From positions 2,721,649-2,785,648 of the forward strand of contig CP075370.1 in the NCBI GenBank assembly GCA_019454225.1: 64,000 nucleotides of DNA, written 5' to 3'. Shown here in pieces: positions 1 to 64,000 of the stretch; positions within the stretch are counted from its first letter, which is position 1; each line of letters opens with the position of its first letter. Made by a program: the position numbers and the translations under genes. The notes beneath the pieces are model-generated. The model worked only from the letters and a program-made list of their open reading frames with translations. It made no database searches and was not told the DNA's origin. The DNA is from Paracoccaceae bacterium. Lineage in GTDB: Bacteria > Pseudomonadota > Alphaproteobacteria > Rhodobacterales > Rhodobacteraceae.

Positions 1-117
1 CCCGACCTGGTCGCCCGCCTGGGGCCGGTGACCGATTTCTTCGCGGTGGGTGAGGAGATCTGGCGGCAGGACGATCCGGTCGCGGCGCTGAGGGACCTGA
101 TCGCGCCGCTGGGCTGA
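1..117 (+). CDS. 3' end of a CDS (last 38 codons); possibly ThiE-like (TMP-TENI) protein
   Basis: Frame 1 is open from the window edge to TGA at 115-117. The tail DFFAVGEEIWRQDDPVAAL resembles C-termini of thiamine-phosphate-synthase-like proteins, but it is too short to be sure. Confidence 0.3.
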   Translation, partial: PDLVARLGPVTDFFAVGEEIWRQDDPVAALRDLIAPLG

Positions 118-146
118 CGCCGACCGGCGCGGCGCGTGGGGCCCGG

Positions 147-974
147 TCACCCGGCCGCATGCCCCGCGTCATGGGCGGACCGGATCACCCGCTCGCAATG
201 CTGCGCCAGCGCCTTGCGGTCGGGAAAGGCGGAAACCGCGACCGGCGGATGGAACGTCACCTCGACCCGCCCCTGCCGTGGCTGTGCAAGGATGCGCGCC
301 AGATGGCTGCCGAACTCCATGTCGCCCCACCAGCCGTAAAGCCGCGCATCCTGGCCCTTCGGGGCATGATAGACCACGCTGACCGGCTGGACATGCAGGC
401 TGTCGCGCAGATCCTCGGCGAAGAAGGCGGCGAACAGCGTGGATTTGAACGGCAGCACCCGCAGCGCATCGGTCGATGTGCCCTCGGGGAAGAACAGCAG
501 GCGATGCCCGGCCTTCAGCCGCGCCTCGAAAACCGCCGCCTGGTCCTTGGCCTCGGCGCCCTTGCGGGCGATGAACACCGTGCCGGTCGCGCGTGCCAGC
601 CAGCCGATGCCCGGCCATCCCGCCACCTCGGACTTGGCGACGAAATACACGCAGTCGCAGGCGTTCAGCACGAAGATGTCCAGCCAGGTGGCGTGGTTCG
701 CCACGACCGCGCCCTTCTGTCGCATCGGCTGTCCGTGGCGCACCAGCCGCAGCCCCATGAACCGCAGCGCACTGCGGCAGACGAAGCGGGTGATGTATGG
801 CGTCACCGGGCGGGCCTGCCCGCAAAGCGGCCGCTCCACCAGTCGCACCAGCAGCAGAATCACAAGGCAGCCGTAGGTCACGGCGAACAGCGGCGCCCCC
901 CGCAGCACGATCCGCAGCCAGTCACCCGGGCCGGGCCGCCAGGGCGGCAGGCGCGCGGCAAGCCAGTCGCTCAT
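147..974 (-). CDS. olsA: Lysophospholipid/lyso-ornithine-lipid O-acyltransferase (PlsC family), OlsA
   Basis: Acyltransferase motifs VANHATWLDIF (HX4D block) and FFPEGTSTD. ATGA start/stop overlap with the upstream olsB-like gene at 971-974. Confidence 0.8.
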   Translation of the reverse strand: MSDWLAARLPPWRPGPGDWLRIVLRGAPLFAVTYGCLVILLLVRLVERPLCGQARPVTPYITRFVCRSALRFMGLRLVRHGQPMRQKGAVVANHATWLDIFVLNACDCVYFVAKSEVAGWPGIGWLARATGTVFIARKGAEAKDQAAVFEARLKAGHRLLFFPEGTSTDALRVLPFKSTLFAAFFAEDLRDSLHVQPVSVVYHAPKGQDARLYGWWGDMEFGSHLARILAQPRQGRVEVTFHPPVAVSAFPDRKALAQHCERVIRSAHDAGHAAG

Positions 975-1759
975 GCCGGGGCGCGGTCCTGCTTGCGGGC
1001 GTAGAAATCGCGATGCCGGTCGCTCATCCGGGTGGTGTCCATGATCAGGCAGACATCGGTGGTATTGAAGGCGTGGTCGATCCAGGCCCCGTCACCGACG
1101 TAGCCACCCAGTCGCAGATAGGCCTTGATCAGCGCGGGCGTGGCCAGCATCGCCGCCTTGCGGTCCAGTGCCTCGGGCGGCAGCAGGTCCATCTCCTGCC
1201 GGTGTTCGGGACGCGCGCGCACACGGATCGGCGCGGGTGCCAGGTGGTGGTGGTACAGCCAGGACAGCGGCTGTGCCAGCGGTGCCGGATCGCGCCCGTG
1301 AAAGCTTGCCACGCCGAACAGCACCTCGATTCCCCGCGACAGCACATAGTCGGCCAACCCGTTCCACAGGTGGAACATCGCGGAACCGCCACGGTAATCG
1401 ACATGCACGCAGGACCGCCCGAGTTCCACCAGCCGCCGGCCCGTGGCGACCAGCGGCGACAGGTCGTATTCGCTGTCGGAATAGAAGCGGCCGAACCCTG
1501 CGGCGCGTTCGGATGTCAGCAGGCGATAGACCCCCACGACGTCATCAAGCGCCGCGGCATCGCGCCGCGTGTCCACCAGGATCAGATGATCAAAGACCGT
1601 GTCGAATTCGTCGATCTCCAACCGCGCCGCATGATCGACCAGCGGGCCGTCGCCCCCAAGTTCCTGCACGAACACGGCATACCGCAGCCGTTGCGCCGCC
1701 CGCAGATCGCGTTCGTCGCGTGCAAGACGCAAGACAAGATGCGGATCGTCCGCCTTCAT
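971..1759 (-). CDS. olsB: Ornithine N-acyltransferase (GNAT/hemolysin-like), OlsB
   Basis: N-terminus LRLARDERDLRAAQRLRYAVFVQELG is typical of OlsB-type acyltransferases, and the gene is coupled to olsA. The track start at 1825 is TTG; I chose ATG 1759, preceded by GGGAGAGG. Confidence 0.75.
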   Translation of the reverse strand: MKADDPHLVLRLARDERDLRAAQRLRYAVFVQELGGDGPLVDHAARLEIDEFDTVFDHLILVDTRRDAAALDDVVGVYRLLTSERAAGFGRFYSDSEYDLSPLVATGRRLVELGRSCVHVDYRGGSAMFHLWNGLADYVLSRGIEVLFGVASFHGRDPAPLAQPLSWLYHHHLAPAPIRVRARPEHRQEMDLLPPEALDRKAAMLATPALIKAYLRLGGYVGDGAWIDHAFNTTDVCLIMDTTRMSDRHRDFYARKQDRAPA

Positions 1760-1894
1760 CGCCTCTCCCGGAGCGCCGTCCCCTGCGGCTGGCGCCGTAT
1801 TAGGGGTGGGGCGGCAGCGATGCAACAGCCTTCGCCGCCATGTACCGGGGACGCAACAATCTGTGGTTGAACTTCGGACGGCCCATCCCTAGCG

Positions 1895-2089
1895 TCAGAT
1901 GTGCGGATCGGGGGGGGAGCCGAAGACGGGTGTCAGTTCGACCATGCGCCCGTCGATCACCACCTTGCCCGCGTGTTCGAAGTTGACCGTGATCCGGTCG
2001 CCGATGGCCGATTGCACCTGGCCGCGCCCCCAGTCGGGCTGACCGGGATGAACGACCAGCATGCCGGGCGAAAGGACTGCGTTCGACAT
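1895..2089 (-). CDS. DUF3553-like small protein
   Basis: The conserved core VVHPGQPDWGRGQVQSAIGDRITVNFEHAGKVVI resembles DUF3553. The start was moved to the internal ATG (MSNAVL) at 2089. Confidence 0.6.
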   Translation of the reverse strand: MSNAVLSPGMLVVHPGQPDWGRGQVQSAIGDRITVNFEHAGKVVIDGRMVELTPVFGSPPDPHI

Positions 2090-2139
2090 GCCAAGGTTCC
2101 CCGCTTGCGGCCAGGCCGCCTTTTCGGATCGAGACCCCG

Positions 2140-2775
2140 ATGCGCGACGACGCGACCGAAGACCCCTCTGCCAGCCAGCCTGCGAACGACACCGATCTTG
2201 CCGCACTGATCGGGTCGCGCATCTGTCACGACCTTATCAGCCCGATCGGGGCGATCGGCAACGGGGTCGAGCTTCTGATGATGGAATCCGGCACGAAAAG
2301 CCCGGAGGTGGCGCTGATCGCCGACAGCGTGGCCCAGGCCAACGCCCGCGTCCGGTTCTTCCGTGTGGCCTTCGGGGCGGCGTCGGCCGGGCAGCGGATC
2401 GGCCGGTCAGAGATCGTGCAGGTCCTGGCTGACCTGACACGCGGCGGCCGCATCGTCACCCGCTGGCAGTCGCCCGCCGATCTGTCGCGCCCGGAGGCCA
2501 AGCTTGCCTGCCTTGTGATCATGGCCTGCGAGACCGCCCTGCCCTTCGGCGGGCGCATCACGGTGACGCTGGATGATGACGGTCGCTGGCTGGCCATGGC
2601 CGAAGGCGCGCGGCTGCGGGTGGACCCGGAGCTCTGGCGGGGGCTGACACAGGGCAGCGGCCCGGTTCCGGCACCCGCCCATGTGCATTTCGCGCTGATC
2701 CCGCTGGCGGCCGACCGCGTTGGCCGCCAGCTGACGGTCGAGATCTCCGATACCGCGATACGGATCGCGTTCTGA
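2140..2775 (+). CDS. chpT: Histidine phosphotransferase ChpT (CckA-ChpT-CtrA relay)
   Basis: Signature LIGSRICHDLISPIGAIGNGVELL with the phosphorylatable His; 211 aa, typical size; ATG at 2140. Confidence 0.85.
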   Translation: MRDDATEDPSASQPANDTDLAALIGSRICHDLISPIGAIGNGVELLMMESGTKSPEVALIADSVAQANARVRFFRVAFGAASAGQRIGRSEIVQVLADLTRGGRIVTRWQSPADLSRPEAKLACLVIMACETALPFGGRITVTLDDDGRWLAMAEGARLRVDPELWRGLTQGSGPVPAPAHVHFALIPLAADRVGRQLTVEISDTAIRIAF

Positions 2776-2783
2776 TCGCGCGC

Positions 2784-4061
2784 CTAGCGGCGCACCGTCC
2801 CGTCGCCGGTGACGAGATACTTGAAGCTGGTCAACTGCTCGGCGCCGACAGGCCCGCGCGCATGCAGCTTGCCCGTGGCGATGCCGATTTCGGCGCCCAT
2901 GCCGAACTCGCCACCATCCGCGAACTGGGTCGAGGCGTTGCGCATCAGGATGGCGCTGTCCAGCCGGGTAAAGAACCTGTCGGCCGCCGCGTCGTCCTCG
3001 GTCAGGATGCTTTCGGTATGGCTGCTGCCATGGCGGCGGATATGGGCAATCGCCCCGTCCACGTCATCGACCACGGCGGCGGCAATGATCATGTCGAGGA
3101 ACTCGCGCCCGAAGTCGTCGGGCGACGCCGGTTTCACCCCGGGCAGATGGTGCAGCCCCTCGCCCGCCCGGACCTCGACCCCAGCGCCCACCAGATCGGC
3201 GATCACCTGCGCGCCAAGCCCCGCCACGAGATCGCGATGGATCAGCAGGCATTCGGCAGACCCGCAGATTCCGGTGCGCCGTGTCTTGGCATTCAGCACC
3301 ACCGCGCGCGCCTTTGCCGGATCGGCGGCACGGTCGAGGTAGACATGGCAGATGCCTTCCAGATGCGCAAAGACCGGTACCCGCGCCTCGGACTGGACCA
3401 GGCCGACGAGGCCCTTGCCACCGCGCGGCACGATGACGTCGATCCAGTCGGTCGCACGCAGCATTTCGGCCACGAATGCCCGGTCGCGGCTGGGCACCAG
3501 CTGGATCGCCGCCTCGGGCAGACCGGCGGCGCGCAGGCCCGCGACCATCGCCGCATGGATCGCCATCGACGAATGGAGCGACTCGGAACCGCCCCGCAGG
3601 ATCACGGCATTGCCCGCCTTGAGGCACAGCGCACCGGCATCGGCCGTCACGTTCGGGCGGCTCTCGTAGATCACGCCGATCACCCCCAGGGGGGTCGCCA
3701 CGCGCCGGATCGTCAGCCCCGAGGGCACCGTCCATTCCGCCAGCACGCGGCCCACGGGGTCATTCTGCGCCGCGACGGCCCGCAGGCCCTCGGCGATGCC
3801 CTGCACCCGCCCCGCGTCAAGCCGCAGCCGATCCGACATCGCGGGCGACAGCCCCTTGTCACGGGCCGCCCCCATGTCCCGCGCATTGGCCTCGAGGATC
3901 GCAGGCAGCGTCTGCAGAACCGCATCGGCCGCGGCAGCAATGGCCGCCTGCTTCTGCGCAGGGGGCGCGAAGGCAAGATCGGCGGCAGCCGCACGCGCGG
4001 CCCGCCCCATCGTCTCGATCAGCCCGGTATCGACCTGCCCGGTATCGACCTGCCCGTCCAT
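2784..4061 (-). CDS. proA: Glutamate-5-semialdehyde dehydrogenase
   Basis: Full-length ProA-like sequence ([24 protein letters not shown]). The N-terminus carries a duplicated QVDTG; the alternative start is ATG 4010. Confidence 0.9.
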
Positions 4062-4106
4062 CGCATCCTCCGTCCTGCGCGGGGCCGCGTCAGGCCCCGC
4101 CTGCCG

Positions 4107-6310
<2,204 letters not shown>

Positions 6311-6353
6311 TCAAGGGCGCCCCCCGGCACCAGCCGGGTGGGGGGACGGGTGG

Positions 6354-6923
6354 TCAGCCAAGGCGTTTCAGATAGGTCCAGGTCGGCACGCGGGCATTGC
6401 GGGCGACCGAAAAGCTCTCGGCGTCGCCGATGTATTCGAAGCCCGCATTCGTCAGCACCCGCGCCGAACCGGGATTGTCCTGGAACACCTCGGCAAAGAT
6501 CGTGCGGTTGGCCTGCGGGTTCGCCGCAAGCAGCGCCTGCACCGCCTCGGAAGCGATGCCGATGTTCCAGAAGGCGGGCGCCACCCAGTAGCCGATTTCG
6601 GACTGTCCGCGGTCCATTGCCTTGAGGCTGATCACGCCCAGAACCTCGGGCAGGCCGGACTGCGTGCCGTCGATGACCCAGATATCCTCGCCCGCGCCGC
6701 GCTTCATCGCGCGGGTGACAAAGGCCTCTGCCGCACCGGGCGGCAGCGGATGGGGGATGGATCGGGTGGCCTCGGCAACCCGCCGGTCGCCCGCATAGAG
6801 GGCGAACAGCCCGGCATCGGCGCGCCGGGCCGGGCGCAGCGCAAAGCGCCCGGACGCGATCGCACCCTCGGGCACGGCAAGGGGCGGCGGCGCCGCTGCC
6901 GCCCTGTTCAGGTCGAGTGTCAT
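6354..6923 (-). CDS. GNAT family N-acetyltransferase (RimJ/RimL-like)
   Basis: GNAT core IGYWVAPAFWNIGIASEAVQALL. Start set to ATG 6923, preceded by GGAGGGA. Confidence 0.75.
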   Translation of the reverse strand: MTLDLNRAAAAPPPLAVPEGAIASGRFALRPARRADAGLFALYAGDRRVAEATRSIPHPLPPGAAEAFVTRAMKRGAGEDIWVIDGTQSGLPEVLGVISLKAMDRGQSEIGYWVAPAFWNIGIASEAVQALLAANPQANRTIFAEVFQDNPGSARVLTNAGFEYIGDAESFSVARNARVPTWTYLKRLG

Positions 6924-7090
6924 GGCTTCCCTCCTCGAAACCACGGACGGAGCGGCACCCGCCACCCCGCGAAATTTCCTGTCCCACACATGATGTGGGA
7001 ACGCTGCAACCCGGTCGCAACCATCGCGGGCGTGTCGCCCTGCGGCCGCCGGGGCCCTTTCTGCCCGCCGAACCCGGCGGAAATGAGGAA

Positions 7091-7136
7091 GGGGACCGGC
7101 CTTCCGGCCGATCCCCTGCTTACATCCCGGATGTAA
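7091..7136 (-). terminator. Tandem hairpins downstream of rpmA (putative intrinsic terminator)
   Basis: Minus strand after the TAA stop: TTACATC-ccg-GATGTAA (7 bp), then GGGGATCGGCC-ggaa-GGCCGGTCCCC (11 bp, one G-U), followed by TTCCTCATTT. Confidence 0.55.
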
Positions 7137-7145
7137 AGGTTCGGC

Positions 7146-7415
7146 TTACTCGGCTGCCTCGGCTGCGGGGACCACCGAAATGAACGTACGGCCCTTGAGC
7201 CCGCGCTTGAACGTCACATGACCCTCGACCGTCGCAAAGATCGTGTGGTCGCGGCCCATGCCGACACCCGCGCCCGGATGCCAGGTGGTGCCGCGCTGGC
7301 GCACGATGATGTTGCCCGGAATGGCCGCCTGACCGCCGAACAGCTTGACGCCCAGACGGCGACCTGCGCTGTCACGACCGTTGCGGGACGAACCGCCTGC
7401 CTTCTTGTGTGCCAT
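7146..7415 (-). CDS. rpmA: 50S ribosomal protein L27
   Basis: [24 protein letters not shown] is the canonical L27 N-terminus; 89 aa. Confidence 0.97.
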
Positions 7416-7427
7416 GGAACGGGCTCC

Positions 7428-7886
7428 TTACGCGGTTGCGGCGTCGGCGGGCTTGGCCGCCTTGGCACGCTTGGGTTTGGCGGGTGCTTCCACAGCCGCG
7501 GGTGCGGTGCCATGCGCGGCGCGGCGCGCGGCGGCCGTTCCGGTCGCGGCCGCAACGCCGGTCGCCTCGGCGCCCGTGCCCAACACGTCGGTCACACGCA
7601 GCAGCGTCAGCTGCTGGCGATGGCCCTTGGTCCGCTGCGACGAATGCTTGCGGCGGCGCTTGACGTAGTGGATCGTCTTCTCGCCCTTGATCTGGTCGAT
7701 CACCTCGGCCTGCACGGCGGCGCCGGCCACGAAGGGCGTGCCGACCGTCAGCGTCTCGCCGCCGACCATCAGGATGTCGTTGAACTGGATCTTCTGTCCA
7801 GCCTCGGCATCAAGCTTCTCAACGCGCAGAACGTCTCCCGCCTGCACCTTGTACTGCTTGCCGCCGGTCTTGAGGACCGCAAACAT
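7428..7886 (-). CDS. rplU: 50S ribosomal protein L21 with Ala/Lys-rich C-terminal extension
   Basis: MFAVLKTGGKQYKVQAGDVLRVEKL is the canonical L21 start (internal ATG at 7886). It has a long A/K/P-rich tail, as in other alphaproteobacterial L21 proteins. Confidence 0.93.
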   Translation of the reverse strand: MFAVLKTGGKQYKVQAGDVLRVEKLDAEAGQKIQFNDILMVGGETLTVGTPFVAGAAVQAEVIDQIKGEKTIHYVKRRRKHSSQRTKGHRQQLTLLRVTDVLGTGAEATGVAAATGTAAARRAAHGTAPAAVEAPAKPKRAKAAKPADAATA

Positions 7887-8024
7887 GGGCCGCTTCCTTC
7901 TCTCGGTTTCCGCGCCCTGCGGCCCCGGATCGCTCCGGCGTTTGGTGCCTTCGGACAGCGCGCCCCCTGCGGGAGCGTCATCAATGTAAAACCCGGCAAA
8001 GCACAGGCCCCGCCGGGATGCGCG

Positions 8025-8053
8025 CTTATGATCCGCAGCCCCGGGCTTGTCAA
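8025..8053 (-). promoter_or_regulatory. Sigma70-like promoter for rplU-rpmA
   Basis: The minus strand reads TTGACA (8053-8048), a 17-nt spacer, then CATAAG (8030-8025), about 140 nt upstream of the rplU ATG. Confidence 0.5.
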
Positions 8054-8090
8054 GCGCCGGGCCCACGCGCGCGCGCCAGATCTCCGGCCC

Positions 8091-8966
8091 CTAGATGTCC
8101 TGCCCCATGAGTTGCAGCGCCGCCGCGCGGCCAAGGTCATAGGACACCTGGCCGAACACCGCGTCGAAGGCGGCGAACAGCGCGTGGTTCAGCTTCTGAC
8201 CCTGCGGACTCATCGAGAAGGCGACGTAGCCCTCAAGGTCGGCGTCCGACACCGGCCCGTAGGCCAGGGCAAGATAGGGGAACAGCCAGGCCTCGGTCTC
8301 GGCGCGGATCTCCGGTTCCTGCCCCCAGACATCGGCCAGCATCTCCTCCTCGCTCACGCCCTGGCCCATCGCCCCGGCGGCGGCCATGCCGCGGTAGAAC
8401 GAGAGGTTGGCGTTGAGCGCGCCCTGCACATTGGCCTCGATCAGGTCGTTCGCCTCGGCAAAGCGGCGCAGCAGGTCGAGCCGCGCATCGCCCCGTGCCG
8501 TCATGTCCTCGACCTCGATGCGGGCGGCTTCTTCCACCGCTTCGTCCAGCAGCGCCCGCCGCGCCTCGATCTCGAGCGTCAGGATGCGTCTGCCGCGATC
8601 CGTGCCGAAGAATGCCCGCGCGGCCGCGAGCGTGTCGGCATCTCCACCGATCTCGGCCGCCATCGCCGCCTCGAACCGCGCAAGCATGGTCGGCGGGTCA
8701 TAGATCGCCTGCACCGCGCCCGTCCAGTCGGCCCCGCCGCGCCCCGGGAACAGTTCGTCCTCGAGTTCGCTGCCATAGGCCAACCCCTCGTCCCGCATCA
8801 CGGCCAGGAAGTCGTCGATCTTCAGAAGCGCCGTCAGATCGGCCGCGCGCGCCGCGCTTTCGCCGGCCGCCTGTGCGAGCACACCCCGGGGCAGCACAAC
8901 CACCGGCGCGGCGGCAAGCGCGCCAACCAGGCAAACCGTCAGCAGTCGAATACGGATTCCCGGCAT
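8091..8966 (-). CDS. Secreted hypothetical protein, DUF2059-like
   Basis: Signal peptide MPGIRIRLLTVCLVGALAAAPVVVL...AQA (start ATG 8966). The C-terminal block LEGYVAFSMSPQGQKL resembles DUF2059; the family name is tentative. Confidence 0.55.
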   Translation of the reverse strand: MPGIRIRLLTVCLVGALAAAPVVVLPRGVLAQAAGESAARAADLTALLKIDDFLAVMRDEGLAYGSELEDELFPGRGGADWTGAVQAIYDPPTMLARFEAAMAAEIGGDADTLAAARAFFGTDRGRRILTLEIEARRALLDEAVEEAARIEVEDMTARGDARLDLLRRFAEANDLIEANVQGALNANLSFYRGMAAAGAMGQGVSEEEMLADVWGQEPEIRAETEAWLFPYLALAYGPVSDADLEGYVAFSMSPQGQKLNHALFAAFDAVFGQVSYDLGRAAALQLMGQDI

Positions 8967-9089
8967 GTCCACCCCCCGAACGGGCGCCCCATGCACCCTT
9001 CCCTTCGCAGGTAATGCCTGGCCCCCCCGTTGCCAAGCACCCGGCACAGGAGCCGGCCGTTTCCCGCCCGCAACCTGTCAGGATGCCCC

Positions 9090-9118
9090 TTGCAGCCCCT
9101 GTGTCACTTCGCTAAGAG
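9090..9118 (+). promoter_or_regulatory. Possible promoter of tRNA-Ser
   Basis: TTGCAG (9090-9095), a 16-17 nt spacer, then CTAAGAG, ending about 25 nt upstream of the tRNA 5' end. Confidence 0.3.
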
Positions 9119-9141
9119 CGCGTCACGAAGACCCCTGACGC

Positions 9142-9231
<90 letters not shown>

Positions 9232-9346
9232 CCCGAACGCCCCCGAAATCCAACGATCTCTGCCAGATGCGCCGGCGCGTTCGGAGAGTTAATGCAACCT
9301 TAGCGCCAGACTGATACTGCTTTCGGGCAACGACCCGGAGGAACCG

Positions 9347-10621
9347 ATGCGGCACGAAACCAAGTTTGCGGCCTGGATCAGGTCAGGCGGCAACAGCGTC
9401 TTCGTCTTGCCGCTTGGTCCGGTTCAGGCGCCGGAAGTCAAGTTCTCGGTGGTCCCTGACAGGCTGCTTGACAGCATCATCGACGATGCGCTGGCTACAG
9501 GCGTTGCCCGGCTGAATGGCTTTCTCCCCGAGGGTGTCAGCATTGACATCACGTCGGTCGACCTCACCGCGATCAGGGATCAACTGCGCAGTTCGGTTGC
9601 GGGTCGCCTGAACGAAACGGGCGTGCCGGTCAATCCCAACGACCCAGTCATCAATGCGATCCTTGCGCGATATGCTGAGGCGCTGAACGGCCACTTTCAA
9701 AGAGATGCGCTGCAGCTCGCAACCTACATCTGGCGCAGTCAGGACGATGCCCGTGTTCGCGCTGCGCATGCAGACCACGACGATCGGGTCTTCGCGTGGG
9801 CCAATCCTCCTGCCGGCGGGCATCCCGGCGAGGCATGGAATTGCCGGTGCACGGCAGAACCAATCATTGATCCCCAGATTCTTCCAGAGGGAGCGGTCTG
9901 CGACATCCTGACAGGGGATCGTCTTTCCGATGTATTCCCGGATGCCGACGAAGCCCGTCTGACGCAAGTTGCCAGGGAGATCGACCTGCAGATCGTGACG
10001 GCCGAGTTGAACAGTCCCGAACGACTGGCGCATTTCTTCGGTCAGGTGCTTCAAGAGGTCGGGCAACGAATGCGACTCGTGGAGAGCCTCGACTATCGGG
10101 CGGACCGCCTAGGATCGATCTTCAGCTACTTCAGGCGTAACCCGGAAGAAGCCTTGCTCTACGGGAGAACTGCCGACCATCCGGCAGATCAGGAAGCCAT
10201 CGCAAACCGTGCCTATGCGGACCGCAACGGCAACGGGAATGTCGAGAGTGGTGACGGGTGGAGATTCCGCGGTCGCGGTCTGAAGCAAGTCACCGGCCGC
10301 GCCAACTATCGGGCCTTCGCCGAAGAACACACGCGAATGTTCGGTGAACAGATCGACTTCGAGGCCGAGCCGGACTTGCTGGGAACACCGCGCTACGCCG
10401 TTCGTTCGGCCCTTTGGTTCTGGCACGCCAACAATCTCTTTTCGCTGGCGGACGCAGGTATTAACCGTGCTGCTGCCGATAGCATTACTGCAATCATCAA
10501 TCGTGGGACGGACTCCTATGGGCAGCGCTGGGAAAACGTTCGTCGGCTGAGCGAGTCGGGGGTCTTCGCAAACGTCTGTCGGTTCTCCGTCTCTCGCCCG
10601 CGCTTCGAGGATGCGGAATGA
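9347..10621 (+). CDS. MuF (SPP1 gp7-like) domain fused to a GH19/COG3179 lysozyme-like peptidoglycan hydrolase domain
   Basis: The MuF signature YIWRSQDDARVRAAHADHDDRVF..NPPAGGHPGEAWNCRCTAEP is followed by GH19-like blocks HFFGQVLQEVG, VESLDY, FRGRGLKQVTGRANY, ALWFWHANN and INRGTD. GGAGGA RBS. Confidence 0.8.
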   Translation: MRHETKFAAWIRSGGNSVFVLPLGPVQAPEVKFSVVPDRLLDSIIDDALATGVARLNGFLPEGVSIDITSVDLTAIRDQLRSSVAGRLNETGVPVNPNDPVINAILARYAEALNGHFQRDALQLATYIWRSQDDARVRAAHADHDDRVFAWANPPAGGHPGEAWNCRCTAEPIIDPQILPEGAVCDILTGDRLSDVFPDADEARLTQVAREIDLQIVTAELNSPERLAHFFGQVLQEVGQRMRLVESLDYRADRLGSIFSYFRRNPEEALLYGRTADHPADQEAIANRAYADRNGNGNVESGDGWRFRGRGLKQVTGRANYRAFAEEHTRMFGEQIDFEAEPDLLGTPRYAVRSALWFWHANNLFSLADAGINRAAADSITAIINRGTDSYGQRWENVRRLSESGVFANVCRFSVSRPRFEDAE

Positions 10622-11133
10622 GAAGCGCCCTTCGGCTCCTTGCTGTTGTCTTGCTTATGGGCCTCGCCAGCCGGTCCGTTGGTCAAACAATCTTCGATGG
10701 CCCTTCGGTAGAAACCGCTGAGCTCCGGGTTGAACTGCGACCACAAGGCGAGGACCGATTTGATATCTATCTGACCGACAAAACAACGGGCCGACAGGCA
10801 CACTACGAGTTTGACGGCGAGGGTGCGAACGATCCGGAACCGTTTCTGATTGTCGAGGGCCGCTACTGCGATACGTCGGTCATCCTGCTGACGATCGAGT
10901 TTCCTTGGCGGCATTCATTGCCGCAATACTCCCGCGTCTTGGACACCTACGCTTTTCGCATGTCGGACTTGGCTTATGTCGACATGACGGCTGGGCCGGC
11001 TACCGACATCGCCTTGCTCGACAGTTCTGAAACTGAAGCGGAAGACATGTCAATGCAAACACCGATCCTTGTTGAATGCATCGGGGATCGCGGTGGGAGC
11101 CTGTTCAGATTTGTAATGAAAACAGATGATTAG
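10618..11133 (+). CDS. Orphan secreted protein, candidate periplasmic immunity protein
   Basis: ATGA overlap with the upstream stop and GAGGA 6 nt upstream. N-terminal signal-like MRSALRLLAVVLLMGLASRSVGQ. The rest is acidic and soluble, and I recognise no family. Confidence 0.6.
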   Translation: MRSALRLLAVVLLMGLASRSVGQTIFDGPSVETAELRVELRPQGEDRFDIYLTDKTTGRQAHYEFDGEGANDPEPFLIVEGRYCDTSVILLTIEFPWRHSLPQYSRVLDTYAFRMSDLAYVDMTAGPATDIALLDSSETEAEDMSMQTPILVECIGDRGGSLFRFVMKTDD

Positions 11134-11153
11134 GATGTTAATCAGGTGGAGAA

Positions 11154-11183
11154 GGTTCGACGGCATGCCCATCCCCTCCGCCA
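11154..11183 (+). repeat. Degenerate direct repeat of the tRNA-Ser 3' end (attR-like)
   Basis: GGTTCGA-cggcatg-CCCATCCCCTCCGCCA compared with tRNA 9207-9231 GGTTCGA-at-CCCACCCTCTCCGCCA (7/7 plus 14/16 identities). Confidence 0.5.
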
Positions 11184-11241
11184 TCGACCCGCATCGAACC
11201 ATGGTCGAACGCTCGATTCCCCGTTGGACTGGCCAGAACGA

Positions 11242-11826
11242 TCAGCGGAACTGGTTTGCCCGTTTGTTCTGCGCTGCAAGACTGGCTGTCTCACTGATCC
11301 GTTTCGCCCGCGTGTCCGGCCGCCTCGCCTGCTTGATCCATTCCAGGATGCCGCGCCGGACGGATCGCGGAAAGGCGGCGAAATGCGCCGCAGCCTCGGG
11401 ATACATCACCATTGCGGCGGCCAGATCGACGGGCACCTCCAGCCGTTCGACGTCGTCGAGAAAGGCCCACGATCCATCGGCCCGTGCCGTATCGACAGCC
11501 GCCAGTCCCGCCGGCGCCATCCGGCCGGCCGTCGTCAAGCGCGCGACGCGCGCCTTGTTCGCCGCCGACCACGCGCTGCGAGGCTTGCGCCGCGAAAGAA
11601 GCAGCATCGTGCGCCCTGCGTCCAGCTTTCGCGGCAGGCTGTCCACCCAGCCGAAGCACAGGGCCTCTTCGACGATCGCATCGTAGGGCAGATGGAGGTC
11701 CGGCCTCTGCTTCTTCCATGTGACCAGCCAGATGCTGCCGGAGGTTGCGTGATGCTCCGCGAGCCAGGCGCGCAACTGTGACCGGCTTGTCACCTCGACC
11801 CGCGGCAGATTGCTGCCAGCCGCCAT
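11242..11826 (-). CDS. YdeI/OmpD-associated family protein
   Basis: WLVTWKK....L.YDAIVEEALCFGWVDS and the C-terminal FAAFPRSVRRGILEWI are typical of the YdeI family. TGATG coupling to the upstream gene (ATG 11826; GTG 11829 is also possible). Confidence 0.7.
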   Translation of the reverse strand: MAAGSNLPRVEVTSRSQLRAWLAEHHATSGSIWLVTWKKQRPDLHLPYDAIVEEALCFGWVDSLPRKLDAGRTMLLLSRRKPRSAWSAANKARVARLTTAGRMAPAGLAAVDTARADGSWAFLDDVERLEVPVDLAAAMVMYPEAAAHFAAFPRSVRRGILEWIKQARRPDTRAKRISETASLAAQNKRANQFR

Positions 11827-13019
11827 CACCTCTGCCCCCGGAACCAGTCGCGCATGTCATCCGCAACGATAGCAGCCTCCTCCCATTCAAGGAAATGCCC
11901 GCCCCGGTCGATATCGGTCCAGCGCTGCACGTTGTAGCTTCGCTCCGCCCAGGCGCGGGGGGTGGCGAACATGTCGTGCGGCGTCATCAGCATGGCCGTC
12001 GGCACCGCGACCCGGCCCCATTGGCCCGGGGCGCGCAGGGTCTCGTAGTAGAGCCGCATGGACGATCCGATGGTCCCCGTCGCCCAGTAGAGGGTGAGGT
12101 TCGCCAAGAGCCGGTCGCGGCCATAGCGGGCGACGAAATCGTCGGCGTCGGTCCAGGCGTGGAACTTTTCCAGCACCCAGGCGGCAAGACCCGCGGGGCT
12201 GTCGTTCAGTGCGACGGCAAGGGTGTCGGGCTTCGACGCATGCAGCATCGCGTAGGCCATCTCGGATTGCATCCAGGCTTGCGCGCGGGCGACGAATTCG
12301 GCCTCTTCGGGTGACAGGTCGTCGGGGACATGACCGATGTAGGGATTGGTCCCCGACAGGTGCAGGCCCATCAGCCGGTCAGGCGATTGCAGCGCGATCT
12401 GCTGCAGCACTCCGGCACCCAGGTCACTGCCCCGCCCGGCGAAACGGTCGTATCCCAGGACCCCGGTCATCAGCCGGGTCATCAGGCCGGCGATGCGCGC
12501 CACGCCCATGCCGCGCGTTCTGGGTTGAGCGGAAAAGCCGAAGCCCGGCAGCGAGGGCACGATCACGTCGAAACTCAGGCCCGCGCGTTCGGCGGTCAGG
12601 AGCGGGATCAGGTCGGTCATCTGAAGGAAGGACGACGGCCAGCCGTGCAGGACCAGAAGCGGGACACGGCGGCCCCCTTGCCCCGTGGCATGGATGAAGT
12701 GGATCGCCTCACCGTCGACCTCGGCCACGAACTGCGGCAGCGCGTTCAGGTCTCGCTCGACCGCACGCCAGTCGAACCCCTCGGCCCAGTGCTCGACCAA
12801 TGGACGGAGCCTGTCGGTGTCGATCCCATAGTCCCAGGCCGCGCCTTCGATGCGGTCGGGCCAGCGGGTCAAGCGCAGGCGGGTTTCAAGGTCTTCGAGA
12901 ACGGCATCGGGTACGGCGATGGTGAAGGGGCGTGCGGCCATGGCGGACACCTTTGACTGGGTTGGAAGGGGGAAAAGCGCGGCGACGGCGGTTGCCGTGA
13001 AGAAGTCCCGGCGGGTCAT
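11826..13019 (-). CDS. Epoxide hydrolase family alpha/beta hydrolase with a Tat-type signal
   Basis: EH N-terminal domain (FTIAVPDAVLEDLETRL..TRWPD), HGWP oxyanion motif and GSDLGA nucleophile elbow. Start ATG 13019 gives MTRRDFFTATAVAAL...VSA. Confidence 0.8.
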   Translation of the reverse strand: MTRRDFFTATAVAALFPLPTQSKVSAMAARPFTIAVPDAVLEDLETRLRLTRWPDRIEGAAWDYGIDTDRLRPLVEHWAEGFDWRAVERDLNALPQFVAEVDGEAIHFIHATGQGGRRVPLLVLHGWPSSFLQMTDLIPLLTAERAGLSFDVIVPSLPGFGFSAQPRTRGMGVARIAGLMTRLMTGVLGYDRFAGRGSDLGAGVLQQIALQSPDRLMGLHLSGTNPYIGHVPDDLSPEEAEFVARAQAWMQSEMAYAMLHASKPDTLAVALNDSPAGLAAWVLEKFHAWTDADDFVARYGRDRLLANLTLYWATGTIGSSMRLYYETLRAPGQWGRVAVPTAMLMTPHDMFATPRAWAERSYNVQRWTDIDRGGHFLEWEEAAIVADDMRDWFRGQR

Positions 13020-13106
13020 CGGCGGTTCCTTTCGGTTTCGATGCCCCGCAGTTTCTTCGATGCCGGAAGGTTGAAAAATCTGCGCTGAAGCCTCAGACTG
13101 TTGTCC

Positions 13107-14000
13107 ATGGAGGCAACACTGAACACCGATCACCTGCGCCTGTTCCTGACCGTGCTGGCGGCGGGCAGCTTCACGCGTGCGGCCAACCTCGCGGGCAGCG
13201 ACAAGGCGCATGTCAGCCGGATCATCGCCCGGCTTGAGGATCAGCTCGGCACGCGGCTGCTGAACCGATCGACCCGGTCGCTTTCGCCCACCGATGCAGG
13301 GCGGGAACTTGCGGTCCGTGCACGCGCGATCCTCGACGCACTTGCCGAGACCGAGGATGCGCTCAAGGGTCGTGCCGATCATCCGCGCGGTCGCCTGCGC
13401 ATAACCTGCGGCTACGAGTTCGGGCTGCTGGCGGTGAATGGCTGGGTGCGCGTGTTCCTGGACCGCTGGCCCGAGGTTTCGGTGGAAGTCGATTTCACCA
13501 ATCGCGTGGCGGATATCGTGTACGAAGGCTTCGACCTCGCCATCCGCGTCGGGCGCATGGCTGACAGCGACCTGATCGCGCACAAGCTGTGCGAAGTGAG
13601 CTATGGCTTCTACGCCGCTCCCTCATTCGTGACCGCGCATGGTGCGCCCAGGCATCCGGCCGAACTTGTCGCAGATGGCTTCATCGGCTTCACGGGTTCG
13701 CCCGCCGAGGTCGTGCGCGGCACCGAGACCTGCGCGCTGCCCGCGCGGCCCCGCTACCTCGCAAATACGAACATGGCCGTCCGCGACATGGCCGTCGCGG
13801 GCCTTGGCATTGCGCTGCTGCCCCGGTTCCAGGCAACGCCCTTCGTCACCACAGGAAGCCTGACACCGGTCCTGTCCGGCTGGACGCGCCAGCCCGTCGA
13901 GGTCCATGCCGTCATGGCCACAAGGCGCCGGATGTCCGCCCTGGTCCGCGCGTTCCTGGATGTGGCGAGGACAGCAAAGCTCGACGGAGCGGAGGCGTAA
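13107..14000 (+). CDS. LysR family transcriptional regulator
   Basis: The HTH LRLFLTVLAAGSFTRAANLAGSDKAHVSRIIARLEDQLGTRLLNRSTR is followed by a LysR substrate domain. The gene is divergent from the epoxide hydrolase. ATG 13107 (the track start at 13101 is TTG). Confidence 0.9.
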   Translation: MEATLNTDHLRLFLTVLAAGSFTRAANLAGSDKAHVSRIIARLEDQLGTRLLNRSTRSLSPTDAGRELAVRARAILDALAETEDALKGRADHPRGRLRITCGYEFGLLAVNGWVRVFLDRWPEVSVEVDFTNRVADIVYEGFDLAIRVGRMADSDLIAHKLCEVSYGFYAAPSFVTAHGAPRHPAELVADGFIGFTGSPAEVVRGTETCALPARPRYLANTNMAVRDMAVAGLGIALLPRFQATPFVTTGSLTPVLSGWTRQPVEVHAVMATRRRMSALVRAFLDVARTAKLDGAEA

Positions 14001-14244
14001 CCGCTCTCGTAGCCGCGAAATTGCGATGTCGGCCACGGCGGCGAGGCATTTCTTCGACACATCGCCGATCGCGTTGAAAAGAAGCGCGCCGGTTCCGGGG
14101 GTACGGCGGGGGATGCGCCCGGTCGGGATCCTTTGGGCTTGCGTGGCCCAGGATCCATTGCACTGCTGCGGCGATGCGCGATCGGCGAGCGTGCCCTTGG
14201 CTTGCGTCCTTGCACTGCCTAGGTGAACTGCACCGGAGGGCGCC

Positions 14245-15252
14245 ATGCATAAATTCTCGCTTCTTGATCTTTCCCCGATCCCGGAAGGGAAGACCGCCGC
14301 AGACGCGCTCGCCTGCACGATCGACCTGGCCCGCGCCGCGGAGGGGTTCGGCTATCACCGCTACTGGCTGGCCGAACACCACAACATGCCAGGCATCGCC
14401 AGCGCCGCAACCGCCGTTGTCATCGGGCAGGTTGCCGCCGCCACAACGTCGATGCGCATCGGCGCCGGGGGCATCATGCTGCCAAACCATTCCCCGCTCG
14501 TGATCGCGGAACAATTCGGGACACTCGCGACGCTGTTTCCCGGCCGGATAGACCTGGGGCTGGGCCGCGCACCCGGCACCGACATGGCCACCGCCCGGGC
14601 GCTGCGCCGCCACATGGCGCCGGACGACAGCTTTCCCCACGACGTCCAGGAACTGATCGGCTATTTCGGGGAGCCGACGGAGGGAAGGCATGTGCGGGCC
14701 ATTCCCGGAGAGGGGACGCAGGTCCCGGTCTGGATCCTCGGGTCGAGCCTCTATGGCGCCCAACTGGCCGCGCATCTGGGCCTGCCCTTCGCCTTTGCCT
14801 CGCACTTCGCTCCGGCGATGCTGGGCGAGGCGCTTGCCGTGTATCGCGGCACCTTCCGGCCTTCTGAGCGACTGCAGGAACCCTATGTGATGATCGCGGC
14901 GGGTGTCTGCGCTGCCGAGACCGACGCCGAGGCCGCGTTCCTGCGATCCTCGCAGGTTCTGGCGTTCGCGCGCCTCAGGACGGGGAAGCCGGGCAAGCTT
15001 CCCCTGCCCGTCCATGACATCGAGCAGGAGATTCCGGCGGCGGTCCTGGCGCAGGTCGGGCAGGCACTGTCCTGTTCGGCGACCGGCTCGCGCACGACGG
15101 TCCGGGACCGGCTGCAGGCGATCCTCTCGCTTCACGCCCCGGATGAACTGATGGTGACGGGGATGATACACGACCACAGTGCACGGGTCCGGTCCTTCGG
15201 GATCGCCGCAGAGGTCCTTGCCGAGTTGCGCGGCGGGATGGCGGCGGCCTAG
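14245..15252 (+). CDS. LLM-class flavin-dependent oxidoreductase (luciferase-like, YhbW group)
   Basis: [12 protein letters not shown]...[20 protein letters not shown] is the characteristic N-terminus. GGAGGG RBS. Confidence 0.85.
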
Positions 15253-15364
15253 CGAACGGGCCACCGCCATTGGCAGGTTCCGCGGGTCCAGCGGCACCGA
15301 GGCCCCCCGCGGCGAGGGTGTCGGAGCGGCACACCCTGCCCTCGCCGGTCGGACTGTTCGCGAG

Positions 15365-16876
15365 TCACTCGGCCACGCCCAGGACAATCGTGGTGCCCAG
15401 CCGTTCCAGCGTGAAGTCGTCGATCAGGATGCGCACCACGACATCCCATTCGCCCGCGGCCGGCAGGATGGCATCGGCCTGCCACAGCCCATCGCCGACC
15501 GAGCGCCCGGAGACCTCGACCGGGCCGAGTCCGGTGCCGGGATGGGTGAAGACAAGATCCACCGCCTTGGGATGAACCGGATGGAAATCAGGATCATGCG
15601 GCGCGATCTGGATGCGGTTGACACCCGGCTGACCGGGCAGGATCTGCAGGTCCCCCCCTGAAAGCCGTCCGTGGACATGGGCAACCACCACAGGTTCGGC
15701 CATGGCGCGGGGCGGCGGGGTCAGGCGGAACGCGCCGGTCAGCGCCAGCAGCATCGCCATCAGGGCGATCTCGGTCCTCAGCGACCAGCAGAACGCCCCC
15801 GCCTGACCCTGCGACGCGGAAGGGGCAAGGCGCCAGCGGTTCAGGGCGGCCAACCCGAGGATCATTGCGGCAAGGCCCAGCTTTGCCGAAAGCACCTGGC
15901 CATAGGCCGTGGCCAGCAGCACGCCCGCCCCGCGGAGCCCGGGTTCCAGCTGCACCCAAGACAACGCGGCACCCGACGCAACCAGTATCACAACCAGGGG
16001 CGGGGCGACGCGGCCAAAGGGTGCAAGTGCGGCCATCCGCCCGCCCGGCGTGACCAACAGGCAGAGCGTGCCGGACCAGAACAGCGCCATCGCCGCATGC
16101 AACGCCACAACAGCGGCCGACCACGGCGCAGCCGTGCCGGCATGGCCCGCCACCGCGAAGGACAGGCCGGCGGAACACAGCGCCGCAACCGCCATGCCGC
16201 GCGACCCCGCCATCGCCATCGCAAGGGCCCCGCCCGCCAGGACCGCCGCCGTCAGGAACGGCGAGTGGATGAGCAAACGCCACGCCCCGGGCGTGCCCAG
16301 CGTCGCAATGCCCCCGGCCAGATCGGCCGCCTGCCCGGCCAGCAACACCAGTGCAGCGGGGCCCACGCCCCAGGCACCCACGCGGACCGCCCTCGGCACA
16401 GACGAACGGAACAGTGCCGCCGCCGCCAGCCCACCGACACCGAAGGCCAGTGACAGCGTCAGCGCCGCCCGCGCGGCCGCAGCAAGCTGCGCGGCCGCCT
16501 GAGCGGCGGCTGCCTCGATCACGGCGGTTTCCGCTCCGATCGAGAAGACATGTGTGCCGGCCAGCGGATGCCCGTCGGCCGAGACAACACGCCAGCTCAG
16601 CACATGCGTGCCCCGCGCTGCATCCCCGGGCACGGTCACGATCAGACGGTTTCCGACTGCGCGCGCGGCGGTTTCGGCGGTCGTCCCGTCGGGCATCGTC
16701 CAAAGCGCCGCCAGCGGTCCGACCGGTTCGTTGAACGTCAGCACCACCTCTGGGGGGGCGATGTCGAGAATTGCGCGCGACGGTGGCTCGGCGCCGCGCA
16801 ACTGGGCATGGGCAAGCGCCGCGCATGGCGCGAGGATGAGCGCCACCACAGCCAGGAAAATGCGAGCAAACAACAT
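15365..16876 (-). CDS. Copper transport/resistance protein, CopC-CopD fusion with extra C-terminal beta-domain (YcnJ-like)
   Basis: Signal peptide ending ALA, then HAQLRGAEP (CopC), about 8 hydrophobic CopD segments, and a roughly 110-aa C-terminal soluble domain. Confidence 0.8.
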   Translation of the reverse strand: MLFARIFLAVVALILAPCAALAHAQLRGAEPPSRAILDIAPPEVVLTFNEPVGPLAALWTMPDGTTAETAARAVGNRLIVTVPGDAARGTHVLSWRVVSADGHPLAGTHVFSIGAETAVIEAAAAQAAAQLAAAARAALTLSLAFGVGGLAAAALFRSSVPRAVRVGAWGVGPAALVLLAGQAADLAGGIATLGTPGAWRLLIHSPFLTAAVLAGGALAMAMAGSRGMAVAALCSAGLSFAVAGHAGTAAPWSAAVVALHAAMALFWSGTLCLLVTPGGRMAALAPFGRVAPPLVVILVASGAALSWVQLEPGLRGAGVLLATAYGQVLSAKLGLAAMILGLAALNRWRLAPSASQGQAGAFCWSLRTEIALMAMLLALTGAFRLTPPPRAMAEPVVVAHVHGRLSGGDLQILPGQPGVNRIQIAPHDPDFHPVHPKAVDLVFTHPGTGLGPVEVSGRSVGDGLWQADAILPAAGEWDVVVRILIDDFTLERLGTTIVLGVAE

Positions 16877-16934
16877 CGGCGTTCAGCCTTTGCGGGGGCC
16901 CCCGGCCCCATGCCGGGGCCGCGGGCGGGACGCC

Positions 16935-17450
16935 TCAGTTGCTGGCGGGGACGATCCGGATGCCCGGTGCAGGGCTCGGCAGGTCATGGCCATCCTGACC
17001 AGCCGCCGGTATCTCGATCCAGCGTTCGGCCTTGGTCGCGCATTCCTGCACGATCGGGATATACAGCGTCTCGCCCGCCGGGAGGGCATCGGTGAACCGG
17101 CCGCGGAAGATGAACTCGTCGTAGTGTTCGTCGGACAGTTCGCCCTCCCAGACGATTTCCTTGACGCCTTCGGCGACTTCGCTGCCGTAAAGCGTGTAGG
17201 ATCGCGCGTAGGCGCCGCTGACCGTGCTCAACGTCCAGCCTGCCTTGGGCATCGGCTTTACCGAGATCACACCCTCGGGGACCTGGATGCGCACGCGCAA
17301 CGTGGCCTCGCCCTCGCAGCCATGCGGGATGCGGGCGACGATCCGCTGGGTCGAGTTCTGTGCCGCCTCGGCATTCTCGAAGGTGGCGTGGGCCAGGGCG
17401 GCCGGTGCACCCAGCACCAGGGCGGCCATCGTGCAGATGACTGTTTTCAT
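16935..17450 (-). CDS. YcnI family (DUF1775) copper-binding protein
   Basis: MKTVICTMAALVLGAPAALA then HATFEN...IPHGCEG. Start set to ATG 17450. Confidence 0.8.
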   Translation of the reverse strand: MKTVICTMAALVLGAPAALAHATFENAEAAQNSTQRIVARIPHGCEGEATLRVRIQVPEGVISVKPMPKAGWTLSTVSGAYARSYTLYGSEVAEGVKEIVWEGELSDEHYDEFIFRGRFTDALPAGETLYIPIVQECATKAERWIEIPAAGQDGHDLPSPAPGIRIVPASN

Positions 17451-17590
17451 GTTCGTTTTCCTGTGATGTCGTTGTCTTGCTTCCCCTGCGGACGCCAGCG
17501 CCAGATCGGCCGCACCGAACGCAGCCGGCCACAGGCGCCCTTGGGGGGTGCTGTCAGGGGCAGACTGCGGCGCAGTTGCCCCGGTTGCCG

Positions 17591-17971
17591 TCAGATCTGC
17601 AGCACGGGAGGGCCGCGCGCTGGGGGCAGCCCGATGATCGCGCCCGCGGCGCACAGGCTCGCAACGGGCGCCTGAACGGTCCGCGCGCTGCGGATCAGCG
17701 CCGGCAGACCCGGCGCCGCAGGCGGCGCGGCGAACGACTTGGAAAGCGTGCAGGCCGGACAATCACCCGTCGCATGGCCGGGCGTGCCCGAATGGTCCGC
17801 ATGGCACAGATCGTCGACGGATCCACCGGCGGCGAGGAACGCCAGAAGTTGCGGATCCGGTGCAACCGCCGTCGCGGAGAGAGGGCGGTGCGCCATAGAC
17901 ACGGCGACAACCGCCACCGTGCAGATCACGGCCAGCAGGCGGGAAAGGAACTGCGCCAGTCTACGATCCAT
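17591..17971 (-). CDS. Small membrane/secreted Cys/His-rich protein, DUF2946-like
   Basis: One hydrophobic segment (LLAVICTVAVVAV) and the motif CHADHSGTPGHATGDCPAC. It lies upstream of ycnI-like on the same strand. Start ATG 17971; the family name is tentative. Confidence 0.45.
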   Translation of the reverse strand: MDRRLAQFLSRLLAVICTVAVVAVSMAHRPLSATAVAPDPQLLAFLAAGGSVDDLCHADHSGTPGHATGDCPACTLSKSFAAPPAAPGLPALIRSARTVQAPVASLCAAGAIIGLPPARGPPVLQI

Positions 17972-18085
17972 GCCGTTATCTATGGCAGAACAGCCAAGGC
18001 CCGCAATGCGGATCAGTCCGCGCCGCACATGCGGGGCGCGATCCAGGCGCGCGGCAGATCGCCGCCCACATGCGCCCTGGCAGGG

Positions 18086-18805
18086 TCAGCATCCCGCCGA
18101 CAGCCCCCCTGCGTCCGCCCGGGCCTCTTCCGGGTCCGGGAAGGTCCAGTCGTCCTGACCGGCGGGCGCGGGCTGCAGGGCGCTGATCCGGCGATAGACC
18201 GCGCGTGCCGACAGAAGATGCGCGCGCATCGTGGCCTCGGCCCAATCCGTGTCCCGCGCGGCAAAGGCATCCACGAGGTCACCGTGCTGCGCATTGCTGC
18301 GCGCCAGTTCGTGCAGCGTCCAGTTGCTGAAGGTCGGGCTGACGACGGGCTTGCGTGCCACCAGGTTGACCAGTTCGGCGAACAGGGCGTTTCCGCCCTG
18401 CGCCCAGATGACGCGATGGAACCTCGCGTTCAGTTCGCGATAGAGCCGCCGGTCGGGCCCGGCGTCATGCAGCGCCGATTCCATGTCGGCGTGCAGCGCG
18501 CGCAGGTTGTCGACGAACGGTTTCTCGGCCCGCGCCATCGCCATGCCGACCGCCACGGGTTCAAGGGCAGACCGGGCGGTGAAGATGTGGATCACCTCAG
18601 CGGGATCGAGATCGACAAGCACGGCGCGGCGATAGGCCTCGCGCCGGATCACGCCCTCGGCCTGAAGTCGGCGCAGCGCTTCGCGGATCGGGGTGCGGCT
18701 GACACCCAGGCGGGCACCAAGTTCACCCTCGGGCAGCACGTCACCCCCGATATAGACCCCTGCGGCGATCAGGGCCCGAATCTTGTCGTAGATATCGTCG
18801 GCCAT
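18086..18805 (-). CDS. GntR family transcriptional regulator (FCD/FadR-type C-domain)
   Basis: The wHTH LPEGELGARLGVSRTPIREALRRLQAEGVI is followed by an all-helical C-terminal domain. It is the last gene of the ABC operon (24-nt gap). Confidence 0.88.
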   Translation of the reverse strand: MADDIYDKIRALIAAGVYIGGDVLPEGELGARLGVSRTPIREALRRLQAEGVIRREAYRRAVLVDLDPAEVIHIFTARSALEPVAVGMAMARAEKPFVDNLRALHADMESALHDAGPDRRLYRELNARFHRVIWAQGGNALFAELVNLVARKPVVSPTFSNWTLHELARSNAQHGDLVDAFAARDTDWAEATMRAHLLSARAVYRRISALQPAPAGQDDWTFPDPEEARADAGGLSAGC

Positions 18806-18829
18806 GTCCGGTCCACTTCCTGCCCCGCC

Positions 18830-20008
18830 CTACGCGAACCCACGCGCATGCAGCCAATCCGTAACGACGCCAGTCGCCTCTGCAAGCTTTTCGGGTTGAT
18901 TGACGAAGTAATGATTGGCGCCCTCGATCACCGTCATGTGGCGGTCCTGGGATGCCACGGCAGCAAAGATCGCGGATGTGTGCGGCTGCGGGGCGGCGTC
19001 GTCGGCTCCGCATTCCACCGCCAGGAACGGCACCGTCACATCCCGGCCCGTCACCAGCGAGTTCGCGCGGCTGTGGGCGGGCGACCACTGGGAAAGCCAG
19101 CTGCGCAGGGTCGAGAACCGCGCGAGCCCGGCGGGGCCGTTGTTCACGGTTTCCGGGTGCCCGAGAAAGCACCAGCCTGGTCGGCGCCCGTTGGGGTCGA
19201 TCGAGGGATCGAGGAACCGGGGATCCGCCATCGTGCGATGGGTAATGAACGAACGTTCCAATTCCTTGCCGCGGCGGCTGCGCAGGTCGGCCAGCCGTTC
19301 GAGCACCCGTGCCGTGATCCGCTCCATCCGGGCGGATTGCGCCGCCCGGAACCGCGCAAGGAAGTCCGGTCCATACGGAGTCGTCCGGTTTTCATACCCC
19401 GGATGATAGAGATCGAGCTCCGGGTCGCGGTCATCGGGATCGTCCTCGGACCGCACCGAGGGGTCGAGCCATTCCGCGAGCAGATGCGCGCGCGAGGAGT
19501 GGGCGGCAAGGCTCAGCACCGCATCCGCCGGGATCAGGCCCGCCCCGGCCACATCAACCGGATCGCCGGCTGGTGTCTGGGTGATCGTCGGCCGTTCGGC
19601 CTGCGACTGGTACAGCATGGTCAGCGATCCGCCGCCGCTCCAGCCGCAGAGCACCACCCTGTCGTAGCCCCAGTCCTGGCGGGCAGCCCGGATGTAGGCG
19701 CCAAGGTCCAGCAGGACGTTTTCCATGATCAGCGCGGTGTCGTTCCGCTGATAGCGGCTGCCCGCGCACAGCACATGAAAGCCCCGCTCCGCCAGTGCGC
19801 GCGGCAGCGGCAGCAGTTGCAGCGTCGATGCCGGATGCATGAAGATCAGCAGCGTCCGCGAGGGACGGCCCTTGGGGCGGATCAGAATGCCCTCCAGGTG
19901 CGTCAGCCCCTGCGAGCCGGTAAAGCCATAGGTTTCGGTATAGGATCGGGTCGCGGAAAACGCGATGTGTTTCCAGTCGTGCTGCAGGTCGGTCATGTCT
20001 GCGGTCAT
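18830..20008 (-). CDS. Alpha/beta hydrolase
   Basis: LLIFMHPAS and the nucleophile elbow GWSGGGS. The start ATG 20008 forms ATGA with the stop of the upstream ATPase. Confidence 0.7.
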   Translation of the reverse strand: MTADMTDLQHDWKHIAFSATRSYTETYGFTGSQGLTHLEGILIRPKGRPSRTLLIFMHPASTLQLLPLPRALAERGFHVLCAGSRYQRNDTALIMENVLLDLGAYIRAARQDWGYDRVVLCGWSGGGSLTMLYQSQAERPTITQTPAGDPVDVAGAGLIPADAVLSLAAHSSRAHLLAEWLDPSVRSEDDPDDRDPELDLYHPGYENRTTPYGPDFLARFRAAQSARMERITARVLERLADLRSRRGKELERSFITHRTMADPRFLDPSIDPNGRRPGWCFLGHPETVNNGPAGLARFSTLRSWLSQWSPAHSRANSLVTGRDVTVPFLAVECGADDAAPQPHTSAIFAAVASQDRHMTVIEGANHYFVNQPEKLAEATGVVTDWLHARGFA

Positions 20009-21105
20009 CCCAGTGGTCGGGCCAGAATTCCGGTATCGCCGTCCTCTGTCACGCGATCTGCCGCGGGACGCGCAAGGCCGGGAAACTGACCCGTCAGGGT
20101 CATGTCGTGGATATGGCACCGCACGCGGCGCCCCCCCGGCATCAACCCGAGTTGCGGCTCGACCGCGCGGCAGAGGTCGGTCGCATGCGGGCATCGCGAG
20201 GAAAATCGGCAGCCGGGCGGAATGTTCATCGGCGAGGGCACATCGCCACGAAGTTCCACGCGGTCGGGCGCCTCGGCGGGATTCATCCGGGGGATCGCGG
20301 CCATCAGCCGCTGCGTATAGGGATGCAGCGGCGCAGCGAGCACGTCTTCCGCCGGGCCCTCCTCGACGATGCGCCCGAGATACATCACCGCGACATGGCG
20401 GCAGATATAGCCCACAGTCGCGATGTCATGCGAAATGTAGAGGACCGCCAGGCCAAGGTCGCGCGACAGTTCGTCCAGCAGTTCCAGCACACTGGCCTGG
20501 ATCGACACATCCAGCATCGACACAGGCTCGTCCGCCACGATGAAGCGCGGCTCCAGCACGAGCGCACGCGCAATGGCCACGCGCTGCCGCTGGCCGCCGG
20601 AAAGGTCGCTGGGGAAGCGGTCAATGTTCTCGGCTGCTGGCATCCGCACGAGATCGAGCGCCCGCGCAACCCGACGCCGCCGGTCAGCCGCGTCGCCGAT
20701 ACGGTGGATGATCAGCGGCTCCTCGATGATCTGGCCGACCGTCAGGCGCGGGTTCAGCGAACTGTAGGGATCCTGGAAGATGATCTGTGCCTGACGGCGA
20801 TAGGCCTTGAGCCTGCGGCCCTCGACATGGGTCACATCCTCGCCGCGAAAGGTGATCCCGCCGCCGGTCGGCTGGTGCATCCGCACCAGCGACATGCCCA
20901 GCGTGGACTTGCCGCATCCGGATTCGCCCACGAGGCCCACGATCTCGCGCTCCCGGATCGACAGATCGACCCCGTCCAGCGCCCGCGCGACCGCCGGCCT
21001 GACACCCGCCAGCGCGCTGAAGATGCCGGTCCTGCCCTGAAAATGGGTCTTCAGGTCGCGCGCATCGACGACCACCGGGGAGAGCGGAGATGGGGGGGCG
21101 GTCAT
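20005..21105 (-). CDS. ABC transporter ATP-binding protein (DppF/OppF-like)
   Basis: Walker A GESGCGKST, signature LSGGQRQRVAIARAL and an oligopeptide-type C-terminal Cys-rich tail. ATGA coupling at 21102-21105. Confidence 0.9.
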   Translation of the reverse strand: MTAPPSPLSPVVVDARDLKTHFQGRTGIFSALAGVRPAVARALDGVDLSIREREIVGLVGESGCGKSTLGMSLVRMHQPTGGGITFRGEDVTHVEGRRLKAYRRQAQIIFQDPYSSLNPRLTVGQIIEEPLIIHRIGDAADRRRRVARALDLVRMPAAENIDRFPSDLSGGQRQRVAIARALVLEPRFIVADEPVSMLDVSIQASVLELLDELSRDLGLAVLYISHDIATVGYICRHVAVMYLGRIVEEGPAEDVLAAPLHPYTQRLMAAIPRMNPAEAPDRVELRGDVPSPMNIPPGCRFSSRCPHATDLCRAVEPQLGLMPGGRRVRCHIHDMTLTGQFPGLARPAADRVTEDGDTGILARPLG

Positions 21106-22208
21106 GTGCCGGCCTTCATGTTGCGCCAGGTTTCGGGGCGGCGGGCCGCCGCGCGGAAGGCGTGCGCCTGGTCGACGTGGTGGCAGGCCGCCGTCTGCCC
21201 GCCCAGGGTGACGGGGACCGGTGCCTCGGCATGGCAGCGACCCGTGGCGAAGGGGCAGCGCCCGGCAAAGCGGCACCCCGGCGGCGGTGTCAGCAGGTTG
21301 GGAACCGTTCCCGGGATCGAGACAAGCGGCTGCCGCGGCTGACCGCGCACCGGCAGGCGCGGAAAGGCGTTCTGCAGGCCCATGGTGTAGGGATGCAGCG
21401 GCCGTTCCAGCACATCGGCGGTGGGGCCGGTCTCGGCCACCTTGCCCGCATACATCACCACGGTCGTTTCACACATCTCGGCCACGACCGCGATGTCATG
21501 CGTCACCAGAATCATCGACCGGCGCATGTGTTCATGAATGCCCCGGATGCGCGACATGATCTGCGCCTGCATGATCGGGTCGAGCGCCGTGGTCGGTTCA
21601 TCCGCCAGAAGCATCCCGGCGTTCAGTGCCAGCGCCATCGCAATCACTGCCCGCTGGCGCATCCCGCCGGAAAACTGATGCGGAAATTCGCGCAGGCGGG
21701 ACGCGGGCAGCCCGACAAGGGCAAACATCTCTTCTGCCCGCGCCCAGGCCACCGCCCGTCCGACCGGTTCATGCGCGCGGATCGCCTCGATGATCTGGTC
21801 ACCGATGCAATAGACCGGGTCCAGCGAGTTCATGGCGCTTTGGGTGATCAGCGCGATGCGGGTCCAGCGGATGTCCTCAAGCGCCCTGTCCGACAGGCGC
21901 AGGATGTCCTGACCATCCAGCAACGCCTGTCCGCCGACGGTGGCGGTGTCAGGCTGCAGCCCCATCAGCGCCTTGACCACCGTGCTTTTCCCGCAGCCGC
22001 TTTCGCCCACAAGTCCGAGGTTCGTGCCGGGTTGAACGTCAAAACTGACGTCGTCCACCGCACGGAACGGGCCGCGCGACGTCGCATAGGTCACCGACAT
22101 GCCCCGAACCTGCAACCGAGCGGCGGGCTTGGCCGCCAGGCGCTCGTTCAGCCGGGCAAGATCGCCTGCAACTGCCGATACCGTCGGAGCGGGAACAGCG
22201 GGTGCCAT
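21102..22208 (-). CDS. ABC transporter ATP-binding protein (DppD/OppD-like)
   Basis: Walker A GESGCGKST, FSGGMRQRAVIAMAL and C-terminal CRFAGRCP. TGATG coupling (ATG 22208). Confidence 0.9.
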   Translation of the reverse strand: MAPAVPAPTVSAVAGDLARLNERLAAKPAARLQVRGMSVTYATSRGPFRAVDDVSFDVQPGTNLGLVGESGCGKSTVVKALMGLQPDTATVGGQALLDGQDILRLSDRALEDIRWTRIALITQSAMNSLDPVYCIGDQIIEAIRAHEPVGRAVAWARAEEMFALVGLPASRLREFPHQFSGGMRQRAVIAMALALNAGMLLADEPTTALDPIMQAQIMSRIRGIHEHMRRSMILVTHDIAVVAEMCETTVVMYAGKVAETGPTADVLERPLHPYTMGLQNAFPRLPVRGQPRQPLVSIPGTVPNLLTPPPGCRFAGRCPFATGRCHAEAPVPVTLGGQTAACHHVDQAHAFRAAARRPETWRNMKAGT

Positions 22209-23113
22209 CACGGCCTCCTCAGGCGCGGGTTGGTCTGTTCCTCATAGGCCCGCCCGATCAGGTAGAGCGAGGATACCAGCATCACGAGGGCCAGCGACGG
22301 CGGGACGACCCACCACCAGGCGGTCCGCAGGTTGCCGCTGCCGAACGCGGTGTTCAACATCTGACCCCAGCTGATCACCGTCGGATCGCCCAGCCCGAGG
22401 AAGGACAGGCTGGCCTCGGTCAGCACCGCGAAGGCGACCGACATCGTGACCCACAGCAGGACGACCCGGACGATATTGGGCAGGATGTGCCGCATGATGA
22501 TGTGCAGATGCGACGCGCCGGCCGCGCGCGCCCATTTCACATAGACCCTTTCCCGTTCGGTCAGCACCGCCGACCGGATGATCCGCGCGCCGTTGCGCCA
22601 GAACAGGATGGTGATGACCAGGATGATGTTCTCGATGCTCGGGCCCAGAAGCGCCACGGCGACGATCGAGAAGGGCAAGGTCGGAATCGACAGCGCAACG
22701 TCGGTCAGTCGCATAAGCGCATCATCGACATAGCCGCCGAAGTAGCCGGACACGACGCCCACCACCGTCGAGATGAACCCCACGGCCACGGCGGCGACCA
22801 TTCCGACCAGCAGCGCCACCCGGAACCCGTACAGGAACTGGCTGAACACATCGTTTCCGAAAGCCGTCGTGCCGAGCAGATGCGCCGAGGTGGGCGGAGA
22901 CAGCCGGTTCAGCCGGCCGCTTTCGGTCATCATCGCCTTGAACGGCTCGTAGGGTGCAATCCAGGGCGCGGCAATGGCGATCACCACGAACACCAGCAGC
23001 ACCGCCATGCCCACCAGGGCAAACTTGTCCTGCATCAGGTTGCGGAACGATTCCCGCGCGGCACCAAGGGCGCTGCGGCCGTGGATGACCTGCGGATCGG
23101 GAGCATCGGTCAT
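22208..23113 (-). CDS. ABC transporter permease (DppC/OppC-like)
   Basis: Six hydrophobic segments and an EAA-like loop (AAGASHLHIIMRHILPN). ATGA coupling at 23110-23113. Confidence 0.88.
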   Translation of the reverse strand: MTDAPDPQVIHGRSALGAARESFRNLMQDKFALVGMAVLLVFVVIAIAAPWIAPYEPFKAMMTESGRLNRLSPPTSAHLLGTTAFGNDVFSQFLYGFRVALLVGMVAAVAVGFISTVVGVVSGYFGGYVDDALMRLTDVALSIPTLPFSIVAVALLGPSIENIILVITILFWRNGARIIRSAVLTERERVYVKWARAAGASHLHIIMRHILPNIVRVVLLWVTMSVAFAVLTEASLSFLGLGDPTVISWGQMLNTAFGSGNLRTAWWWVVPPSLALVMLVSSLYLIGRAYEEQTNPRLRRP

Positions 23114-24075
23114 TTGTACACCACCCGCGGATCAAGCTTGCCATAGGCCAGGTCGGCGGCCAGGTTGGCCAGCACGATCATGACCGCCAGCAGGAAGAAC
23201 GCGGCCTGCGCCAGCGGATAGTCCTGCCGGGTCACGGCCAGCACCAGTTCCCGCCCGACTCCGGGCCAGCTGAAGACGATCTCGATCACCACGATCCCGG
23301 CGATGGTCTCGGCCAGTGCGGGGAACAGCCAGGTGATCAGCGGCAGCATCGAGTTGCGCGCCGCATGCCAGGCCACGCGCCATTGTGGCACGCCCTTCGC
23401 GCGGACAAGCTCGATGTAGTCCTCGGTCCGGTTCTCCACCACGCCCGAGCGCATCAACAGCAGGTTCTCGGGCAGGAAGTAGATGATGACCGCCAGCAGC
23501 GGCAGCGCCAGATGATGCAGGAAATCCAGCGTGAAATAGCGTGCAAACCCTGTCGTCTGGCCCGGATCGCCCATGCCGAAGCCCGGAAACCACCCCAGCG
23601 TGCTGGAAAACACGGTCAGCAGCGCGATCCCGATCACGAAGTTCGGCACGCCCCGGATCACCGTGGCCAGGAAGATGCCCGATCGTTCCACCCGTCCGCC
23701 GCGCCGGGCCCAGCCCACGGCCGTGCCGATGGCCGCCCCCAGAGCCGCGCCCAGCAGGAGCCCCGGAACGGCAATCCACAGCGTGTTGATGATCAGCGGG
23801 AACAGCACCTCCCACACCGGCTTGCGATAGAAGAAGGACGACCCGAAGTCGCCCTGCAGCAGGTTGCCGAGGTAGGCGACATACTGGTCCCACAGCGTTC
23901 CGGTCAGGCCCCAGCGTTCCAGCAGGGCCTGCCGGGCTTCCTCGGTCATGCCACGCTCCATCAGGATTGCGGTCGGGTCCGCCGGCATCACGCGGAACAT
24001 GAAGAACATGATCGTGGTGACGGCCCAGACGACCAGCACGCTCTGGGCCAGGCGGCGGAGGATGTAGGCACGCAT
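23110..24075 (-). CDS. ABC transporter permease (DppB/OppB-like)
   Basis: MRAYILRRLAQSVLVVW is the typical N-terminus; VRAKGVPQWRVAWHAARNSMLPL is the EAA loop. Confidence 0.88.
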   Translation of the reverse strand: MRAYILRRLAQSVLVVWAVTTIMFFMFRVMPADPTAILMERGMTEEARQALLERWGLTGTLWDQYVAYLGNLLQGDFGSSFFYRKPVWEVLFPLIINTLWIAVPGLLLGAALGAAIGTAVGWARRGGRVERSGIFLATVIRGVPNFVIGIALLTVFSSTLGWFPGFGMGDPGQTTGFARYFTLDFLHHLALPLLAVIIYFLPENLLLMRSGVVENRTEDYIELVRAKGVPQWRVAWHAARNSMLPLITWLFPALAETIAGIVVIEIVFSWPGVGRELVLAVTRQDYPLAQAAFFLLAVMIVLANLAADLAYGKLDPRVVYK

Positions 24076-24159
24076 GAATCACCCGGTCTGGTGCGGCAGG
24101 ATTTTTCGGGCGCCAAGCGGGCGCCCGGGCAGAGTGCGGCAAGGTGCAAGAGGAAAGAA

Positions 24160-24190
24160 GGCCCGCCCGCGCGCCCTGCGCGGGCGGGCC
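24160..24190 (-). other. Perfect 13-bp GC hairpin between the binding-protein and permease genes
   Basis: GGCCCGCCCGCGC-gccct-GCGCGGGCGGGCC, 13 nt downstream of the SBP stop codon. No U tract. Confidence 0.5.
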
Positions 24191-24202
24191 CAAGGTGGGG
24201 AG

Positions 24203-25828
24203 TTACTTCTTGGGATAGTGCAGGCGGCCCTGCGCATCCCAGCCATAGCCCGCATCGGCCAGAACCTTGCGCGCCGCCTCGACGTCGAAGGGGATCGTGG
24301 GCAGGTCGGCATTGTGCCACATGCCCAGCTGCGTGGGCACCGGCCCCTCGCCCGCAGGCACCGCAAACCCCAGCCAGCCCTCGATCGCCGCACGTTCCTT
24401 GGAGGTCGCCATGCGCAGCGCCTTGCGGAAAGCGGGGTCGGTGAACGGTTCCTTCTGGTTGTTCAGCCAGACCAGCATCGTGCCGTGCGAGGGGATTTCC
24501 AGAAAGTCGAGGAAATCGTTCTGCGCGGCAAGGTCGCTCATCGCGGCGACGGGCAGCACCATGCTGGCGACATCTCCGGTTCCCGCCAGCATGGCCGAGC
24601 GGATCGCATCGGCCTGCCCCAGGGCCAGGCGGCGCAGGCCGTCATAGGCCGGGGCCTGGAAGTGGTCTGCGAAGGTCTCCAGCTCGTGCGTCTCGTTCAC
24701 GCGCCACGACTTGAACTTGAACGGCCCGCTGCCGATCGCCGCGCCATCCGCCACCACGTCGCGCGCCACCATGTCACCCGCATAGCCCGACCAGACATGT
24801 TCCGGCAGGATGAAGGCATAGGTCAGGACGGTCGTGACAAAGGTCGCGTCGGGCGCCTTCAGCTTCACGTTGAAGGTCAGATCGTCGATCTTCTCGGCAC
24901 CTGCCAGATTGGCGATGCGCGACGACATTGCCGGGGGCTGCAGTTCCACGACCTTGTTGATGGTGAACACCGCGTCATCGGCCGTCACCGCCTCGCCGTC
25001 GTGGAAGCGCATGCCCTCGCGCAGCGTGATCCTTACCGTCGTCGGATCGGTGAATTCCCACGAGGTCGCGGCCCAGGGAACGGTCTGGCCCTGCGCGTTG
25101 TTCTTGGCGAAGGTGTCATAGATGAACCGCATCCAGCCCACCGCGCCCTCTTCGGCCATCGGGTTGTAGGTGGTGACATCCTCGTAATGCGCCCAGTCAA
25201 GGATGCGGTCGTCGGTCAGCGGGCGGGCGGAAAGCCAGGGGTCGACCAGGCCTTCGTGCGCCGCAACCGGTGCCGGGCTGGTGACGTTCTCCCATTTCTT
25301 GCTGTTCCACAGGATGCCGTAGACGGTGTTCGTGGCGGGCCACCAGGGCATCACGTCATAGAAATGCTGCTGGGCCGCATGCACAGCCGCGATCCGCTCG
25401 GGCTGGTCCACGATCTCGCGCTGACCCTTGACCATGGCGGTATAGGCCTCGTCGCACCATTTTGCACCGTTGCGGCGTGCGCCGCAGGCACCAAGGTCAT
25501 GCAGCCAGTAATGCGGATCGACCCGGTCGGGGTCGGCGCCGACGGTGAACACCGCCATGTCCTCGAGCCCGCCGCCAACCATGATGTTGGAGATGAAGCT
25601 GCTGAACTGGACGGGCTGCATCCGGAAGCCCAGTCCAAGCTTGGACCATTCCTCGCTTATCACGCGGGCCGACTGTTCGTACATCGGGCCCATGTCGGTC
25701 GAGTAGTAGGCGATCTGAAGGTCGGGGACCGGCTCGCCCAGATCCTGGGCGGCGGCCGGTGCGCAAAGCGCGACAATGCTTGCCGGCAGCCACAAGGGCG
25801 CAGCCAGCCTCCTGATGGTGGCAGTCAT
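24203..25828 (-). CDS. ABC transporter substrate-binding protein, family 5 (peptide/nickel/opine type)
   Basis: Signal peptide MTATIRRLAAPLWLPASIVALCAPAAAQD (ATG 25828, GGGAGGAG RBS). About 540 aa, typical of family-5 SBPs. Confidence 0.85.
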   Translation of the reverse strand: MTATIRRLAAPLWLPASIVALCAPAAAQDLGEPVPDLQIAYYSTDMGPMYEQSARVISEEWSKLGLGFRMQPVQFSSFISNIMVGGGLEDMAVFTVGADPDRVDPHYWLHDLGACGARRNGAKWCDEAYTAMVKGQREIVDQPERIAAVHAAQQHFYDVMPWWPATNTVYGILWNSKKWENVTSPAPVAAHEGLVDPWLSARPLTDDRILDWAHYEDVTTYNPMAEEGAVGWMRFIYDTFAKNNAQGQTVPWAATSWEFTDPTTVRITLREGMRFHDGEAVTADDAVFTINKVVELQPPAMSSRIANLAGAEKIDDLTFNVKLKAPDATFVTTVLTYAFILPEHVWSGYAGDMVARDVVADGAAIGSGPFKFKSWRVNETHELETFADHFQAPAYDGLRRLALGQADAIRSAMLAGTGDVASMVLPVAAMSDLAAQNDFLDFLEIPSHGTMLVWLNNQKEPFTDPAFRKALRMATSKERAAIEGWLGFAVPAGEGPVPTQLGMWHNADLPTIPFDVEAARKVLADAGYGWDAQGRLHYPKK

Positions 25829-25918
25829 TCTGGTATCTCCTCCCAAACACCTGGCCACTCTCCGCAGCAGGTCGGCGGCACGCTCTGGCGGCGATGCGCG
25901 ATGACCCGTCCTCAGCCG

Positions 25919-25940
25919 GTGTATGCAAAAAGTGTATACG
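25919..25940. promoter_or_regulatory. Candidate GntR-type operator (repeated GTGTAT motif)
   Basis: GTGTATGC-aaaaa-GTGTATACG lies in the AT-rich divergent region between the SBP gene and fahA. Confidence 0.35.
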
Positions 25941-26075
25941 AAAAGATCCGATGTCAACCAAATTCGCTTGATTTGCGGACGTCATTGGAAAGACTGAATA
26001 CAGTAGCAGGTCCGGGGGTTCGATCGGCGGCCACGGGATGCCGCAACGATTCCACGGGCGACGGGGGGGTCTGTC

Positions 26076-27356
26076 ATGAGACGGTCATGGGTCGAGACGG
26101 CAAACGATCCGTCCTGCGATTTTCCGCTTGCGAACCTGCCCTACGGCGTCTTTGCGGCGCCGGGCCGCGATGCGCGCTGCGGGGTGGCGATCGGCGACCG
26201 CGTGGTCGACCTGGCGGCGCTGTCGGCGGCGGGCCTTCTGGGCGAAGGGGCCGGAAAGCTCGGCTTCGACCAGCCTGCGATCAACCGGTTCATGGCGGCG
26301 GGTTCCGCAGCATGGGCGACGATGCGGGCGCGGCTGACCGATCTGCTGGCCGAGGGTGGCGCGGACGACCTGCGCCGGAATGCTGCGCTATGCGCGGCGG
26401 TACTTGTGCCGATGGCCGAAGCGCGGATGCAGCTTCCGTTCTGCGTATCCGGCTACACCGATTTCTATGCGGGTCGCCAGCATGCGGTGAACGGTGGCAC
26501 CCTGCTGCGTGGCCCGCAGAACGCCCTGACACCCAACTGGCCGCACATGCCCATCGCCTACAACGGCCGCGCCTCGACCGTCGTCGTGTCGGGAACGCCC
26601 GTACGGCGCCCGCTGGGTCAGTACCGCCCCGAGGGGGCCGAGATGCCGGTGCTCGGGCCGACCCGCCGGCTTGACCTTGAGGTCGAGTTCGGCGCGGTCG
26701 TGGCGCTGCCCACCGACCTGGGCCAGACGCTGACCGTGGCCGAATCCTGGGAACGCCTGTTCGGCTTCGTGCTGCTAAACGACTGGTCGGCCCGCGACGT
26801 GCAGCGATGGGAAGGCCAGCCGCTGGGTCCGTTCCAGGCAAAGGCCTTTGCGACCACGATCAGCCCCTGGGTCGTCACCCGCGCAGCGCTCGAACCATTC
26901 CGCCGCGGCCCGCCGCATCGGGATACGGCATTGCTTCCCTATCTGCATGAACCGGAGGACTATTTCCTCGACCTGACGCTCGAGGCACATCTGACGCCCG
27001 AGGGCGCGCCGGGTGCCAGCCGGATCGTGCGCACCAACACGCGCCACCTGTACTACTCGGCCCCGCAGATGCTTGCCCATCACGCGCTGTGCGGGTGCCG
27101 TATGGATACCGGCGACCTGCTGGGGTCAGGCACGATCTCCGGCCCCGAACGCGAGAATTTCGGCTGCCTGATGGAGCAGACATGGGGCGGGCGCGACGAC
27201 GTGGTGCTGGAACGGGGCGGCGTACGCCGGTTCCTGGAGGACGGCGATACGGTCACCCTGACGGGGTGGGGCGAAACGGACGGCCGGCGGATCGGCTTCG
27301 GAACATGCGAGGGTCGGATCCTGCCCGCCCATGCCCTGCCAGTGGGAGCAGCCTGA
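26076..27356 (+). CDS. fahA: Fumarylacetoacetase
   Basis: The N-terminal domain SWVETANDPSCDFPLANLPYGVF is followed by a FAH-fold C-domain; 426 aa. Confidence 0.85.
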   Translation: MRRSWVETANDPSCDFPLANLPYGVFAAPGRDARCGVAIGDRVVDLAALSAAGLLGEGAGKLGFDQPAINRFMAAGSAAWATMRARLTDLLAEGGADDLRRNAALCAAVLVPMAEARMQLPFCVSGYTDFYAGRQHAVNGGTLLRGPQNALTPNWPHMPIAYNGRASTVVVSGTPVRRPLGQYRPEGAEMPVLGPTRRLDLEVEFGAVVALPTDLGQTLTVAESWERLFGFVLLNDWSARDVQRWEGQPLGPFQAKAFATTISPWVVTRAALEPFRRGPPHRDTALLPYLHEPEDYFLDLTLEAHLTPEGAPGASRIVRTNTRHLYYSAPQMLAHHALCGCRMDTGDLLGSGTISGPERENFGCLMEQTWGGRDDVVLERGGVRRFLEDGDTVTLTGWGETDGRRIGFGTCEGRILPAHALPVGAA

Positions 27357-28207
27357 TGCGGATGTGCCGGTTCGATGACAACCGCCTTGGCGTGGTGCGC
27401 GGCAACGTCGTGCATGACGTGTCAGAGGTGCTGGAGGCGCTGCCGTTGCATCGCTACCCCCTGCCCGATCACGATCCGCTGGTCGCCGCGCTGCCCGAAC
27501 TTCGCCCCCGGATGGAGGCCGTGGCGGATCGCCAGCCCGGCATTCCCCTGGCGACGCTGCATCTGCTGCCGCCCGTTGCCTCGCCGCGCAAGATCGTGGG
27601 GGCACCGGTGAACTACCGGCTGCATCAGGACGAGGCGCTGGCCGATGCCGCAATTCACCACGGCACGCACATCCTGCCCATCGACAAGGCCGGCCTGTTC
27701 CTCAAGGCGACCAGTTCGCTCATCGGGCCGTCGGCCCCTGTGGTCATCCGCTTTCCCGAGACCCGCAACGACCATGAGATCGAACTGGTCGCCGTCATCG
27801 GCAGCCGGGCCGACCGCGTGGGCCGGGCCGGGGCGCTGGCACATGTGGCGGGATATGCCATCGGGCTGGACATGACGGTGCGGGGCACGCAGGAGCGCAG
27901 CATGCGCAAGTCCTGCGATTGCTACAGCGTGCTCGGGCCGTGGATGGTGACGGCGGATGAAATCCCCGACCCGTCGGCGCTGGAAATGGAACTGACGGTG
28001 AACGGGGCGACACGGCAGAAAGCCTCGACCTCTGCCCTGTTGCGCGATGTCGCGACGCTGATCGAGATGGCATCGGCCTTCTACACCCTCATGCCCGGCG
28101 ACCTGATCTATACCGGCACGCCCGAGGGTGTGGCGCCCGTTCAGGGCGGCGACGTGATGCGGGCAAGCATCGGCGGAATCGGCACGATGACCGTCGCGGT
28201 GCGCTGA
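27356..28207 (+). CDS. Fumarylacetoacetate hydrolase (FAH) family protein
   Basis: Start ATG 27356 overlaps the fahA TGA by 1 nt. The FAH-fold blocks HEIELVAVIG and GDLIYTGTPEGV are present. Confidence 0.85.
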   Translation: MRMCRFDDNRLGVVRGNVVHDVSEVLEALPLHRYPLPDHDPLVAALPELRPRMEAVADRQPGIPLATLHLLPPVASPRKIVGAPVNYRLHQDEALADAAIHHGTHILPIDKAGLFLKATSSLIGPSAPVVIRFPETRNDHEIELVAVIGSRADRVGRAGALAHVAGYAIGLDMTVRGTQERSMRKSCDCYSVLGPWMVTADEIPDPSALEMELTVNGATRQKASTSALLRDVATLIEMASAFYTLMPGDLIYTGTPEGVAPVQGGDVMRASIGGIGTMTVAVR

Positions 28208-28238
28208 CCGCCGCCCCGATGACACCGGACCCGGCGCG

Positions 28239-29840
28239 TCAGGCCCGCCCCGCGATCAGGTCGGCTGCCCGTTCGGCGATCATGATCACGGGCGAGGCCG
28301 TGTTGCCCGACACGATACGGGGCATGACGGATGCGTCGGCAATGCGCAGACCGTCCATGCCCCGCAGCCTGAGTTGCGGGTCGACCACGGCCTGCGGGTC
28401 GGTCCCCATGCGGCACGTGCCGACCGGATGGAAGATCGTGGTGGCGATGTCGCCTGCCTTGGCGATCAGCGCTTCGTCCGTGTCGAAACCGGGGCCCGGC
28501 AGCCATTCCTCGGGTGTGAACCGCCGCAGGGCCTGTGCGCCCATGATGCGGCGTGCCTGCCGGATCGAGGCAAGCGCGACGCGGCGATCCTCGTCGGTCG
28601 ACAGGTAGTTCAGGCGGATGTCGGGCTGAACCGCCGGGTCCGCCGACGTTGCATGCACATGCCCGGTCGAGGTCGGCCGCAGGTTGCACACCGACACGGT
28701 GATTGCCGGAAACGGATGCAGCGGATCGCCCAGGCGGTCGGTCGACAGGGGCTGGACATGATATTCCAGGTCGGGCGTTTCCCGTTCGGGGCCGGAGCGG
28801 GTGAACATCCCGAACTGGCTGGGCGCCATCGCCATCGGTCCGCTTTGTGTCAGCGCATAGCGCAGCGCGATCCGCGCCCTGCCCCACAGGCTGCCCGCCA
28901 TGTCGTTCAGTGTGCGCGTCCCATGCACCTTGTAGACCGTGCGGATCTGCAGATGATCCTGCAGGTTCTCGCCGACCCCGGGCAGGTCGTGAACCGGTTC
29001 GACGCCCAGCGATGCCAGTCGCGCGGCCTGCCCTATCCCCGAAAGCTCCAGCAGTTTCGGGCTGTTGATCGCGCCTGCGGCGAGAATCACCTCGGCCCCG
29101 GCCGCGGCATGGAAAGGTGCGTTGTCGGCCAGCCACTCGACACCCGTCACCCGCCGCCCCGCGCAGGTCAGACGGCGGACCAATGCGCCTGTCACCACGC
29201 GCAGGTTGCCGCGCCGCATCGCAGGGCGCAGGAAGCCCCGCGCCGTGCTCCAGCGGACACCGCGCCGCTGATTGACCTCGAAGAACCCCGAGCCCTCGTT
29301 CGACCCGTCGTTGAAATCGGCGCGCGGATGGATGCCGAACTCTCGCGCGCCGTCCTGAACGGCGCGCAGGATCTCCCAGTCCAGGCGTTGCTGTTCCACC
29401 CGCCATTCGCCGCCAGCGCCGTGCAGGTCGGTCGCGCCGCGCCAGTGGTCCTCGGAGCGGCGGAAATAGGGCAGCACATCGTCCCAGCCCCAGCCCGCGT
29501 TGCCAAGCTGGCGCCAGTGGTCATAGTCGGCCGCCTGCCCGCGCATGTAGATCATGCCGTTGACCGAGGTGCAGCCGCCCAGCACCTTGCCGCGCGGATA
29601 GACCAGGCTGCGCCCGTTCAGGCCGGGTTCCGCAACCGTCCGCATCATCCAGTCCGTGCGCGGGTTGCCGATGCAGTAGAGATAACCGATGGGAATCCGG
29701 GTCCAGTGATAGCGGTCTGACCCCCCGGCCTCGAGCAGCAGGACGCGGGCCCGGCCATCCGCCGTCAGTCGGTTGGCCAGCACGCAGCCCGCGGTTCCGG
29801 CCCCGACGACTATGTAGTCATAGCTGCCTTCGTCGGTCAT
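28239..29840 (-). CDS. GMC family FAD oxidoreductase (choline dehydrogenase-like)
   Basis: YDYIVVGAGTAGCVLANRL, GGCTSVNGMIYMRG and the C-terminal HPVGTCRMG. ATGA coupling to the kinase gene. Confidence 0.9.
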   Translation of the reverse strand: MTDEGSYDYIVVGAGTAGCVLANRLTADGRARVLLLEAGGSDRYHWTRIPIGYLYCIGNPRTDWMMRTVAEPGLNGRSLVYPRGKVLGGCTSVNGMIYMRGQAADYDHWRQLGNAGWGWDDVLPYFRRSEDHWRGATDLHGAGGEWRVEQQRLDWEILRAVQDGAREFGIHPRADFNDGSNEGSGFFEVNQRRGVRWSTARGFLRPAMRRGNLRVVTGALVRRLTCAGRRVTGVEWLADNAPFHAAAGAEVILAAGAINSPKLLELSGIGQAARLASLGVEPVHDLPGVGENLQDHLQIRTVYKVHGTRTLNDMAGSLWGRARIALRYALTQSGPMAMAPSQFGMFTRSGPERETPDLEYHVQPLSTDRLGDPLHPFPAITVSVCNLRPTSTGHVHATSADPAVQPDIRLNYLSTDEDRRVALASIRQARRIMGAQALRRFTPEEWLPGPGFDTDEALIAKAGDIATTIFHPVGTCRMGTDPQAVVDPQLRLRGMDGLRIADASVMPRIVSGNTASPVIMIAERAADLIAGRA

Positions 29841-31381
29841 GGCCGCGCCAGCGCCTGCAGGTCGGCCCAGAACGGTTCAATCGCCGTGACCAGACGCGAC
29901 CAGACACCGAAGCGCCGGTCATGCATGGCGCGGGCGGCGGGATCGGGTCGCAGATATGCCTTTGGGCGTGTCATCGCGGCGACGGCGGCCTCCTCATCGG
30001 CATAGAGCCCGGTTCCGACCGCCGCTGCAATGGCCGCGCCAAGCGCACCCGTCTCCTCGGCCGCGCCGAGCATGACAGGCAGACCCAGCACATCCGCCAT
30101 CATCTGCGGCCAGTGCGGCGAGCGGGTTCCTCCACCCGACAGTGCCACCTGGGTGATCGCGGCACCGGCCGCCAGCATCACCTCGACATGGCGGCGGTGT
30201 TCGAAGGCGACCCCCTCGAACAGCGCACGCAGCATGTGCCCCTCGCCGTGCCAGCCGGCAAGGCCAAAGAAACCGCCCCGCTGATGCGCGCCACCCCGCC
30301 CGCCATACAGGAACGGATGGAACATCGGGTCATCCGCCGCCGGGGTCACGCCACCGACGCAGGCGTTGACAAGTCCGAAGGGGTCGTCGTGGTGGGCGCC
30401 CCGCTCCACCAGTGTCCGGACATACCATTCCAGATTGGCGGCAGACGTCGCGCTGTTGTCCATGCTGCCGAAGCGGCCCGGACCGAACGCGGTGACCATG
30501 AAGACGCGCGGGTCGCGCAGGGGGACCGCACCGAAGATCTGGTTGATGGACCAGCTTCCCAGGACAACCGAGGCGGCCCCGTCACCCACCGCACCCGACC
30601 CCAGCGCCGAGGCCACCACGTCGAAGTAGCCCGCAACAACAGGTGTGCCCGGCCGGAGCCCTGTCTCTGCCGCCGCATGTTCCGTCACTGCGCCCGTCAC
30701 GCTGGTCGGACGGGCTAGCGGTGGCAGCAAGGGCATGGCATCCGCCAGCCCGTAGAGCGCCATCAGCGCGGGGTCATAGGTCGCCTCGGGCAGGCGCAGC
30801 AGACCCGCCCCCGACATGTCCGAGATTTCGCTCCGGCGTTCCCCGGTCAGGTGCCATCCAAGAACATCCTTGGCAAAGCAGAGCGTTCCTGCCTGTTCGT
30901 AGAGGTCGGGCCGATGCTGTTTCAGCCATGCCAGAAGCACCGGGGTCTGTGCGGGCCATGGTCGCTGAAGGCAGATGTCATGCAGTGCCGTCCCCGCCCT
31001 GCGGTCGAGCGCCTCGGCCAGCGCGGCCCCCCGGCTGTCGAGCGACTGGATGCCCAGCATCGGCAGGCCGCGCCTGTCCAGCAGATACAGCCCGTTGCCA
31101 TGCCCGGCCAGCCCGATGCAGGCAACGCGCCCGCCCGCGCCCCCGGCCTGTTCCAGGCAGCCCGCGATTGCGGTGCGCGCATTCGCCCACAGTTCGGCGA
31201 CCGGGCGTTCCACCATCCCGGCGGCAGGTTTCAGCGTGGTGCCGTCGATGCCATGCCGCGCGATCTGGTGTCCGGCCCGGTCGAACAGCACGGCCTTGAC
31301 GACGGTGTTGCCGATGTCGATGCCAAGGATCAGGTCAGGCGCCACGGCGGTAGATCTCCCATGCCGCCGGACCGTCCGCAC
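29837..31381 (-). CDS. FGGY-family carbohydrate kinase
   Basis: ILGIDIGNTVVKAVLFD and the C-terminal FGGY blocks. The track start at 31381 is GTG; another GTG at 31345 gives a shorter overlap with the aldolase gene, so the start is uncertain. Confidence 0.82.
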   Translation of the reverse strand: MRTVRRHGRSTAVAPDLILGIDIGNTVVKAVLFDRAGHQIARHGIDGTTLKPAAGMVERPVAELWANARTAIAGCLEQAGGAGGRVACIGLAGHGNGLYLLDRRGLPMLGIQSLDSRGAALAEALDRRAGTALHDICLQRPWPAQTPVLLAWLKQHRPDLYEQAGTLCFAKDVLGWHLTGERRSEISDMSGAGLLRLPEATYDPALMALYGLADAMPLLPPLARPTSVTGAVTEHAAAETGLRPGTPVVAGYFDVVASALGSGAVGDGAASVVLGSWSINQIFGAVPLRDPRVFMVTAFGPGRFGSMDNSATSAANLEWYVRTLVERGAHHDDPFGLVNACVGGVTPAADDPMFHPFLYGGRGGAHQRGGFFGLAGWHGEGHMLRALFEGVAFEHRRHVEVMLAAGAAITQVALSGGGTRSPHWPQMMADVLGLPVMLGAAEETGALGAAIAAAVGTGLYADEEAAVAAMTRPKAYLRPDPAARAMHDRRFGVWSRLVTAIEPFWADLQALARP

Positions 31382-32180
31382 CGTCGTGGATGATCGCCAT
31401 CAGGGCGGCCACGACGGCGCCCGGATTGGCGTGCTGATAGATGTTGCGGCCATAGACCAGGCCACGCGCGCCCTGCGCCACCAGAGCCGCCGATTTTTCC
31501 AGAACCACCCGCAGGTCTTCCTTGCCGCCGCCGCGCGCCAGCACCGGGACACGGGCGGCCTCGACCACCCGGTGGAAATCGTCCGGGTTGGTGGTCGGAT
31601 CCGCCTTGATGATGTCGGCCCCCATCTCGGTCGCCAGCCGGACCAGCGTGACGATCTTCTCGGCATCGCCATCCACCTGATAGCCGCCGCGCACCTCGTT
31701 CGGCAACATGACGAGCGGCTCGATCATCAAGGGCATGCCATAGCGCGTGCAGTCCGCACGGACCCGCGCGATGTTGGCGACGCACTGGCGGAACAGGTCC
31801 GGCTCGTCCGGCAGCATGAAAAGGTTGACCACCACGCAGGCCGCATCCATCTCGACCGCCGGCAGCACCGGCTCGGCGGCATTCTGCAGTTCGGCCCACA
31901 TGACGCGGTGGCGGGCGGCATTGTAGGGGTTTCCCATGTCCAGGCGCATCACCAGTGCCGGCTTGTCGCGTTCGGGCCTCGCCTGCAGCAGGTCGGCCTG
32001 ACCATAGCTCATCTGGATGGCATCGGGCTGCGCCGCGACCAGCATGTCGACCACGCGGCCCATATCTTCCAATCCCACCAGAAAGCCCGGTTCGTTGCAC
32101 ACTCCGTGATCGACCGCCACGTCGAGACAGCCGCCATGGCGGAACATCCGGTTCATCCGGACCTTTGGGGTGATCTTCAT
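31335..32180 (-). CDS. Class I aldolase (DhnA/FbaB/LsrF family)
   Basis: RMNRMFRHGGCLDVAVDHG..., then KADPT with the Schiff-base Lys context and VYGRNIYQH. ATGA coupling to the upstream gene. Confidence 0.75.
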   Translation of the reverse strand: MKITPKVRMNRMFRHGGCLDVAVDHGVCNEPGFLVGLEDMGRVVDMLVAAQPDAIQMSYGQADLLQARPERDKPALVMRLDMGNPYNAARHRVMWAELQNAAEPVLPAVEMDAACVVVNLFMLPDEPDLFRQCVANIARVRADCTRYGMPLMIEPLVMLPNEVRGGYQVDGDAEKIVTLVRLATEMGADIIKADPTTNPDDFHRVVEAARVPVLARGGGKEDLRVVLEKSAALVAQGARGLVYGRNIYQHANPGAVVAALMAIIHDGADGPAAWEIYRRGA

Positions 32181-33865
32181 GGCAGGTCTCCTTCGGACAT
32201 GGTCAGCGTGACGCCGTGATAGGTTGCAAGATCGGAAAGGAATTGCGCCACCTCGGCGCGCCTGCGTTCATCGGACCAGTTGCATTCCCGGGCCATGGCC
32301 TGCGCCGCCGCCGCCATCAGCGCCGCCGTCAGGTCGCCCCGGATGGCCAGCGGGCTGCGCCGTTGCAGGACGTCTGACAGGTGCAAGGCGTGTTCGTCAT
32401 GGACAAAGCGGGCGATCTCTCCCTCGGTCATCACCGATCCGGGCAGCGGGCGGTCGTCGCGCGCCGCGCAGAAGGCCGCGACATGGTCCGCGCGCGCTCC
32501 GTAGAGGTTGACCAGATGCGCCGCCCTTTCGGATGAAAGACCATGGCGGGCGGCAAGATCGTCGGCGAGGGCGTGGTGGAATCCGGCGCCGCCGCCAATC
32601 GGCCGGTCCGCCGTCTGCACCTGCCTGACCAGCCGGAGTTCCCGCAGGACCAGATCGACCGCATCCTCCGCGAAAGCGCGGTAGGTGGTCCATTTGCCCC
32701 CCACCATGCCGATCTGCGGGATCTGGCCCGGCAACCGGCGCACGGAATGCCCGCGCGAAATGCGCCCCGTGAAATCGGCATTGCTGACCGGCAGCGGCCG
32801 AATGCCCGAAAAGCTGTAGACGATCTGGGACGGCAGAACCGGGATGGACGGGAACAGCGCGCTCAGGGCCCCGAGGATGTAGTCACGTTCCTCGGTGGTG
32901 CAGGCAGTGCGTCCCGTCTCGGTCACCCGGATGTCGGTGGACCCGGCCAGCACGCGGCCGAGATAGGGGAACACGATGCAGATCCGCCCGTCGGCATGCT
33001 CGAAATAGATCATGTACCCTTGCAACGCCTGTTCCAGCGACGGGTTGTCGAGAATCAGGTGTGACCCCTTGGTGCCCGCCACCAGACGTTCGGGCAGGCG
33101 GGCACCCAATGCTGCGGCGCTTTCGTCGATCCATGCACCGGTGGCATTGACCAGAAGCTTCGCGTGCAGCGTCAGGCTGCGTCCGGTCTCGAGATCGGTC
33201 AGGGCAAGCCCCTTTCCGTCAGGTGCAAGCCGGGCGTAGTTCAGCGCGATCGCCCGGGGATTTGCGGCGGTCGCATCGCAGATCAGTTCGAGGCCCAACC
33301 GTTCGGGGTGCGAGATCCAGGCGTCGTGATAGGTCGCCGAGAACCGGATGCCGGGCCGCAGCGCAGGCCAGCCGGACCTCGTGGCCGCACCGCCGCGAAA
33401 CCGGTGGCGGGGCAGAACCGGGTCACGCCCGGCGATGGCATCGTAAAGCATCAGACCAAGCTTCACCGGCAGCGCGCCGCGTGCGCGCGGCCGCCCCGTG
33501 AAGCCCAGGAACCCCCGCGCCGCGTTGGCCATGCCGGATGTGAGCCGCTCGACAGGGATCGTCGTCGGCAGCGGGCGCACGAAATGCGGGGCATTGCGCA
33601 GCAACCGGTCCCGTTCGACCAGACTTTCGCGCACCAGCGAGATCTCGCCGTTCTCCAGATAGCGCAGGCCCCCGTGGATCATCCGCGATGGCGCGGCGGA
33701 GCAGCCGGAACAGAAGTCGTTCATCTCGACCAGCAGCACCCGCAGGCCCTGCAACGCAAGATCCGAGAATACGCCGATTCCGTTGATCCCGCCGCCAACG
33801 ACGATCACGTCAAAGGCGCCATCAGCGGCGATGCTGTCGATCCGGGCTTGCCTCGCATCAGGCAT
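32177..33865 (-). CDS. FAD-dependent glycerol-3-phosphate dehydrogenase-like oxidoreductase (GlpD family)
   Basis: FDVIVVGGGINGIGVFSDLALQG dinucleotide fold; 562 aa with a GlpD-type C-terminal domain. Confidence 0.82.
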   Translation of the reverse strand: MPDARQARIDSIAADGAFDVIVVGGGINGIGVFSDLALQGLRVLLVEMNDFCSGCSAAPSRMIHGGLRYLENGEISLVRESLVERDRLLRNAPHFVRPLPTTIPVERLTSGMANAARGFLGFTGRPRARGALPVKLGLMLYDAIAGRDPVLPRHRFRGGAATRSGWPALRPGIRFSATYHDAWISHPERLGLELICDATAANPRAIALNYARLAPDGKGLALTDLETGRSLTLHAKLLVNATGAWIDESAAALGARLPERLVAGTKGSHLILDNPSLEQALQGYMIYFEHADGRICIVFPYLGRVLAGSTDIRVTETGRTACTTEERDYILGALSALFPSIPVLPSQIVYSFSGIRPLPVSNADFTGRISRGHSVRRLPGQIPQIGMVGGKWTTYRAFAEDAVDLVLRELRLVRQVQTADRPIGGGAGFHHALADDLAARHGLSSERAAHLVNLYGARADHVAAFCAARDDRPLPGSVMTEGEIARFVHDEHALHLSDVLQRRSPLAIRGDLTAALMAAAAQAMARECNWSDERRRAEVAQFLSDLATYHGVTLTMSEGDLP

Positions 33866-33925
33866 GGCGTCTTCCTTTGCGGAAACAGGGTCCGCAGTTG
33901 CTGTCGGTCGGCGATGTGGTGTGCC

Positions 33926-34918
33926 TCAGGCAGGCACGGCGGGCAGATGGGTCTCGACGGCGGCGGTCAGGGCCGCGATTTCGTCGCTGGCCAGGGCAAG
34001 GCGCCCGGCCTGCGCATTCTCGCGCGCCTGTTCGGGGTTGCGGGCGCCGCAAAGGGCGAAGGTCAGGCCGGGCCTGGTGAGTGTCCAGGCGATGACGACC
34101 TGTGCGGGGCTGGCGCGATGCGCCTCGGCAATGGGGCGGATGGTGCGCATCACCCGATCGACCCGCGCCCGGTTCTCGACCGAAAAGCGCGGGTCCGCTT
34201 GCCGCTGGTCGTCACCCGAAAACACCCTGTCAGCAGTGATGGCGCCCGAAAGCAGCCCGAGGGCCAGGACGGAATAGCCCATCACCGAAATGCCGGACGC
34301 GCGGCATTCGGGCAGGTGCGTGGTCTCGATCCGCCGGGACAGCATCGAATACTCTTCCTGCACCGCCGCGATGCCGCCCTCGGCACGGTAGGCGGCCAGG
34401 TCGTCGGGGCTGGTGTTGGATCCGGCAAACGCGAGGATCTTGCCCTCGGCCTGCAAATCCCGAAGCGCCCCCACGGTGTCGGCCACCGGCGTGGTCGGGT
34501 CCTGCCAGTGGGTGATGTAGAGGTCGATCCGGTCGGTGTCGAGGCGGCGGAGGCTCTGGTCCACCTCATGCCGGATGGCGGCCGGGCTCAGGTCACGGTG
34601 AACGGCCTGCCCGGCCTGGGAGAAGAAATAGGGGCCGCGCGCGCTGTGCCAGACCAGACCGCATTTGGTGGCCAGCACCACCTCGTCGCGCCGCCCCCGG
34701 ATGGCGCGGCCGACCACCGTTTCAGCGTGGCCCAGTCCATAGGCGGGTGCGGTGTCGATCAGCGTGACACCCTCGTCCAGTGCAGTGCGGATCGCCGTCT
34801 CGGCCAGCGAGTCATCGGTGCCGCCCCACATCCAGCCGCCGATCGCCCAGGTGCCGAGGCCCACGGCCGATGCGGCAATGCCGGTCCTGCCGATATCTCT
34901 TTTCACCATCGGGTTCAT
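33926..34918 (-). CDS. Aldo/keto reductase
   Basis: LGTWAIGGWMWGG, IDTAPAYG and LYITHWQD blocks. ATGA coupling to the regulator gene. Confidence 0.88.
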   Translation of the reverse strand: MNPMVKRDIGRTGIAASAVGLGTWAIGGWMWGGTDDSLAETAIRTALDEGVTLIDTAPAYGLGHAETVVGRAIRGRRDEVVLATKCGLVWHSARGPYFFSQAGQAVHRDLSPAAIRHEVDQSLRRLDTDRIDLYITHWQDPTTPVADTVGALRDLQAEGKILAFAGSNTSPDDLAAYRAEGGIAAVQEEYSMLSRRIETTHLPECRASGISVMGYSVLALGLLSGAITADRVFSGDDQRQADPRFSVENRARVDRVMRTIRPIAEAHRASPAQVVIAWTLTRPGLTFALCGARNPEQARENAQAGRLALASDEIAALTAAVETHLPAVPA

Positions 34919-35883
34919 GTCGGCTCTCCATTGTCCATCAGGATGGTCGATGCGGTATCCTCGTCGGTCACCAGCACCGACACATAGCCACCGCGCAGCA
35001 CCGAGCGGATCGGACCGACCTTGTCTTCCCCGGCCGCAACAGCAACCACCCGGCCGCAGTTGCGGATCTCGTCGGGGCGCAGCGCCACAAGCCGCTGGTT
35101 CAGCGCAAAGTTCGCCACCTGCCCCCGGTCATGCACGAGGTGGCCGAGGAATTCGGCCATCACGCCAAGGCCGGGCAGCATCGCACGGTCGGGGGCCGAC
35201 AGCGGATGCAAGTCGAAGTACGAAGACCCCGGCGTGGTGATCGATCCGATACCCACCAGGCAGGACGTGGCCCGGCGGGCGAGGTCCAGCACCTCCTTGA
35301 CCGCCCCAAGGTTCATCAGCATCTCGCGCTGATCGGCACGCTCGGCAAACAGCGGTGCGTGCAGTTGCAGCGACCGGCCGCCCAGCCGTTCCGCCATGCG
35401 AGAGGCGAGGTGATTGACGTCGGTGTGATACTTGCCCTGCACGCCGCCGGTCAGCGGCACGACCTGAACGTCGATGGGCCGGTCGACCGCCAGCGCATCG
35501 ACCACCGCGGCGACCGCCTTGCCGCCCGAGATGCCGAGGATGTCACCGTCGCGCAATGTCTCGGCAAGATGCGCGGCGGCGGCCTGGCCGACCTGTTGCA
35601 GGCGCGTGCCGTCATTGTCCGACACGGTCGGCGACACGATGGCGGACTGCACCAGACCGGAGGATGCCAGCTTGCGCTCCAGATCCATCAGCCGCTGGAA
35701 CGGGGTTTCGATGCTGATCTTGACCATGCCCGACCGCCGCGCCTGCGCGATGATCCGGTTCACCTTCGACGTGGACAGGTTCATCTCTTCCGCGATCTCG
35801 GCCTGCCGGCGGCCCTCAACGAAATGGCGCACCAGCACCGCGTGCATCTGCCGCAGCGAATTGAAGTCGTTGATCTCGTTCAT
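34915..35883 (-). CDS. SorC/DeoR-type sugar-binding transcriptional regulator
   Basis: The HTH RRQAEIAEEMNLSTSKVNRIIAQARRSGMV is followed by a sugar-phosphate binding domain. The true start ATG 35883 forms ATGA with the permease stop; the 844-aa track ORF is an upstream read-through artefact. Confidence 0.85.
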   Translation of the reverse strand: MNEINDFNSLRQMHAVLVRHFVEGRRQAEIAEEMNLSTSKVNRIIAQARRSGMVKISIETPFQRLMDLERKLASSGLVQSAIVSPTVSDNDGTRLQQVGQAAAAHLAETLRDGDILGISGGKAVAAVVDALAVDRPIDVQVVPLTGGVQGKYHTDVNHLASRMAERLGGRSLQLHAPLFAERADQREMLMNLGAVKEVLDLARRATSCLVGIGSITTPGSSYFDLHPLSAPDRAMLPGLGVMAEFLGHLVHDRGQVANFALNQRLVALRPDEIRNCGRVVAVAAGEDKVGPIRSVLRGGYVSVLVTDEDTASTILMDNGEPT

Positions 35884-36866
35884 GCCCTGCCTCCTGCCGC
35901 CTGGCGTTTCACGAGGTAGTGGTCGAAGGTCACGGCGGCCAGCAGGATCGACCCGCGAATGATGTCCTGCCAGTAGACCGACACGTTCATCAGGGCGAGT
36001 GACGACGACACCATCGACAGCAGGATCGCGCCCAGGATCGCGCCCAGGATGCTGCCCTTGCCGCCGGACAGGCTGGCCCCGCCGATCACCGCCGCAGCGA
36101 TGACGTTCAGTTCCATGCCGACGCCGAAGGTCGGCTGCGCCGATCCGAAGCGGGCCATGTAGATCACGCCGGCCACGCCGCAGAGCGTCGAGCACAGCAC
36201 CGTGGTCAGGAAGATCACGCGCTTGGTGCGGATGCCGGAATAGGCGGCGGCCTTCTCGTTGCTGCCGGTGTAGTAGACCAGCCGGAACGCCGTGGTGCGG
36301 CGCAGCAGGAAGTCGAACACGACCACAACGACGGCAAAGATCACGATCGCCACCGGGATCACACCGATCGATCCGATGCCGACCCACTTGAAGCTGTCGG
36401 GCAGCGCGAACAGGCCCAGGGGCCGCCCGCCTGTGCCCAGCAGACACAGGCCCCGGGCAATCACCATCGCAGCCAGGGTGACGATGAAATGGTGCAGGCC
36501 GACATAGGTGACGAAGAACCCGATGATCGAACCGATGACCGCGCAGACGCCGATGGCCATCAGCGCGGCGACCCAGGGGTTCACGCCGTTCAGGAACAAC
36601 AGGCCCGCGACGACCATCGACAGCGCCGTGACCGAGCCCACCGACAGATCGATGCCGCCCGAGATCAGCAGGATCGTCATGCCCACCACCACGATGGCCT
36701 CGACCGAAAAGGCCATCGTCATGGCGCGCATGTTCGTCCAGGTCAGGAAATGCGGCGAGGCGAAGGACATGACCACGAACAGCGCGAGGATGATCAGGAC
36801 CAGGCCGGATTCCCGGGCCCCGAACAGGCGGGACAGCAGCGGCCGGTGGCGGGCGGTTTCGGTCAT
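35880..36866 (-). CDS. Sugar ABC transporter permease (RbsC/AraH family)
   Basis: About 10 hydrophobic segments; 328 aa, typical of the CUT2 permease family. Confidence 0.88.
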
Positions 36867-36869
36867 CGT

Positions 36870-38381
36870 TCAGTTCCCTGCGGGCACCAGCGCCCCGGGC
36901 GCGGCCATTGTCATGATGTTGGATTCGGTCATCGCATCGCCCGCCAGTTCCCCGGTCACGCGCCCCTCGCTGATCACCAGCACGCGGTCGCACAGCCCGA
37001 TCAGTTCCGGCAACTCCGATGAAATCACGATGATGCCGACCCCGCTTTCGGCCAGCCCTCGCAGGATCGCGTGGATCTCGGCCTTGGCGCCCACGTCGAC
37101 GCCGCGCGTGGGTTCGTCGAGGAAGATGACCCGCGGACCGACCGCCAGAAGCTTTGCAAGCGCCACCTTCTGCTGGTTTCCGCCCGACAGGGTCGAGACG
37201 CGATGCGCCATGCTGGCCGCCTTGAGCCGCAGGGATTCGCCCAGGCGCTGCGCGAGCGCGGTTTCCCGCGCGCCGTCGATCACCCCCATGCGTCCCGCCA
37301 CCTGCCGCAGGTTCAGCGCCGAGACATTGGCCGCAATCGGCATGTCGAGGAAAACACCCTCGCCCTTCCGGTCCTCGGACAGATAGACGATGCCCTGCGC
37401 GATACAGGCGGCATAGTCGCGCAGCACGACCTCCTGTCCCTTCAGCCACACCCTGCCTCGCGCGCCCTGGTCCAGCCGGGTGAGGCCGCGCGCGATCTCG
37501 CTGCGTCCGGCGCCGATCAGTCCCGCTAGGCCGAGGATCTCACCCTGGCGCAGGTCGAAGGATACATTGCGGTAGCGCGGTCCGGTCAGGCCTTCGACAC
37601 GCAGGATTTCGGAGCCGCACGGACCCTGCAGCTTGGGCGGATAGAGGGTATCGAGCTTGCGCCCGACCATCGCATTCACGACATCTGCGGGCGTGACATC
37701 GGCCGTCCGGTCGGTGCGGATGTGCCGTCCGTCACGCATCACCGTCACCCGGTCGCAGTTGGCGAAGATCTCGGCCATGCGGTGCGAGATATAGATGACC
37801 CCGATCCCCCGGGCAGCGAGGTCGCGCATGATCGCGAACAGTTTCTGCGCCTCGTGCTCGGTCAGTGCGGCTGTCGGCTCGTCCAGGATCAGGATGCGGC
37901 AGTCCAGGGTCAGGGCCTTGGCGATCTCGACCAGTTGCTGCTGCGATATCGACAGGCGCCCCGCCGGAACGCGCGGATCGATGTCTGCCAGCGGCGCCAG
38001 CACACGCGCAGCCCGCGCGTTCATGTCTGCGGTGTCGATCAGCGGGTGTCTGGCGCGCGCCGTCTGCGACATGAAGATGTTCTCGGCAACCGAGATTTCG
38101 GCGCAGAGCGCGATTTCCTGATGTACGAAGCCGATGCCGAGCCGCTGCGCGGTGGCAGGAGAATCGATGGCGACATCCTGTCCGTCGATGCGGATCGTGC
38201 CGCTGTCGGGCCGCAGGATGCCGTCGATGATGTTCATGAGCGTCGACTTTCCGGCGCCGTTCTCGCCCGCAAGCGCGTGGATTTCCCCGGCCCGCAGATC
38301 AAGGCGCGCGTCCCGCAGGGCGCGGATCGCACCGAAGGACTTGCAGACATCCTGAAGTTCGAGAAGCGGGGGGGTGGTCAT
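36870..38381 (-). CDS. Sugar ABC transporter ATP-binding protein (duplicated ABC domains, RbsA-like)
   Basis: LLELQDVCKSFGAIRAL, Walker A GENGAGKST and a second ABC half with LSGGNQQKVALAK. Start ATG 38381. Confidence 0.9.
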   Translation of the reverse strand: MTTPPLLELQDVCKSFGAIRALRDARLDLRAGEIHALAGENGAGKSTLMNIIDGILRPDSGTIRIDGQDVAIDSPATAQRLGIGFVHQEIALCAEISVAENIFMSQTARARHPLIDTADMNARAARVLAPLADIDPRVPAGRLSISQQQLVEIAKALTLDCRILILDEPTAALTEHEAQKLFAIMRDLAARGIGVIYISHRMAEIFANCDRVTVMRDGRHIRTDRTADVTPADVVNAMVGRKLDTLYPPKLQGPCGSEILRVEGLTGPRYRNVSFDLRQGEILGLAGLIGAGRSEIARGLTRLDQGARGRVWLKGQEVVLRDYAACIAQGIVYLSEDRKGEGVFLDMPIAANVSALNLRQVAGRMGVIDGARETALAQRLGESLRLKAASMAHRVSTLSGGNQQKVALAKLLAVGPRVIFLDEPTRGVDVGAKAEIHAILRGLAESGVGIIVISSELPELIGLCDRVLVISEGRVTGELAGDAMTESNIMTMAAPGALVPAGN

Positions 38382-38445
38382 GTCGATCCGGCGGCGTGTC
38401 TGGAAAGGGTCGGCCCCGCCGCGACGGCGGCAGGGCCGTTCGGTG

Positions 38446-39456
38446 TCACTTGCGGTTCGCCATGTAGGTCTCGAGGACAAAGCTTTCGGCATTGTCCTTG
38501 GTGATCACGGCAAAGCCGTTGTCGGAATAGGGAAACTGCATCGGGTTGAAACCCGACACCTTGTAGTCGTTGAACGGGTCGATCAGCTGGGGCCGGGCGC
38601 CGAGGAAGGTGTTCATGAAGCCCAGGAAGCCCTGCACACCCTGGTTGGGGTTCAGCGCCATGTGGATGTTGCCGGCCTTGATCTCTTCCAGCGTCGTCGG
38701 GGTGATGTCGGCATGGATGATCATCAACGTGTCTCCCGCTGCCTTGACGGCTGCAACGGCCCCTTCCGCGGAACCCGCCTCGGGTATCCACAGCGCGGCA
38801 AGGTCGGGGTTCGCCTGCAGCATGGCGGAAACGGCCGTGAAGGCCGCGTTCGGATCCTGGTTGGTGGCCTGACGGCCGACCAGCTTCATGTTGGGGTAGT
38901 TCTTTTCCATGTAGGCTATCAGCGCGGTCACCCGCAGGTCGTGGTTCGACTGGCCGGGATTTTCCAGCACGGCATATTCGGCGCTGTCGCCGACGGTGCT
39001 GACGATCTGCTCGGCGGCAAAGGCCGCCTCGGCCAGGTTGTCCGAGGTGACATAGCCTGTGCGCTTCGACTTGGGTGAATCGGCGGCGAAGGTGGTGACG
39101 GACACACCGGCGTCGATGGCCCGGTTGATCGGGTCGATGAACGGATCGGCCTGCATCGGGTGCAACAGGATCCCCGCCGGGTTCTTCACCAGATCCTGCT
39201 CGAAGGATGCGATCTGCTTGGTGATGTCGTAGTCGGGCGTTCCGGAAAAGACCGCCTCGCAACCAAGCGCGGCGGCCGCCTGCTTGAACCCCTCGAACAC
39301 GGGGACCCAGTAGGGATGCCCCATCACCATGACGTTCATGACATAGGTTTCCCCGGGCTCGCAGGCGAGACCGCCTTCGGCCCGTGCCGCCGGTGATGCG
39401 CCCAGCAGGGCAACGGCCGAAACCCCGCACAGAATCAGTGACCTGACGTAGCTCAT
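38446..39456 (-). CDS. Sugar ABC transporter substrate-binding protein (PBP type 1)
   Basis: Signal peptide MSYVRSLILCGVSAVALLGASPAARA. GGGAGGAAG RBS. First gene of the operon. Confidence 0.85.
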   Translation of the reverse strand: MSYVRSLILCGVSAVALLGASPAARAEGGLACEPGETYVMNVMVMGHPYWVPVFEGFKQAAAALGCEAVFSGTPDYDITKQIASFEQDLVKNPAGILLHPMQADPFIDPINRAIDAGVSVTTFAADSPKSKRTGYVTSDNLAEAAFAAEQIVSTVGDSAEYAVLENPGQSNHDLRVTALIAYMEKNYPNMKLVGRQATNQDPNAAFTAVSAMLQANPDLAALWIPEAGSAEGAVAAVKAAGDTLMIIHADITPTTLEEIKAGNIHMALNPNQGVQGFLGFMNTFLGARPQLIDPFNDYKVSGFNPMQFPYSDNGFAVITKDNAESFVLETYMANRK

Positions 39457-39739
39457 ATCTTCCTCCCTTCACCTCGGCGCCTCGCGCCATTCTTGCAAGT
39501 TTTTTCGCATGCCGAAAGACATTGCGGAGCCAGCGGTATCGGTCAGCCGCGCGGGGCGTCAACTGTGATCTGGATTTATTCCGTACGATGAAATTTATTT
39601 CGCTCCGTCCTTGCACCGGCACGGCACGATGTGCCCCTGCAGGCCCCGGCGACGGAAGGCCTGGGTCCGCCCCGGCGGCTGTGCCCCGCGCCCGCGAGGT
39701 CGCCCCCGGGGTCCGAAGGCTTGGCCGGGCAAAGCGGGT

Positions 39740-40810
39740 TCAGAGCGCGACGATGTGATTGTCCCAGGCACATGCGGCCAGGCCGATCGCACGGTTTCCG
39801 CCTGCCCCCATCACGAGCAGGCCGCCAAGGCCGTCACTTGCAAGATAGCCGTCGCGATGCGCGGCAAGGCCGCAGACGTCGGCACGCGAAACGGCCCCCA
39901 GAAACGCGCCTTCGGCGGAGAAGCGATGCACCCTGCCGCCGCGCGGTGAACTGATCGCGACCTCGGTCCCGTCACCGGCAAAGGCGACGCTTCCGGAATA
40001 GCCCTGCATGGCCACCTCTGCCAAGGGGGGCGCCGCAGCCAGAACCGGTGTCGCGCCGCGCCGGTGCAGGCCCAGCAACGGCGGCGCGTCGGCAGCGCTG
40101 CCCTCCCACTGCATCGCGAAAGCCACAAGCCCGTCACGCCGGACCGCCAGGTGGCGGATCGAGTTTCTCTGGTATTCGGGGGCCAGCGTCACCTGTTCCA
40201 GCAGCGCACCTTCGACCGACAGGTAGGCCAGATTCGGCTGCATCGTCGGGATGTTGAGCTTGCTGCGGTCTGTCGGATCGGTAGCGATTCCTCCGTTCGC
40301 AACCACCAGCGTGCTGCCATCCGGCAGCAGCCGCAGGTCATGTGGACCGATCCCGCCGGACGGCACTTCGGCGATGCGGGCATAGTCCGCGTCCGCATTC
40401 CAGATGCCGATCACGCCATCGCTGGAAGCGCTGGACTGCTCGCTGGTGAACAGCAACGCGCCCCCGGCGGCGAATACCCCGTGACCGTTGAACTGGCGCC
40501 CCTCGGGGGGGCTCAGGCGCCGGCGCACGGCGCCACCGGCGCAATCGACAACCAGCGCGAAGGCGCCCGGCCTGCGCGCAAAGGCGACCGCCTCGGCCCG
40601 CCGGGGATGGCCCGCCCCGGCATGGCCGCGCGCGGGCAGCGGCACGCGAAAGGTCAAACCCCCGGCATCATCAAGGCCGAAGAGCGCGAAACTGCCATCG
40701 GGTTCCCGCGCCGCGGCCAGATAGGACGGGCTGCCCGCAGCAGCCCAGCCAAACTGCGGCGCCGCCCCGGCTGCGAGCAATGCGGCAAGAAATCCGCGTC
40801 TTGTCGCCAT
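39740..40810 (-). CDS. DUF1513 domain protein (beta-propeller-like), Tat signal
   Basis: MATRRGFLAALLAAGAAPQFGWA, then GHGVF...GIGPHDL...VANGGI blocks typical of DUF1513. Start ATG 40810. Confidence 0.75.
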   Translation of the reverse strand: MATRRGFLAALLAAGAAPQFGWAAAGSPSYLAAAREPDGSFALFGLDDAGGLTFRVPLPARGHAGAGHPRRAEAVAFARRPGAFALVVDCAGGAVRRRLSPPEGRQFNGHGVFAAGGALLFTSEQSSASSDGVIGIWNADADYARIAEVPSGGIGPHDLRLLPDGSTLVVANGGIATDPTDRSKLNIPTMQPNLAYLSVEGALLEQVTLAPEYQRNSIRHLAVRRDGLVAFAMQWEGSAADAPPLLGLHRRGATPVLAAAPPLAEVAMQGYSGSVAFAGDGTEVAISSPRGGRVHRFSAEGAFLGAVSRADVCGLAAHRDGYLASDGLGGLLVMGAGGNRAIGLAACAWDNHIVAL

Positions 40811-40814
40811 GGCA

Positions 40815-41798
40815 TCAATCCCCGTCCTGCGCGTTGAAACCGCCCGCAATTCCCAGCCGCGCGCCGATCTCCTCCGCGACGGCGGCGCGCATCGCGCGAA
40901 CCGCCTGCTGCAACGCCTCGACACGCAAGCGGGCCTGCGGGCTGTCCATGTCCTGAAAGCCAGGATCGGCAATCGCCGCCGCCAAGGCATGAACCCGCCG
41001 CGCTGCGGCGTCCGTGGCGGGCAGGTCGCGGCCGGCAAGACCGCGTGCCAGCGCCTGAGCGGCTTCGACCGCCAGCACCACATTCCGCAGGCTGCGCCCG
41101 GCCCGCCAGGCCTCGGCCAGCCGGGGACGCGGGCGCTCGAAAGTGCCCATCGGGCGGCCAAGACGCTGTTCCGCAGTGAATTCAAGACTCGACAGCACCT
41201 GGGTGTAGATTGCGCGGACGGCCTCGTCCCGCGTCAGGAACAGGGGGTTTCCCGGCTGCCCCGCCGAGGACAGCATCGGCGCGAACTCCTCGGTCCACGC
41301 GGCATCAAGTGCCGCCGCCTGCTGCGCGAGATCCGTGGCAATGGCCCGGACCAGGGCGCACCCGTAGCTTTCCAGATCGAATCCCGCGAAAGCGGGATCA
41401 TGCAGCAGCATGTCCAGCGCGAGGAGCCCGCGCCCGGCAATCGAGACCTCGGCATAGGCCGCCGGATCGAGCACCGCCGGGTCCTCTGCCGTGACGAGGC
41501 GCGACAGGGTACGCTGGGTGAAACCCCGGTCATCCGGCCAGAAGGCGACGGAAAGCGCCCCCGCCTCGGATGGCCCGATCCGCAGGTCGGCGACAGCCAT
41601 CCAGGCGTCAAACGCAAGATGGAACGCCGGCCGCAGGGCGACGGCCCGGCAATCGTCCCGGGCCTCTGCCGCCAACACCGCCGCCGCCCCTGCAAACGAG
41701 CGGAAACCAGGCAGGATGAAACCGTCCATCGCCGCGTCGACATCCGCACCTGCGGGGGTCGACAGCAGGATCGCGGCGAACAAGGCCGACCAACGCAT
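40815..41798 (-). CDS. Imelysin-like protein (second, degenerate copy)
   Basis: Signal peptide MRWSALFAAILLSTPAGA. All-helical imelysin-like sequence in which I find no HxxE motif. TGATG coupling at 41798. Confidence 0.65.
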   Translation of the reverse strand: MRWSALFAAILLSTPAGADVDAAMDGFILPGFRSFAGAAAVLAAEARDDCRAVALRPAFHLAFDAWMAVADLRIGPSEAGALSVAFWPDDRGFTQRTLSRLVTAEDPAVLDPAAYAEVSIAGRGLLALDMLLHDPAFAGFDLESYGCALVRAIATDLAQQAAALDAAWTEEFAPMLSSAGQPGNPLFLTRDEAVRAIYTQVLSSLEFTAEQRLGRPMGTFERPRPRLAEAWRAGRSLRNVVLAVEAAQALARGLAGRDLPATDAAARRVHALAAAIADPGFQDMDSPQARLRVEALQQAVRAMRAAVAEEIGARLGIAGGFNAQDGD

Positions 41799-43348
41799 CA
41801 CAGGCTCTCCAGAAACCGGATCAAGGCATCTCGTCCGGCGCGCGGCATCGCCGCAAAGCGGTCGCGGGCGGCCTGCGCCTCGCCGCCATGCCAGAGGATC
41901 GCCTCCATCAGGCTGCGCGCCCGGCCGTCGTGCAGATAGGTGGCGTGACCGCTGACCTGCCGTGTCAGGCCGATGCCCCACAGCGGCGCAGTACGCCATT
42001 CCGTGCCGGTGGCCCGCCCCTCGGGGCGGTGATCGGCCAACCCCTCGCCCATGTCGTGCAGCAGAAGATCGGTGTAGGGCCAAATCAGCTGAAAGCTCTG
42101 TTCAGGCTGGTCGGCAAGCCTGTGGGTCACGAATTTCGGCCGGTGGCACGCGGCGCAGCCAGCTTCGTGGAACATCTGCTTGCCGCGCAGGACCTCTGCA
42201 TCGCCCGGATCGCGATGGGCCGGCACCGCCAGGTTCCGGCTGTAGAACGTGACCAGGTCGAGCCCCTGTGCATCAACCTCGAATCCACCCTGCGCGGCGT
42301 CGGCACCATGGATCGCATCGCGGCAGGCGGCCTGCGCCGCCGTGCAATCGCCCCAGGGGTCCGGGAACAGGGGGGTCGAGATGCCGATATCGCCTGCGAA
42401 GGCCGCCGCCGACTGTTCGCGCACGGTGGGCGACCCCGCCTTCAGGCCGAACCGGCCGAGCATCGGCAGGGCATGTTCCACCGACCATACGATGTTTGGC
42501 CGCCCGGAAACGCCGTCGCCATCGCTGTCATCGGGGTCTGCAAGGGCAAGTATGTCGGCGGCCGGGATCGCCTCCAGCAAGCCCAGCCCGATCATCTGCG
42601 GCGCGACGCGCGGGCTCAGCATCGCGTCGGGGTGCAGCGGGCCATACCCGAGGTCGGCGGCGCGATAGCTGGGGCGCCGCAGCATGACCGTTTCACCATC
42701 CGACAGCGCGACGGCGACATCCTCGTAGGTGATGTCCAGCCGGTATTCTGCGGGCTGTCCGGGCGTGCCGAAGTCCTGCAACTGGCCACCGTAGGTCGGA
42801 TCCGGCAGGGTGGCGATGTAGTCGCCGATTTCTGCCATGGCCGCCTCGACATCGGTCGGGGCACCCGGGATCGAGACCCGCAGGAACATCGACACCGCGG
42901 TATCGCCCGGCCCCTCGGGCGGGTGCCCGCGGCCATCCTTGATGTGGCAGTTCTGGCAACCTCTTGCGTTGTAGAGCGGCCCGAGCCCGTCGGACGCCTG
43001 CGTCGAGGAAGGTGCCGAAACCCAGATCTTGCGGAAGAGACCGTTCCCCACCTTGAAATCGAGTTCCCGCCCGAAGCCGATATTGCCCGAGGGCTGCGAA
43101 AACGCATCCGCGTTGGTCCGGGCTCGCACCGTTGCCGCGCCGGCGGGCAGATCCTCGAAGGGTTCGGGAGCCGCGAAACCGGTTGGCAGGGCTACCGCTG
43201 CGGCAACACGGGCGGTCTCGGCCGCCGTGCGCGGGATCACCCGCAGATGCGGGTCGCCCAGGTCCTGCGCGCAGGCGCCGCCCGCGACCAGCAGGAGCAT
43301 GGGCGAAAGCCAGACAGACCTGAACCATCGGCGCATCGCGTTCGTCAT
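41798..43348 (-). CDS. Di-haem cytochrome c oxidoreductase (DUF1111 / thiol-oxidoreductase-like)
   Basis: Two CxxCH motifs (CQNCH and CAACH) and a signal-like N-terminus. The start is ATG 43348 or 43336. Confidence 0.8.
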   Translation of the reverse strand: MTNAMRRWFRSVWLSPMLLLVAGGACAQDLGDPHLRVIPRTAAETARVAAAVALPTGFAAPEPFEDLPAGAATVRARTNADAFSQPSGNIGFGRELDFKVGNGLFRKIWVSAPSSTQASDGLGPLYNARGCQNCHIKDGRGHPPEGPGDTAVSMFLRVSIPGAPTDVEAAMAEIGDYIATLPDPTYGGQLQDFGTPGQPAEYRLDITYEDVAVALSDGETVMLRRPSYRAADLGYGPLHPDAMLSPRVAPQMIGLGLLEAIPAADILALADPDDSDGDGVSGRPNIVWSVEHALPMLGRFGLKAGSPTVREQSAAAFAGDIGISTPLFPDPWGDCTAAQAACRDAIHGADAAQGGFEVDAQGLDLVTFYSRNLAVPAHRDPGDAEVLRGKQMFHEAGCAACHRPKFVTHRLADQPEQSFQLIWPYTDLLLHDMGEGLADHRPEGRATGTEWRTAPLWGIGLTRQVSGHATYLHDGRARSLMEAILWHGGEAQAARDRFAAMPRAGRDALIRFLESL

Positions 43349-43422
43349 CCTCAAGGCCGGCGCCGTCACGCCTCTGCCGCCCGCGTGGGGGCACGGGGCC
43401 ACGGTCATGGCGCCGACCTGCC

Positions 43423-44697
43423 CTACTGGAACACCGCCGACGGGTTGTCGAGGCTGTCAGAGCCTTCAAAGGCCACGCCATCGAGCCCCAGCGCCGTCAC
43501 CATCCGCTCGATCGTCCGGGTCTGGGCGATCAGGCCGTTCACGCCCGCCATGATCAGCGCCTCGCCTTCGGCATTTCCCTGCGCCAGCATCATGTCATAG
43601 GCAAATCCGCCCTCCGCCGCCGTCCTGATCGCACCGAGCGCCGCCATCGTCGCGTCAAGCCTTTCGCGCATCTCTGCATCGACCGCCGGACTCACCTCGG
43701 CCACCAGGGAAGAAAGCGACGGGCCCTCGATCACCGAACCGTCGGGGCGGAGGTAGCGCCCCAGATAGACATTCCGCACGCCGAGGCCGTCATAGTAATG
43801 GCTGTTGTGGGTGTTGTCGGAGAAGCAGTCGTGTTCCTCCTCCGGGTCGTTCAGCATCAGGCCAAGCCGCATCCGCTCACCTGCCTGCTCGCCATAGGAT
43901 AGGCTACCCATGCCGGTCAGCATCGCGACCAGCCCGGCGTCCGGATCGGCCGTCACGGCCGCCCGGGCCTCGCCGCCCGGTGCCCAGGCACTCGCCATCT
44001 CCTCCAGATCGCTGACCAGCAGATCGGTCGCCGCGCGCAGGTAATCGGCACGGCGATCGCAGTTGCCGCCGGTGCATCCCGCGCCACGGACATAGTCGGT
44101 GTGCGGCCGCATGCCCGCACCGGGGCCTGTTCCGTTCAGGTCCTGGCCCCAGAGCAGGAACTCGATGGCATGGTATCCGCGCGCCACATTCGTCTCGATC
44201 CCGTCCGCCTCGTTCAGAGTGTCGGCGATCAGCGCGGGCGTGATGGCGGTCGCATCGATCTCGGTGCCGGCAATGGTGATCCTGGGGTTCGCGATCACGT
44301 TCAGCGCGGCGAGGGCGTTGGCATCGGTCGGACCGCCGTAGGCCGCATCCACATAGTCGATCAACCCCTCGTCCAGGGGCCAGGCGTTCACCTTGCCTTC
44401 CCAGTCATCGACGATGGCATTGCCAAAACGATAGACCTCGGTCTGCTGATAGGGGACACGAGCGGCCAGCCAGGCCTCGCGCGCCGCTGCCAGTGTGGCG
44501 TCCGACGGGGTGGCGACAAGGGCATCCACCGCTGCCTGCAACGCCTTTGCGGTGGACAGGCTGTCGGCGTACTTGGCAGCGGCGATATCGGCATAGGTGT
44601 CGAGAACCGCCGCACGATCCGTCTGGGCCTGCACCGCCCCGGCCATACCGACGGTCAGCACGGCCAGCCGCAGGCCTGTGGAAAGGATGGTCATCAT
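43423..44697 (-). CDS. Imelysin family protein (peptidase M75-like, IrpA-type)
   Basis: Signal peptide MMTILSTGLRLAVLTVGMAGAVQA. The conserved GYHAIEFLLWGQD (HxxE) block is present. Start ATG 44697. Confidence 0.8.
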   Translation of the reverse strand: MMTILSTGLRLAVLTVGMAGAVQAQTDRAAVLDTYADIAAAKYADSLSTAKALQAAVDALVATPSDATLAAAREAWLAARVPYQQTEVYRFGNAIVDDWEGKVNAWPLDEGLIDYVDAAYGGPTDANALAALNVIANPRITIAGTEIDATAITPALIADTLNEADGIETNVARGYHAIEFLLWGQDLNGTGPGAGMRPHTDYVRGAGCTGGNCDRRADYLRAATDLLVSDLEEMASAWAPGGEARAAVTADPDAGLVAMLTGMGSLSYGEQAGERMRLGLMLNDPEEEHDCFSDNTHNSHYYDGLGVRNVYLGRYLRPDGSVIEGPSLSSLVAEVSPAVDAEMRERLDATMAALGAIRTAAEGGFAYDMMLAQGNAEGEALIMAGVNGLIAQTRTIERMVTALGLDGVAFEGSDSLDNPSAVFQ

Positions 44698-45031
44698 GTC
44701 ACTGTCCTTGTTCGTCGGCGGGCCTGAAACCGGATGTCCCGCATTCGCCGCACCGTCCAATCGGGTGCTGCGCCGGGTCATCGGTCTTTGTCATCGCCTG
44801 GCTCCTCGCCCGATGTCATTCTTCCCGCGACATGCGGAACGGGGAACCTCGGGCATGCACGAAAACTGAGTGAATGAGTCGGACAAGTCAATCCGAGTCG
44901 TTTAGTCGGAAATCCTGGCGGGGCCTTGACCGGTCGCTCGATGGCACCGGCGCGCACGTACCCGGGGCCGGACCCGGCCGCTTCCAGGCGGCAGGGCAGC
45001 GGCCAGGCGTGGCCGCGCGGGCAGCGTCGTA

Positions 45032-46564
45032 TCAGACAGGGGCGTCGAAGGAACCGGCAAACCGGTCCCGCAGCAGGTTCTTCTGCACCTTGCCCATGGT
45101 GTTGCGGGGCAGTTCCGGCACGAAGAATACCGCCTTGGGTTGCTTGAACCGGGCCAAGGTGCCGCGCAGGGGGTGCAGGATGGCATCTTCCGTCAACCCG
45201 GCACCCGGTGCGGGCACCACCACGGCCACCACCGCCTCGCCGAAGTCAGGATGCGCAAGCCCGATGACGGCGCTTTCCGTGACGCCGGGGATGGCGTCGA
45301 TCAGGGCTTCGACCTCTTTCGGATAGATGTTGTAACCACCTGAAATAACAAGATCCTTGGACCTTCCAACGATGGACAGATAGCCTTGCGCGTCGATCAT
45401 GCCCAGATCGCCTGTGATGAAGAACCCGTTGTCGCGCAACTCTTCCCGGGTCTTCTCGGGCATCCGCCAGTAGCCCTTGAACACATTCGGGCCCCGCACC
45501 TCGATGGCGCCGACCTCACCCTGCGGCAGTTCCGCGCCGCTGGCGGGGTCGGTGATGCGCAGTTCCACCCCGGGCAGGGGAAAGCCTACCGTTCCGGCGA
45601 TGCGCGGGCCGTCATAGGGGTTGGAGGTGTTCATGTTCGTCTCGGTCATGCCGTAGCGTTCCAGGATCGCATGGCCTGTCACCGCGCCCCACCGGGCATG
45701 GGTCTCGGCCAGAAGCGGGGCGGATCCCGAGACGAAAAGCCGCATGTGGGCCACGGCTTGCCGCGTCAGTCCCGGATGGTCCAGCAGGCGCACATAGAAG
45801 GTCGGCACGCCCATGAGCACCGTCGCCCGCGGCAGGGCCGCAACGATGGCGTCGGCATCGAAGCCGGGCAGGAAGATCAGCGAGGCACCCGAGACCAGCG
45901 CCACGTTGGTCGCCACGAAAAGCCCATGGGTGTGAAAGATGGGCAGGGCGTGGATCAGCACGTCGTCGGCGGTGAAGCGCCAGATCTCTGCCAGCGCTGC
46001 CGCATTCGAGGACAGATTGGCATGGCTGAGCATCGCGCCCTTGGAACGTCCGGTGGTGCCGCTGGTGTAAAGCATCGCCGCCAGATCGTCGGGGCCGCGC
46101 GGGACGGGCACAAAGCCCGCAGCCTGTCGCGCGGCCGCGTCGGTCAGCGAACCGGCCCCATCGGGGCCCAGGGTGAACACCGCGCTTGCGCCGTGCTTCC
46201 GGGCGATGTCGGCGAGCACCGCTTCGGTCGCGGGGTCGCAGACCAGGACGGCCGGTTCGGCATCGCCCAGGAAGTACGCCACTTCCGCCGCCGTGTAGGC
46301 CGTGTTCAGAGGCAGGAACACGCCCCCGGCCATGACGGTCCCGAGATACAGCGCCAGCGCGGCGGCGGTCTTGGGTATCTGCGCGGCAACCCTGTCGCCC
46401 GGCGCGACCCCGGCGGCAACCAGCGCGGCGGCCATCCGCTCGGCCTGACCGAACAGATCGCCAAAGGTCAGGTCCGATCCATCAGGCAGTCTGGCGAACA
46501 CGGCAGACTCGCGCCCGACCGACGCGGCACGCAGGTGGTCGATCAGGTGATTTCCGTCATGCAT
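45032..46564 (-). CDS. matB: Malonyl-CoA synthetase (AMP-binding)
   Basis: MLYTSGTTGRSKGAMLSH AMP motif, and it sits directly downstream of the malonyl-CoA decarboxylase gene. I favour ATG 46564 (GGGAGA 6 nt upstream); 46570 and GTG 46582 are alternatives. Confidence 0.85.
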   Translation of the reverse strand: MHDGNHLIDHLRAASVGRESAVFARLPDGSDLTFGDLFGQAERMAAALVAAGVAPGDRVAAQIPKTAAALALYLGTVMAGGVFLPLNTAYTAAEVAYFLGDAEPAVLVCDPATEAVLADIARKHGASAVFTLGPDGAGSLTDAAARQAAGFVPVPRGPDDLAAMLYTSGTTGRSKGAMLSHANLSSNAAALAEIWRFTADDVLIHALPIFHTHGLFVATNVALVSGASLIFLPGFDADAIVAALPRATVLMGVPTFYVRLLDHPGLTRQAVAHMRLFVSGSAPLLAETHARWGAVTGHAILERYGMTETNMNTSNPYDGPRIAGTVGFPLPGVELRITDPASGAELPQGEVGAIEVRGPNVFKGYWRMPEKTREELRDNGFFITGDLGMIDAQGYLSIVGRSKDLVISGGYNIYPKEVEALIDAIPGVTESAVIGLAHPDFGEAVVAVVVPAPGAGLTEDAILHPLRGTLARFKQPKAVFFVPELPRNTMGKVQKNLLRDRFAGSFDAPV

Positions 46565-46578
46565 GGCCATTCTCCCGT

Positions 46579-47895
46579 TCACCGCTGCCGCACCAGCCTT
46601 CGCAACGGCGGCGAGGCCGCGATCACCCCACGATTGGCAAAGGCTTCGTGGTTCTTCTCGATCGTGGCAAGATCGTAAAGGTAGTTCACCATGATGCCCC
46701 AGGATTCATCCCTCGCCCGCGCGCCCGGATCGGCCGAAAGATTGATGCGCTCCAGCCGCGCGCCATTGCCAAGGTGGAACCTTGCAACCGGATCGGCGGG
46801 CATCCCGGCCGCGTTGCGGCCCTGCAGGAGATAGCGCGCGGCAATGGATGCGGCATGGTCAGGCGGCGGCATGCCGCCATGGTCCGCGCCACCATCGGCC
46901 AAGGCACCATCGGTCAGGGCCGCGCGTTCGTCCACGCTCAGCACACCCTCCTCGCCCCGCGTCATTTCTGCGGCCACCCAGCGGCGCAGGCCCGGCACCG
47001 GCGACAGCGTGACGAAGGTCCGCAGCCCCGGAAACCCCTGCCGCAGTTCCTCGACCACCTGCTTGATCAGGAAATTGCCGAAGGAGATGCCGCGAAGGCC
47101 CGCCTGGCAGTTCGAGATCGAGTAGAATGCCGCCACGGTTGCCGCTGCCGGGTCGATGGCACGGCGATCCTCCGACAGGATGGGCCCGATCGCGGCGGGA
47201 ATTGCCGTTTCCAGTGCAACCTCGACGAAGATCAGCGGCTCGTCCCGCATCGCCGGATGGAAGAACGCATAAAGCAGACGGTCCGGGGCCGCCACGCGGC
47301 GGCGCAGATCGTCCCAGCCAGTGATCGTGTGCACGGCCTCATAGGCGATGACCTTTTCGAGGATCGCCGCCGGGGTGGTCCAGTCGATGCGTCGCAGTTC
47401 CAGGAAACCCCGGTTGAACCAGGATCCCAGAAGATGCCGGAAATCCGCGTCCAGCGTCCCGAGCGCCGGATCAAGACGCATGGCCTGCAACAGGTCGCTG
47501 CGCATCGCCACCAGATCGCGCGTTCCGTTCGGCGCACGGTTCAGCCGACGGATCAGTTCCTGGCTGCGCGGTTCCCCGGCGAAATGGATCGCGCGGGCGG
47601 TGATGTCGTCATCGGCCTGCCGATAGGCATCGAGGGCGCGGTCAAGCGCCGCGCGATCGACGCCGAACCTGCCTTGAACCTCGGTCAGGAAGGCACGCTT
47701 GCCGTTCGGATCAAGCTGCGCGAAACGGTCAAGGATGTCTCGCGCAAGCGCAAGCCCGGTCGCCTCGCCCTGCCCCGCCAGCAAGGCGGCGCAGCGGTCG
47801 GCCAGGGTATCGCCGGGTCCGTCGGTGAGCGACATGGCGCGACCGATCTCGGCCACCTTGCCCAGAAGATCGCTGAACAGCGCGGCGGCCTTCAT
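46579..47895 (-). CDS. matA: Malonyl-CoA decarboxylase
   Basis: FYSISNCQAGLRGISFGNFLIKQVVEEL is the hallmark MCD block. Start ATG 47895, preceded by GGAGGGAGAAAG. Confidence 0.88.
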   Translation of the reverse strand: MKAAALFSDLLGKVAEIGRAMSLTDGPGDTLADRCAALLAGQGEATGLALARDILDRFAQLDPNGKRAFLTEVQGRFGVDRAALDRALDAYRQADDDITARAIHFAGEPRSQELIRRLNRAPNGTRDLVAMRSDLLQAMRLDPALGTLDADFRHLLGSWFNRGFLELRRIDWTTPAAILEKVIAYEAVHTITGWDDLRRRVAAPDRLLYAFFHPAMRDEPLIFVEVALETAIPAAIGPILSEDRRAIDPAAATVAAFYSISNCQAGLRGISFGNFLIKQVVEELRQGFPGLRTFVTLSPVPGLRRWVAAEMTRGEEGVLSVDERAALTDGALADGGADHGGMPPPDHAASIAARYLLQGRNAAGMPADPVARFHLGNGARLERINLSADPGARARDESWGIMVNYLYDLATIEKNHEAFANRGVIAASPPLRRLVRQR

Positions 47896-47988
47896 CGCTT
47901 GCTTTCTCCCTCCGGTCCGGACCCCGGCAGACATGCGGTCGGTCCCCAGCCGGATTCCTATTCAGAACTGGATGCAAAAACAATATCC

Positions 47989-47998
47989 ATGTATACAT
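47989..47998. promoter_or_regulatory. Perfect palindrome ATGTATACAT, candidate GntR (MatR-like) operator
   Basis: It lies in the 215-bp divergent region between matA (47895) and the GntR gene (48111). This is an AT-rich palindrome in a GC-rich genome. Confidence 0.5.
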
Positions 47999-48110
47999 TC
48001 GTCAGAGGGATTGCGGCATGTCCGGGGTTGCGTGATACCCGGGTTTGCGGCCTGATCGCCTTCGGCGCATGAAGCGACATGAGGCCGTAAACCGAAAGAC
48101 GGGACGCTCG

Positions 48111-48782
48111 ATGGCAAAACGGTCGGATGAGTTGCGGGACATGCTGGAAGAAGAGATCCTGACGGGGCATTGGCGCCCCGGGGATCGGCTGGAAGAGGTG
48201 ATGCTGGCGGAACGCTACGGCGTGTCGCGCACGCCCATCCGCGAGGCGCTTCTGCAACTGTCGGCTTCCGGCCTGATCGAGAACCGCCCGCGACGCGGGG
48301 CCGTGGTGGCCAAGATCGGGCCGCGCCAGCTGATGGAAATGTTCGACGTCATGGCCGAGCTCGAGGCGATGTGCGCGCGGCTTGCGGCGCGCCGGGTGAC
48401 GGATGAATCGCTGCGCCGGATCTACGAGGCGCATGACGCTTGCGGACGGGCGTTCAAGTCTGGCGATACCGATGCCTACTACTATGAGAACGAGGTGTTT
48501 CACGGCATGATCCGGCAGGCCGGGCGGAACGAGTTCCTGATGGAACAGGCGGAAATCCTGCAGAAGCGGCTGAAACCCTATCGCCGGATGCAGTTGCGCG
48601 CCCGCGACCGCATCCGCGCTTCGTATCAGGAACACGAAACGATCGCGGCGGCGATCGCGCGCGGCGATGCGGCGGCGGCGGCCGATGCGATGCGCGGGCA
48701 TGTCGGCGGGATGGGCGAGCGGTTCAACGACCTTCTCGCTTCGCTCGACGCCGCCGAAAGTGCCGCCCGCACAGGGTCGTGA
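48111..48782 (+). CDS. matR: GntR family transcriptional regulator (FCD type), probable malonate regulator MatR
   Basis: The wHTH LAERYGVSRTPIREALLQLSASGLI is followed by an FCD domain. The gene is divergent from matAB. Start ATG 48111. Confidence 0.75.
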   Translation: MAKRSDELRDMLEEEILTGHWRPGDRLEEVMLAERYGVSRTPIREALLQLSASGLIENRPRRGAVVAKIGPRQLMEMFDVMAELEAMCARLAARRVTDESLRRIYEAHDACGRAFKSGDTDAYYYENEVFHGMIRQAGRNEFLMEQAEILQKRLKPYRRMQLRARDRIRASYQEHETIAAAIARGDAAAAADAMRGHVGGMGERFNDLLASLDAAESAARTGS

Positions 48783-48796
48783 CAACGCCGGCCGCG

Positions 48797-49618
48797 TCAA
48801 GCGACCCCGACCGTGAGCGCCTGTTCCACCAGATAGCGGCGCCCTTCCAGCATGTCGTCCAGCGTGCCGAACTGGTTCATGTAGTGGCCGGTAAAGCCTG
48901 CCGCCTCGATCCGCCGGAACATATCGGGCCAGTCCATGGTGCCCTCGCCGGGGTTCAGGTGTTCCTCGACGGTGCCATGGCAATCCGCCAGCCGCACCTC
49001 GCGGCAACGCCGCAGGTCGAGACCGTCGACGAACCCCGCCACATCCTCGGGGTAGAGATGCGCGTGGTTCGCGGTAAAGGCCATGCCCAGGTTGGGCGAG
49101 GTCAGTTCGCTGAAATACCACTGGCATTCCTCCAGTGACGCGCAGAGGTAATGCACCTCGGCATGGTCCGGCTCGCGGTTGGTGTTCTCCAGCAGAAGCA
49201 GCACGCCACGTTCCTCGGCATAGCCGACCGCGCGCTTCAGTCGCTCCAGCCCGGCAAGGCGCCGGGCCTTGTAGTCGGCGGTAAAGTGATAGCCCGCATG
49301 CACGATGACCCATTCGGCCCCGGTGGTCACCGCGAGGTCGATATAGGCACGCAGGTAGGCATCGGCAGCTTCGGTGACGAACGGCGACACTTCGGCGATG
49401 TTCACCCCCGACAGCGTATGAAGCCCCAGCGTCACGCCTGTCTCGGCGCATAGCGCCCGGATACCGGCGCTGCGGTCCTGCATCGTCGCCAGCGCGTTCG
49501 GCGCAAGATCGGTCTGCACGTCCAGGAAACGCACCTGATTGGCGGCCGCCCAGCGGATCGCATCCTCGACCGGCAGCGACCTGCCGACATCCATGCCGAT
49601 CCGGTCGAAAAGGTTCAT
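48797..49618 (-). CDS. Sugar phosphate isomerase/epimerase (xylose isomerase-like TIM barrel)
   Basis: AP-endonuclease-2/TIM barrel blocks (LGLHTLS, VIVHAG, LLLEN). ATG 49618 has GGAGAA upstream; ATG 49630 is an alternative. Confidence 0.75.
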   Translation of the reverse strand: MNLFDRIGMDVGRSLPVEDAIRWAAANQVRFLDVQTDLAPNALATMQDRSAGIRALCAETGVTLGLHTLSGVNIAEVSPFVTEAADAYLRAYIDLAVTTGAEWVIVHAGYHFTADYKARRLAGLERLKRAVGYAEERGVLLLLENTNREPDHAEVHYLCASLEECQWYFSELTSPNLGMAFTANHAHLYPEDVAGFVDGLDLRRCREVRLADCHGTVEEHLNPGEGTMDWPDMFRRIEAAGFTGHYMNQFGTLDDMLEGRRYLVEQALTVGVA

Positions 49619-49633
49619 TCGGTTCTCCATCGT

Positions 49634-50440
49634 CTATTTCGCAACCCGTCCGGTCACCACCCAGGCAGTCGCGGTCAGCGAGCGCGGCCCGTCGGTATCG
49701 CCCGACAGATAGGCCATGCGCACGGCCTGAGCGACGCGTTCGCGCAGGGCGGGTTCCAGCGCCGCCACATATCCGCCGACCGGCCCCTGCCCGCCGAGAA
49801 GCGGCTGCCAGTAGTCGTCGAAATCGGCAAAGTCCATCCGCACCGTCTCGGACCGCCGCTCAACATCCGTCAGCCCCGCCGCGCGCAGCAGATCCGGCAT
49901 GCCGTCGGGCTTGGCGAGCGGATTGGCAAAGATCCTGTCGCGCGTCGACGCCGCCACCGGGTCGATGCCTGCCGCCGTGTCCCAGAGCAGCCGCTGATAG
50001 ACCAGTCCTCCCCGGAAATCCCAGGCTGCGGTCACCACCATGCCGCCGGGCCGAACCACGCGCACCATCTGGCGGGCCGCGCGCAGGGGATCGCTCATGA
50101 AGTTCAGGGCGATCAGGGCGATGGCGGCGTCGAAGCGGCCATCGGGAAAGTCCAGTTCCAGCGCGTCCATCCGCTGGAACGCGACGCCAGGCTGGTCCGT
50201 GCGCCCGCGTGCGAAGGCCAGATAGGGTTCGGCCACATCGACGCCAACCAACGCACGGCCGGGGTAGCGTGCGGCCAGTGCCGCCGTCACGCTGCCGGTG
50301 CCGCAGCCGACGTCCAACACCGGTCCATCGCCCGGCAGGGGAATGGTCTCGGCGATGCGGTCGGCGACGCGGCGGCTCCACCGGCCGATGAAACGCTCAT
50401 AGGCCGCGCCGTCGTTGGCCTGATAGCCCGAGTTCGACAT
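49634..50440 (-). CDS. Class I SAM-dependent methyltransferase
   Basis: Motif I is VLDVGCGTGSVT, and DAAIALIALNF is a post-I/II block. The start is ATG 50440 (or GTG 50449). Confidence 0.8.
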   Translation of the reverse strand: MSNSGYQANDGAAYERFIGRWSRRVADRIAETIPLPGDGPVLDVGCGTGSVTAALAARYPGRALVGVDVAEPYLAFARGRTDQPGVAFQRMDALELDFPDGRFDAAIALIALNFMSDPLRAARQMVRVVRPGGMVVTAAWDFRGGLVYQRLLWDTAAGIDPVAASTRDRIFANPLAKPDGMPDLLRAAGLTDVERRSETVRMDFADFDDYWQPLLGGQGPVGGYVAALEPALRERVAQAVRMAYLSGDTDGPRSLTATAWVVTGRVAK

Positions 50441-50469
50441 CGAAGTCACTTTCTGTTCGTCGGCAGGGC

Positions 50470-51747
50470 CTAGCGCATCAGCGAGGGCAGCCAGGTTGCA
50501 AGTTGCGGGAACGCCATCAGAAGGATGGTGAACACGAGAATCGTCACGAAGAACGGCAGGTTCGCCACGAACACGCGCAACTGGTCGGTCCGCGCGATGC
50601 GCCCGGTGATGATCAGCGCGATGGCCATTGGTGGCGTCAGCTGGCCGATCACCACCGCCATGACCATCAGCACACCGAAATGCAGCAGGTCGACATCATG
50701 GATCAGCAGCGCGGGCAGGATCACCGGGACCAGCACCGGGATCAGCGGATCGAGGAACATCCCTGCGATGATCGCCAGCACCATCAGCACCATCAGGCGC
50801 ATGAACATGCCGTCACCGGGGGTCAGAACCTCGACAATGCCCGCCAGCGCCTGCGGCACCTGCGCGCTCGACAGGCTGGCGCCCAGCGCAAAGGACAGGC
50901 TGACGATGATCAGAAGCTCGCCGGTCATCATCAGGGCGCCGACAAAGACCTGATAGAGCCCGCGAACATTCAGCGACCGGTAGACCACCATCGACAGGAA
51001 GATTGCATAGATCACGGCGAAGGCGCCGCCTTCGGAAGGGGTAAAGACCCCCAGGACCAGCCCGCCGACGATGATGGCGGGCATCCCGAACGCCAGGATG
51101 GCGCGCTTGCCGCTGCGCAGGATTTCCAGCGCGGACAGGCTGCCATGGCGGCGCCAGCCACGGAATGCCGCAAGGATCGCGATCTGCAGCATGAAGGTCA
51201 GGCCCAGCAGGATCCCCGGGATCAGTCCCGCCAGGAACAGCGCCCCCAGCGAGGTGCCAGTGACGGCCGAATACAGGATCATCGGCGATGACGGCGGGAT
51301 CAGCGGGCCGATCCCCGAAGAAGATGCGCTGATCGCCGCCGAGATTTCGGGCGAATACCCCTCCTTCTCCATCGCGGGGATCAGGATCGAGCCCGATCCC
51401 GCAAGGTCGGCGGTTGAGGATCCGATCATGCCGCCGAAGAACATGCTAGTCAGCACGTTGACCTGTGCCAGCCCGCCCCGCATCCACCCCACCAGCGCCC
51501 GCGCAAAGTCGAACAGGCGCCCCGAGATGCCGCCTGCGTTCATCACCGTTCCGGCAAGCACGAACAGCGGCAGCGCGATCAGGGTGAACTGGCTGACGCC
51601 GGATACCATGGTCTGCGGGACCATCAGGCTCCATTGTCCGCCAAGAACGAAGTTCATCGCGACAGCCAGCAGCAGAGCGGCCACCATCGGCGTCCCGAGC
51701 ACGAGCAGCAGCAACAGGACGCCGATGGAAATAAGGGGAATGATCAC
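50470..51747 (-). CDS. TRAP transporter large permease (DctM family)
   Basis: 425 aa with about 12 hydrophobic segments and a typical DctM N-terminus. GTG start at 51747 with GGAG upstream. Confidence 0.88.
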   Translation of the reverse strand: MIIPLISIGVLLLLLVLGTPMVAALLLAVAMNFVLGGQWSLMVPQTMVSGVSQFTLIALPLFVLAGTVMNAGGISGRLFDFARALVGWMRGGLAQVNVLTSMFFGGMIGSSTADLAGSGSILIPAMEKEGYSPEISAAISASSSGIGPLIPPSSPMILYSAVTGTSLGALFLAGLIPGILLGLTFMLQIAILAAFRGWRRHGSLSALEILRSGKRAILAFGMPAIIVGGLVLGVFTPSEGGAFAVIYAIFLSMVVYRSLNVRGLYQVFVGALMMTGELLIIVSLSFALGASLSSAQVPQALAGIVEVLTPGDGMFMRLMVLMVLAIIAGMFLDPLIPVLVPVILPALLIHDVDLLHFGVLMVMAVVIGQLTPPMAIALIITGRIARTDQLRVFVANLPFFVTILVFTILLMAFPQLATWLPSLMR

Positions 51748-51792
51748 TCCGGTGCTCCGTTGGGGAAGGGATATGGCGGTGCAGGCCGCCGG

Positions 51793-52371
51793 TCAGCGGC
51801 GTGACCTGCCGCCGCCCCGCATGTCCTCGACCACAAGCATGACATAGGCCAGCGCGGCGAGCAGGGGACCGATCATCAGGGCAGCCTGGAACCATCCCTT
51901 CTGGATCTGCAGATAGATGGTGCGATCGGTGCCGAAGAACTGGACATACTGGAAACCGGCGACCGCAAGCCACAGGAAGGCCCCGGCGGCAAGCAGTTCG
52001 GTCAGATAGCCCAGGACGCGGCGCGGTCCGTCGGACAGTCGCGTCGAGAGGAAATCGATCCGGATGATCTGGCGCCTGCGGATCGACAGGAACATGCCCA
52101 GCATTCCCAGCCACGGCAGCATCGCCAGAACCAGTTCATCGCTCCAGATCAGGGCGCGGCCGACGATGTAGCGCGATACCGCATTGCCGAACACAAGCAG
52201 CACGATCGACAGCAGCACGGCCACACCCGCGACCTCGGCCGCCTTGTTGACGGCGCGGTCGATCCGACCCTTGCCCGCGTCGTGATCGAAGACATCGATC
52301 GCGCGGCTGGCTGCATCCACCTGATGCGCAAGATCGGCGCCGGATTCTTCGGCTCGGGGGGGCTGGGACAT
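51793..52371 (-). CDS. TRAP transporter small permease (DctQ family)
   Basis: Four hydrophobic segments; it sits between the DctP and DctM genes. Start ATG 52371. Confidence 0.8.
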   Translation of the reverse strand: MSQPPRAEESGADLAHQVDAASRAIDVFDHDAGKGRIDRAVNKAAEVAGVAVLLSIVLLVFGNAVSRYIVGRALIWSDELVLAMLPWLGMLGMFLSIRRRQIIRIDFLSTRLSDGPRRVLGYLTELLAAGAFLWLAVAGFQYVQFFGTDRTIYLQIQKGWFQAALMIGPLLAALAYVMLVVEDMRGGGRSRR

Positions 52372-52470
52372 GAAGTTGCGCCTCGCGATATGCTGGTAGG
52401 GCTGATGGCCATCGGCGGCCCGCCGGAACCCCTGCGGCACCATCCGGTGCCGCAGGGATCGGTCACAGCC

Positions 52471-53463
52471 TCAGTTCGAAGCGGCAGCAACCACCTGCGC
52501 GGCGAAGTCCGCCCCGGCCATCTCGCCCACCGCGGTCCAGATCGGAACGGCGGCCGCCTTGAACGCCTCAAGGTCGATCTCGTTCACTTCCATGCTGGCG
52601 CTCAGTTCGCTGACCAAAGCCGCATCCGCCTCGGTGCCCAGGTTGCGGGTGTAGACGGCCGCCTCCTGTGCCGCGGCCTTGACCGCCGCCTTCTGTTCCT
52701 CGGTCAGCGAGTCATACTTGCGCGCGTTCATCACCAGCGTGACCGGCGAATACACGTGGCGCGAAAGCGACATGTATTTCTGCACTTCGAAGAACGACCG
52801 GTTCTTGATGGCCAGCAAGGGGTTCTCCTGACCATCCACGGTACCCTGCTGCAGGCCGAGATACAGCTCGCCCATGTTCATCGACACCGGCTGCGCGCCG
52901 AAGGTCGAGAAGGCGAGAATGCGCGCCTTGCTGCCCGGCACGCGCAGCTTGATCCCCTGAAGGTCGGCGGGGACGACGACCGGGCGCACGTTGTTGGTGA
53001 TGTTGCGGAAGCCGAGTTCACCGAACGCCAGAACCTCGACGCCCGCCGAGGCGCGCATCGATTCCCGCATTGCCTGGCCGATCTCGCCGTCCAGAAGGCG
53101 TGCGACCGTCTCGCGATCGCTGAACAGGAACGGCATGTCGAAGACTGCCCACTTGCTGTCAAGCGACACGGCATCCGATCCCATCGGGTAGACGTCGATC
53201 TGACCCGTGCGGATCATCTGCATGTGGACTTCTTCGTTTCCGAGCGCCTGCGTATGGAACAGCTCGTGCTCGAAAGCATCGCCGAGGGCGGCCTCCAGGT
53301 TCTGGCCGAAACGTTCGGCCATCTGGATATCCAGCCCGGTAAGCGGGTTCTCGCCCGAAATCCGCAGCGTCAGGGTCTGCGCAAGCGCCGGGGCAGGCAG
53401 GGCAGCAAGGGCGGCCAGGGCGAAGGCACCGGCCGCACCTTTCAGGCTTCTGAACATGGTCAT
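52471..53463 (-). CDS. TRAP transporter substrate-binding protein (DctP family)
   Basis: Signal peptide MTMFRSLKGAAGAFALAALAALPAPALA. DctP blocks (LRVPGS, VDGQENP). GGAGGAAAAA RBS. Confidence 0.88.
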   Translation of the reverse strand: MTMFRSLKGAAGAFALAALAALPAPALAQTLTLRISGENPLTGLDIQMAERFGQNLEAALGDAFEHELFHTQALGNEEVHMQMIRTGQIDVYPMGSDAVSLDSKWAVFDMPFLFSDRETVARLLDGEIGQAMRESMRASAGVEVLAFGELGFRNITNNVRPVVVPADLQGIKLRVPGSKARILAFSTFGAQPVSMNMGELYLGLQQGTVDGQENPLLAIKNRSFFEVQKYMSLSRHVYSPVTLVMNARKYDSLTEEQKAAVKAAAQEAAVYTRNLGTEADAALVSELSASMEVNEIDLEAFKAAAVPIWTAVGEMAGADFAAQVVAAASN

Positions 53464-53552
53464 CGTTTTTCCTCCATATGTGCGGTGTGCTTTGTTCTTG
53501 TCCGATCCGAAGCGCCACCATCTTCGGAGCCGGTTGAAGAAAGGCGCCGGGG

Positions 53553-54650
53553 TCAGCCGGCGCGCATCGTGTCGCGCATCGCATCGCGGTTCAGTGTCAC
53601 GCCAAAGCCGGGCGCCGCAGGCACGGCAAGCCGACCGTCCTGAACATGCGGCACAGCGACAAATATGCTGCGCTCGACCTGGTCGACGCCCAGGTGGCAC
53701 TCTGCCAGCGTGCCATTGCGGAACCCCGCAACATGGTGCAGCGAGAATATCCCGCCGCCGCCCGCGTCAGACAGGGGCCGGTTGTAGATCTGGGCCAGAT
53801 GCGCCACCCGGCGCGTCTCGGTCAGTCCACCATTGTACAGGCTGTTCGGCATGAAGATGTCGATCGCGTCATGTTCGACAAAGGCACGGAACCGGTCGGA
53901 ATGGCCGTCCATCTGCCCCGCCGACAGCGGGATCGTAGTGCGCCGGCGCAGCATGGCCATGTCGCGCGGGTCGTTGCGATGCACCGGATCCTCGAACCAG
54001 GCGATGTCCTGACCGTCCAGCAGCGCGCAGAGACGCATCGCCTGATCCAGCGACAGGCTTTCATTGGCGTCGATCGCCAGCGTCACCTCGGGGCCGAGGG
54101 CCGCCCGCACATGGCGCACGCGCGCCGCATCCTCGTGGATTCCGCCCTTCGCCACCCCGACCAGCATCTTGAACCGGCGATGACCCTGAGCCTGCAGGTC
54201 GCGCGCAACGGCAACCAGCTGATCCCGGTCGAAGGCACCGAAACCGAAGGTGCAATACGCCTCGGCATGGTCCTTGTGCCCCCCCAGCAGCTGCGCCACC
54301 GTGCGGCCGGACGCCTTGCCGATGATGTCCCACAGGGCAAGGTCGATGCAGGACAGCGCGGACAGGTTGATCCCGATGGTCTGGCCGCGTTCGGACACGA
54401 GGGTGTGCAGGCGGCCGTGTATCCGCTCCAGGTCGCGCGGGTCGGCGCCCATCACGGCGGGGCCCAGGTGGCGGGTCACCGCCGCCGCGACGGCATGCGG
54501 CAGAAAGCGCGAGGCCATGCCGACACCGACATGGCCCGCGTCGGTCTCGACTTCGCAGATGATGCGGACGGAATCGCCCGCGGGTTTCCCCACCAGTGGC
54601 AGGACGGTGTCGAACACATGGACGCTGGCCCGGACCTCGACGATCTTCAT
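53553..54650 (-). CDS. Enolase superfamily enzyme (mandelate racemase/muconate lactonizing family)
   Basis: Capping domain plus barrel with the metal-ligand contexts LAIDANE, WFEDP and IFMPN. Substrate unknown. Confidence 0.82.
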   Translation of the reverse strand: MKIVEVRASVHVFDTVLPLVGKPAGDSVRIICEVETDAGHVGVGMASRFLPHAVAAAVTRHLGPAVMGADPRDLERIHGRLHTLVSERGQTIGINLSALSCIDLALWDIIGKASGRTVAQLLGGHKDHAEAYCTFGFGAFDRDQLVAVARDLQAQGHRRFKMLVGVAKGGIHEDAARVRHVRAALGPEVTLAIDANESLSLDQAMRLCALLDGQDIAWFEDPVHRNDPRDMAMLRRRTTIPLSAGQMDGHSDRFRAFVEHDAIDIFMPNSLYNGGLTETRRVAHLAQIYNRPLSDAGGGGIFSLHHVAGFRNGTLAECHLGVDQVERSIFVAVPHVQDGRLAVPAAPGFGVTLNRDAMRDTMRAG

Positions 54651-54684
54651 TGCGCTGTGCCGCCCCTCGCTTGCCGCGTCCGTG

Positions 54685-55875
54685 TCATTCCGCCGCCTCC
54701 TGCACGGGTGGCCCGTTGCCCGACAGCGATTGCATCGCCGCCTCGACCCCGCCCGGTCGGTGCGGGATGCCGCAGGCGGCCAGCCCCATCTCCACGCCCG
54801 AGATCGTTCCCGTCACCATCAGGTCGTGGAAGTCGCCCAGATGGCCGATACGGAACACGCGGTCGTTCAGCGGCCCCAGTCCGTTGCCCAGCGACATGTT
54901 CGAGCGTGCGAGGATCTCGGCCCGCAGCGCGTCGGCGGAATGGCCCTCGGGCAGGCGCACGGCGGTCAGGACGGGCGAATGCTCGGCCTCGACCCTGCAC
55001 TGCGTCTCGAAACCCCAGTGACGCACGGCGGCACGGGTCGCCTCGGCGGCCCTGCGGTGCCGATCAAAGACGTTGTCCATGCCTTCGTCCTGCAGCATGT
55101 CCAGCGCGACCTTCAGCGCCTGCAGCATGTTGGTGGCCGGGGTATAGGGGAAATACCCCCGCGCATTGGCGGCGATCATGTCCTCCCATTCCCAGAAGGC
55201 CCGCGGCAGGCGGGCCTTCGCCGCGGCGGCACGTGCCTTCTGCGATACTGCGTTGAAGGAAAGGCCGGGCGGCAGCATCAGCCCCTTCTGCGATCCGCCC
55301 ACCGTCACGTCGACACCCCATTCGTCATGCCGATAGTCCACGGACCCCAGGGACGAGATCGTGTCGACCAGCAGCAACGCCGGATGGCCCGCCGCATCCA
55401 TCGCCCGCCGCAGCGCCGCGATGTCCGAGGTGACGCCGGTGGATGTCTCGTTGTGGACCACGCAAACGGCCTTGATCGCATGGGCACGGTCCTCGGCGAG
55501 GCGCGCGCCGATCCGTTCGGCTTCGACGCCCGAACGCCAGTCGCCGGCCATCACCTCGGCCTCGATCCCCAGCTTGGCCGCCATCTTGCACCAGAGCGAC
55601 GCAAACCAGCCGGTCTGGTACATCAGGACGTGGTCACCCGGCGACAGGGTGTTGACGAGCGCCGCCTCCCACGCGCCGGTGCCCGAGGCGGGATAGATGA
55701 CGACAGGCTGCTCGGTGCGGAACACCGTGCGTATGCCGGCCAGAACCTCGGTCCCAAGCTTTCCGAACTCCGGCCCGCGATGGTCGATCGTCGGCATCGC
55801 CAGCGCGGCAAGGATCGGAAGCGGCGTGTTAGACGGGCCTGGGATCTGAAGGAAATGTCGTCCGGGATGATGCAT
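54685..55875 (-). CDS. Class V aminotransferase (serine/alanine-glyoxylate aminotransferase family)
   Basis: GRHFLQIPGPSNTPLPILAALAMPTIDHRGPEF is the typical SgaA/AGXT N-terminus. Start ATG 55875. Confidence 0.85.
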   Translation of the reverse strand: MHHPGRHFLQIPGPSNTPLPILAALAMPTIDHRGPEFGKLGTEVLAGIRTVFRTEQPVVIYPASGTGAWEAALVNTLSPGDHVLMYQTGWFASLWCKMAAKLGIEAEVMAGDWRSGVEAERIGARLAEDRAHAIKAVCVVHNETSTGVTSDIAALRRAMDAAGHPALLLVDTISSLGSVDYRHDEWGVDVTVGGSQKGLMLPPGLSFNAVSQKARAAAAKARLPRAFWEWEDMIAANARGYFPYTPATNMLQALKVALDMLQDEGMDNVFDRHRRAAEATRAAVRHWGFETQCRVEAEHSPVLTAVRLPEGHSADALRAEILARSNMSLGNGLGPLNDRVFRIGHLGDFHDLMVTGTISGVEMGLAACGIPHRPGGVEAAMQSLSGNGPPVQEAAE

Positions 55876-55939
55876 CGGGTCTTCCGCTTTTATCGTTTGG
55901 CACAACAGAACGGTTTCTGCGTATTCTATTTGAAGCACG

Positions 55940-55950
55940 ATGTATACAAT
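55940..55950. promoter_or_regulatory. Second ATGTATACA palindrome, candidate GntR-type operator
   Basis: ATGTATACAAT (core TGTATACA) lies in the 123-bp divergent region between the aminotransferase gene and the FAD/Fe-S oxidase gene. Confidence 0.4.
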
Positions 55951-55998
55951 GTGAGCAACTGATTCTTTGGACAGATCGCAGGCGACCGGGATGGATCG

Positions 55999-58947
55999 AT
56001 GAACGAAAAGCCGGAAACGACGCAGTTCCTGCGCCCGTTTGCCGCCGCGCCCGACGGCGGTGCGCTTGCCCGCGATCTTGTCGGGCGGATGAAGGGCGGG
56101 GTCGCCGCCGACCCGTATTCGCGCGGCCGCTACGCGACCGATGCGTCGATCTACCAGATCATGCCGGCGGCGGTTGCCTTTCCGAAGGATGTCGAGGACG
56201 TGCAGGCAGCACTGGATGCCGCGACGCGCCATGATGTTGCGGTGATCGCACGCGGCGGCGGGACATCGCAGAACGGGCAGCCGGTGGGTGCCGGTCTGGT
56301 GCTGGATTTCAGCCGCCACTTCAATGCCGTGCTGGAGGTTGACGCCGACGCGATGACCGCAAGGGTCGAGCCCGGCGTGGTGCTGGAACGCCTGAACACC
56401 CGGTTGCGGGCGCAGGGGCTGTTCTTTCCGGTCGAGCCTTCGACCGCCAGCCGCTGCACCATCGGCGGGATGACGGGCAACAATTCCTGCGGCGCCCGTT
56501 CGCTCGCCTACGGCAAGATGGTCGACAACGTGCTGTCGGTCGAGGCGCTATTCGCCGACGGGACGCCGTTCCGGTTTCACAACGGTGCCGATTCGGACCG
56601 GTCCTGGGCGATCGCGCACGAGATGCGCAGCCTCGCCGAACGCCTGCGCCCCGAGATCGAGGCCCGTTTTCCGAAGGTCCAGCGCCGCGTGGGGGGCTAC
56701 AACCTTGACCGGCTGCTGCTGCCCGATCCGCATGACGCGGGCCTTCTGGTCGGGTCCGAGGGCACGCTGGCACTGACCACGGCAGTCACGCTGAAGCTGT
56801 CGCGCCTGCCCAGCCACCGGGTGTTGGGCATCTGCCATTTCCCGTCGTTCCGCGCGGCCATGGAAACGACACGCCATCTGGTCGCCCTCGGGCCGACGGC
56901 CGTCGAACTGGTCGACAACAATGTTCTGACGCTCGGTGCCGACATGCCGCTGTTCCGCCGGACGCTGGACCGGATCACCAGGGGGCGGCCCGACTGCCTG
57001 TTGCTGGTGGAGTTCGCGGGCGATGCATCGGCACCGCTGTTGCAGCAACTGGCCAGGCTGGAAAGCTGCATGGCCGACCATGGCCATCCCGACGCCATCG
57101 TCGCCGTCACCGACCCCGTCATGCAGCGCGAGGTCTGGGACATGCGCGAGGCCTGCCTCAACATCATGATGTCGGCGCGGGGCGACGCCAAGGCCGTCAG
57201 CTTCATCGAGGATTGCGCCGTTCCGCTGGAACACCTGGCCGACTACACCGACGCGATAACGGCGCTGTTCGACCGCCATGGCACGCGCGGCACCTGGTAT
57301 GCCCATGCATCGGTCGGCTGCCTGCATGTCCGGCCGATCCTGAACATGAAGGATCCGCGTGGCCTGGCAGCGATGCGCACCATTGCCGAGGAAGCCTGCG
57401 ATCTTGTCCGGCGCTTCAAGGGGTCGCATTCCGGGGAACATGGCGACGGGATTTCACGGTCCGAGTTCCACGAACGGATGTTCGGTGCGCGCCTGGTGCG
57501 CGGGTTCGAGGCGGTGAAGGATGGCTTCGACCCCGGCGAGCGCCTGAATCCGGGCAAGATCGTGCGCCCCTACCGGATGGACGATCCCGAACTGATGCGC
57601 TTTGCCCCCGGCTATGCCGTCACGCAACCCGAACGGACGGCGCTTGACTGGGGCGATCCGGCCGAGGGCGGCTTCGGCGGCGCGGTCGAGATGTGCAACA
57701 ACAATGGCACCTGCCGCAAGCTTGCCGGTGGGGGCATGTGCCCGAGCTATCGCGTGACCCGCGAGGAAAAACACCTCACGCGCGGCAGGGCGAACACGCT
57801 GCGGCTGGCGATCTCGGGGCAACTGGGCCCCGATGCCATGAGTTCGGCCGAGATGAAGGGCAGCATGGCGCTGTGCGTCGGCTGCAAGGCCTGCCGCCAT
57901 GAATGCCCGACCGGCGTCGACATGGCGAAGATGAAGATCGAGGTGCTGCATCAGCACCACGCGCGGCACGGCCTGCCGCTGCGCGAGCGTCTGGTGGCCT
58001 TCCTGCCGCGCTACGCCCCGCTGGCATCGCGCCTGCGCTGGCTTGTCAACCTGCGCGACCGGGTGCCGGGGCTTGCCTGGGCCAGCGAGCGGATGCTGGG
58101 CATGTCGGCCCGCCGCGCCCTGCCCGTCTGGTCGGCGCCCTGGCAGGAAACCGGCGACCCCGCACGGCCAGAGGACGTAAGGGGTGACGGATTGGACATC
58201 GTCCTGTTCGCCGATACCTTCAATCGCTACTTCGAGCCCGAGAACCTGACGGCGGCGCGGCAGGTGCTGCGTGCCGCCGGCTACCGGCTGCACCGCGTGG
58301 CACCGCCGACCGCCCGCCCGCTGTGCTGCGGCCGCACCTTCCTGGCGGCAGGTCAGGTGGATCAGGCCAGAATCGAGGCCGAACGCCTCGTCCGCGCGCT
58401 GGCCCCCTATGTGGCGCGGGGGGCACGGATCGTGGGGCTGGAGCCGTCATGCCTGCTGACGCTGCGCGACGAGTTGCTGGCGGTCCTGCCGGGCGAGGCG
58501 TCGCGGCAGATCGCGGGGGCGGCATTTCTGGTCGAGGAACTGATGGCATCCGATTTGACGCTGGGCCGCATCACGCTGCCCCTGCGGGACCTGGGCCCGA
58601 GGGTCGCCCACCTGCATGGCCATTGCCATCAGAAGGCGTTCGGTGCGATGGGCCCCGTTGCGGAGATCCTGGCGCATGTCCCCGGGCTCGAGGTGCGCCA
58701 CATCGAATCGGCCTGCTGCGGCATGGCGGGCGCCTTTGGCCATCAGGCCGAAACCTATGACGTCTCGGTCGCGATGGCGGAGCTGTCGCTGCTGCCTGCC
58801 CTGCGCAAGGCCGGGGCTGACGACCTGATCCTTGCCGACGGCACAAGCTGCCGCAAGCAGATCGCCGATGGCGCCGGGCGCCCGGCGCTGCATGTCGTGC
58901 GCCTGCTGGCACGACATGTGCCAGAGGGCAAGCGCGCAGGCCCCTAG
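55999..58947 (+). CDS. FAD-linked oxidase fused to 4Fe-4S and CCG (HdrD/GlpC-like) domains (YdiJ-like 2-hydroxyacid dehydrogenase)
   Basis: FAD_binding_4 N-terminus (ARGGGTSQNGQ), ferredoxin motifs CNNNGTCRKLAGGGMCP and CVGCKACRHECP, and CCG motifs CCGRTF and CCGMAGAFG. Confidence 0.85.
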   Translation: MNEKPETTQFLRPFAAAPDGGALARDLVGRMKGGVAADPYSRGRYATDASIYQIMPAAVAFPKDVEDVQAALDAATRHDVAVIARGGGTSQNGQPVGAGLVLDFSRHFNAVLEVDADAMTARVEPGVVLERLNTRLRAQGLFFPVEPSTASRCTIGGMTGNNSCGARSLAYGKMVDNVLSVEALFADGTPFRFHNGADSDRSWAIAHEMRSLAERLRPEIEARFPKVQRRVGGYNLDRLLLPDPHDAGLLVGSEGTLALTTAVTLKLSRLPSHRVLGICHFPSFRAAMETTRHLVALGPTAVELVDNNVLTLGADMPLFRRTLDRITRGRPDCLLLVEFAGDASAPLLQQLARLESCMADHGHPDAIVAVTDPVMQREVWDMREACLNIMMSARGDAKAVSFIEDCAVPLEHLADYTDAITALFDRHGTRGTWYAHASVGCLHVRPILNMKDPRGLAAMRTIAEEACDLVRRFKGSHSGEHGDGISRSEFHERMFGARLVRGFEAVKDGFDPGERLNPGKIVRPYRMDDPELMRFAPGYAVTQPERTALDWGDPAEGGFGGAVEMCNNNGTCRKLAGGGMCPSYRVTREEKHLTRGRANTLRLAISGQLGPDAMSSAEMKGSMALCVGCKACRHECPTGVDMAKMKIEVLHQHHARHGLPLRERLVAFLPRYAPLASRLRWLVNLRDRVPGLAWASERMLGMSARRALPVWSAPWQETGDPARPEDVRGDGLDIVLFADTFNRYFEPENLTAARQVLRAAGYRLHRVAPPTARPLCCGRTFLAAGQVDQARIEAERLVRALAPYVARGARIVGLEPSCLLTLRDELLAVLPGEASRQIAGAAFLVEELMASDLTLGRITLPLRDLGPRVAHLHGHCHQKAFGAMGPVAEILAHVPGLEVRHIESACCGMAGAFGHQAETYDVSVAMAELSLLPALRKAGADDLILADGTSCRKQIADGAGRPALHVVRLLARHVPEGKRAGP

Positions 58948-58948
58948 C

Positions 58949-58989
58949 GGCGGGGGGGGGTCCGCGTCTGGTGCGGATTCCCCCCCGCC
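58949..58989. terminator. Long G/C-tract hairpin between convergent genes (possible bidirectional terminator)
   Basis: GGCGGGGGGGGGTCCGC-gtctggt-GCGGATTCCCCCCCGCC: a 17-bp stem including two G-U pairs. No clear U tract on either strand. Confidence 0.4.
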
Positions 58990-59019
58990 CTGAACGGTCT
59001 GGCCGCGCGCGCCGCGCGA

Positions 59020-62000
59020 TCACACGGCGGGAGGTTCCGGAACCGAGGGCATCAGCGGCAGCAACGCATCGGCCAGCGCGTCGGCATCATCGCAAAGATG
59101 CAGCGGCAGTATCACCGCGTCCGGCATGGCACGCGCACGCTCTGCCTGTGCACCCAGATCGAACACCGCCGCGCGGAGGCCCAGCGCTTCGGCGAATGAC
59201 AGCGTGTAGCAATGCGTCTCTGGCCAGAGACTGGGAACGAACAGCAGGTCAGGATGCAGGTGTGTCAGATGTTCCAGCGCCTCGGTCTCGCGCCGGTAGG
59301 GGCCGGTGACGCGGACACCCAGTTGCCGCAGCCGGTCGTCGATGTCGCTGTGGCCGACCACGGACAGGTCGACCGGCAGGGCCCGGCGCCGCACCGTCTC
59401 GGCCAGCGCCTCGATCACGCGGCTTCCCTTGTGCGGCCAGACCTTGCCCGGCACCACCATGCGCAGCCGACCGTCCGGCTTGCGCGGCGGCAGCGCGGCG
59501 GCGGCGAGGTGCGGCGGATGGGCGACCACCTCGAACCGGTGGCGGGGAAAGTAACGCCGGAAGATCGCGGCGGCGGCCTCGCTGGGAAGGATGCGGCGGT
59601 CCGCCCGGTCGAACAGCGCGGCATAGGCGGCCTGGCGCTGCAGCGGATCGCCCTGCCCTGCCTCGGCCAGCGGATCGGTCATCGCGGCCCAGGCTTGCAG
59701 CGTGTCGGTATCGGGCGGCCCCCGCCAGGGCGACCCATCGGGCGGCAACAGGCAATACTGGGCACTGATCGCGGCATAGTCATGCCCGATGAACACGATC
59801 TCGCCCCGCAAGGCCGCCAGATCCTCAATCACCTGCGCCTGCATCGGCCAGGACAGGCCCGACAGGCTGTGCACGACAATCTGACCCGGCGACATGGCCG
59901 CGATGCAGCGCGCCAGAAGCCCCCGGTCGCCGCGCAGGTCCACCGCCGAAAGATTGGGAACGAACATACCGCTGCGCGCGTCCGTCTCGACCGTCATGCG
60001 GCAACCATCGTGCAGGCGCAGGATGGCGGCTCCCGGCACCTGACGGATCGCCTGACCCAGATAGGTCTCGACGCCGCCGCCCATGCCATGGCTGATGTGC
60101 AGTGCAGTCACCTGTCCCTGCGCCGCCAACCGCGCAAGATCCAGCGCACGGCGCGCGGACCGCAGCGGATCGGCCCGCAGATGCGTGCGCACGGCGGCAT
60201 TGTGCAGACTGTCCGCCGCGACAATCGGCGCAGGCGCCGAACGTGGCACGCCGGCCCCGGCACGCGGCACGAACAGGTCGCAGGCCACCAGATTCCGCAG
60301 ACCTGCGCGGCGGGCCCGGCGCCCGATCTGCTCCACCGGATCGGTGTCGCCTCCACCATGCGCCAGCAGGGCCAGCGCCTGCGTCGTGACCAGCACACAG
60401 GCCCCGTCTGCGCCCGGCACCTCGACCGCGCGGCCCGCGTTGACGGTCCCGGCAAGACGGTCGATCGCCGCGGCGGACGGTTCGCAGGCCACAAGGTTCG
60501 CGGCCGCGGCACGCGGATAGGCCGCGAAGGCCGCGTGGGTGGACAGCGCGGTGACCGTGGCGACCGGGTCGGCGGCATGCGCCATCAGGCGGCCGAACCA
60601 GCCGGAGAAGACCTGCGCATCCTGCGCGACGACCACCGCCGCGCGTCCCAGGTCCTGCCCCGACAGCACGTCGCGCAGCAGTGCGTTGCGGGGCGTTCCG
60701 GGGGGCGCCGTCCGCCAGAAGACATGACCCTCTTCGTCCAGCGCGGCGAGATCGGCGGTCCAGTCGGCACGGTCGCCCACCTCGACAACTGACACGTCAT
60801 AGGCCGCATCGCCCCGGTTGCGCAGCAGCGACATGATCGTGGGGCGGGGATCGCCGCCCTCGGGCTCGATCAGGACATGAACGGTTGCCACGATGTCGTC
60901 GGTCAGCAGCCGGGGAATGCGCAGCCGGTCGGCAGCCTCCGGCAACGGCGGCGCGGGCCACAGCGTGGTGCCATCCGGAACCCCCCGGATACCGGCCGGG
61001 CGCCCGACATGCTGGAAATGCGCCAGCGGGAATACCCCTTCGGGCAGGCCGACGGGCAGTTGCGCGGCATAGTGCCGGGGATCGAACAGCGGTGAGGGGA
61101 GCCGCCCCTCCTTCCAGCCGTGCAGCAGGTAGTGAACTTCTGGGTCGGCGCCATCGTGCGGCAGGCCCGGGTTCTGCGCCACATAGAAGTCGGCATCGAA
61201 CAGGTCGGTCATCGATGCCTCGACACGGTCCCAACTGTCCCGCGTGCCGATGATATGCGTCAGCATGGTCGCCGCTGCCGGGGCGCGGTCGCCCGACATG
61301 AGTGCGGACAGTGCCAGACTGAATGCCTCGGCCCGATTGCCCGCGGCCAGGTGGGCGTTTGCCTCTTGCAGGTTGCGGGGCAAGGGCGGGGCCGCAGCGG
61401 TCGTCGCCGGTCGCGCCGCGGCAGGCTGCGGGTCCGCGACGGGTTCCGATACGCCCGACAACCGCGCCCGCAGGGCGCGGACGACCTGCGGCTGTCGTTC
61501 GGCGGAGTCGGCCAGCGCTGCCTCGCCCAGAGCCTCGCGCAGGTAGTGAACGAACGGATTGGCTCCGCTTTCCGCCACCGCCGGTGTCTCGCGCAGATAT
61601 GCCTCCGAGGAAAAGCCCGGGGCCGGATCGCGCCCGGTGACTCCGCCCAGGATCAGATAGTGCAGCACCGGGTCCGACGGCACCTCGCGCGGGGCGAAAC
61701 CCCGGCAATAGGCGGGGACATTCATGAACTCCGCGACAAGCGCCCGGTCCGGATGCGCCGCGAAGCCCCGGCCCGGCGCCGCAATATCCAGACGCCGCTC
61801 GATCACCGCGTCGGCGGCCGCCTGCAACCGCATGATCACGCCGAGGCGACGCATGTCGTTGCCGCCCGCCTCGCGATGCGCGCAGAATATGTGCAGGCGC
61901 AGTTCCTCTGCATCCTCCGGCAGGGTGAAGACCGGCAGCCTCGTAAGCTTGCCGCGCGTCACCTCGACACGGTGGCAGGTCTGTCCATCCCAGACGGCGA

Positions 62001-62139
62001 CCACTTTGCTCGACTGCTGCCGCGCATCATGCGGCAGGAAGAACGACACCTGGACATCGCCACGGCCCTCGATCGCCAGCGCGCCCTCGATCTCGAGCCA
62101 GCCGTCGCCGTGCCAGTTGATCGCTTTGACGCGGCTCAT
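59020..62139 (-). CDS. Large multidomain glycosyltransferase-like protein (C-terminal GT1/GT4-like domain)
   Basis: 1039-aa continuous ORF. The C-terminus MVVPGKVWPHKGSRV...VGHSD...FVPSLWPETHCYTLSEA is GT-B-like. Two copies of the DPxxHYLxxGxxEGR motif occur near the N-terminus. Confidence 0.6.
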   Translation of the reverse strand: MSRVKAINWHGDGWLEIEGALAIEGRGDVQVSFFLPHDARQQSSKVVAVWDGQTCHRVEVTRGKLTRLPVFTLPEDAEELRLHIFCAHREAGGNDMRRLGVIMRLQAAADAVIERRLDIAAPGRGFAAHPDRALVAEFMNVPAYCRGFAPREVPSDPVLHYLILGGVTGRDPAPGFSSEAYLRETPAVAESGANPFVHYLREALGEAALADSAERQPQVVRALRARLSGVSEPVADPQPAAARPATTAAAPPLPRNLQEANAHLAAGNRAEAFSLALSALMSGDRAPAAATMLTHIIGTRDSWDRVEASMTDLFDADFYVAQNPGLPHDGADPEVHYLLHGWKEGRLPSPLFDPRHYAAQLPVGLPEGVFPLAHFQHVGRPAGIRGVPDGTTLWPAPPLPEAADRLRIPRLLTDDIVATVHVLIEPEGGDPRPTIMSLLRNRGDAAYDVSVVEVGDRADWTADLAALDEEGHVFWRTAPPGTPRNALLRDVLSGQDLGRAAVVVAQDAQVFSGWFGRLMAHAADPVATVTALSTHAAFAAYPRAAAANLVACEPSAAAIDRLAGTVNAGRAVEVPGADGACVLVTTQALALLAHGGGDTDPVEQIGRRARRAGLRNLVACDLFVPRAGAGVPRSAPAPIVAADSLHNAAVRTHLRADPLRSARRALDLARLAAQGQVTALHISHGMGGGVETYLGQAIRQVPGAAILRLHDGCRMTVETDARSGMFVPNLSAVDLRGDRGLLARCIAAMSPGQIVVHSLSGLSWPMQAQVIEDLAALRGEIVFIGHDYAAISAQYCLLPPDGSPWRGPPDTDTLQAWAAMTDPLAEAGQGDPLQRQAAYAALFDRADRRILPSEAAAAIFRRYFPRHRFEVVAHPPHLAAAALPPRKPDGRLRMVVPGKVWPHKGSRVIEALAETVRRRALPVDLSVVGHSDIDDRLRQLGVRVTGPYRRETEALEHLTHLHPDLLFVPSLWPETHCYTLSFAEALGLRAAVFDLGAQAERARAMPDAVILPLHLCDDADALADALLPLMPSVPEPPAV

Positions 62140-62436
62140 CGAATCGCTCCGTACAATCGGCAGTCCCGCGTTCTATCCGCGCCCAGGTCCGCCAACGCAA
62201 CCCCGGCGCCCGCGGAGGTCGAAGAACTGCGCCGACTTATGGCCCGCCCGCCCGGACAGCGCGCCCTGCCGCATTCGCGGGCACAGGCAGAACGCGCAAC
62301 CGGCACAGGCCGATGGCGGCTTGACTTGCCAACTGTTTCCGGGGACGTTGCCCGCCGACACAGGGACAGGCGCTGATCCATCAGGATTTTTTCCTGCATT
62401 GACGTGATCATAGACCGCAGCGCAACAGGCAGGGGC

Positions 62437-63924
62437 ATGGCCAGCAAGACCTTCCTCCACACGAAATACGCCACCGACAACGCCGATGTCGCCAAGCATT
62501 ACGGCGCGGATGACGAACTATTGCTGCGTTCGCACTATGAAACCTACGGACGCAACGAACTGCGCGGCATCGACGCCGCCGAACACATGCGGGTCGAGGG
62601 CGTGCTGTGTTCCGAGTCGGGCCATGTGTTCCTGTCCGGTTGGGCGGATCGCCGCCACATCCGCAAGTTCCATGTGACCATCGACGTCGGCTACGAACGC
62701 TACGATTTCGGCGAGATCGAACCGGCATGGTACCGCCGCCCCGACGTCGCCGCCGTGATCGGCGATACCGAGCGGCCGTCCGGCTATCTCGCGCTGCTTG
62801 AACTGGACGATGTGACGCCGCATCCCAACCTGACCATCCTGGTCAACGGCAAGCCGGTTCACCGCGTGGGCAACACCCGCTGGCAATCGGTGAGCCAGTT
62901 CCTGAACCAGACGCTCGGCGCGGTGGCCGCGGTGGCGGATCTGCCGATCGGGCAGTCGATGGCGGCGTCAGAGGTTCTGCATGAGCCCTTCGCGAGCGTA
63001 TGGCAGGCATTCCTGGCAAAGCTGGGCTTCGTGCTCGCCTTCCAGAACGCGCAGCACGCCGCGGCGGAGCGATCGATCGTCATCACGCTGTACCGTCGCG
63101 CCGACATGCTGATCCCGCAGCTGGAATCGCTGGCACCCCTGCTGGCGGGCTCGGGCACCGAAATCGTCGTGGTCTGCAACGAACTGGTCGGCGCAGAGGT
63201 GGTTGTCGAACGTCTGCGCGGGTTCTGCCAGCTTTGGGACCTGCCGCTGCGCCTTTACCTGTGTTCCGGCAACTCGGGCTTCTCGCACGCCAACAACTTC
63301 GGTGCCGAGGTGGCGCGCGGCCAGACGCTGGTGTTCATGAACCCCGACGTCTTTCCGCCCGAAGACCCCGCGCATGACCAGGGCGTGCGCGACTTCCTGT
63401 TCAATCCGCCGGGTCAGGCACTGCATGGGGCGATGCTGTACTACGGCGATGGCGCGCTGATGCATGCGGGCATGTATGCGGTCTGCGATACGGTGGTGGA
63501 TGCGGTCCGCGCCACCGCGGCACGGGCGGCGCGCGTGGAGCATTTCGGCAAGGGCCTGTCGCACCGGGTGGATGACGATGCGGCCGCGCTCGACGGCGCG
63601 CTGCGAAAGCTGCGTGACGACGTGCTGCTGGTCTCGGCCGCGCTGTGGAAGATCGACCGTGAGCTTTTCCTGACAGTCGGCGGCCTTTCGACGGAATACG
63701 TCTTTGCCTACTACGAGGATGCCGATTTCTGCCTTCGCCTGCGCGAACGCGGCATTCCGATCATCCTGGACCGTGCATCGCGCTGGATTCACATGGAGGG
63801 CGCGGGCAAGGCCTTCAGCCCCCCGCAACGCAGCTTCATGTGGCTGAACCGTTGCCTGTTCTCGCGACGGTTCGGAGCATCTCCCCTCGTCGTGGACAGC
63901 CACGACGACCTCGAACTCTTGTAG
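62437..63924 (+). CDS. Family 2 glycosyltransferase
   Basis: IVITLYRRADML, NSGFSHANNFGAEVARGQTLVFMNPDV and YYEDADFCLRLRERG (GT-A DxD/ED context). ATG 62437 (the track start at 62404 is GTG). Confidence 0.8.
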   Translation: MASKTFLHTKYATDNADVAKHYGADDELLLRSHYETYGRNELRGIDAAEHMRVEGVLCSESGHVFLSGWADRRHIRKFHVTIDVGYERYDFGEIEPAWYRRPDVAAVIGDTERPSGYLALLELDDVTPHPNLTILVNGKPVHRVGNTRWQSVSQFLNQTLGAVAAVADLPIGQSMAASEVLHEPFASVWQAFLAKLGFVLAFQNAQHAAAERSIVITLYRRADMLIPQLESLAPLLAGSGTEIVVVCNELVGAEVVVERLRGFCQLWDLPLRLYLCSGNSGFSHANNFGAEVARGQTLVFMNPDVFPPEDPAHDQGVRDFLFNPPGQALHGAMLYYGDGALMHAGMYAVCDTVVDAVRATAARAARVEHFGKGLSHRVDDDAAALDGALRKLRDDVLLVSAALWKIDRELFLTVGGLSTEYVFAYYEDADFCLRLRERGIPIILDRASRWIHMEGAGKAFSPPQRSFMWLNRCLFSRRFGASPLVVDSHDDLELL

Positions 63925-63937
63925 GAGCCGGAACCCG

Positions 63938-64000
63938 GTGCGATTCCTGACTGTCGCTCTCTATCATCCGCGTGTCATGAAGGGCGGTGCCCAACAGGTC
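63938..64000 (+). CDS. 5' end of a CDS, probably a GT1/GT4 glycosyltransferase (truncated by window)
   Basis: GTG 63938 follows GGAGCC. VRFLTVALYHPRVMKGGAQQV resembles glycosyltransferase N-termini. Only 21 codons are visible. Confidence 0.35.
   Translation, partial: MRFLTVALYHPRVMKGGAQQV

Follow-up and report, generated by a model that had tools for sequence, protein, structure and literature searches.

Immediately downstream of a tRNA-Ser(CGA) gene lies a short islet holding two genes, an att-like repeat at its far end and no recombinase, and the locus raises the question whether this islet is what a larger island left behind or a mobile unit in its own right. The window, meaning here the whole stretch of DNA analysed, is 64 kb long, and other loci collected for comparison are designated by L numbers. 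The results favour the second possibility: positions 9232-11183 are best read as one member of a non-autonomous integrative family of about 1.95 kb from Rhodobacteraceae/Paracoccaceae, which would be mobilised in trans and carry a toxin/immunity cargo. For this reading as a whole we estimate a probability of roughly 0.6.

The tRNA-Ser(CGA) locus

The only tRNA gene that ARAGORN detected in the window is tRNA-Ser(CGA), on the + strand at 9142-9231; Rfam, searched over 9000-11400, returned the same tRNA and no other match. The features of the locus, in window positions, are as follows.

8091..9047, - strand: DUF2059 gene, conserved chromosomal left flank outside the element (Pfam, synteny)
9142..9231, + strand: tRNA-Ser(CGA), intact target gene on the attL side (ARAGORN, Rfam)
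9232..11183, + strand: 1952 bp, read as the whole non-autonomous integrative element (limits of inter-copy homology; lowest G+C of the window)
9232..9346, + strand: non-coding left arm, 115 bp, CCCGAACGCCCCCGAAATCCAAC ... GTTAATGCAACCTTAG ... GGAGGAACCG, conserved between copies
9347..10621, + strand: ORF1, 424 aa, with a MuF-like N-terminal domain and a GH19 domain
9347..9916, + strand: ORF1 aa 1-190, short MuF-like N-terminal domain (Pfam Phage_Mu_F)
9908..10537, + strand: ORF1 aa 188-397, GH19 muramidase/chitinase-like domain (PHROG and PDB matches)
10618..11133, + strand: ORF2, 171 aa, with signal peptide, all-beta; candidate periplasmic immunity protein
11146..11183, + strand: R, element-borne att repeat of 38 bp, GTGGAGAAGGTTCGACGGCATGCCCATCCCCTCCGCCA; pseudo-tRNA-Ser end with the second copy of the TCCGCCA core at 11177-11183
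11242..11829, - strand: YdeI/OmdA-like gene, right chromosomal flank outside the element (Pfam, composition, end of inter-copy homology at 11183)

A sequence-only reading of this DNA had pointed to a shift in composition directly 3' of the tRNA gene, and the computed values bear it out. The islet has a G+C content of 58.9% versus 67.4% for the window and is the 1952-bp stretch with the lowest G+C of the whole 64 kb. GC3 is deviant as well, with 0.68 for ORF1 (z = -3.8) and 0.61 for ORF2 (z = -5.7) compared to 0.82 ± 0.04 for 40 window genes. The YdeI/OmdA-like gene has a host-like GC3 of 0.80. On the left side, the L21 and L27 genes lie beyond the DUF2059 gene and also belong to the conserved chromosomal flank. 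The order L27-L21-DUF2059-tRNA-Ser(CGA) is kept in most of the 12 relatives compared at this locus (L001-L010, L259, and L260) and complete in eight of them. ORF1 and ORF2 are absent at the locus in all 12. The closest relatives reached via the DUF2059 protein are only 40-50% identical, a distance too great for a strict empty-site comparison that includes the YdeI flank.

Also the absence of a recombinase was confirmed. ORF1 and ORF2 are the only genes of the element, and neither integration nor transfer genes were detected in it by Pfam and PHROG. Among the 27 genes called at 1-37 kb of the window, Pfam identified no integrase, transposase or phage gene, only housekeeping and metabolic genes. 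A phmmer search with one P4-type integrase (from L064) had no match in the ORFs of the window and matched only itself across the window and the loci then collected.

The last seven nucleotides of the tRNA, TCCGCCA (9225-9231), are the sole exact core in common with the far end of the element, where they form part of a degenerate 30-nt repeat of the tRNA 3' end. Both sequences had been reported correctly: GGTTCGA-cggcatg-CCCATCCCCTCCGCCA at 11154-11183 and GGTTCGA-at-CCCACCCTCTCCGCCA at 9207-9231. The resemblance also withstood a shuffling test, as the gapped local alignment scored 27, while dinucleotide-preserving shuffles of 9232-11400 (n = 1000) scored 16.6 ± 1.9 and reached 27 or more in two cases (2/1000). 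None of the 119 other 2.2-kb chunks of the window exceeded 21 on either strand. The pattern GAAGGTT-N8-25-YCCGCCA, derived from the family, occurs once in the window with zero occurrences expected.

Boundaries and distribution of the element

In alignments of copies from 11 contexts, homology begins at 9232, directly after the ...TCCGCCA of the tRNA, and ends at 11183, at the ...TCCGCCA of R, with element lengths of 1942-1967 bp. Outside the homology from CCGCCA to CCGCCA the flanks are unrelated between copies. Both element ends are conserved and precisely delimited.

The left arm, which ends in a ribosome binding site (GGAGGAACCG), is 79-84% identical in most copy pairs, including pairs with a synonymous divergence of the genes of about 1, and 52% identical to the divergent L018 copy. 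For the arms together, identities are 78-88% in most copies even at a dS of about 1, and 69% and 52% versus L018. No sigma-70 consensus promoter was found in the left arm, and scanning viral contigs for its motif gave one chance match (L127). The left arm is a candidate for the P' arm of attP and/or the promoter region of ORF1.

The 1.95-kb unit with identical ends was found in at least 11 contexts within Rhodobacteraceae/Paracoccaceae. Among the carriers are isolates of Rhodobacter calidifons, Defluviimonas salinarum and Tabrizicola. Copies are located behind tRNA-Ser(CGA) (the window), tRNA-Ser(GGA) (L015-17, L128, and L137), and tRNA-Ser(TGA) (L018 and L135-136); others stand after a second R within tandem arrays (L011-13, L021, and L131-133), and the L020 copy is preceded by a truncated tRNA end adjoining an IS. 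Directly before the element, an intact tRNA-Ser gene is present in the window, L015, L018, L128, L135, and L137. The copies L135 and L137, at a TGA and a GGA site, respectively, share 99% identity; L020 and L021 match at 100% and differ in their left junctions. Such near-identical copies at different sites suggest recent movement.

R, including its non-tRNA prefix GGAGAA and the 7-nt spacer, also ends the copies at tRNA-Ser(GGA) and tRNA-Ser(TGA), where the tRNA 3' ends differ from R. The host tRNAs retain their own acceptor-stem sequence up to TCCGCCA; therefore, the exchange must lie in the 7-nt core, and R is the attP-derived half carried by the element. From these comparisons, R is part of the element, a degenerate tRNA mimic and not a displaced host tRNA end. 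This splits the earlier interpretation of the repeat as a footprint of tRNA integration. That foreign DNA was inserted site-specifically at the tRNA-Ser 3' end, with an att-like boundary, holds; that the far repeat is the displaced original tRNA end does not, because the same R is present at the GGA and TGA sites.

Beyond the cassette, as we call the element, R terminates prophages and defence islands, and about 18 IMG/VR prophage or island contigs end in it. It was seen beside at least five unrelated flanks, and in the fetched loci the R pattern fits 35 sequence variants, a few of them seemingly coincidental. A scan of viral contigs with the tRNA-end pattern revealed two empty-site forms (L154 and L250), in which T-arm...TCCGCCA is followed directly by a terminator-like flank, CTTGCCC..CGAAAGCGTTCTCCCGATCCG..GCGGCCGGA, without R. 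In many islands, L132 and L135-137 among them, R is followed by this flank too. We considered whether R plus this CTTGCCC... flank could be an ancient fixed chromosomal feature, which is ruled out by the empty sites without R and by the unrelated flanks beside R. Among the 80 of 120 matches listed, no contig with the tRNA-end pattern also carried R. The empty-site junction of the window locus, CTCTCCGCCATCGACCCGC, gave 39 matches in metagenome contigs, all of them chance hits within unrelated genes, the pattern being too short for that collection. As to excision products, neither a circular junction (ORF2 3' end to R to CCCGAACG) nor an empty site at the exact locus of the window was observed.

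The two cargo genes

In ORF1, Pfam detected Phage_Mu_F (PF04233) at aa 118-170 with 44.3 bits (cutoff 29.6), covering model positions 58-111 of 112. The second domain matches PHROG 181, an endolysin family (5e-50), and, with aa 189-394, the GH19 endolysin structure PDB 9eoi (6e-30); 4ok7 also matches, with GH19 E-values from 6e-30 to 2e-19. Q-E-V and V-E-S of ORF1 align with H-E-S and V-E-N of the GH19 structure. The motif glutamates E237 and E246, which from general knowledge of GH19 we take to be the catalytic pair, are invariant in 17 homologues. One search returned 529 clusters of ORF1 homologues, and no full-length match was present in 50,697 phage records or IMG/VR. Through its MuF core alone ORF1 has 4207 library matches, and representatives of 270-540 aa align from residue 1. 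IMG/VR proteins of 352, 505, and 559 aa have the same N-terminus of about 190 aa (aa 1-190) joined to unrelated C-termini, each being followed by a small cytoplasmic ORF of its own, and one relative with another C-terminus adjoins a tape-measure gene. ORF1 itself has neither a signal peptide nor linked secretion or capsid genes. Its AF2 model reached a pLDDT of 51, due to a shallow alignment (61-95% identity), and was left out of the fold search.

ORF2 follows ORF1 in every copy examined, and its start overlaps the ORF1 stop via ATGA. The protein has an N-terminal signal peptide and a predicted all-beta fold (AF2 pLDDT 80). No Pfam or PHROG family was assigned, and the model had no significant fold match in PDB or BFVD and no similarity to any known lysozyme inhibitor. 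ORF2 evolves faster (dN/dS 0.15-0.28) than ORF1 (0.06-0.22), and both genes are under purifying selection (0.06-0.28). In two independent cases, ORF1 is inactivated and ORF2 intact.

ORF1 and ORF2 most likely constitute a polymorphic-toxin/immunity pair. ORF1 would be a cell-wall-degrading toxin combining a MuF-type domain, as associated with phage heads, with a peptidoglycan hydrolase of family GH19. ORF2, probably the immunity partner, would be exported to the periplasm, the site of action expected for the ORF1 enzyme, and neutralise it there.

The cargo of the same mobile element might instead be no weapon, with the two genes acting as a lysis or cell-wall-remodelling module, that is, an endolysin plus accessory protein, for a prophage or GTA elsewhere in the genome. 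Nearly all of these bacteria are known to carry GTAs, the GH19 domain is nearest to phage endolysins, and the missing signal peptide of ORF1 is a trait of canonical endolysins. Against such a role, MuF head-protein domains are not found in endolysins, and a constant N-terminal domain with swapped C-termini and matched downstream ORFs follows the logic of polymorphic toxins. Moreover, ORF2 as a predicted soluble secreted beta protein is neither holin nor spanin, it is kept where ORF1 is broken, and the distribution is patchy and mobile. We regard the lysis module as unlikely.

Origin and movement

The sequence-only reading had taken the two genes as a cargo retained from a larger element, and in its strict form this means that a prophage or island at this tRNA lost all but two genes in situ, leaving the displaced host tRNA end at the far border. 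The missing recombinase in and near the islet (window 1-37 kb) would fit, as would the integrase-bearing element that relative L260 carries at the same locus; the family as such may originally derive from an element of that kind by deletion. Local decay is contradicted, however, by the occurrence of the same unit with the same ends behind three tRNA-Ser genes as well as in tandem arrays, by R keeping its non-tRNA features where the host tRNA end differs, by the 99-100% identical copies at different junctions, and by purifying selection on genes and arms. If chromosomal rearrangement had multiplied one old locus, shared flanks would be expected, and none were seen. With identical ends in at least 11 contexts, the element thus arrived as a ready-made mini-element. 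The remnant explanation is largely refuted and, for this islet, improbable; comparison of the copies indicates a discrete non-autonomous integrative element instead. A second lineage of the same cargo forms an integrase-less islet at a tRNA-Thr gene with quite different att repeats (L014), and therefore preferential survival of the cargo after decay of larger elements may contribute.

An autonomous minimal element would need no helper if ORF1, with its His/Cys-rich MuF core (...HxxHDD...GGHPG...NCRC), or a conserved host enzyme performed integration. In its favour, none of about 12 contexts yielded an integrase, the same cargo recurs in two unrelated att systems (tRNA-Ser and tRNA-Thr), the conserved left arm is absent from integrase-bearing elements, and the N-terminal 100 aa of ORF1 have no assigned function. 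The MuF core, on the other hand, is common to thousands of phage head proteins (the 4207 matches above), and to our knowledge none of these has recombinase activity. Homologous N-termini with unrelated toxin-like C-termini occur in phage-like contigs lacking R or tRNA ends, element ends are intact in copies with inactivated ORF1, and a 7-nt core beside a tRNA-like arm is a signature of tyrosine integrases. We consider autonomy decidedly improbable, and its radical variant, catalysis of the tRNA-end insertion by ORF1 or a host enzyme itself, very improbable. A chance match of a C-rich repeat among ordinary chromosomal genes, conceivable in a 67% G+C genome given the two of 1000 shuffles scoring as high, is refuted by the inter-copy alignments, in which homology stops exactly at the repeat in all copies, by the 99-100% identical copies at different sites, by the outlying composition and by the lack of ORF1 and ORF2 at the same locus in relatives.

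The preferred reading of a cassette mobilised in trans leads to the source of the enzyme. As there is no recombinase of its own, and near-identical copies stand behind other serine tRNA genes, movement is most likely due to a borrowed enzyme. Members of the family consist of a left arm of 115 bp, a translationally coupled gene pair, and the 38-bp right end R imitating the T-arm/acceptor end of tRNA-Ser. Their target would be the 3' terminus (core TCCGCCA) of any tRNA-Ser gene, and integration would most likely proceed by CIME-like site-specific recombination, catalysed by a tyrosine integrase that another element provides in trans. Larger elements with the same target and an R-type attR, such as prophages, phage-satellite-like elements and defence islands, are candidate donors, and in tandem arrays behind one tRNA the cassette might be co-excised with its neighbour.

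Integrase-bearing elements with R do exist. In Pseudotabrizicola alkalilacus (L259), a 12.2-kb element between tRNA-Ser(GGA) and a copy of R encodes a P4-type integrase (Arm-DNA-bind_3 + Phage_int_M + Phage_integrase), TerL, HNH, capsid, and protease genes, along with an excisionase-like HTH_17 gene. A homologous element is located in Sagittula (L260) at the DUF2059-tRNA-Ser(CGA) locus itself. Only about 36 bp of R are in common between these elements and the cassette, their left ends differing from its left arm. No arm-type motifs were common to the cassette arms and the att-proximal regions of L259/L260, only 8-mers resembling ribosome binding sites, and within 10 kb of the cassette no helper integrase was detected in about 12 contexts.

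A further step would make the cassette a double hitchhiker, which uses a helper tRNA-Ser integrase for integration and, via MuF, the capsid of a helper phage or GTA for delivery of the peptidoglycan-hydrolase toxin, while ORF2 protects kin. We regard this as quite unlikely; if true, it would represent a new kind of mobile unit that has neither recombinase nor packaging functions of its own.

Implications and comparison with known systems

For annotation, the locus demonstrates that an integrase-less, tRNA-anchored islet need not be a dead remnant, since here the minimal unit is conserved and apparently recently mobile. Such units, of which metagenomes contain hundreds of relatives (529 ORF1 clusters in one search), will escape island finders that depend on an integrase. 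The family offers a compact test case for trans- and cis-mobilisation in Alphaproteobacteria, for a degenerate tRNA-mimicking att site common to prophages, defence islands and cassettes, and for competition for tRNA-Ser hot spots. With respect to toxin biology, MuF-type polymorphic toxins would be extended to a predicted cell-wall-degrading effector with a periplasmic partner, which raises the question by which route ORF1 reaches its target without linked phage genes. No description of the cassette or of MuF-GH19 fusions was found in the literature.

On the cargo side, ORF1 resembles the MuF polymorphic toxins of temperate phages (Jamet et al. 2017, PMC5576092) in its N-terminal MuF-family domain, the conserved N-terminus with variable C-terminal effectors within its family, and the small, putatively cognate gene that follows; as with those toxins, ORF1 relatives with other C-termini sit in phage-like contigs. 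It differs in having a short MuF part of about 190 aa, of which Pfam covers just the last 55 residues, a GH19 peptidoglycan hydrolase as effector, and a putative immunity protein that is periplasmic. Moreover, the pair in the window resides in a mini-element of its own and not in a prophage. The main text of that study contains none of the words lysozyme, chitinase and peptidoglycan. With GH19 phage endolysins (PDB 9eoi and 4ok7), ORF1 has a homologous catalytic domain with both motif glutamates in common, whereas in ORF1 this domain follows a MuF-like one, has a secreted protein as partner and lies outside a lysis cassette.

With regard to integration, the cassette behaves like the tRNA-targeting islands and prophages with P4-type tyrosine integrases (Islander, PMC4383910): it is inserted at a tRNA 3' end with the intact tRNA regenerated, has a partial tRNA-like repeat at the far end, variable occupancy and deviant composition, and its R-type attR is also present on an integrase-bearing element. 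In contrast to those islands, it has no integrase, the exact repeat comprises only 7 nt, and the far repeat is an element-borne degenerate mimic. The Prochlorococcus tycheposons and tandem tRNA island arrays (bioRxiv 10.1101/2020.12.28.424599) likewise have tRNA-anchored hot spots, successive integrations that displace earlier arrivals outward, and partial tRNA repeats separating the units, but they carry, and were identified by, their own integrase, whereas the cassette is integrase-less yet conserved and found at multiple sites.

The CIMEs of streptococcal ICEs are bounded by att sites, lack integration and transfer genes, share their target with other elements in tandem arrangements and are presumed to be mobilised by a helper recombinase. 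The cassette corresponds to them in having kept attL and attR with these genes missing, in its tandem arrays and in its presumed mode of mobilisation. It differs by its alphaproteobacterial host, the tRNA-Ser 3' end as target, a much smaller size (1.95 kb) and candidate helpers that are likely phage-like, not ICEs. Among these systems, the cassette is a new family of a known kind.

Position and boundaries of the cassette

The 1952 bp directly 3′ of tRNA-Ser(CGA), positions 9232-11183, form an islet with two cargo genes, ORF1 and ORF2, which we regard with a probability of about 0.9 as a discrete mobile element (here also called the cassette).

Features of the islet region
9142-9231, + strand: tRNA-Ser(CGA), the sole tRNA gene found in the window
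9347-10621, + strand: ORF1, 424 aa, 3′ of tRNA-Ser(CGA)
10618-11133, + strand: ORF2, 171 aa, overlapping ORF1

The islet is the window's lowest-GC stretch for its length (58.9% vs 67.4%), and the GC3 values of ORF1 and ORF2 are 0.68 and 0.61, respectively, compared to 0.82 ± 0.04 for n = 40 other window genes, in agreement with the composition shift 3′ of the tRNA gene described in an earlier sequence-only reading. Both flanks consist of ordinary chromosomal genes, with obg, GNAT genes, L27, L21, and DUF2059 on the left and YdeI/OmdA, epoxide hydrolase, LysR, and further genes beyond on the right. Among the 27 called genes scanned with Pfam at 1-37 kb of the window, no integrase or transposase was found. 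The earlier description of the islet as foreign, site-specific, and recombinase-free was right. Also, both reads of the proposed repeat pair were confirmed. The tRNA 3′ end at 9207-9231 is GGTTCGA-at-CCCACCCTCTCCGCCA, and the far repeat at 11154-11183, beginning 20 nt past ORF2, is GGTTCGA-cggcatg-CCCATCCCCTCCGCCA. In the shuffling check proposed earlier, the pair scored 27 in gapped local alignment vs 16.6 ± 1.9 for dinucleotide shuffles, of which 2 in 1000 reached 27, while 0 of 119 other window chunks scored >21. The far repeat is part of R, the att-like far end of the cassette (11146-11183), which ends in the core TCCGCCA.

Comparison with relatives, likewise suggested by the sequence-only reading, supported the islet: ten distant relatives and Pseudotabrizicola alkalilacus carry L27-L21-DUF2059-tRNA-Ser(CGA) without ORF1 and ORF2. 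In the homologue loci compared (L-numbers denote these as well as other loci from relatives' genomes, metagenome and IMG/VR contigs), the two genes always occur together with different neighbors each time.

Sites occupied by the cassette
Directly 3′ of tRNA-Ser(CGA): the window
Directly 3′ of tRNA-Ser(GGA): L015-17, L128 (Paracoccus alkenifer), L137
Directly 3′ of tRNA-Ser(TGA): L018, L135-136
3′ of another R copy (tandem arrays): L011-13, L021, L131 (Rhodobacter calidifons), L132-133
3′ of a truncated tRNA-like end beside an IS: L020

Homology among copies begins exactly after ...CCGCCA with CCCGAACGCCCCCGAAATCCAAC and ends exactly at (GT)GGAGAAGGTT-S-GA...CAG-N-CCC-R-T-Y-CCCTCCGCCA, while the DNA outside both boundaries is unrelated between copies; the length is 1942-1967 bp (n = 10 intact copies). 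The cassettes of L135 at a TGA site and L137 at a GGA site are 99% identical, and those of L020 and L021 are 100% identical with different left junctions, which points to recent movement. An empty-site form is present in L154 and L250, where T-arm...TCCGCCA is directly followed by the terminator-like flank CTTGCCC..CGAAAGCGTTCTCCCGATCCG..GCGGCCGGA that adjoins the far side of R in occupied sites.

The left non-coding arm (115 bp) and the right arm (50 bp) are 78-88% identical between most copies, even in pairs with synonymous divergence of ~1 and overall identity of 68-70%; compared to the divergent L018 copy they are 52% and 69% identical. Because arm identity is retained in diverged pairs, the arms are probably functional as att arms and/or ORF1 promoter, and no sigma-70 consensus promoter was detected for ORF1 in the left arm. 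The sequence comparisons argue for a cassette that is maintained and not decaying.

Some further observations concern the surroundings of the cassette. L020 (Albidovulum MAG) and L021 (Logan assembly) have the right flank in common; the L020 cassette follows a truncated tRNA-like end located after an IS240/IS6-family transposase, and the L021 cassette follows an R copy located after an IS240 fragment, which suggests IS-mediated rearrangement at a hot spot. The terminator-like CTTGCCCTCGCGAAAGCGTTCTCCCGATCCGGCTGCGGCCGGATTTT is conserved after tRNA-Ser ends (L154, L250) or R (L055, L059, L067-L069, L071, L077-L079, L132, L135-137) in many Rhodobacteraceae contigs, often with type I restriction-modification and YgjP-like genes beyond; it may represent the tRNA gene's own terminator or else the left boundary of a defense island.

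Origin of the far-end repeat and possible routes of movement

The sequence-only reading took the far repeat for the displaced end of the host tRNA gene, with just a two-gene cargo retained at this locus. Neither view could be upheld. R is alike at CGA, GGA, and TGA sites, including its non-tRNA prefix GGAGAA and 7-nt spacer, while each host tRNA-Ser gene keeps its own isoacceptor-specific acceptor stem intact up to TCCGCCA; therefore, R is not a displaced host end, and it is best read as an attP-derived half belonging to the element. Instead of a local remnant, the cassette is a ready-made unit with constant ends at several tRNA-Ser sites. The sole exact core common to the tRNA-Ser end and R is the 7-nt TCCGCCA, which would correspond to the typical size of a tyrosine-recombinase overlap region.

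R resembles a collapsed tRNA-Ser with acceptor 5′-strand-like GGAGAAGG, T-loop TTCGA, and acceptor 3′-strand-like CCCCTCC-GCCA; its internal 12 nt differ by lineage (GACGTCAG, GATATCAG, GCCCGCAG), and the window copy gave no tRNA call by Rfam. In L132 (about 7210-8580), an R copy is interrupted by an IS110-family IS (DEDD_Tnp_IS110 and Transposase_20) with left flank ...gtcaggaGAAGG and right flank ccacaaaaGAAGGTTCGACG...CCGCCA. Since the right end of this element abuts R also in three further loci (L131 start, L133 start, L059 1-45), it seems that the att site itself is the target of this IS.

In an IMG/VR scan, about 18 genuine copies of R were located at the ends of other elements, near genes for lambda-type portal, capsid, tail tube, and tail tip as well as type I restriction-modification systems and other defense genes. 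The recombinases nearby were one large serine recombinase and one tyrosine integrase (L064) of P4-type with Arm-DNA-bind_3, Phage_int_M, and Phage_integrase domains. In its genome, Pseudotabrizicola alkalilacus (L259), this integrase is part of a phage-satellite-like 12.2-kb element (7878-20224) exactly bounded by tRNA-Ser(GGA) and an R copy, with genes for HTH_17, TerL, HNH, capsid, and S78 protease. There, tRNA-Ser(CGA) (+) and tRNA-Ser(GGA) (−) are convergent and 14 kb apart, and the element fills most of the gap. Sagittula sp. MA-2 (L260) has an integrase 56% identical to that of L064/L259 in a homologous 10.5-kb integrase/TerL/capsid element (9823-20461) at DUF2059-tRNA-Ser(CGA), the cassette's locus in the window. 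The tRNA end recurs exactly over 15 nt as attR of this element, about 150 bp from the start of the integrase gene. The L259 and L260 elements show that integrases targeting the tRNA-Ser 3′ end and leaving an R-type attR occur in the clade.

We infer that the cassette is probably mobilized in trans by a tyrosine integrase. In the simplest model, it would be a non-autonomous passenger of tRNA-Ser-targeting integrases, and the tandem arrays would agree with accretion and co-excision with neighboring elements. The surroundings of the cassette copies compared revealed no helper integrase, and neither a circular junction nor the empty site of the window locus was observed. The cassette has R in common with the L259 and L260 elements, whereas the left arm is not shared, and no common arm-type motifs emerged.

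A second lineage is represented in Ruegeria arenilitoris (L014 9513-12378) by a 2645-bp islet without an integrase that contains an ORF1-ORF2 pair of 63% identity in opposite orientation. The islet is flanked by a 152-bp direct repeat (78-86% identity) of the 3′ half of tRNA-Thr(CGT) and about 105 bp downstream. GCCCTACTA motifs recur close to both ends of this islet. Together with the window islet, the cargo is thus found alone between tRNA-derived repeats twice; either it has an unusual capacity to persist or hitchhike, or it promotes the lone-cargo state itself. With regard to this lineage, more radical readings of the cassette have a small probability.

Function of the cargo genes

ORF1 matches the C-terminal core of Pfam Phage_Mu_F with aa 118-170 (44 bits, cutoff 29.6) and GH19-type endolysins with aa 188-397 (PHROG 181, 5e-50; PDB 9eoi, 6e-30; 4ok7, 2e-19), and the GH19 motif glutamates E237 and E246 are invariant across 17 homologues. 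The searched candidates contained 529 ORF1 homologue clusters; among the matches listed, homologues are mostly exactly 424 aa long with identities from 95% down to 61%, and originate from Albidovulum, Tabrizicola, Pseudorhodobacter, Ruegeria, and many metagenomes. ORF2 matches with 100% identity a protein from a MAG annotated as Paracoccaceae bacterium, the probable source of the window. It carries a signal peptide at its N-terminus and was assigned to no family in Pfam or PHROG searches; its confident AlphaFold model (pLDDT 80) is all-beta, with no significant fold match in PDB or BFVD. ORF1 has neither a signal peptide nor linked capsid or secretion genes. The dN/dS values were 0.06-0.22 for ORF1 and 0.15-0.28 for ORF2.

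A toxin/immunity pair is the somewhat favored interpretation, fitting the ATGA overlap of ORF1 stop and ORF2 start, the faster divergence of ORF2, and the intact ORF2 where ORF1 is inactivated. The latter was found in two independent cases: ORF1 of Paracoccus alkenifer (L128-L130 9315-10516) lacks about aa 135-370 through an internal deletion, and that of L135-136 contains an in-frame stop, the 99% identical L137 copy being intact. Retention of an orphan immunity gene would produce such a pattern. A real alternative is a role in lysis or wall remodeling instead of a weapon, against which stands that ORF1 shares its N-terminus with variants having swapped C-termini and matched small ORFs. Its first about 190 aa recur N-terminally, with unrelated C-termini, in 352-, 505-, and 559-aa proteins of phage-like IMG/VR contigs (L022-L054; e.g. 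L023 9629-11547, where the gene pair adjoins a tape-measure gene), each with a small cytoplasmic ORF of its own downstream (101, 102, or 134 aa according to C-terminal type). When the N-terminal domain was searched exhaustively, 4207 proteins with MuF core were retrieved, and a subset of 270-540 aa aligned from residue 1. As a toxin, ORF1 would represent a GH19 (cell-wall) variant of a MuF-type polymorphic toxin and ORF2 the immunity protein, exported to the compartment where the muramidase acts; delivery by a helper phage or GTA capsid via the MuF domain is speculation.

Comparison with known systems

Literature searches revealed no description of the cassette. The cassette is 2 kb in size, integrase-less, conserved, and widespread, with specificity for tRNA-Ser ends; it has its degenerate att site, which mimics a tRNA, in common with prophages and defense islands, and its MuF-GH19 protein is paired with a partner of predicted novel fold. 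The cassette is located at a classic tRNA hot spot like tRNA-anchored islands, but it lacks an integrase and is therefore not an autonomous one. With both att ends and no integration or transfer genes, it resembles cis-mobilizable elements (CIMEs), defined by intact attL and attR and the absence of such genes (PMC6323972). With MuF polymorphic toxins, which belong to temperate phages, it shares the constant N-terminus, variable C-termini, and matched downstream ORF (PMC5576092); neither lysozyme or chitinase nor any effector acting on peptidoglycan is named in the main text of that work. Unlike a canonical MuF toxin locus, and therefore not one, the cassette lies outside a prophage. By analogy, it would be known in kind as a CIME-like or non-autonomous integrative element combined with a MuF polymorphic toxin module.

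Follow-up and report, generated by a model that had tools for sequence, protein, structure and literature searches.

A tRNA-Ser-flanked, integrase-less cassette encoding a predicted MuF–muramidase toxin and a probable immunity protein

Within a 64-kb stretch of DNA (the window), a toxin gene and its partner gene form a two-gene cassette that looks like an antibacterial weapon, belonging to a phage-linked toxin family and travelling without a phage. The cassette (9216-11183, 1.97 kb) is devoid of an integrase and is bounded on both sides by repeats of a tRNA-Ser 3' end. MuF polymorphic toxins of temperate phages are already known (Jamet et al. 2017, PMC5576092; Zhang et al. 2012, PMC3482391), but a fusion of this kind that occurs, with a putatively exported partner, in a discrete att-flanked unit lacking an integrase is new. 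As an explanation of the whole, we favor an integrase-less mobile cassette that carries a capsid-delivered muramidase toxin and an exported immunity partner, and we consider this account reasonably probable.

If so, MuF-family toxin–immunity pairs would move around as very small units, flanked by att sites, that settle at tRNA genes and form tandem arrays there. Rhodobacterales, which are known for gene transfer agents (GTAs), would thereby have a route for spreading interbacterial weapons and the immunities against them. The cassette would also add a Gram-negative-derived muramidase family (by homology) and a new putative inhibitor fold.

The predicted toxin and its partner

The toxin gene is an ATG-to-stop ORF of 424 aa that occupies exactly 9347-10621 on the + strand, and intact ORFs of this length are present in more than 20 genomes from several genera; Rhodobacter calidifons M37P and Ruegeria arenilitoris are examples of cultured carriers. 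When sequenced phages and plasmids were searched, no record covered at least 80% of the toxin protein. The protein has no signal peptide, and the AF2 model of the whole toxin has a mean pLDDT of 68.8.

A sequence-only reading of this DNA had recognized a MuF signature in the N-terminal half of the toxin (YIWRSQDD...GGHPGEAWNCRCTAEP), and profile searches bear this out for what we term the MuF-like trafficking N-module (residues 1-175; 9347..9871, + strand). Pfam PF04233 (Phage_Mu_F) matches residues 118-170 (9698-9856) with an E value of 3.5e-11 and a score of 44.3 bits, the cut-off being 29.6, and the match covers only positions 58-111 of the 112-position model, i.e., its C-terminal half. The same family is matched by all 81 representative relatives, and PHROG head-morphogenesis families match the toxin N-module with E values down to 1e-19. 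With TIGR01641 (phageSPP1_gp7), the toxin scored 30.4 bits, below the cut-off of 39.65. Four residues of the module (H141, H159, C166 and C168) are invariant in the family alignment. The structural model of the module, whose pLDDT reaches about 70-90 only at residue 41 and beyond, gave weak hits in BFVD to proteins annotated as 'minor capsid component' or 'head morphogenesis domain', at E values of 2e-3 to 0.1 and with low TM-scores. Another match to a MuF-motif regular expression, at 37732-38298 (– strand), was taken to be spurious upon inspection, lying in an alternative-frame ORF inside a called gene.

The assignment of the C-terminal half to the GH19/COG3179 type also stood up. PHROG 181 ('endolysin') matches residues 188-397 (9908..10537, + strand) at 4.6e-50, and several solved GH19-type lysins are matched by sequence, namely 9eoi (6e-30), 9ms6 (7e-24), 8p8e (KTN6 gp46; 1e-21) and 4ok7 (SPN1S endolysin; 2e-19). 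Foldseek returned 9ms7, 8xcl (TseP), 8p8e and 4ok7, with E values between 3e-6 and 6e-5. Pfam PF00182 (Glyco_hydro_19), a model built on plant-type chitinases, itself stayed below threshold, at 13.2 bits (E 0.08) versus a gathering score of 25.5. Two candidate catalytic residues, E237 (10055-10057, + strand) and E246 (10082-10084, + strand), align with the E...E pair of 9eoi, 9ms6, 8p8e and 4ok7 and are spaced by nine residues, exactly as E654 and E663 of TseP. The conservation anticipated for this pair was found: position 246 is Glu in 25/25 family members, whereas position 237 is Glu in 23 of the 25 and Asp in the other two. By homology, the domain may thus cleave the glycan strands of peptidoglycan through E237 and E246.

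The partner gene (171 aa; 10618..11133, + strand), already noted as encoding a secreted protein, has a start that overlaps the toxin stop by 4 nt (ATGA). Its product has a signal-peptide-like N-terminus (approximately residues 1-22, as predicted) and two invariant cysteines, C84 and C154, and its AF2 model (pLDDT 80) shows a beta-rich fold. All of the cassettes compared (16/16) contain an ORF of this kind, coding for 168-183 aa, with a signal peptide and overlapping the toxin stop. No Pfam, NCBIfam or PHROG family was matched by the partner. A PDB fold search with its model gave no match either (best E 0.06), so that kinship with known inhibitors of lysozyme or with immunity proteins of the T6SS is not supported. 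The partner diverges together with the toxin domain when cassettes are compared, and in Paracoccus alkenifer (locus L024) it is intact next to a toxin gene with internal deletions. Its signal peptide, its divergence in step with the toxin domain and its persistence after toxin deletion make it a probable periplasmic immunity protein.

Judged by its sequence, the toxin is a MuF polymorphic toxin with a predicted cell-wall-cutting C-terminus, because related N-modules carry toxin domains, many of them within the structural modules of lambda-like prophages.

Boundaries and mobility of the cassette

The left boundary of the cassette coincides with the 3' end of a tRNA-Ser gene (anticodon CGA; 9142..9231, + strand), detected by ARAGORN and by the Rfam tRNA model (55.9 bits), in agreement with the tRNA adjacency reported before. 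The last 16 nt of this tRNA (9216..9231, + strand) constitute an att-like direct repeat, CCCACCCTCTCCGCCA, of the family D3. To the right, a pseudo-tRNA remnant of the same repeat family, GGAGAAGGTTCGACGGCATGCCCATCCCCTCCGCCA (11148..11183, + strand), marks the end of the cassette in most genomes; its last 16 nt (11168-11183, + strand) form the right att-like repeat and are identical to the left copy at 14/16 positions. Between the left repeat and the toxin gene lies a 115-nt leader (9232..9346, + strand), kept in about 15 genomes with unrelated flanks and containing a Shine-Dalgarno sequence, GGAGGA (9337-9342, + strand).

When many genomes were aligned at these loci, the shared homology block began at 9203-9224 and stopped at 11183-11185, the flanks being unrelated. 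The cassette sits at four tRNA-Ser isoacceptor genes (anticodons cga, gga, gct and tga); a tRNA-Ser directly adjoins it in 10 of 24 loci, the window counted, and both orientations are seen. In three loci (L009, L014 and L017) diverged cassettes lie side by side in tandem arrays. The third-position GC of the two cassette genes is 0.68 and 0.61, versus 0.79-0.88 for neighboring genes. Searches of the cassette for a sigma-70 consensus promoter and, on the coding strand, for a terminator were negative, and in the Rfam scan only the tRNA scored above threshold. The sequence-only reading had missed that the genes belong to a discrete att-flanked mobile unit.

In most cassette loci there is no adjoining integrase. 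In L002, however, a complete P4-type integrase abuts the cassette, and from this one adjacent case we infer that the unit bracketed by tRNA-Ser repeats presumably owes its movement to a P4-type tyrosine integrase whose gene lies elsewhere. The L007 cassette is followed immediately downstream by an HNH gene and a truncated piece of a GpA terminase that scores below threshold; since nothing else of a phage is found there, an initial description of this locus as a prophage in tandem was downgraded to a remnant.

CIME-type elements are cis-mobilizable, integrase-less islets, flanked by att sites and located at tRNA genes. By its repeats, the limits of its homology block and its varied targets, the cassette is, at the level of sequence organization, a CIME-like tRNA-associated islet: it has direct repeats of a tRNA 3' end at both extremities, no internal recombinase, tandem accretion with other islets and, in one cassette genome, an integrase-bearing neighbor. 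It differs from such islets in measuring only 2 kb, in carrying a single toxin–immunity pair as cargo and in using four tRNA-Ser isoacceptors, and its mobilization is putative.

Relatives of the toxin and their genomic context

An exhaustive search of representative sequences placed 4136 representative clusters in the N-module family at E ≤1e-3. (A word-index search with the N-module yielded mostly fragments from the same clade.) The C-termini attached to related N-modules include CdiA-CT RNase A, CdiA_C, EC869-like DNase, WHH/colicin DNase, colicin E5, EndoU and ADP-ribosyltransferase domains, as well as the cell-wall-directed GH108, M23 and PG_binding_1. At least six unrelated types occur in Rhodobacterales loci, and 12 further Pfam families were found among the 81 representatives. 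The MuF–muramidase/chitinase fusion had been presented as uncharacterized. The text of the 2017 MuF survey makes no mention of lysozyme, chitinase or peptidoglycan (PMC5576092). The type of fusion is less unique than was implied, because other cell-wall C-termini share this type of N-module.

The relatives with nuclease-type C-termini are located between capsid E or DUF6441 genes and genes for tail terminator, tube or tape-measure proteins, in lambda-like prophages that also carry a lambda-family portal, and they are present in viral contigs too. The GH19 clade has another distribution. None of its 21 copies has phage markers within 10 kb, so that the homologues are not invariably found in prophage head modules, and none of 33 relatives from viral contigs carries the GH19 fusion. 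In the window itself, a PHROG search at E ≤1e-5 assigned none of the 45 called proteins to a family of head, tail, portal, terminase or integrase proteins, as expected from the earlier statement that the 64 kb hold no portal, terminase, capsid or tail gene, and no GTA genes are found there. The GH19-clade N-module is only 31-36% identical to that of the phage-linked clade and, in our sample, is not attached to any other toxin type, showing allelic exchange only, at the domain junction; for these reasons, loading into the capsid of a lambda-like phage is far from certain.

A cassette and a lambda-like element coexist in one genome in two cases only (L002 with L044, and L018 with L051). When we looked for att sites shared with lambda-like phages, a tRNA-Ser was present within 10 kb of only 4/32 phage-type genome loci and of none of 24 viral loci, and a degenerate att pattern gave 0 matches.

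Comparison of cassettes revealed a recombination breakpoint at the junction of the toxin domains. In L015 and L017 the N-module shares 85-97% identity with that of the window, against only 45-72% in the GH19 domain and 30-45% in the first two-thirds of the partner, counted from its N-terminus; the opposite is seen in other genomes. Both halves of the toxin are under purifying selection (dN/dS 0.16 in the N-module, 0.14 in the GH19 domain). The toxin-domain fusions of relatives, the junction breakpoint and the co-divergence of the partner, along with the 0/21 and 0/33 counts, all argue for the polymorphic-toxin-like effector without a phage that had been suggested at the outset.

Like the MuF polymorphic toxins, the cassette combines an N-terminal MuF module, a variable C-terminal toxin domain and a small downstream ORF of the immunity type, and relatives with the same module bear classic toxin domains in prophage structural regions. 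It departs from them in several respects. The described members act in the cytoplasm, whereas here a peptidoglycan hydrolase predicted to act in the periplasm is paired with an exported partner; the N-module, at about 175 aa, is short; the genes make up an att-flanked cassette of their own, situated at tRNA genes; and, while 96% of muf genes were prophage-associated in the 2017 survey (PMC5576092), this holds for 0/21 of the GH19-clade copies.

Possible delivery route and alternative explanations

MuF toxins are widespread, but only two enzymatic types have been characterized, Apk2 and Bxa being characterized members, and the biological role and delivery of these toxins are still called unknown (PMC11699363). 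In the mechanism that we favor, the toxin would be made in the cytoplasm, where the N-module, on the model of SPP1 gp7 and Mu F, may tether it inside a phage-type capsid. The GH19-type muramidase would be the toxic domain, cutting the glycan strands of peptidoglycan, as its homologues suggest. The partner, translationally coupled to the toxin, would be exported by Sec to the periplasm, and its architecture and co-evolution with the toxin are consistent with its neutralizing toxin that arrives from kin. The combination of a toxin without export signal and a periplasmic antidote would imply entry of the toxin into the periplasm of other cells. As its vehicle, the likeliest candidate would be a capsid that a co-resident lambda-like prophage, or else a GTA, provides in trans, and the cargo would be freed into the periplasm during ejection. 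No link between MuF and GTAs was found in the papers searched. A periplasm-acting toxin with an exported antidote would indicate where MuF cargo is released, thus offering an experimental handle, and a cassette that lies apart from any phage genome allows a clean test of packaging in trans.

We also propose, tentatively, a bolder scenario of a 'satellite toxin', a 2-kb unit that, having no recombinase or particle genes of its own, would borrow both a tRNA-Ser-specific integrase and a phage or GTA capsid. Loading of the muramidase in trans would fall to the MuF-like module, ejection would set the enzyme free in the periplasm of the recipient, and only cells bearing the cognate exported partner would survive. 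Were this true, the cassette would encode the first MuF toxin known to be aimed at the cell wall and paired with an immunity protein in the periplasm. It would also demonstrate directly that MuF cargo carried in capsids ends up in the periplasm and may come from genes outside the phage.

An unlikely alternative is that the protein is a virion-associated entry enzyme, i.e., a muramidase of a phage or GTA capsid that locally opens the peptidoglycan of the recipient for DNA, the partner being a regulator or a protection for the producer. Lysozyme domains of capsid, portal, tail and MuF-linked polyvalent proteins have been proposed to breach peptidoglycan at invasion (PMC5512222), and the occurrence of GH108, M23 and PG_binding_1 on related N-modules fits such a role. 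However, entry enzymes are encoded in the element that they serve and do not need an exported, co-diverging partner, whereas the GH19 fusion is never seen in a phage context (0/21) and is absent from viral contigs. The mosaic diversification in the style of toxin–immunity pairs, the immunity gene kept in L024 after toxin loss and the tandem diverged cassettes also speak against this role.

We consider it rather improbable that the toxin is the effector of some other export route (T6SS, T4SS, vesicles or lysis-mediated release), its MuF-like module serving, after exaptation, as an adaptor or plug that has nothing to do with capsids. The closest functionally proven interbacterial toxin that uses the lysozyme fold is indeed a T6SS effector: TseP, an antibacterial lysozyme, acts in the periplasm and is neutralized by its cognate immunity protein TsiP (PMC11893102; PDB 8xcl). 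The two share the lysozyme-like fold (Foldseek E 8e-6) and a Glu pair nine residues apart, and a periplasm-acting toxin with a cognate immunity protein, proven for TseP, is what our model assumes for the cassette. That the GH19-clade N-module forms a separate clade without phage linkage would suit this alternative as well. Yet TseP delivery depends on VgrG, whereas the cassette has a MuF-like module, no nearby T6SS genes and a partner without detected similarity to known immunity proteins. Moreover, the N-module scores above the Pfam MuF threshold and is most closely related to proteins encoded within the structural modules of phages, while secretion-system genes lie beside the cassette in none of about 20 different genomic contexts and a Pfam search of the toxin gave no known T6SS or T4SS effector marker.

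Rhodobacterales release GTAs through lysis. A lysis module, in which the GH19 protein is an endolysin freeing GTA or phage particles and the partner a spanin- or holin-like accessory, would accord with this habit and with a C-terminal domain that shares about 40% identity with endolysins of Pseudomonas phages and with the R-pyocin lytic enzyme; the catalytic domain is homologous to those of GH19-type endolysins and the R-pyocin enzyme (E 1e-19 to 6e-30) and has the same Glu pair and RGRGLxQxTG block. We nonetheless regard a lysis module as very unlikely. GH19-type endolysins are stand-alone proteins of about 200 aa that belong to lysis cassettes, whereas the toxin has a 175-aa capsid-type N-module, which is not an endolysin feature, and an exported, co-evolving partner, and is accompanied by no holin, spanin or transmembrane partner. 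The partner is beta-rich, soluble and exported according to its AF2 model, in contrast to the helical spanins. Furthermore, allelic diversification and tandem arrays would be unexpected in a housekeeping lysis gene, and the toxin gene is horizontally mobile rather than syntenic.

Finally, the adjoining tRNA att site and the HNH gene and truncated, sub-threshold GpA-terminase fragment downstream of the L007 cassette might recall a functionless remnant of a prophage that decayed at tRNA-Ser, a possibility that hardly deserves credence given the intact ORFs in so many genomes and genera, the dN/dS of about 0.15 in both halves and the recurrence of the same unit boundaries at four tRNA-Ser genes, which would not result from independent decay.

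Domains of the predicted toxin

ORF calling in the window recovered the toxin gene at 9347-10621 (+), encoding 424 aa, as the sequence-only reading had drawn it. Residues 118-170 matched Pfam PF04233 (Phage_Mu_F; E = 3.5e-11, 44.3 bits, gathering score 29.6) and also PHROG head-morphogenesis families (best 1e-19). The proposed MuF domain therefore stands above the gathering score, but the match covers only model positions 58-111 of 112, the C-terminal half, and the narrower TIGR01641 (SPP1-gp7) model reached 30.4 bits, below its cut-off of 39.65. For the proposed GH19 domain, Pfam's own model remained sub-threshold (E 0.08), but residues 188-397 matched PHROG 181 'endolysin' (4.6e-50), and this half of the protein matched by sequence the solved GH19-type lysins 9eoi (6e-30), 9ms6 (7e-24) and 8p8e (1e-21), as well as the SPN1S endolysin 4ok7 (2e-19).

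The candidate catalytic glutamates, E237 and E246, line up with the Glu pair of the solved lysins. Among the family members aligned, E246 is invariant and position 237 is E in 23/25 and D in 2/25; the RGRGLxQxTG block is likewise kept in the alignment with the lysins. Homology and catalytic residues thus identify the toxin as a predicted lysin of the GH19 branch, despite the sub-threshold Pfam score. Fold comparison pointed the same way: the PDB neighbours of the AlphaFold model (mean pLDDT 68.8) were GH19-like endolysins and the C-domain of the antibacterial type VI secretion effector TseP. Among viral models its best matches were GH19/COG3179 lysins; minor capsid proteins and proteins of head morphogenesis matched more weakly (E 2e-3 to 0.1). 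Purifying selection acts on both halves, with a median dN/dS of 0.16 over residues 1-175 and 0.14 over residues 185-424; the former value indicates that the trafficking module is being maintained and is not decaying.

A polymorphic family with phage-embedded and phage-free members

The full-length fusion family is tight, almost always 424 aa long and 61-95% identical among the best 120 matches, and its hosts are Rhodobacteraceae/Paracoccaceae, including Tabrizicola, Albidovulum, Ruegeria, Pseudorhodobacter, Rhodobacter and Gemmobacter. With one genome per species, the toxin query returned 78 loci, about 22 with the whole fusion and the rest with the N-terminal part alone. In the latter, a module of ~170-195 aa ending in GGHPGxAxNCRCxAEP is followed by an extension of 160-395 aa; these extensions form at least six unrelated groups, with Pfam matches to CdiA-CT RNase A, CdiA_C, EC869-like DNase and WHH/colicin-DNase. 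An exhaustive search with residues 1-178 gave 4136 representative clusters at E <= 1e-3 and 541 at E <= 1e-10. A census of the C-terminal cargo took in 81 representatives whose extensions measured 110 aa or more; PF04233 was present in 81/81, and the cargo included nucleases (EC869-like DNase 8, colicin E5 4, WHH 3, colicin DNase 3), EndoU, RNase A and ADP-ribosyltransferase (1 each) and cell-wall domains (PG_binding_1 11, GH108 with PG_binding_3 1, M23 peptidase 1). Because one N-module carries many unrelated C-terminal toxin domains, the relatives have, to judge from sequence, the architecture of a polymorphic toxin family, as the sequence-only reading had suggested; the GH19 domain would be one among several cell-wall-directed cargoes on this module.

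The nuclease-bearing relatives are embedded in a lambda-like siphovirus module, where they separate the head genes from the tail genes and lie on the opposite strand. The gene order is head decoration, major capsid protein E, DUF6441, toxin with a small ORF, tail terminator, tail tube and tape measure, with a lambda-family portal and an S49 protease farther upstream. Clustering of the N-modules set apart a phage-linked clade of 59 members, just 31-36% identical to the window's module, in which 42/59 have two or more phage markers within 10 kb. The GH19 clade is distinct from it: its 21 members share 56% identity or more with the window's module, and phage context was seen in 0/21. None of three further small clades had phage context. 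Homologues are thus not always found inside prophage head modules. Among 2.9 million viral contigs, all 33 relatives matched in the N-terminal part only and lacked the GH19 domain, and none of the sequenced phage and plasmid records covered 80% or more of the toxin. The claimed absence of phage genes from the 64 kb was borne out, since 0/45 called window proteins matched phage head, tail, portal, terminase or integrase PHROGs at E <= 1e-5. In a 2017 survey, 96% of chromosomal muf genes lay within prophages or their remnants; the words lysozyme, chitinase and peptidoglycan are absent from its text (PMC5576092).

A GH19 cassette and a lambda-like element co-reside in two genomes (loci L002 with L044, and L018 with L051). 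The latter, CP059262.1, is a 4.26-Mb chromosome labelled 'MAG: Exiguobacterium profundum' with loci of Rhodobacterales type, so that the label appears wrong; L018 is 71% identical to the window's cassette, and in the L051 prophage several small paralogous ORFs of immunity type come after the MuF toxin. At L059:9629-11266 and its equivalents in L051, L052 and L066, the toxin cassette of a lambda-like prophage runs opposite to the structural genes and has a third-position GC of 0.69 vs 0.86-0.91 in its phage neighbours; on both grounds it resembles a moron insertion more than a native head gene.

Partner gene and tRNA-associated cassette

The partner ORF (10618-11133) shares 4 nt with the end of the toxin gene, stop codon included, and the overlap recurs in 16/16 cassettes examined. 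The 171-aa product had no family match in Pfam, NCBIfam or PHROG; its 76 detected homologues all come from the same bacterial group as the toxin family (Rhodobacteraceae/Paracoccaceae). An entry from a Paracoccaceae MAG (locus tag prefix KF887) matches the window's partner at 100% identity. As anticipated for a secreted partner, all aligned homologues begin with a basic, then hydrophobic stretch with a small-x-small end, followed by a conserved mature N-terminus. This signal-like N-terminus and two invariant cysteines (C84 and C154) fit a disulfide-bonded protein that Sec exports to the periplasm. The structure predicted for the partner (pLDDT 80) is rich in beta strands, and a PDB fold search with it returned no significant neighbour.

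Compared with the window, L015 and L017 are 85-97% identical in the N-module, 45-72% in the GH19 domain and 30-45% in the partner's N-terminal two-thirds; L011, L012, L014 and L020 show the reverse mosaic (N-module 55-72%, GH19 mostly 75-95%), and the breakpoint falls near toxin residues 180-200. In Paracoccus alkenifer DSM 11593 (L024:10001-11252), two internal deletions, equivalent to window 9748-10094 and 10215-10455, cut the toxin to 229 aa and left the 171-aa partner intact, in what looks like an orphan-immunity state. The start/stop overlap, the mosaic divergence and the partner kept in L024 are the signatures expected if toxin domain and cognate immunity gene were exchanged together.

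Comparison of window 6000-14000 with all loci delimited the mobile unit: in genomes with unrelated flanks, homology starts at 9203-9224 and ends at 11183-11185. A direct repeat marks the same limits: its left copy, CCCACCCTCTCCGCCA (9216-9231), is the 3' end of the adjoining tRNA-Ser(cga) (9142-9231, the tRNA noted at the outset), and its right copy is CCCATCCCCTCCGCCA (11168-11183). The right copy belongs to a 36-nt pseudo-tRNA remnant (GGAGAAGGTTCGAC...CCCCTCCGCCA) seen at the right end of most cassettes, and also at the left end where an intact tRNA is not adjacent. Counting the window, the cassette directly follows a tRNA-Ser gene in 10/24 loci, with tRNA-Ser within 10 kb in 4 more; four anticodons are used (cga, gga, gct, tga), and in L020 the cassette is inverted. 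Third-position GC is 0.68 and 0.61 in the two cassette genes vs 0.79-0.88 in neighbouring genes. L009 and L014 each hold two diverged GH19 cassettes in tandem. At tRNA-Ser(gct), L017:7392-11852 is an array of another MuF toxin (533 aa, PF04233, C-terminus without assigned family) with two paralogous small ORFs (90 and 115 aa), an att remnant, the GH19 cassette and a further att remnant. No recombinase is encoded within the cassette. Its direct neighbour in L002 is a P4-type tyrosine integrase, complete with arm-binding, central and catalytic domains, and the intact tRNA-Ser lies 4.5 kb upstream. Most simply, the cassette would be an islet lacking its own integrase that accretes at tRNA-Ser sites and is moved by an integrase in trans.

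Several further features were seen around these sites. The right-end remnant is broken at the same position (after GGTGGAGA) in L003:3060-3134 and in the second cassette of L014 (~4030-4130) by an element whose ORF starts MGEVTIIGVDLAK / MQEISIIGVDLA and looks like an IS110-family transposase, which may specifically target the remnant. In Rhodobacter calidifons M37P (L007:2590-4822), ~0.5 kb downstream of the right remnant, there are genes for an HNH endonuclease and a DUF3489 protein, and a 112-aa ORF that matches the N-terminus of terminase GpA below threshold; these may be left from a phage formerly integrated in tandem. The most divergent full-length copy (Ruegeria arenilitoris, L001:10001-12340; ~63% identity, 183-aa partner) occupies a site away from tRNA-Ser, between nap and YcaO/TfuA genes; the 3' end of a tRNA-Thr(cgt) on the opposite strand is ~450 bp away, which suggests that other tRNA targets are in use. 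An RNase-A-type MuF toxin with a 101-aa partner directly follows tRNA-Arg(ccg) in L079:9070-10687 and in L046, with no phage markers nearby, so orphan tRNA-adjacent cassettes may extend beyond the GH19 type. Next to the window's cassette, outside the mobile block, 11242-11829 (-) encodes PF13376 OmdA ('bacteriocin-protection, YdeI/OmpD-associated'; 2.3e-18), probably a coincidence because copies of the cassette in other genomes do not share this flank. Positions 9345-9357 (spanning the toxin start codon) and 11184-11196 (directly after the right repeat) form a 13-nt inverted repeat of 85% complementarity, which may be due to chance.

Proposed mode of action and alternatives

The polymorphic family, the exported and co-diverging partner and the phage-free GH19 clade (0/21) support the main proposal of the sequence-only reading, a toxin-like effector without a phage. 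The C-domain of TseP, homologous to that of the toxin and with its Glu pair likewise nine residues apart, cleaves peptidoglycan, is toxic in the periplasm and is blocked by its immunity protein (PMC11893102). By analogy, the GH19 domain would cleave peptidoglycan and the partner would neutralise it in the periplasm; since the toxin lacks an export signal and the antidote is periplasmic, the enzyme would have to arrive from outside, from other cells. The route would be capsid loading through the MuF-like module, the mechanism that has been proposed for toxins with a MuF domain (PMC3482391, PMC5576092, PMC11699363). The toxin has the architecture of that family, and its sequence predicts that it works like one, but it is not encoded by a prophage. 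Its distinct N-module clade could equally point to a helper other than a lambda-like element, e.g., a gene transfer agent (GTA); no link between MuF and GTAs was found in the literature searched. Three features appear new against the literature compared: a toxin domain predicted to act in the periplasm and paired with a probable immunity protein that is exported, an N-module clade of its own without phage context, and a toxin-partner pair forming a 2-kb att-flanked minicassette at tRNA-Ser genes.

An entry lysin, a role plausible for MuF-linked lysozymes in virions (PMC5512222), is an unlikely alternative to a toxin, as it leaves the exported co-diverging partner, the tandem arrays and the probable immunity gene kept after toxin loss unexplained. 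We consider it rather less probable still that the MuF-like module is an exapted adaptor for another secretion route, given that secretion genes flank the cassette in none of ~20 contexts. That toxin and partner form a lysis cassette is very improbable, as a holin is absent and the beta-rich partner is not spanin-like. An inert remnant is hardly credible in view of the dN/dS of both toxin halves (0.16 / 0.14) and the identical boundaries at four tRNA genes.

Follow-up and report, generated by a model that had tools for sequence, protein, structure and literature searches.

What is the role of a small gene that begins inside the stop codon of a putative murein hydrolase gene? In the window (the whole 64-kb stretch of DNA analyzed here), a partner gene encoding 171 amino acids (aa) at 10618-11133 on the + strand directly follows a 424-aa toxin gene at 9347-10621, and a sequence-only reading had proposed the small product as a periplasmic immunity protein of the large one. 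Comparative genomics, the basis of our interpretation, suggests that the partner is probably the cognate periplasmic immunity protein, i.e., an inhibitor, of the upstream GH19-type muramidase domain.

The toxin gene and its junction with the partner gene

The toxin has two predicted domains. The N-terminal domain (aa 1 to 185; 9347..9901, + strand) is of the MuF type known from phage minor head proteins. Residues 118 to 170 match Pfam Phage_Mu_F (PF04233) with an E value of 3.5e-11 and 44.3 bits (cutoff, 29.6), spanning model positions 58 to 111 only; the match to TIGR01641 (4e-7, 30.4 bits) stays under the curated cutoff of 39.65, and residues 1 to 173 share 32 to 34% identity with MuF proteins of viral contigs. 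Judged by these matches, the toxin has the N-terminal MuF (PF04233/SPP1 gp7) domain typical of MuF toxins, and aa 1 to 185 are presumed to form a trafficking or packaging module. A protein search with this N-domain returned mostly fragments and added little.

The C-terminal domain (aa 186 to 424 plus the stop codon; 9902..10621, + strand) is assigned to the GH19-type muramidases through the PHROG 181 endolysin family (4.6e-50) and solved structures, namely, PDB 9eoi (6e-30 over aa 189 to 394), the SPN1S endolysin (4ok7; 2e-19), and the C-domain of TseP (8xcl; E value of 1.2e-16), with the Pfam GH19 model itself remaining subthreshold at 13.2 bits. Two glutamates 9 residues apart, E237 and E246, are invariant in 20 homologues; in the alignment with 9eoi, E237 falls on the HES-motif Glu and E246 on that of the VEN motif, consistent with the paired catalytic glutamates of a lysozyme-like GH19 fold. 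For the whole enzyme, AlphaFold2 gave a model (pLDDT 48) that was too poor for a structure search. No signal peptide was found in the toxin.

The two genes are tightly joined. The ATG of the partner gene (10618-10620) shares bases with the TGA stop of the toxin gene (10619-10621), and the Shine-Dalgarno sequence of the partner, GAGGA at 10607-10611, lies 6 nt 5' of this ATG within the codons for the conserved C-terminal F-E-D of the toxin, confirming both the ATGA overlap (10618-10621) and the ribosome-binding site that had been read at this junction. The NTGA overlap is retained in 32/33 distinct pairs, and so is the GAGGA. The conserved coupling signals bear out one part of the earlier claim of "obligate co-expression," but the word "obligate" is too strong, since an intact partner persists with the enzyme deleted at loci L126, L004, L096, L103, and L128. 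A promoter and terminator scan of the + strand found neither a sigma-70-like promoter nor a terminator.

Export features and family of the partner protein

The partner begins with a predicted Sec signal peptide (aa 1 to 22; 10618..10683, + strand) of the sequence MRSALRLLAVVLLMGLASRSVG|Q, composed of a positive n-region, a 12- to 13-residue hydrophobic core, and S-V-G at -3/-1, with cleavage predicted at SVG|Q. The export call is a prediction from sequence rules applied to the homologues: among 93 distinct sequences, the n-region is net-positive in 91, a small-residue cleavage site (-3/-1) falls at residues 19 to 30 in 92, and the hydrophobic run is at most 18 residues long (median, 12). The Sec-type signal proposed earlier is thus well matched by the family, its features recurring in 91 to 92 of the 93 homologues. 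It is conserved in kind, not in sequence, with a dN/dS of 0.7 to 0.8, a value typical of signal peptides, versus ~0.2 in the mature protein; purifying selection acts on the mature partner and is relaxed in the signal peptide. The mature domain (aa 23 to 171 plus the stop codon; 10684..11133, + strand), which is predicted to be periplasmic, is acidic as had been noted (pI 4.24, net charge of -17) and contains the invariant C84 and C154, with exactly two mature cysteines in 93/93 distinct homologues. An exported partner of this kind would sit in the compartment where a muramidase acts.

The partner ORF is a real gene of a small protein family. Its homologues were found in 76 clusters, and a set of 1.84 billion proteins contains 52 clusters of the family at the 50% identity level, confined to Paracoccaceae and relatives; the family was not found in 50,697 phage genomes, 2.9 million viral contigs, or plasmid collections. 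The earlier description as an orphan holds insofar as no curated family contains the protein (no match in Pfam, NCBIfam, PADLOC, or a PDB profile search and only a weak one in PHROGs, with an E value of 0.16), but not insofar as it belongs to a small, real family of 93 distinct homologues. The AlphaFold2 model of the partner is made up entirely of strands (pLDDT 80.4, pTM 0.74). The Foldseek search that had been suggested as a check was run on this model and gave nothing significant in PDB (best E value of 0.077, TM of ~0.3) or BFVD (best E value of 0.011). No sequence or fold homology to Tsi1, Tsi3, X-Tfi, TsiP, PliC/I/G, Ivy, or LprI was detected, and this lack of resemblance to any known immunity or lysozyme-inhibitor family counts against the immunity reading. 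The downstream ORF at locus L050, which by eye looked like a distant homologue, is not a family member (hhalign probability of 0.2%).

The export features and the fold also bear on a different explanation of the pair, namely, that it is the remnant lysis cassette of a defective phage or gene transfer agent, made up of an endolysin and a signal-anchored partner (a class III holin, an antiholin, or a spanin-like protein) by which the disruption of the envelope would be controlled or completed. Phage lysis modules have the gene order seen here, a lysin and then a small protein whose single hydrophobic segment is N-terminal. The GH19 domain is also closest to phage endolysins among solved structures and to PHROG endolysin families, and gene transfer agents, which require lysis genes, are widely carried by Rhodobacterales (PMC7296036). 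We nevertheless give this explanation very little credence. The short hydrophobic run and the -3/-1 site in 92/93 homologues point to a cleaved signal peptide, not an anchor; the predicted body is all-beta, not the coiled coil of an i-spanin; the signal region has no cysteine and no lipobox; and neither the phage genomes nor the viral contigs contain a homologue. Moreover, the MuF head-protein domain of the enzyme is common to nonlytic toxins, and the retention of an intact partner after deletion of the enzyme makes no sense for a lysis accessory. A holin or spanin is thus disfavored as the identity of the partner, in agreement with the earlier judgment that immunity fits better than a holin.

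Linkage, decay, and co-variation of the pair

Among 185,579 species genomes scanned, the partner comes right after every full MuF-GH19 gene that is not truncated by a contig end, and the two genes usually overlap by 4 nt. From the other side, 41 metagenome loci found with the partner have the enzyme or a remnant of it directly upstream wherever room exists, and almost every partner overall has the enzyme or an enzyme remnant before it. The observation that the sequence-only reading had named as fatal to its proposal, homologues mostly unlinked to hydrolase genes, is the opposite of this linkage, which holds in both directions.

The decay of the pair is asymmetric: 48 pairs are intact, the enzyme is broken or deleted beside an intact partner at 15 loci, and the reverse, an intact enzyme with a broken partner, occurs at none. 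If hits scale with gene length, the probability of finding 0 reverse cases in 15 is ~0.006 by our own arithmetic, and that for the 8 clear deletions alone is ~0.07, with the proviso that some "broken" enzyme genes may be metagenome assembly errors. At locus L126 the enzyme is reduced to a 15-aa remnant beside an intact partner, and a Paracoccus alkenifer isolate has an enzyme with an internal deletion and an intact partner. Outside the canonical arrangement, Paracoccus marinus has a true partner homologue (hhalign probability of 98%) directly behind a GH19 gene that lacks MuF.

The persistence of orphan partner copies without the enzyme might also be expected of a general periplasmic lysozyme inhibitor, acting in the manner of PliG, PliI, Ivy, or LprI against muramidases from outside in general and not as a cognate immunity protein. 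PliC/MliC, PliI, PliG, Ivy, and LprI are small and mostly beta in structure, are exported by Sec, and inhibit muramidases once in the periplasm, and the partner resembles the Pli-type inhibitors in being small, exported, and beta-rich. In addition, an LprI-domain protein comes after a GH24 effector at locus L059, indicating that inhibitor families can be recruited as immunity proteins. However, the known inhibitors are chromosomal defenses against host lysozymes with no tie to a toxin gene, whereas the partner occurs essentially only beside this GH19 lineage or its remnants; its family is tiny, with no sequence or fold match to the Pli, Ivy, or LprI families; and its N-terminal two-thirds is exchanged together with the GH19 block, suggestive of matched variants. 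A general inhibitor is therefore very unlikely in our view.

This exchange is seen in the co-variation of the pair. Across 33 pairs, the GH19 block (aa 186 to 424) co-varies with partner aa 1 to 100 (r of 0.57 to 0.80), the N-domain and GH19 correlate weakly with each other (r of 0.33), and partner residues 136 to 171 co-vary with the MuF N-domain (r of 0.69 to 0.83), not with GH19. For the whole partner, before it was split into segments, Mantel-type correlations with the two enzyme domains were ambiguous (r of 0.74 and 0.63). The GH19 block and partner residues 1 to 100 are inherited together, which is no proof of functional coupling because adjacency alone gives co-inheritance. The pattern of residues 136 to 171 can be explained more simply by recombination arms flanking an exchanged central block, although an interaction with the N-domain could also account for it. 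Divergence is faster in the partner than in the enzyme, a usual trait of immunity proteins: the mean distance is 0.45 for the partner versus 0.34 and 0.29 for the enzyme, and the identity to the Ruegeria pair is 26% versus 63%. No charge complementarity between the partner and GH19 was found, since both are acidic. Taken with the sequence-based assignment of the two proteins, the two-way linkage, the 48/15/0 asymmetry, and the co-variation with GH19 support the immunity function originally proposed.

The same N-domain is also joined to other toxins, four C-terminal domains being found in all: GH19 in the window, a 340-aa C-domain of no known type in a 533-aa protein at L031, a likewise unassigned 200-aa C-domain on plasmid pTB4, and CdiA_C on viral contig L134. 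The L031 protein, whose cassette leader is also common to that of the window, is followed by two nonsecreted ORFs of 90 and 115 aa; the pTB4 toxin is followed by yet a different ORF, and the MuF-CdiA_C toxin of L134 has the whole N-domain in common at 34% identity. Each of these other toxins has its own small downstream ORFs. The system thus shows a conserved N-module with interchangeable C-terminal toxin domains and a small downstream gene that changes along with the toxin domain, both features of polymorphic toxins, as are the orphan immunity genes beside degraded toxins (15 loci, with no reverse case) and a toxin domain common to other delivery systems.

The last of these features is seen in the closest GH19 relatives, which form the C-terminus of 700- to 1,177-aa proteins in Pseudomonas, the Burkholderia group, and the Lysobacter group (Gamma- and Betaproteobacteria). 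One of them has a VgrG gene directly upstream, and the L059 relative (831 aa) has its best solved-structure match in the TseP C-domain. Nearly all of these loci continue with an ORF of 130 to 320 aa that starts with a hydrophobic signal.

Linkage alone cannot separate an inhibitor from another obligate partner, and the protein might instead be a periplasmic accessory with a noninhibitor role, such as a factor for toxin delivery, activation, or reception, or a riding exclusion factor that modifies the surface or the periplasm. Consistent with this are the co-variation of residues 136 to 171 with the MuF N-domain instead of GH19 and the lack of similarity to any immunity fold. Yet a delivery or activation factor should go with its toxin, whereas the partner stands alone at 15 loci and the toxin at none, and the P. 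marinus homologue follows a GH19 gene devoid of MuF. Other toxins on the same N-domain have different, nonsecreted downstream ORFs, indicating that the downstream gene matches the compartment of the toxin, as immunity genes do, and the tail co-variation has the simpler account in recombination arms. An accessory role is rather unlikely on this evidence.

Known systems and a minicassette at tRNA-Ser genes

GH19/lysozyme effectors with periplasmic immunity proteins are experimentally established in two systems, XAC2609/XAC2610 and TseP/TsiP (PMC10933484, PMC11893102). The former pair, X-Tfe(XAC2609)/X-Tfi(XAC2610) of the bactericidal type IV secretion system of Xanthomonas citri, resembles the pair in the window in that a cytoplasmic effector with a peptidoglycan-cleaving GH19 domain and no signal peptide is encoded with a periplasm-directed inhibitor. 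X-Tfi shields the cell from the effector that the cell itself makes, whose way into the periplasm is not known (PMC10933484). The effectors differ in that X-Tfe is recognized through a C-terminal XVIPCD signal and a type IV secretion system, whereas the toxin in the window carries MuF at its N terminus and lacks linked secretion genes. The inhibitors differ as well: X-Tfi is a lipoprotein whose fold resembles a beta-propeller, and the partner has no lipobox and no detectable fold match. In TseP/TsiP of Aeromonas dhakensis, a dual amidase-lysozyme effector of type VI secretion, the C-domain (8XCL) is homologous to the GH19 domain of the window, and TsiP binds and inhibits the lysozyme domain (PMC11893102). 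TseP-like proteins of other Proteobacteria are likewise followed by signal-peptide ORFs, one of them adjoining a VgrG gene. However, TseP is large and VgrG dependent with an extra amidase domain, and no sequence relation between TsiP and the partner family was detected. The earlier comparison with Tsi proteins of type VI secretion thus holds as an analogy, but the toxin carries a MuF domain, and type VI secretion genes were not seen near any Rhodobacterales cassette.

The MuF polymorphic toxins of temperate phages are the third system of comparison. In these, MuF (SPP1 gp7/Mu F) forms the N-terminal part of proteins that end in variable toxin domains, and the immunity genes come after the toxin gene (Jamet et al. 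2017, Zhang et al. 2012; PMC5576092, PMC3482391), and the toxin in the window has the same layout of an N-terminal MuF domain and variable C-terminal toxins followed by candidate immunity genes. The described MuF toxins lie in prophage packaging modules, mainly in Firmicutes, and carry cytoplasm-acting domains (nucleases, ADP-ribosyltransferases, and RelA-like enzymes), whereas the window has a stand-alone chromosomal minicassette in Alphaproteobacteria whose muramidase would act in the periplasm and whose immunity candidate is predicted to be exported. Jamet et al. 2017 (PMC5576092) do not use the words chitinase, lysozyme, or peptidoglycan. In none of the loci examined does the toxin gene lie in a prophage packaging module near portal or terminase genes.

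The pair is instead carried by an integrase-less minicassette of ~2 kb between a tRNA-Ser 3' end and a pseudo-tRNA end, a new finding of this analysis. On the left, the tRNA-Ser(CGA) gene called by ARAGORN (9142..9231, + strand), whose 3' end ..CTCCGCCA is the cassette boundary and insertion site, is followed by a conserved 115-nt leader (9232..9346, + strand) that aligns across loci. The leader begins with the left arm CCCGAACGCCCCCGAAATCCAAC (9232-9254, + strand), its first ~24 nt being invariant and unchanged even in a cassette with a different toxin, and contains a CtrA-box-like site TTAATGCAACCTTAG (9289-9303, + strand) and a ribosome-binding site, GGAGGAA (9337-9343, + strand). The TTAA-N7-TTAR pattern of the CtrA-box-like site occurs once in the 64-kb window, with 0.03 sites expected by chance. 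On the right, the cassette ends in a 36-nt pseudo-tRNA 3' end, GGAGAAGGTTCGACGGCATGCCCATCCCCTCCGCCA (11148..11183, + strand), an att-like direct repeat of the tRNA-Ser 3' end that is degenerate and was not picked up by a repeat finder. The cassette ends are given as within 50 nt of the two genes, the leader itself being 115 nt.

Most of 33 distinct loci have a related copy of the right-end element, placed at an identical distance from the partner stop; it finishes in TCCGCCA in 17/33 and in a CCGCCA-ending variant in most others, and the flanks diverge beyond it. Folded as RNA, the element is no more stable than its shuffles (z of -0.78), and it is therefore treated as a decayed tRNA end, not a structured RNA. 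Elsewhere, the cassette abuts tRNA-Ser genes with anticodons GGA, TGA, GCT, or CGA. At every locus examined, it is flanked by housekeeping, tRNA, or IS genes, with no secretion-system, prophage, or capsid genes seen nearby; ten further ORFs elsewhere in the window include no phage, gene transfer agent, or secretion-system genes.

Based on these features, we propose that both genes would be transcribed from the cassette leader and that ribosomes ending the toxin gene would restart at the ATGA with the help of the Shine-Dalgarno sequence within the F-E-D codons, such that the partner would be made whenever the toxin is made. The partner would then be exported by Sec, its signal peptide being cut after SVG22, and its all-beta domain would fold in the periplasm, probably with a C84-C154 disulfide. 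There it may bind any arriving GH19 domain and block peptidoglycan cleavage, with the enzyme coming from neighboring cassette-carrying cells or leaking from the cell's own cytoplasm; the N-terminal MuF-type domain would act as the delivery module. Against this reading, the enzyme has no signal peptide, and the cassette has no secretion, prophage, or capsid genes near it that would take the enzyme to a periplasm. In this model, the pair, the 115-nt leader, and the 36-nt pseudo-tRNA end would be inserted as one ~2-kb minicassette at tRNA-Ser 3' ends.

If the immunity reading is true, the partner belongs to a family of periplasmic muramidase inhibitors that has not been described before and for which neither sequence nor fold reveals a relative, and it could serve as a tool to block GH19-type lysins. 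MuF polymorphic toxins would also extend to a cell-wall-acting domain and to Alphaproteobacteria outside any prophage, and the long-standing question of how MuF toxins are delivered would become directly testable in gene-transfer-agent producers.

A speculative extension, unlikely as it stands, is that the 2-kb unit is a minimal hitchhiking weapon cassette relying on two machines for which it has no genes: MuF would load the muramidase into the capsids of a helper phage or of the resident gene transfer agent, and a helper recombinase would move the cassette. RcGTA-type particles eject their contents into the periplasm of the recipient (PMC7296036), so the toxin would be deposited in the very compartment of the exported partner, which would serve as a marker of kin. 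Through the CtrA-box-like site, expression would be coupled to the regulon that governs gene transfer agent production and recipient competence, and spread among tRNA-Ser genes would use the helper recombinase on the pseudo-tRNA att ends. A search of viral contigs with the left-arm sequence of the cassette, aimed at a helper phage, found nothing.

Whatever its means of movement, this very small unit without an integrase occupies the 3' end of four tRNA-Ser isoacceptors, and toxin-immunity pairs may more generally be collected through such a layout. The cassette also stacks in tandem; in such arrays, the right-end element of one cassette abuts the leader of the next.

The overlapping gene pair and the partner family

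The partner ORF (10618-11133, +, 171 aa) begins inside the stop codon of the 424-aa MuF-GH19 gene (9347-10621, +), its ATG sharing bases with the TGA at 10618-10621 (ATGA), and it has a GAGGA of its own at 10607-10611, 6 nt 5' of the ATG, both as the sequence-only reading described. The NTGA overlap is kept in 32/33 distinct pairs, and so is the GAGGA. This Shine-Dalgarno sequence lies within the F-E-D codons of the enzyme's strongly conserved C-terminus, ..PRFEDAE (10600-10621), which also shares bases with the partner's start codon, meaning that these codons are doubly constrained. Third-position GC is 0.68 and 0.61 in the pair versus ~0.8 to 0.9 in flanking genes, indicating that the two genes are an acquired islet within the high-GC window (~0.61 to 0.71 per 2-kb stretch). 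The islet is bordered on the left by tRNA-Ser(CGA) (9142-9231) and lies among minus-strand housekeeping genes: those for a DUF2059 protein, rplU, obg, and proB upstream, and a YdeI/OmdA gene plus an epoxide hydrolase gene downstream. Two long plus-strand ORFs beside the pair, 7218-9014 and 11126-11686, were rejected as antisense shadows of the minus-strand rplU, DUF2059 protein, and YdeI/OmdA protein genes; their translations are Arg/Ala rich, and GC2 and GC3 do not follow a coding pattern. Elsewhere in the window, a 1,039-aa ORF (59020-62139, -) has coding-like codon GC and no Pfam match at E 1e-5.

A database entry for a Paracoccaceae MAG lists the identical partner protein, annotated as hypothetical. 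Among 5.8 billion proteins searched, 76 partner clusters were found, all of ~171 to 176 aa, with named homologues from Rhodobacter, Paracoccus, Defluviimonas, and Tabrizicola; profile searching against 1.84 billion representatives returned only 52 clusters, indicating a narrow family. The proposed Sec-type signal recurs across the family: among 93 distinct homologues, the n-region is net positive in 91, apolar runs reach at most 18 residues (median 12), and 92 carry a small-residue -3/-1 site at residues 19 to 30, almost always at 20 or 22. The mature part contains exactly two cysteines in every one of the 93; C84 and C154 never vary, in contrast to the freely varying signal-peptide sequence, and dN/dS is ~0.2 in the mature part versus 0.7 to 0.8 in the signal peptide. 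These patterns indicate that the ORF encodes a real protein, predicted to be exported. The earlier failure to recognize a family was borne out, since Pfam, NCBIfam, and PADLOC searches and a profile search of solved structures were all empty, and the best PHROG match was weak (E 0.16). An AlphaFold2 model (pLDDT 80.4, pTM 0.74) opens with a helix at the N-terminus, the rest of the body being all-beta, and Foldseek returned no significant match to it from the PDB or from viral models.

Linkage and one-sided decay

If the partner is an immunity protein, as first proposed, its homologues should always follow GH19 genes, and this linkage holds from both directions. With one genome scanned per species, ~37 full MuF-GH19 genes were identified, almost all in Rhodobacterales, and the partner directly follows every copy that no contig end truncates. 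Conversely, searching with the partner gave 41 metagenome loci with the enzyme or a remnant of it directly upstream wherever room exists. The surroundings of the cassette vary by genome, including PHB genes, nap genes, cytochrome oxidase genes, IS elements, and tRNAs.

The two genes decay unequally. Counted as distinct loci, with some frameshifts possibly being assembly errors, both genes are intact at 48 and both broken at 2; the partner is intact beside a broken or absent enzyme at 15, and no locus has an intact enzyme with a broken partner. In the most reduced case (L126), the last 15 enzyme codons alone remain, beside an ABC transporter operon. The isolate genome of Paracoccus alkenifer carries an internal deletion in the enzyme that is present in three assemblies, and further clear enzyme deletions occur at four other loci (L081, L096, L103, and L128). 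Of the pair's coding length, 29% belongs to the partner, and hence the probability that none of 15 single-gene lesions falls in it is ~0.006 (~0.07 for the eight clear deletions alone). That the toxin never occurs without its downstream gene, which itself sometimes occurs alone, is the pattern expected of a toxin with its immunity protein, not of an enzyme with a helper.

Toxin modules and co-inherited blocks

The enzyme combines a MuF motif (aa 118 to 170; PF04233, E 3.5e-11), within an N-domain (aa 1 to 173) that aligns over its whole length with MuF proteins of viral contigs at 32 to 34% identity, with a C-terminal domain that clearly belongs to the GH19 lysin type. The latter matches the PHROG 181 endolysin (E 4.6e-50) and, among solved structures, 9eoi (E 6e-30), the SPN1S endolysin (4ok7), and the C-domain (8xcl, E 1.2e-16) of TseP, a T6SS effector (PMC11893102). 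E237 and E246, nine residues apart, are invariant in 20 homologues, and dN/dS of the enzyme is 0.11 to 0.16. The toxin has a phage-head domain but no phage alongside.

One case bears on which toxin domain the partner tracks: in Paracoccus marinus, a GH19 gene lacking a MuF motif precedes the gene of a signal-peptide protein that is a true homologue of the partner (hmmsearch 4e-13; hhalign probability 98%). Among 33 distinct pairs (that of the window and 32 others), enzyme aa 186 to 424 co-vary with partner aa 1 to 100 (r 0.57 to 0.80) and enzyme aa 1 to 185 with partner aa 136 to 171 (r 0.69 to 0.83); the N-domain and GH19 domain of the enzyme are only weakly correlated (r 0.33), and GH19 C-terminal types and partner tail types occur in all four combinations. 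The cassette (9347-11133) is a mosaic of two co-inherited blocks. The simplest reading is that the central block, comprising the GH19 domain and two-thirds of the partner, moves between backbones in one piece, much as toxin tips and their immunity genes are exchanged jointly in polymorphic toxins. Since this block is contiguous, its co-variation is compatible with functional matching without proving it. Co-variation of the partner tail with the MuF domain could reflect an interaction between them; we explain it here as a product of the recombination arms.

Other toxins share the N-domain. In an array at tRNA-Ser(GCT) (L031, 3392-7802), a 533-aa protein with the same leader, a MuF-type N-domain, and an unrelated C-terminal domain is followed by two small paralogous ORFs (90 and 115 aa) without signal peptides and then by a MuF-GH19/partner pair. 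On Roseobacter denitrificans plasmid pTB4 (L132, NC_008389.1), a gene missing from the annotation runs across the record origin (~5437 to ~490) and encodes a 293-aa protein with a MuF motif and another C-terminal domain; a different small ORF (520-981) with an N-terminal hydrophobic segment comes after it. A viral contig (L134) encodes a 559-aa protein joining a homologous N-domain to a CdiA_C toxin domain. In these cases the MuF-type N-domain is a shared, presumed trafficking module, the downstream gene changes with the toxin domain, and its product is predicted to be exported only if the toxin acts on the wall. Plasmid pTB4 also bears a BrnT/BrnA pair.

The two-way linkage, the decay of 15 versus 0, and the co-inherited central block support the immunity reading as comparative evidence. 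We regard it as probable, at about two chances in three, that the partner is a Sec-exported periplasmic inhibitor shielding the wall from the neighboring GH19 domain, where we infer both binding and inhibition. It would be made through translational coupling to the toxin gene and protect the wall from the GH19 domain in the periplasm after Sec export, and joint inheritance of the central block would keep it matched to the toxin variant.

GH19 relatives and the mobile cassette

The closest GH19 domains outside Rhodobacterales (35 to 52% identity) form the C-terminus of 700- to 1,177-aa proteins in hosts including Pseudomonas, Paraburkholderia, Lysobacter, and Luteimonas. In nearly all of ~40 such loci, the next ORF encodes 130 to 320 aa with an N-terminal hydrophobic signal, frequently with a 4-nt overlap, and in Stutzerimonas (L062, 2014-6723) a VgrG gene lies immediately 5' of the GH19 protein gene. 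In Caballeronia (L059, 12-7121), the gene of a 778-aa effector with a C-terminal GH24 phage-lysozyme domain is followed by one for an LprI lysozyme-inhibitor-domain protein, just upstream of an 831-aa GH19 protein, whose best solved-structure match is the TseP C-domain, and its signal-peptide ORF. A low-GC Rhodobacteraceae contig (L050, 635-3981) encodes two toxins with a common N-terminus and linker, ending in an N-acetylmuramidase domain (PF11860) and GH19, each followed by a signal-peptide ORF of 175 to 184 aa; homology of the second of these ORFs to the partner family was not found. Like the proposed partner, the second proteins of XAC2609/XAC2610 and TseP/TsiP are exported or periplasmic immunity proteins against GH19-type or lysozyme effectors, established by experiment; XAC2610 also keeps the cell from intoxicating itself with an effector that lacks a signal (PMC10933484), and TsiP acts against a lysozyme effector (PMC11893102).

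Alignment of upstream regions places the cassette start directly after the ..CTCCGCCA 3' end of a tRNA-Ser gene, whose isoacceptor varies between genomes (CGA, GGA, TGA, or GCT). The left arm, the conserved leader start, spans 9232-9254, and the first ~24 nt of the leader are invariant even in the L031 cassette with another toxin. The conserved right end is a pseudo-tRNA 3' end (11148-11183) that sits ~14 to 50 nt past the partner stop across loci; beyond it flanks diverge, often into a native tRNA terminator, and in tandem arrays (L019, L027, and L031) it abuts the next leader. This discrete unit of ~2 kb was traced in the window and nine comparison loci (L003, L010, L016, L019, L023, L027, L031, L034, and L045), with no integrase within it. 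The partner was not found in 72,556 plasmids, 50,697 phage genomes, or 2.9 million viral contigs, nor the left arm in viral contigs.

Systems in which a peptidoglycan-hydrolase effector is paired with periplasmic immunity in a polymorphic toxin frame are already known. New within the literature and databases searched are the proposed immunity family, the joining of a MuF module to a wall-acting domain away from any prophage, and the integrase-less minicassette at tRNA-Ser genes.

The leader also holds TTAATGCAACCTTAG (9289-9303), the sole TTAA-N7-TTAR site in the 64-kb window versus 0.03 expected. Perfect TTAA-N7-TTAAC copies occur in the leaders of several other loci, and leaders of a second type carry GTTAAC-N7-TTGAC. 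The window's copy is a possible regulatory site, resembling a CtrA box (TTAA-N7-TTAAC). Paracoccaceae-type cassettes at 71 to 76% protein identity occur in two records with odd host labels, L033 (CP059262.1, labeled as a MAG of the Firmicute Exiguobacterium profundum) and L021 (labeled as a Sphingomonadales MAG), probably owing to mis-binning or mislabeling rather than transfer.
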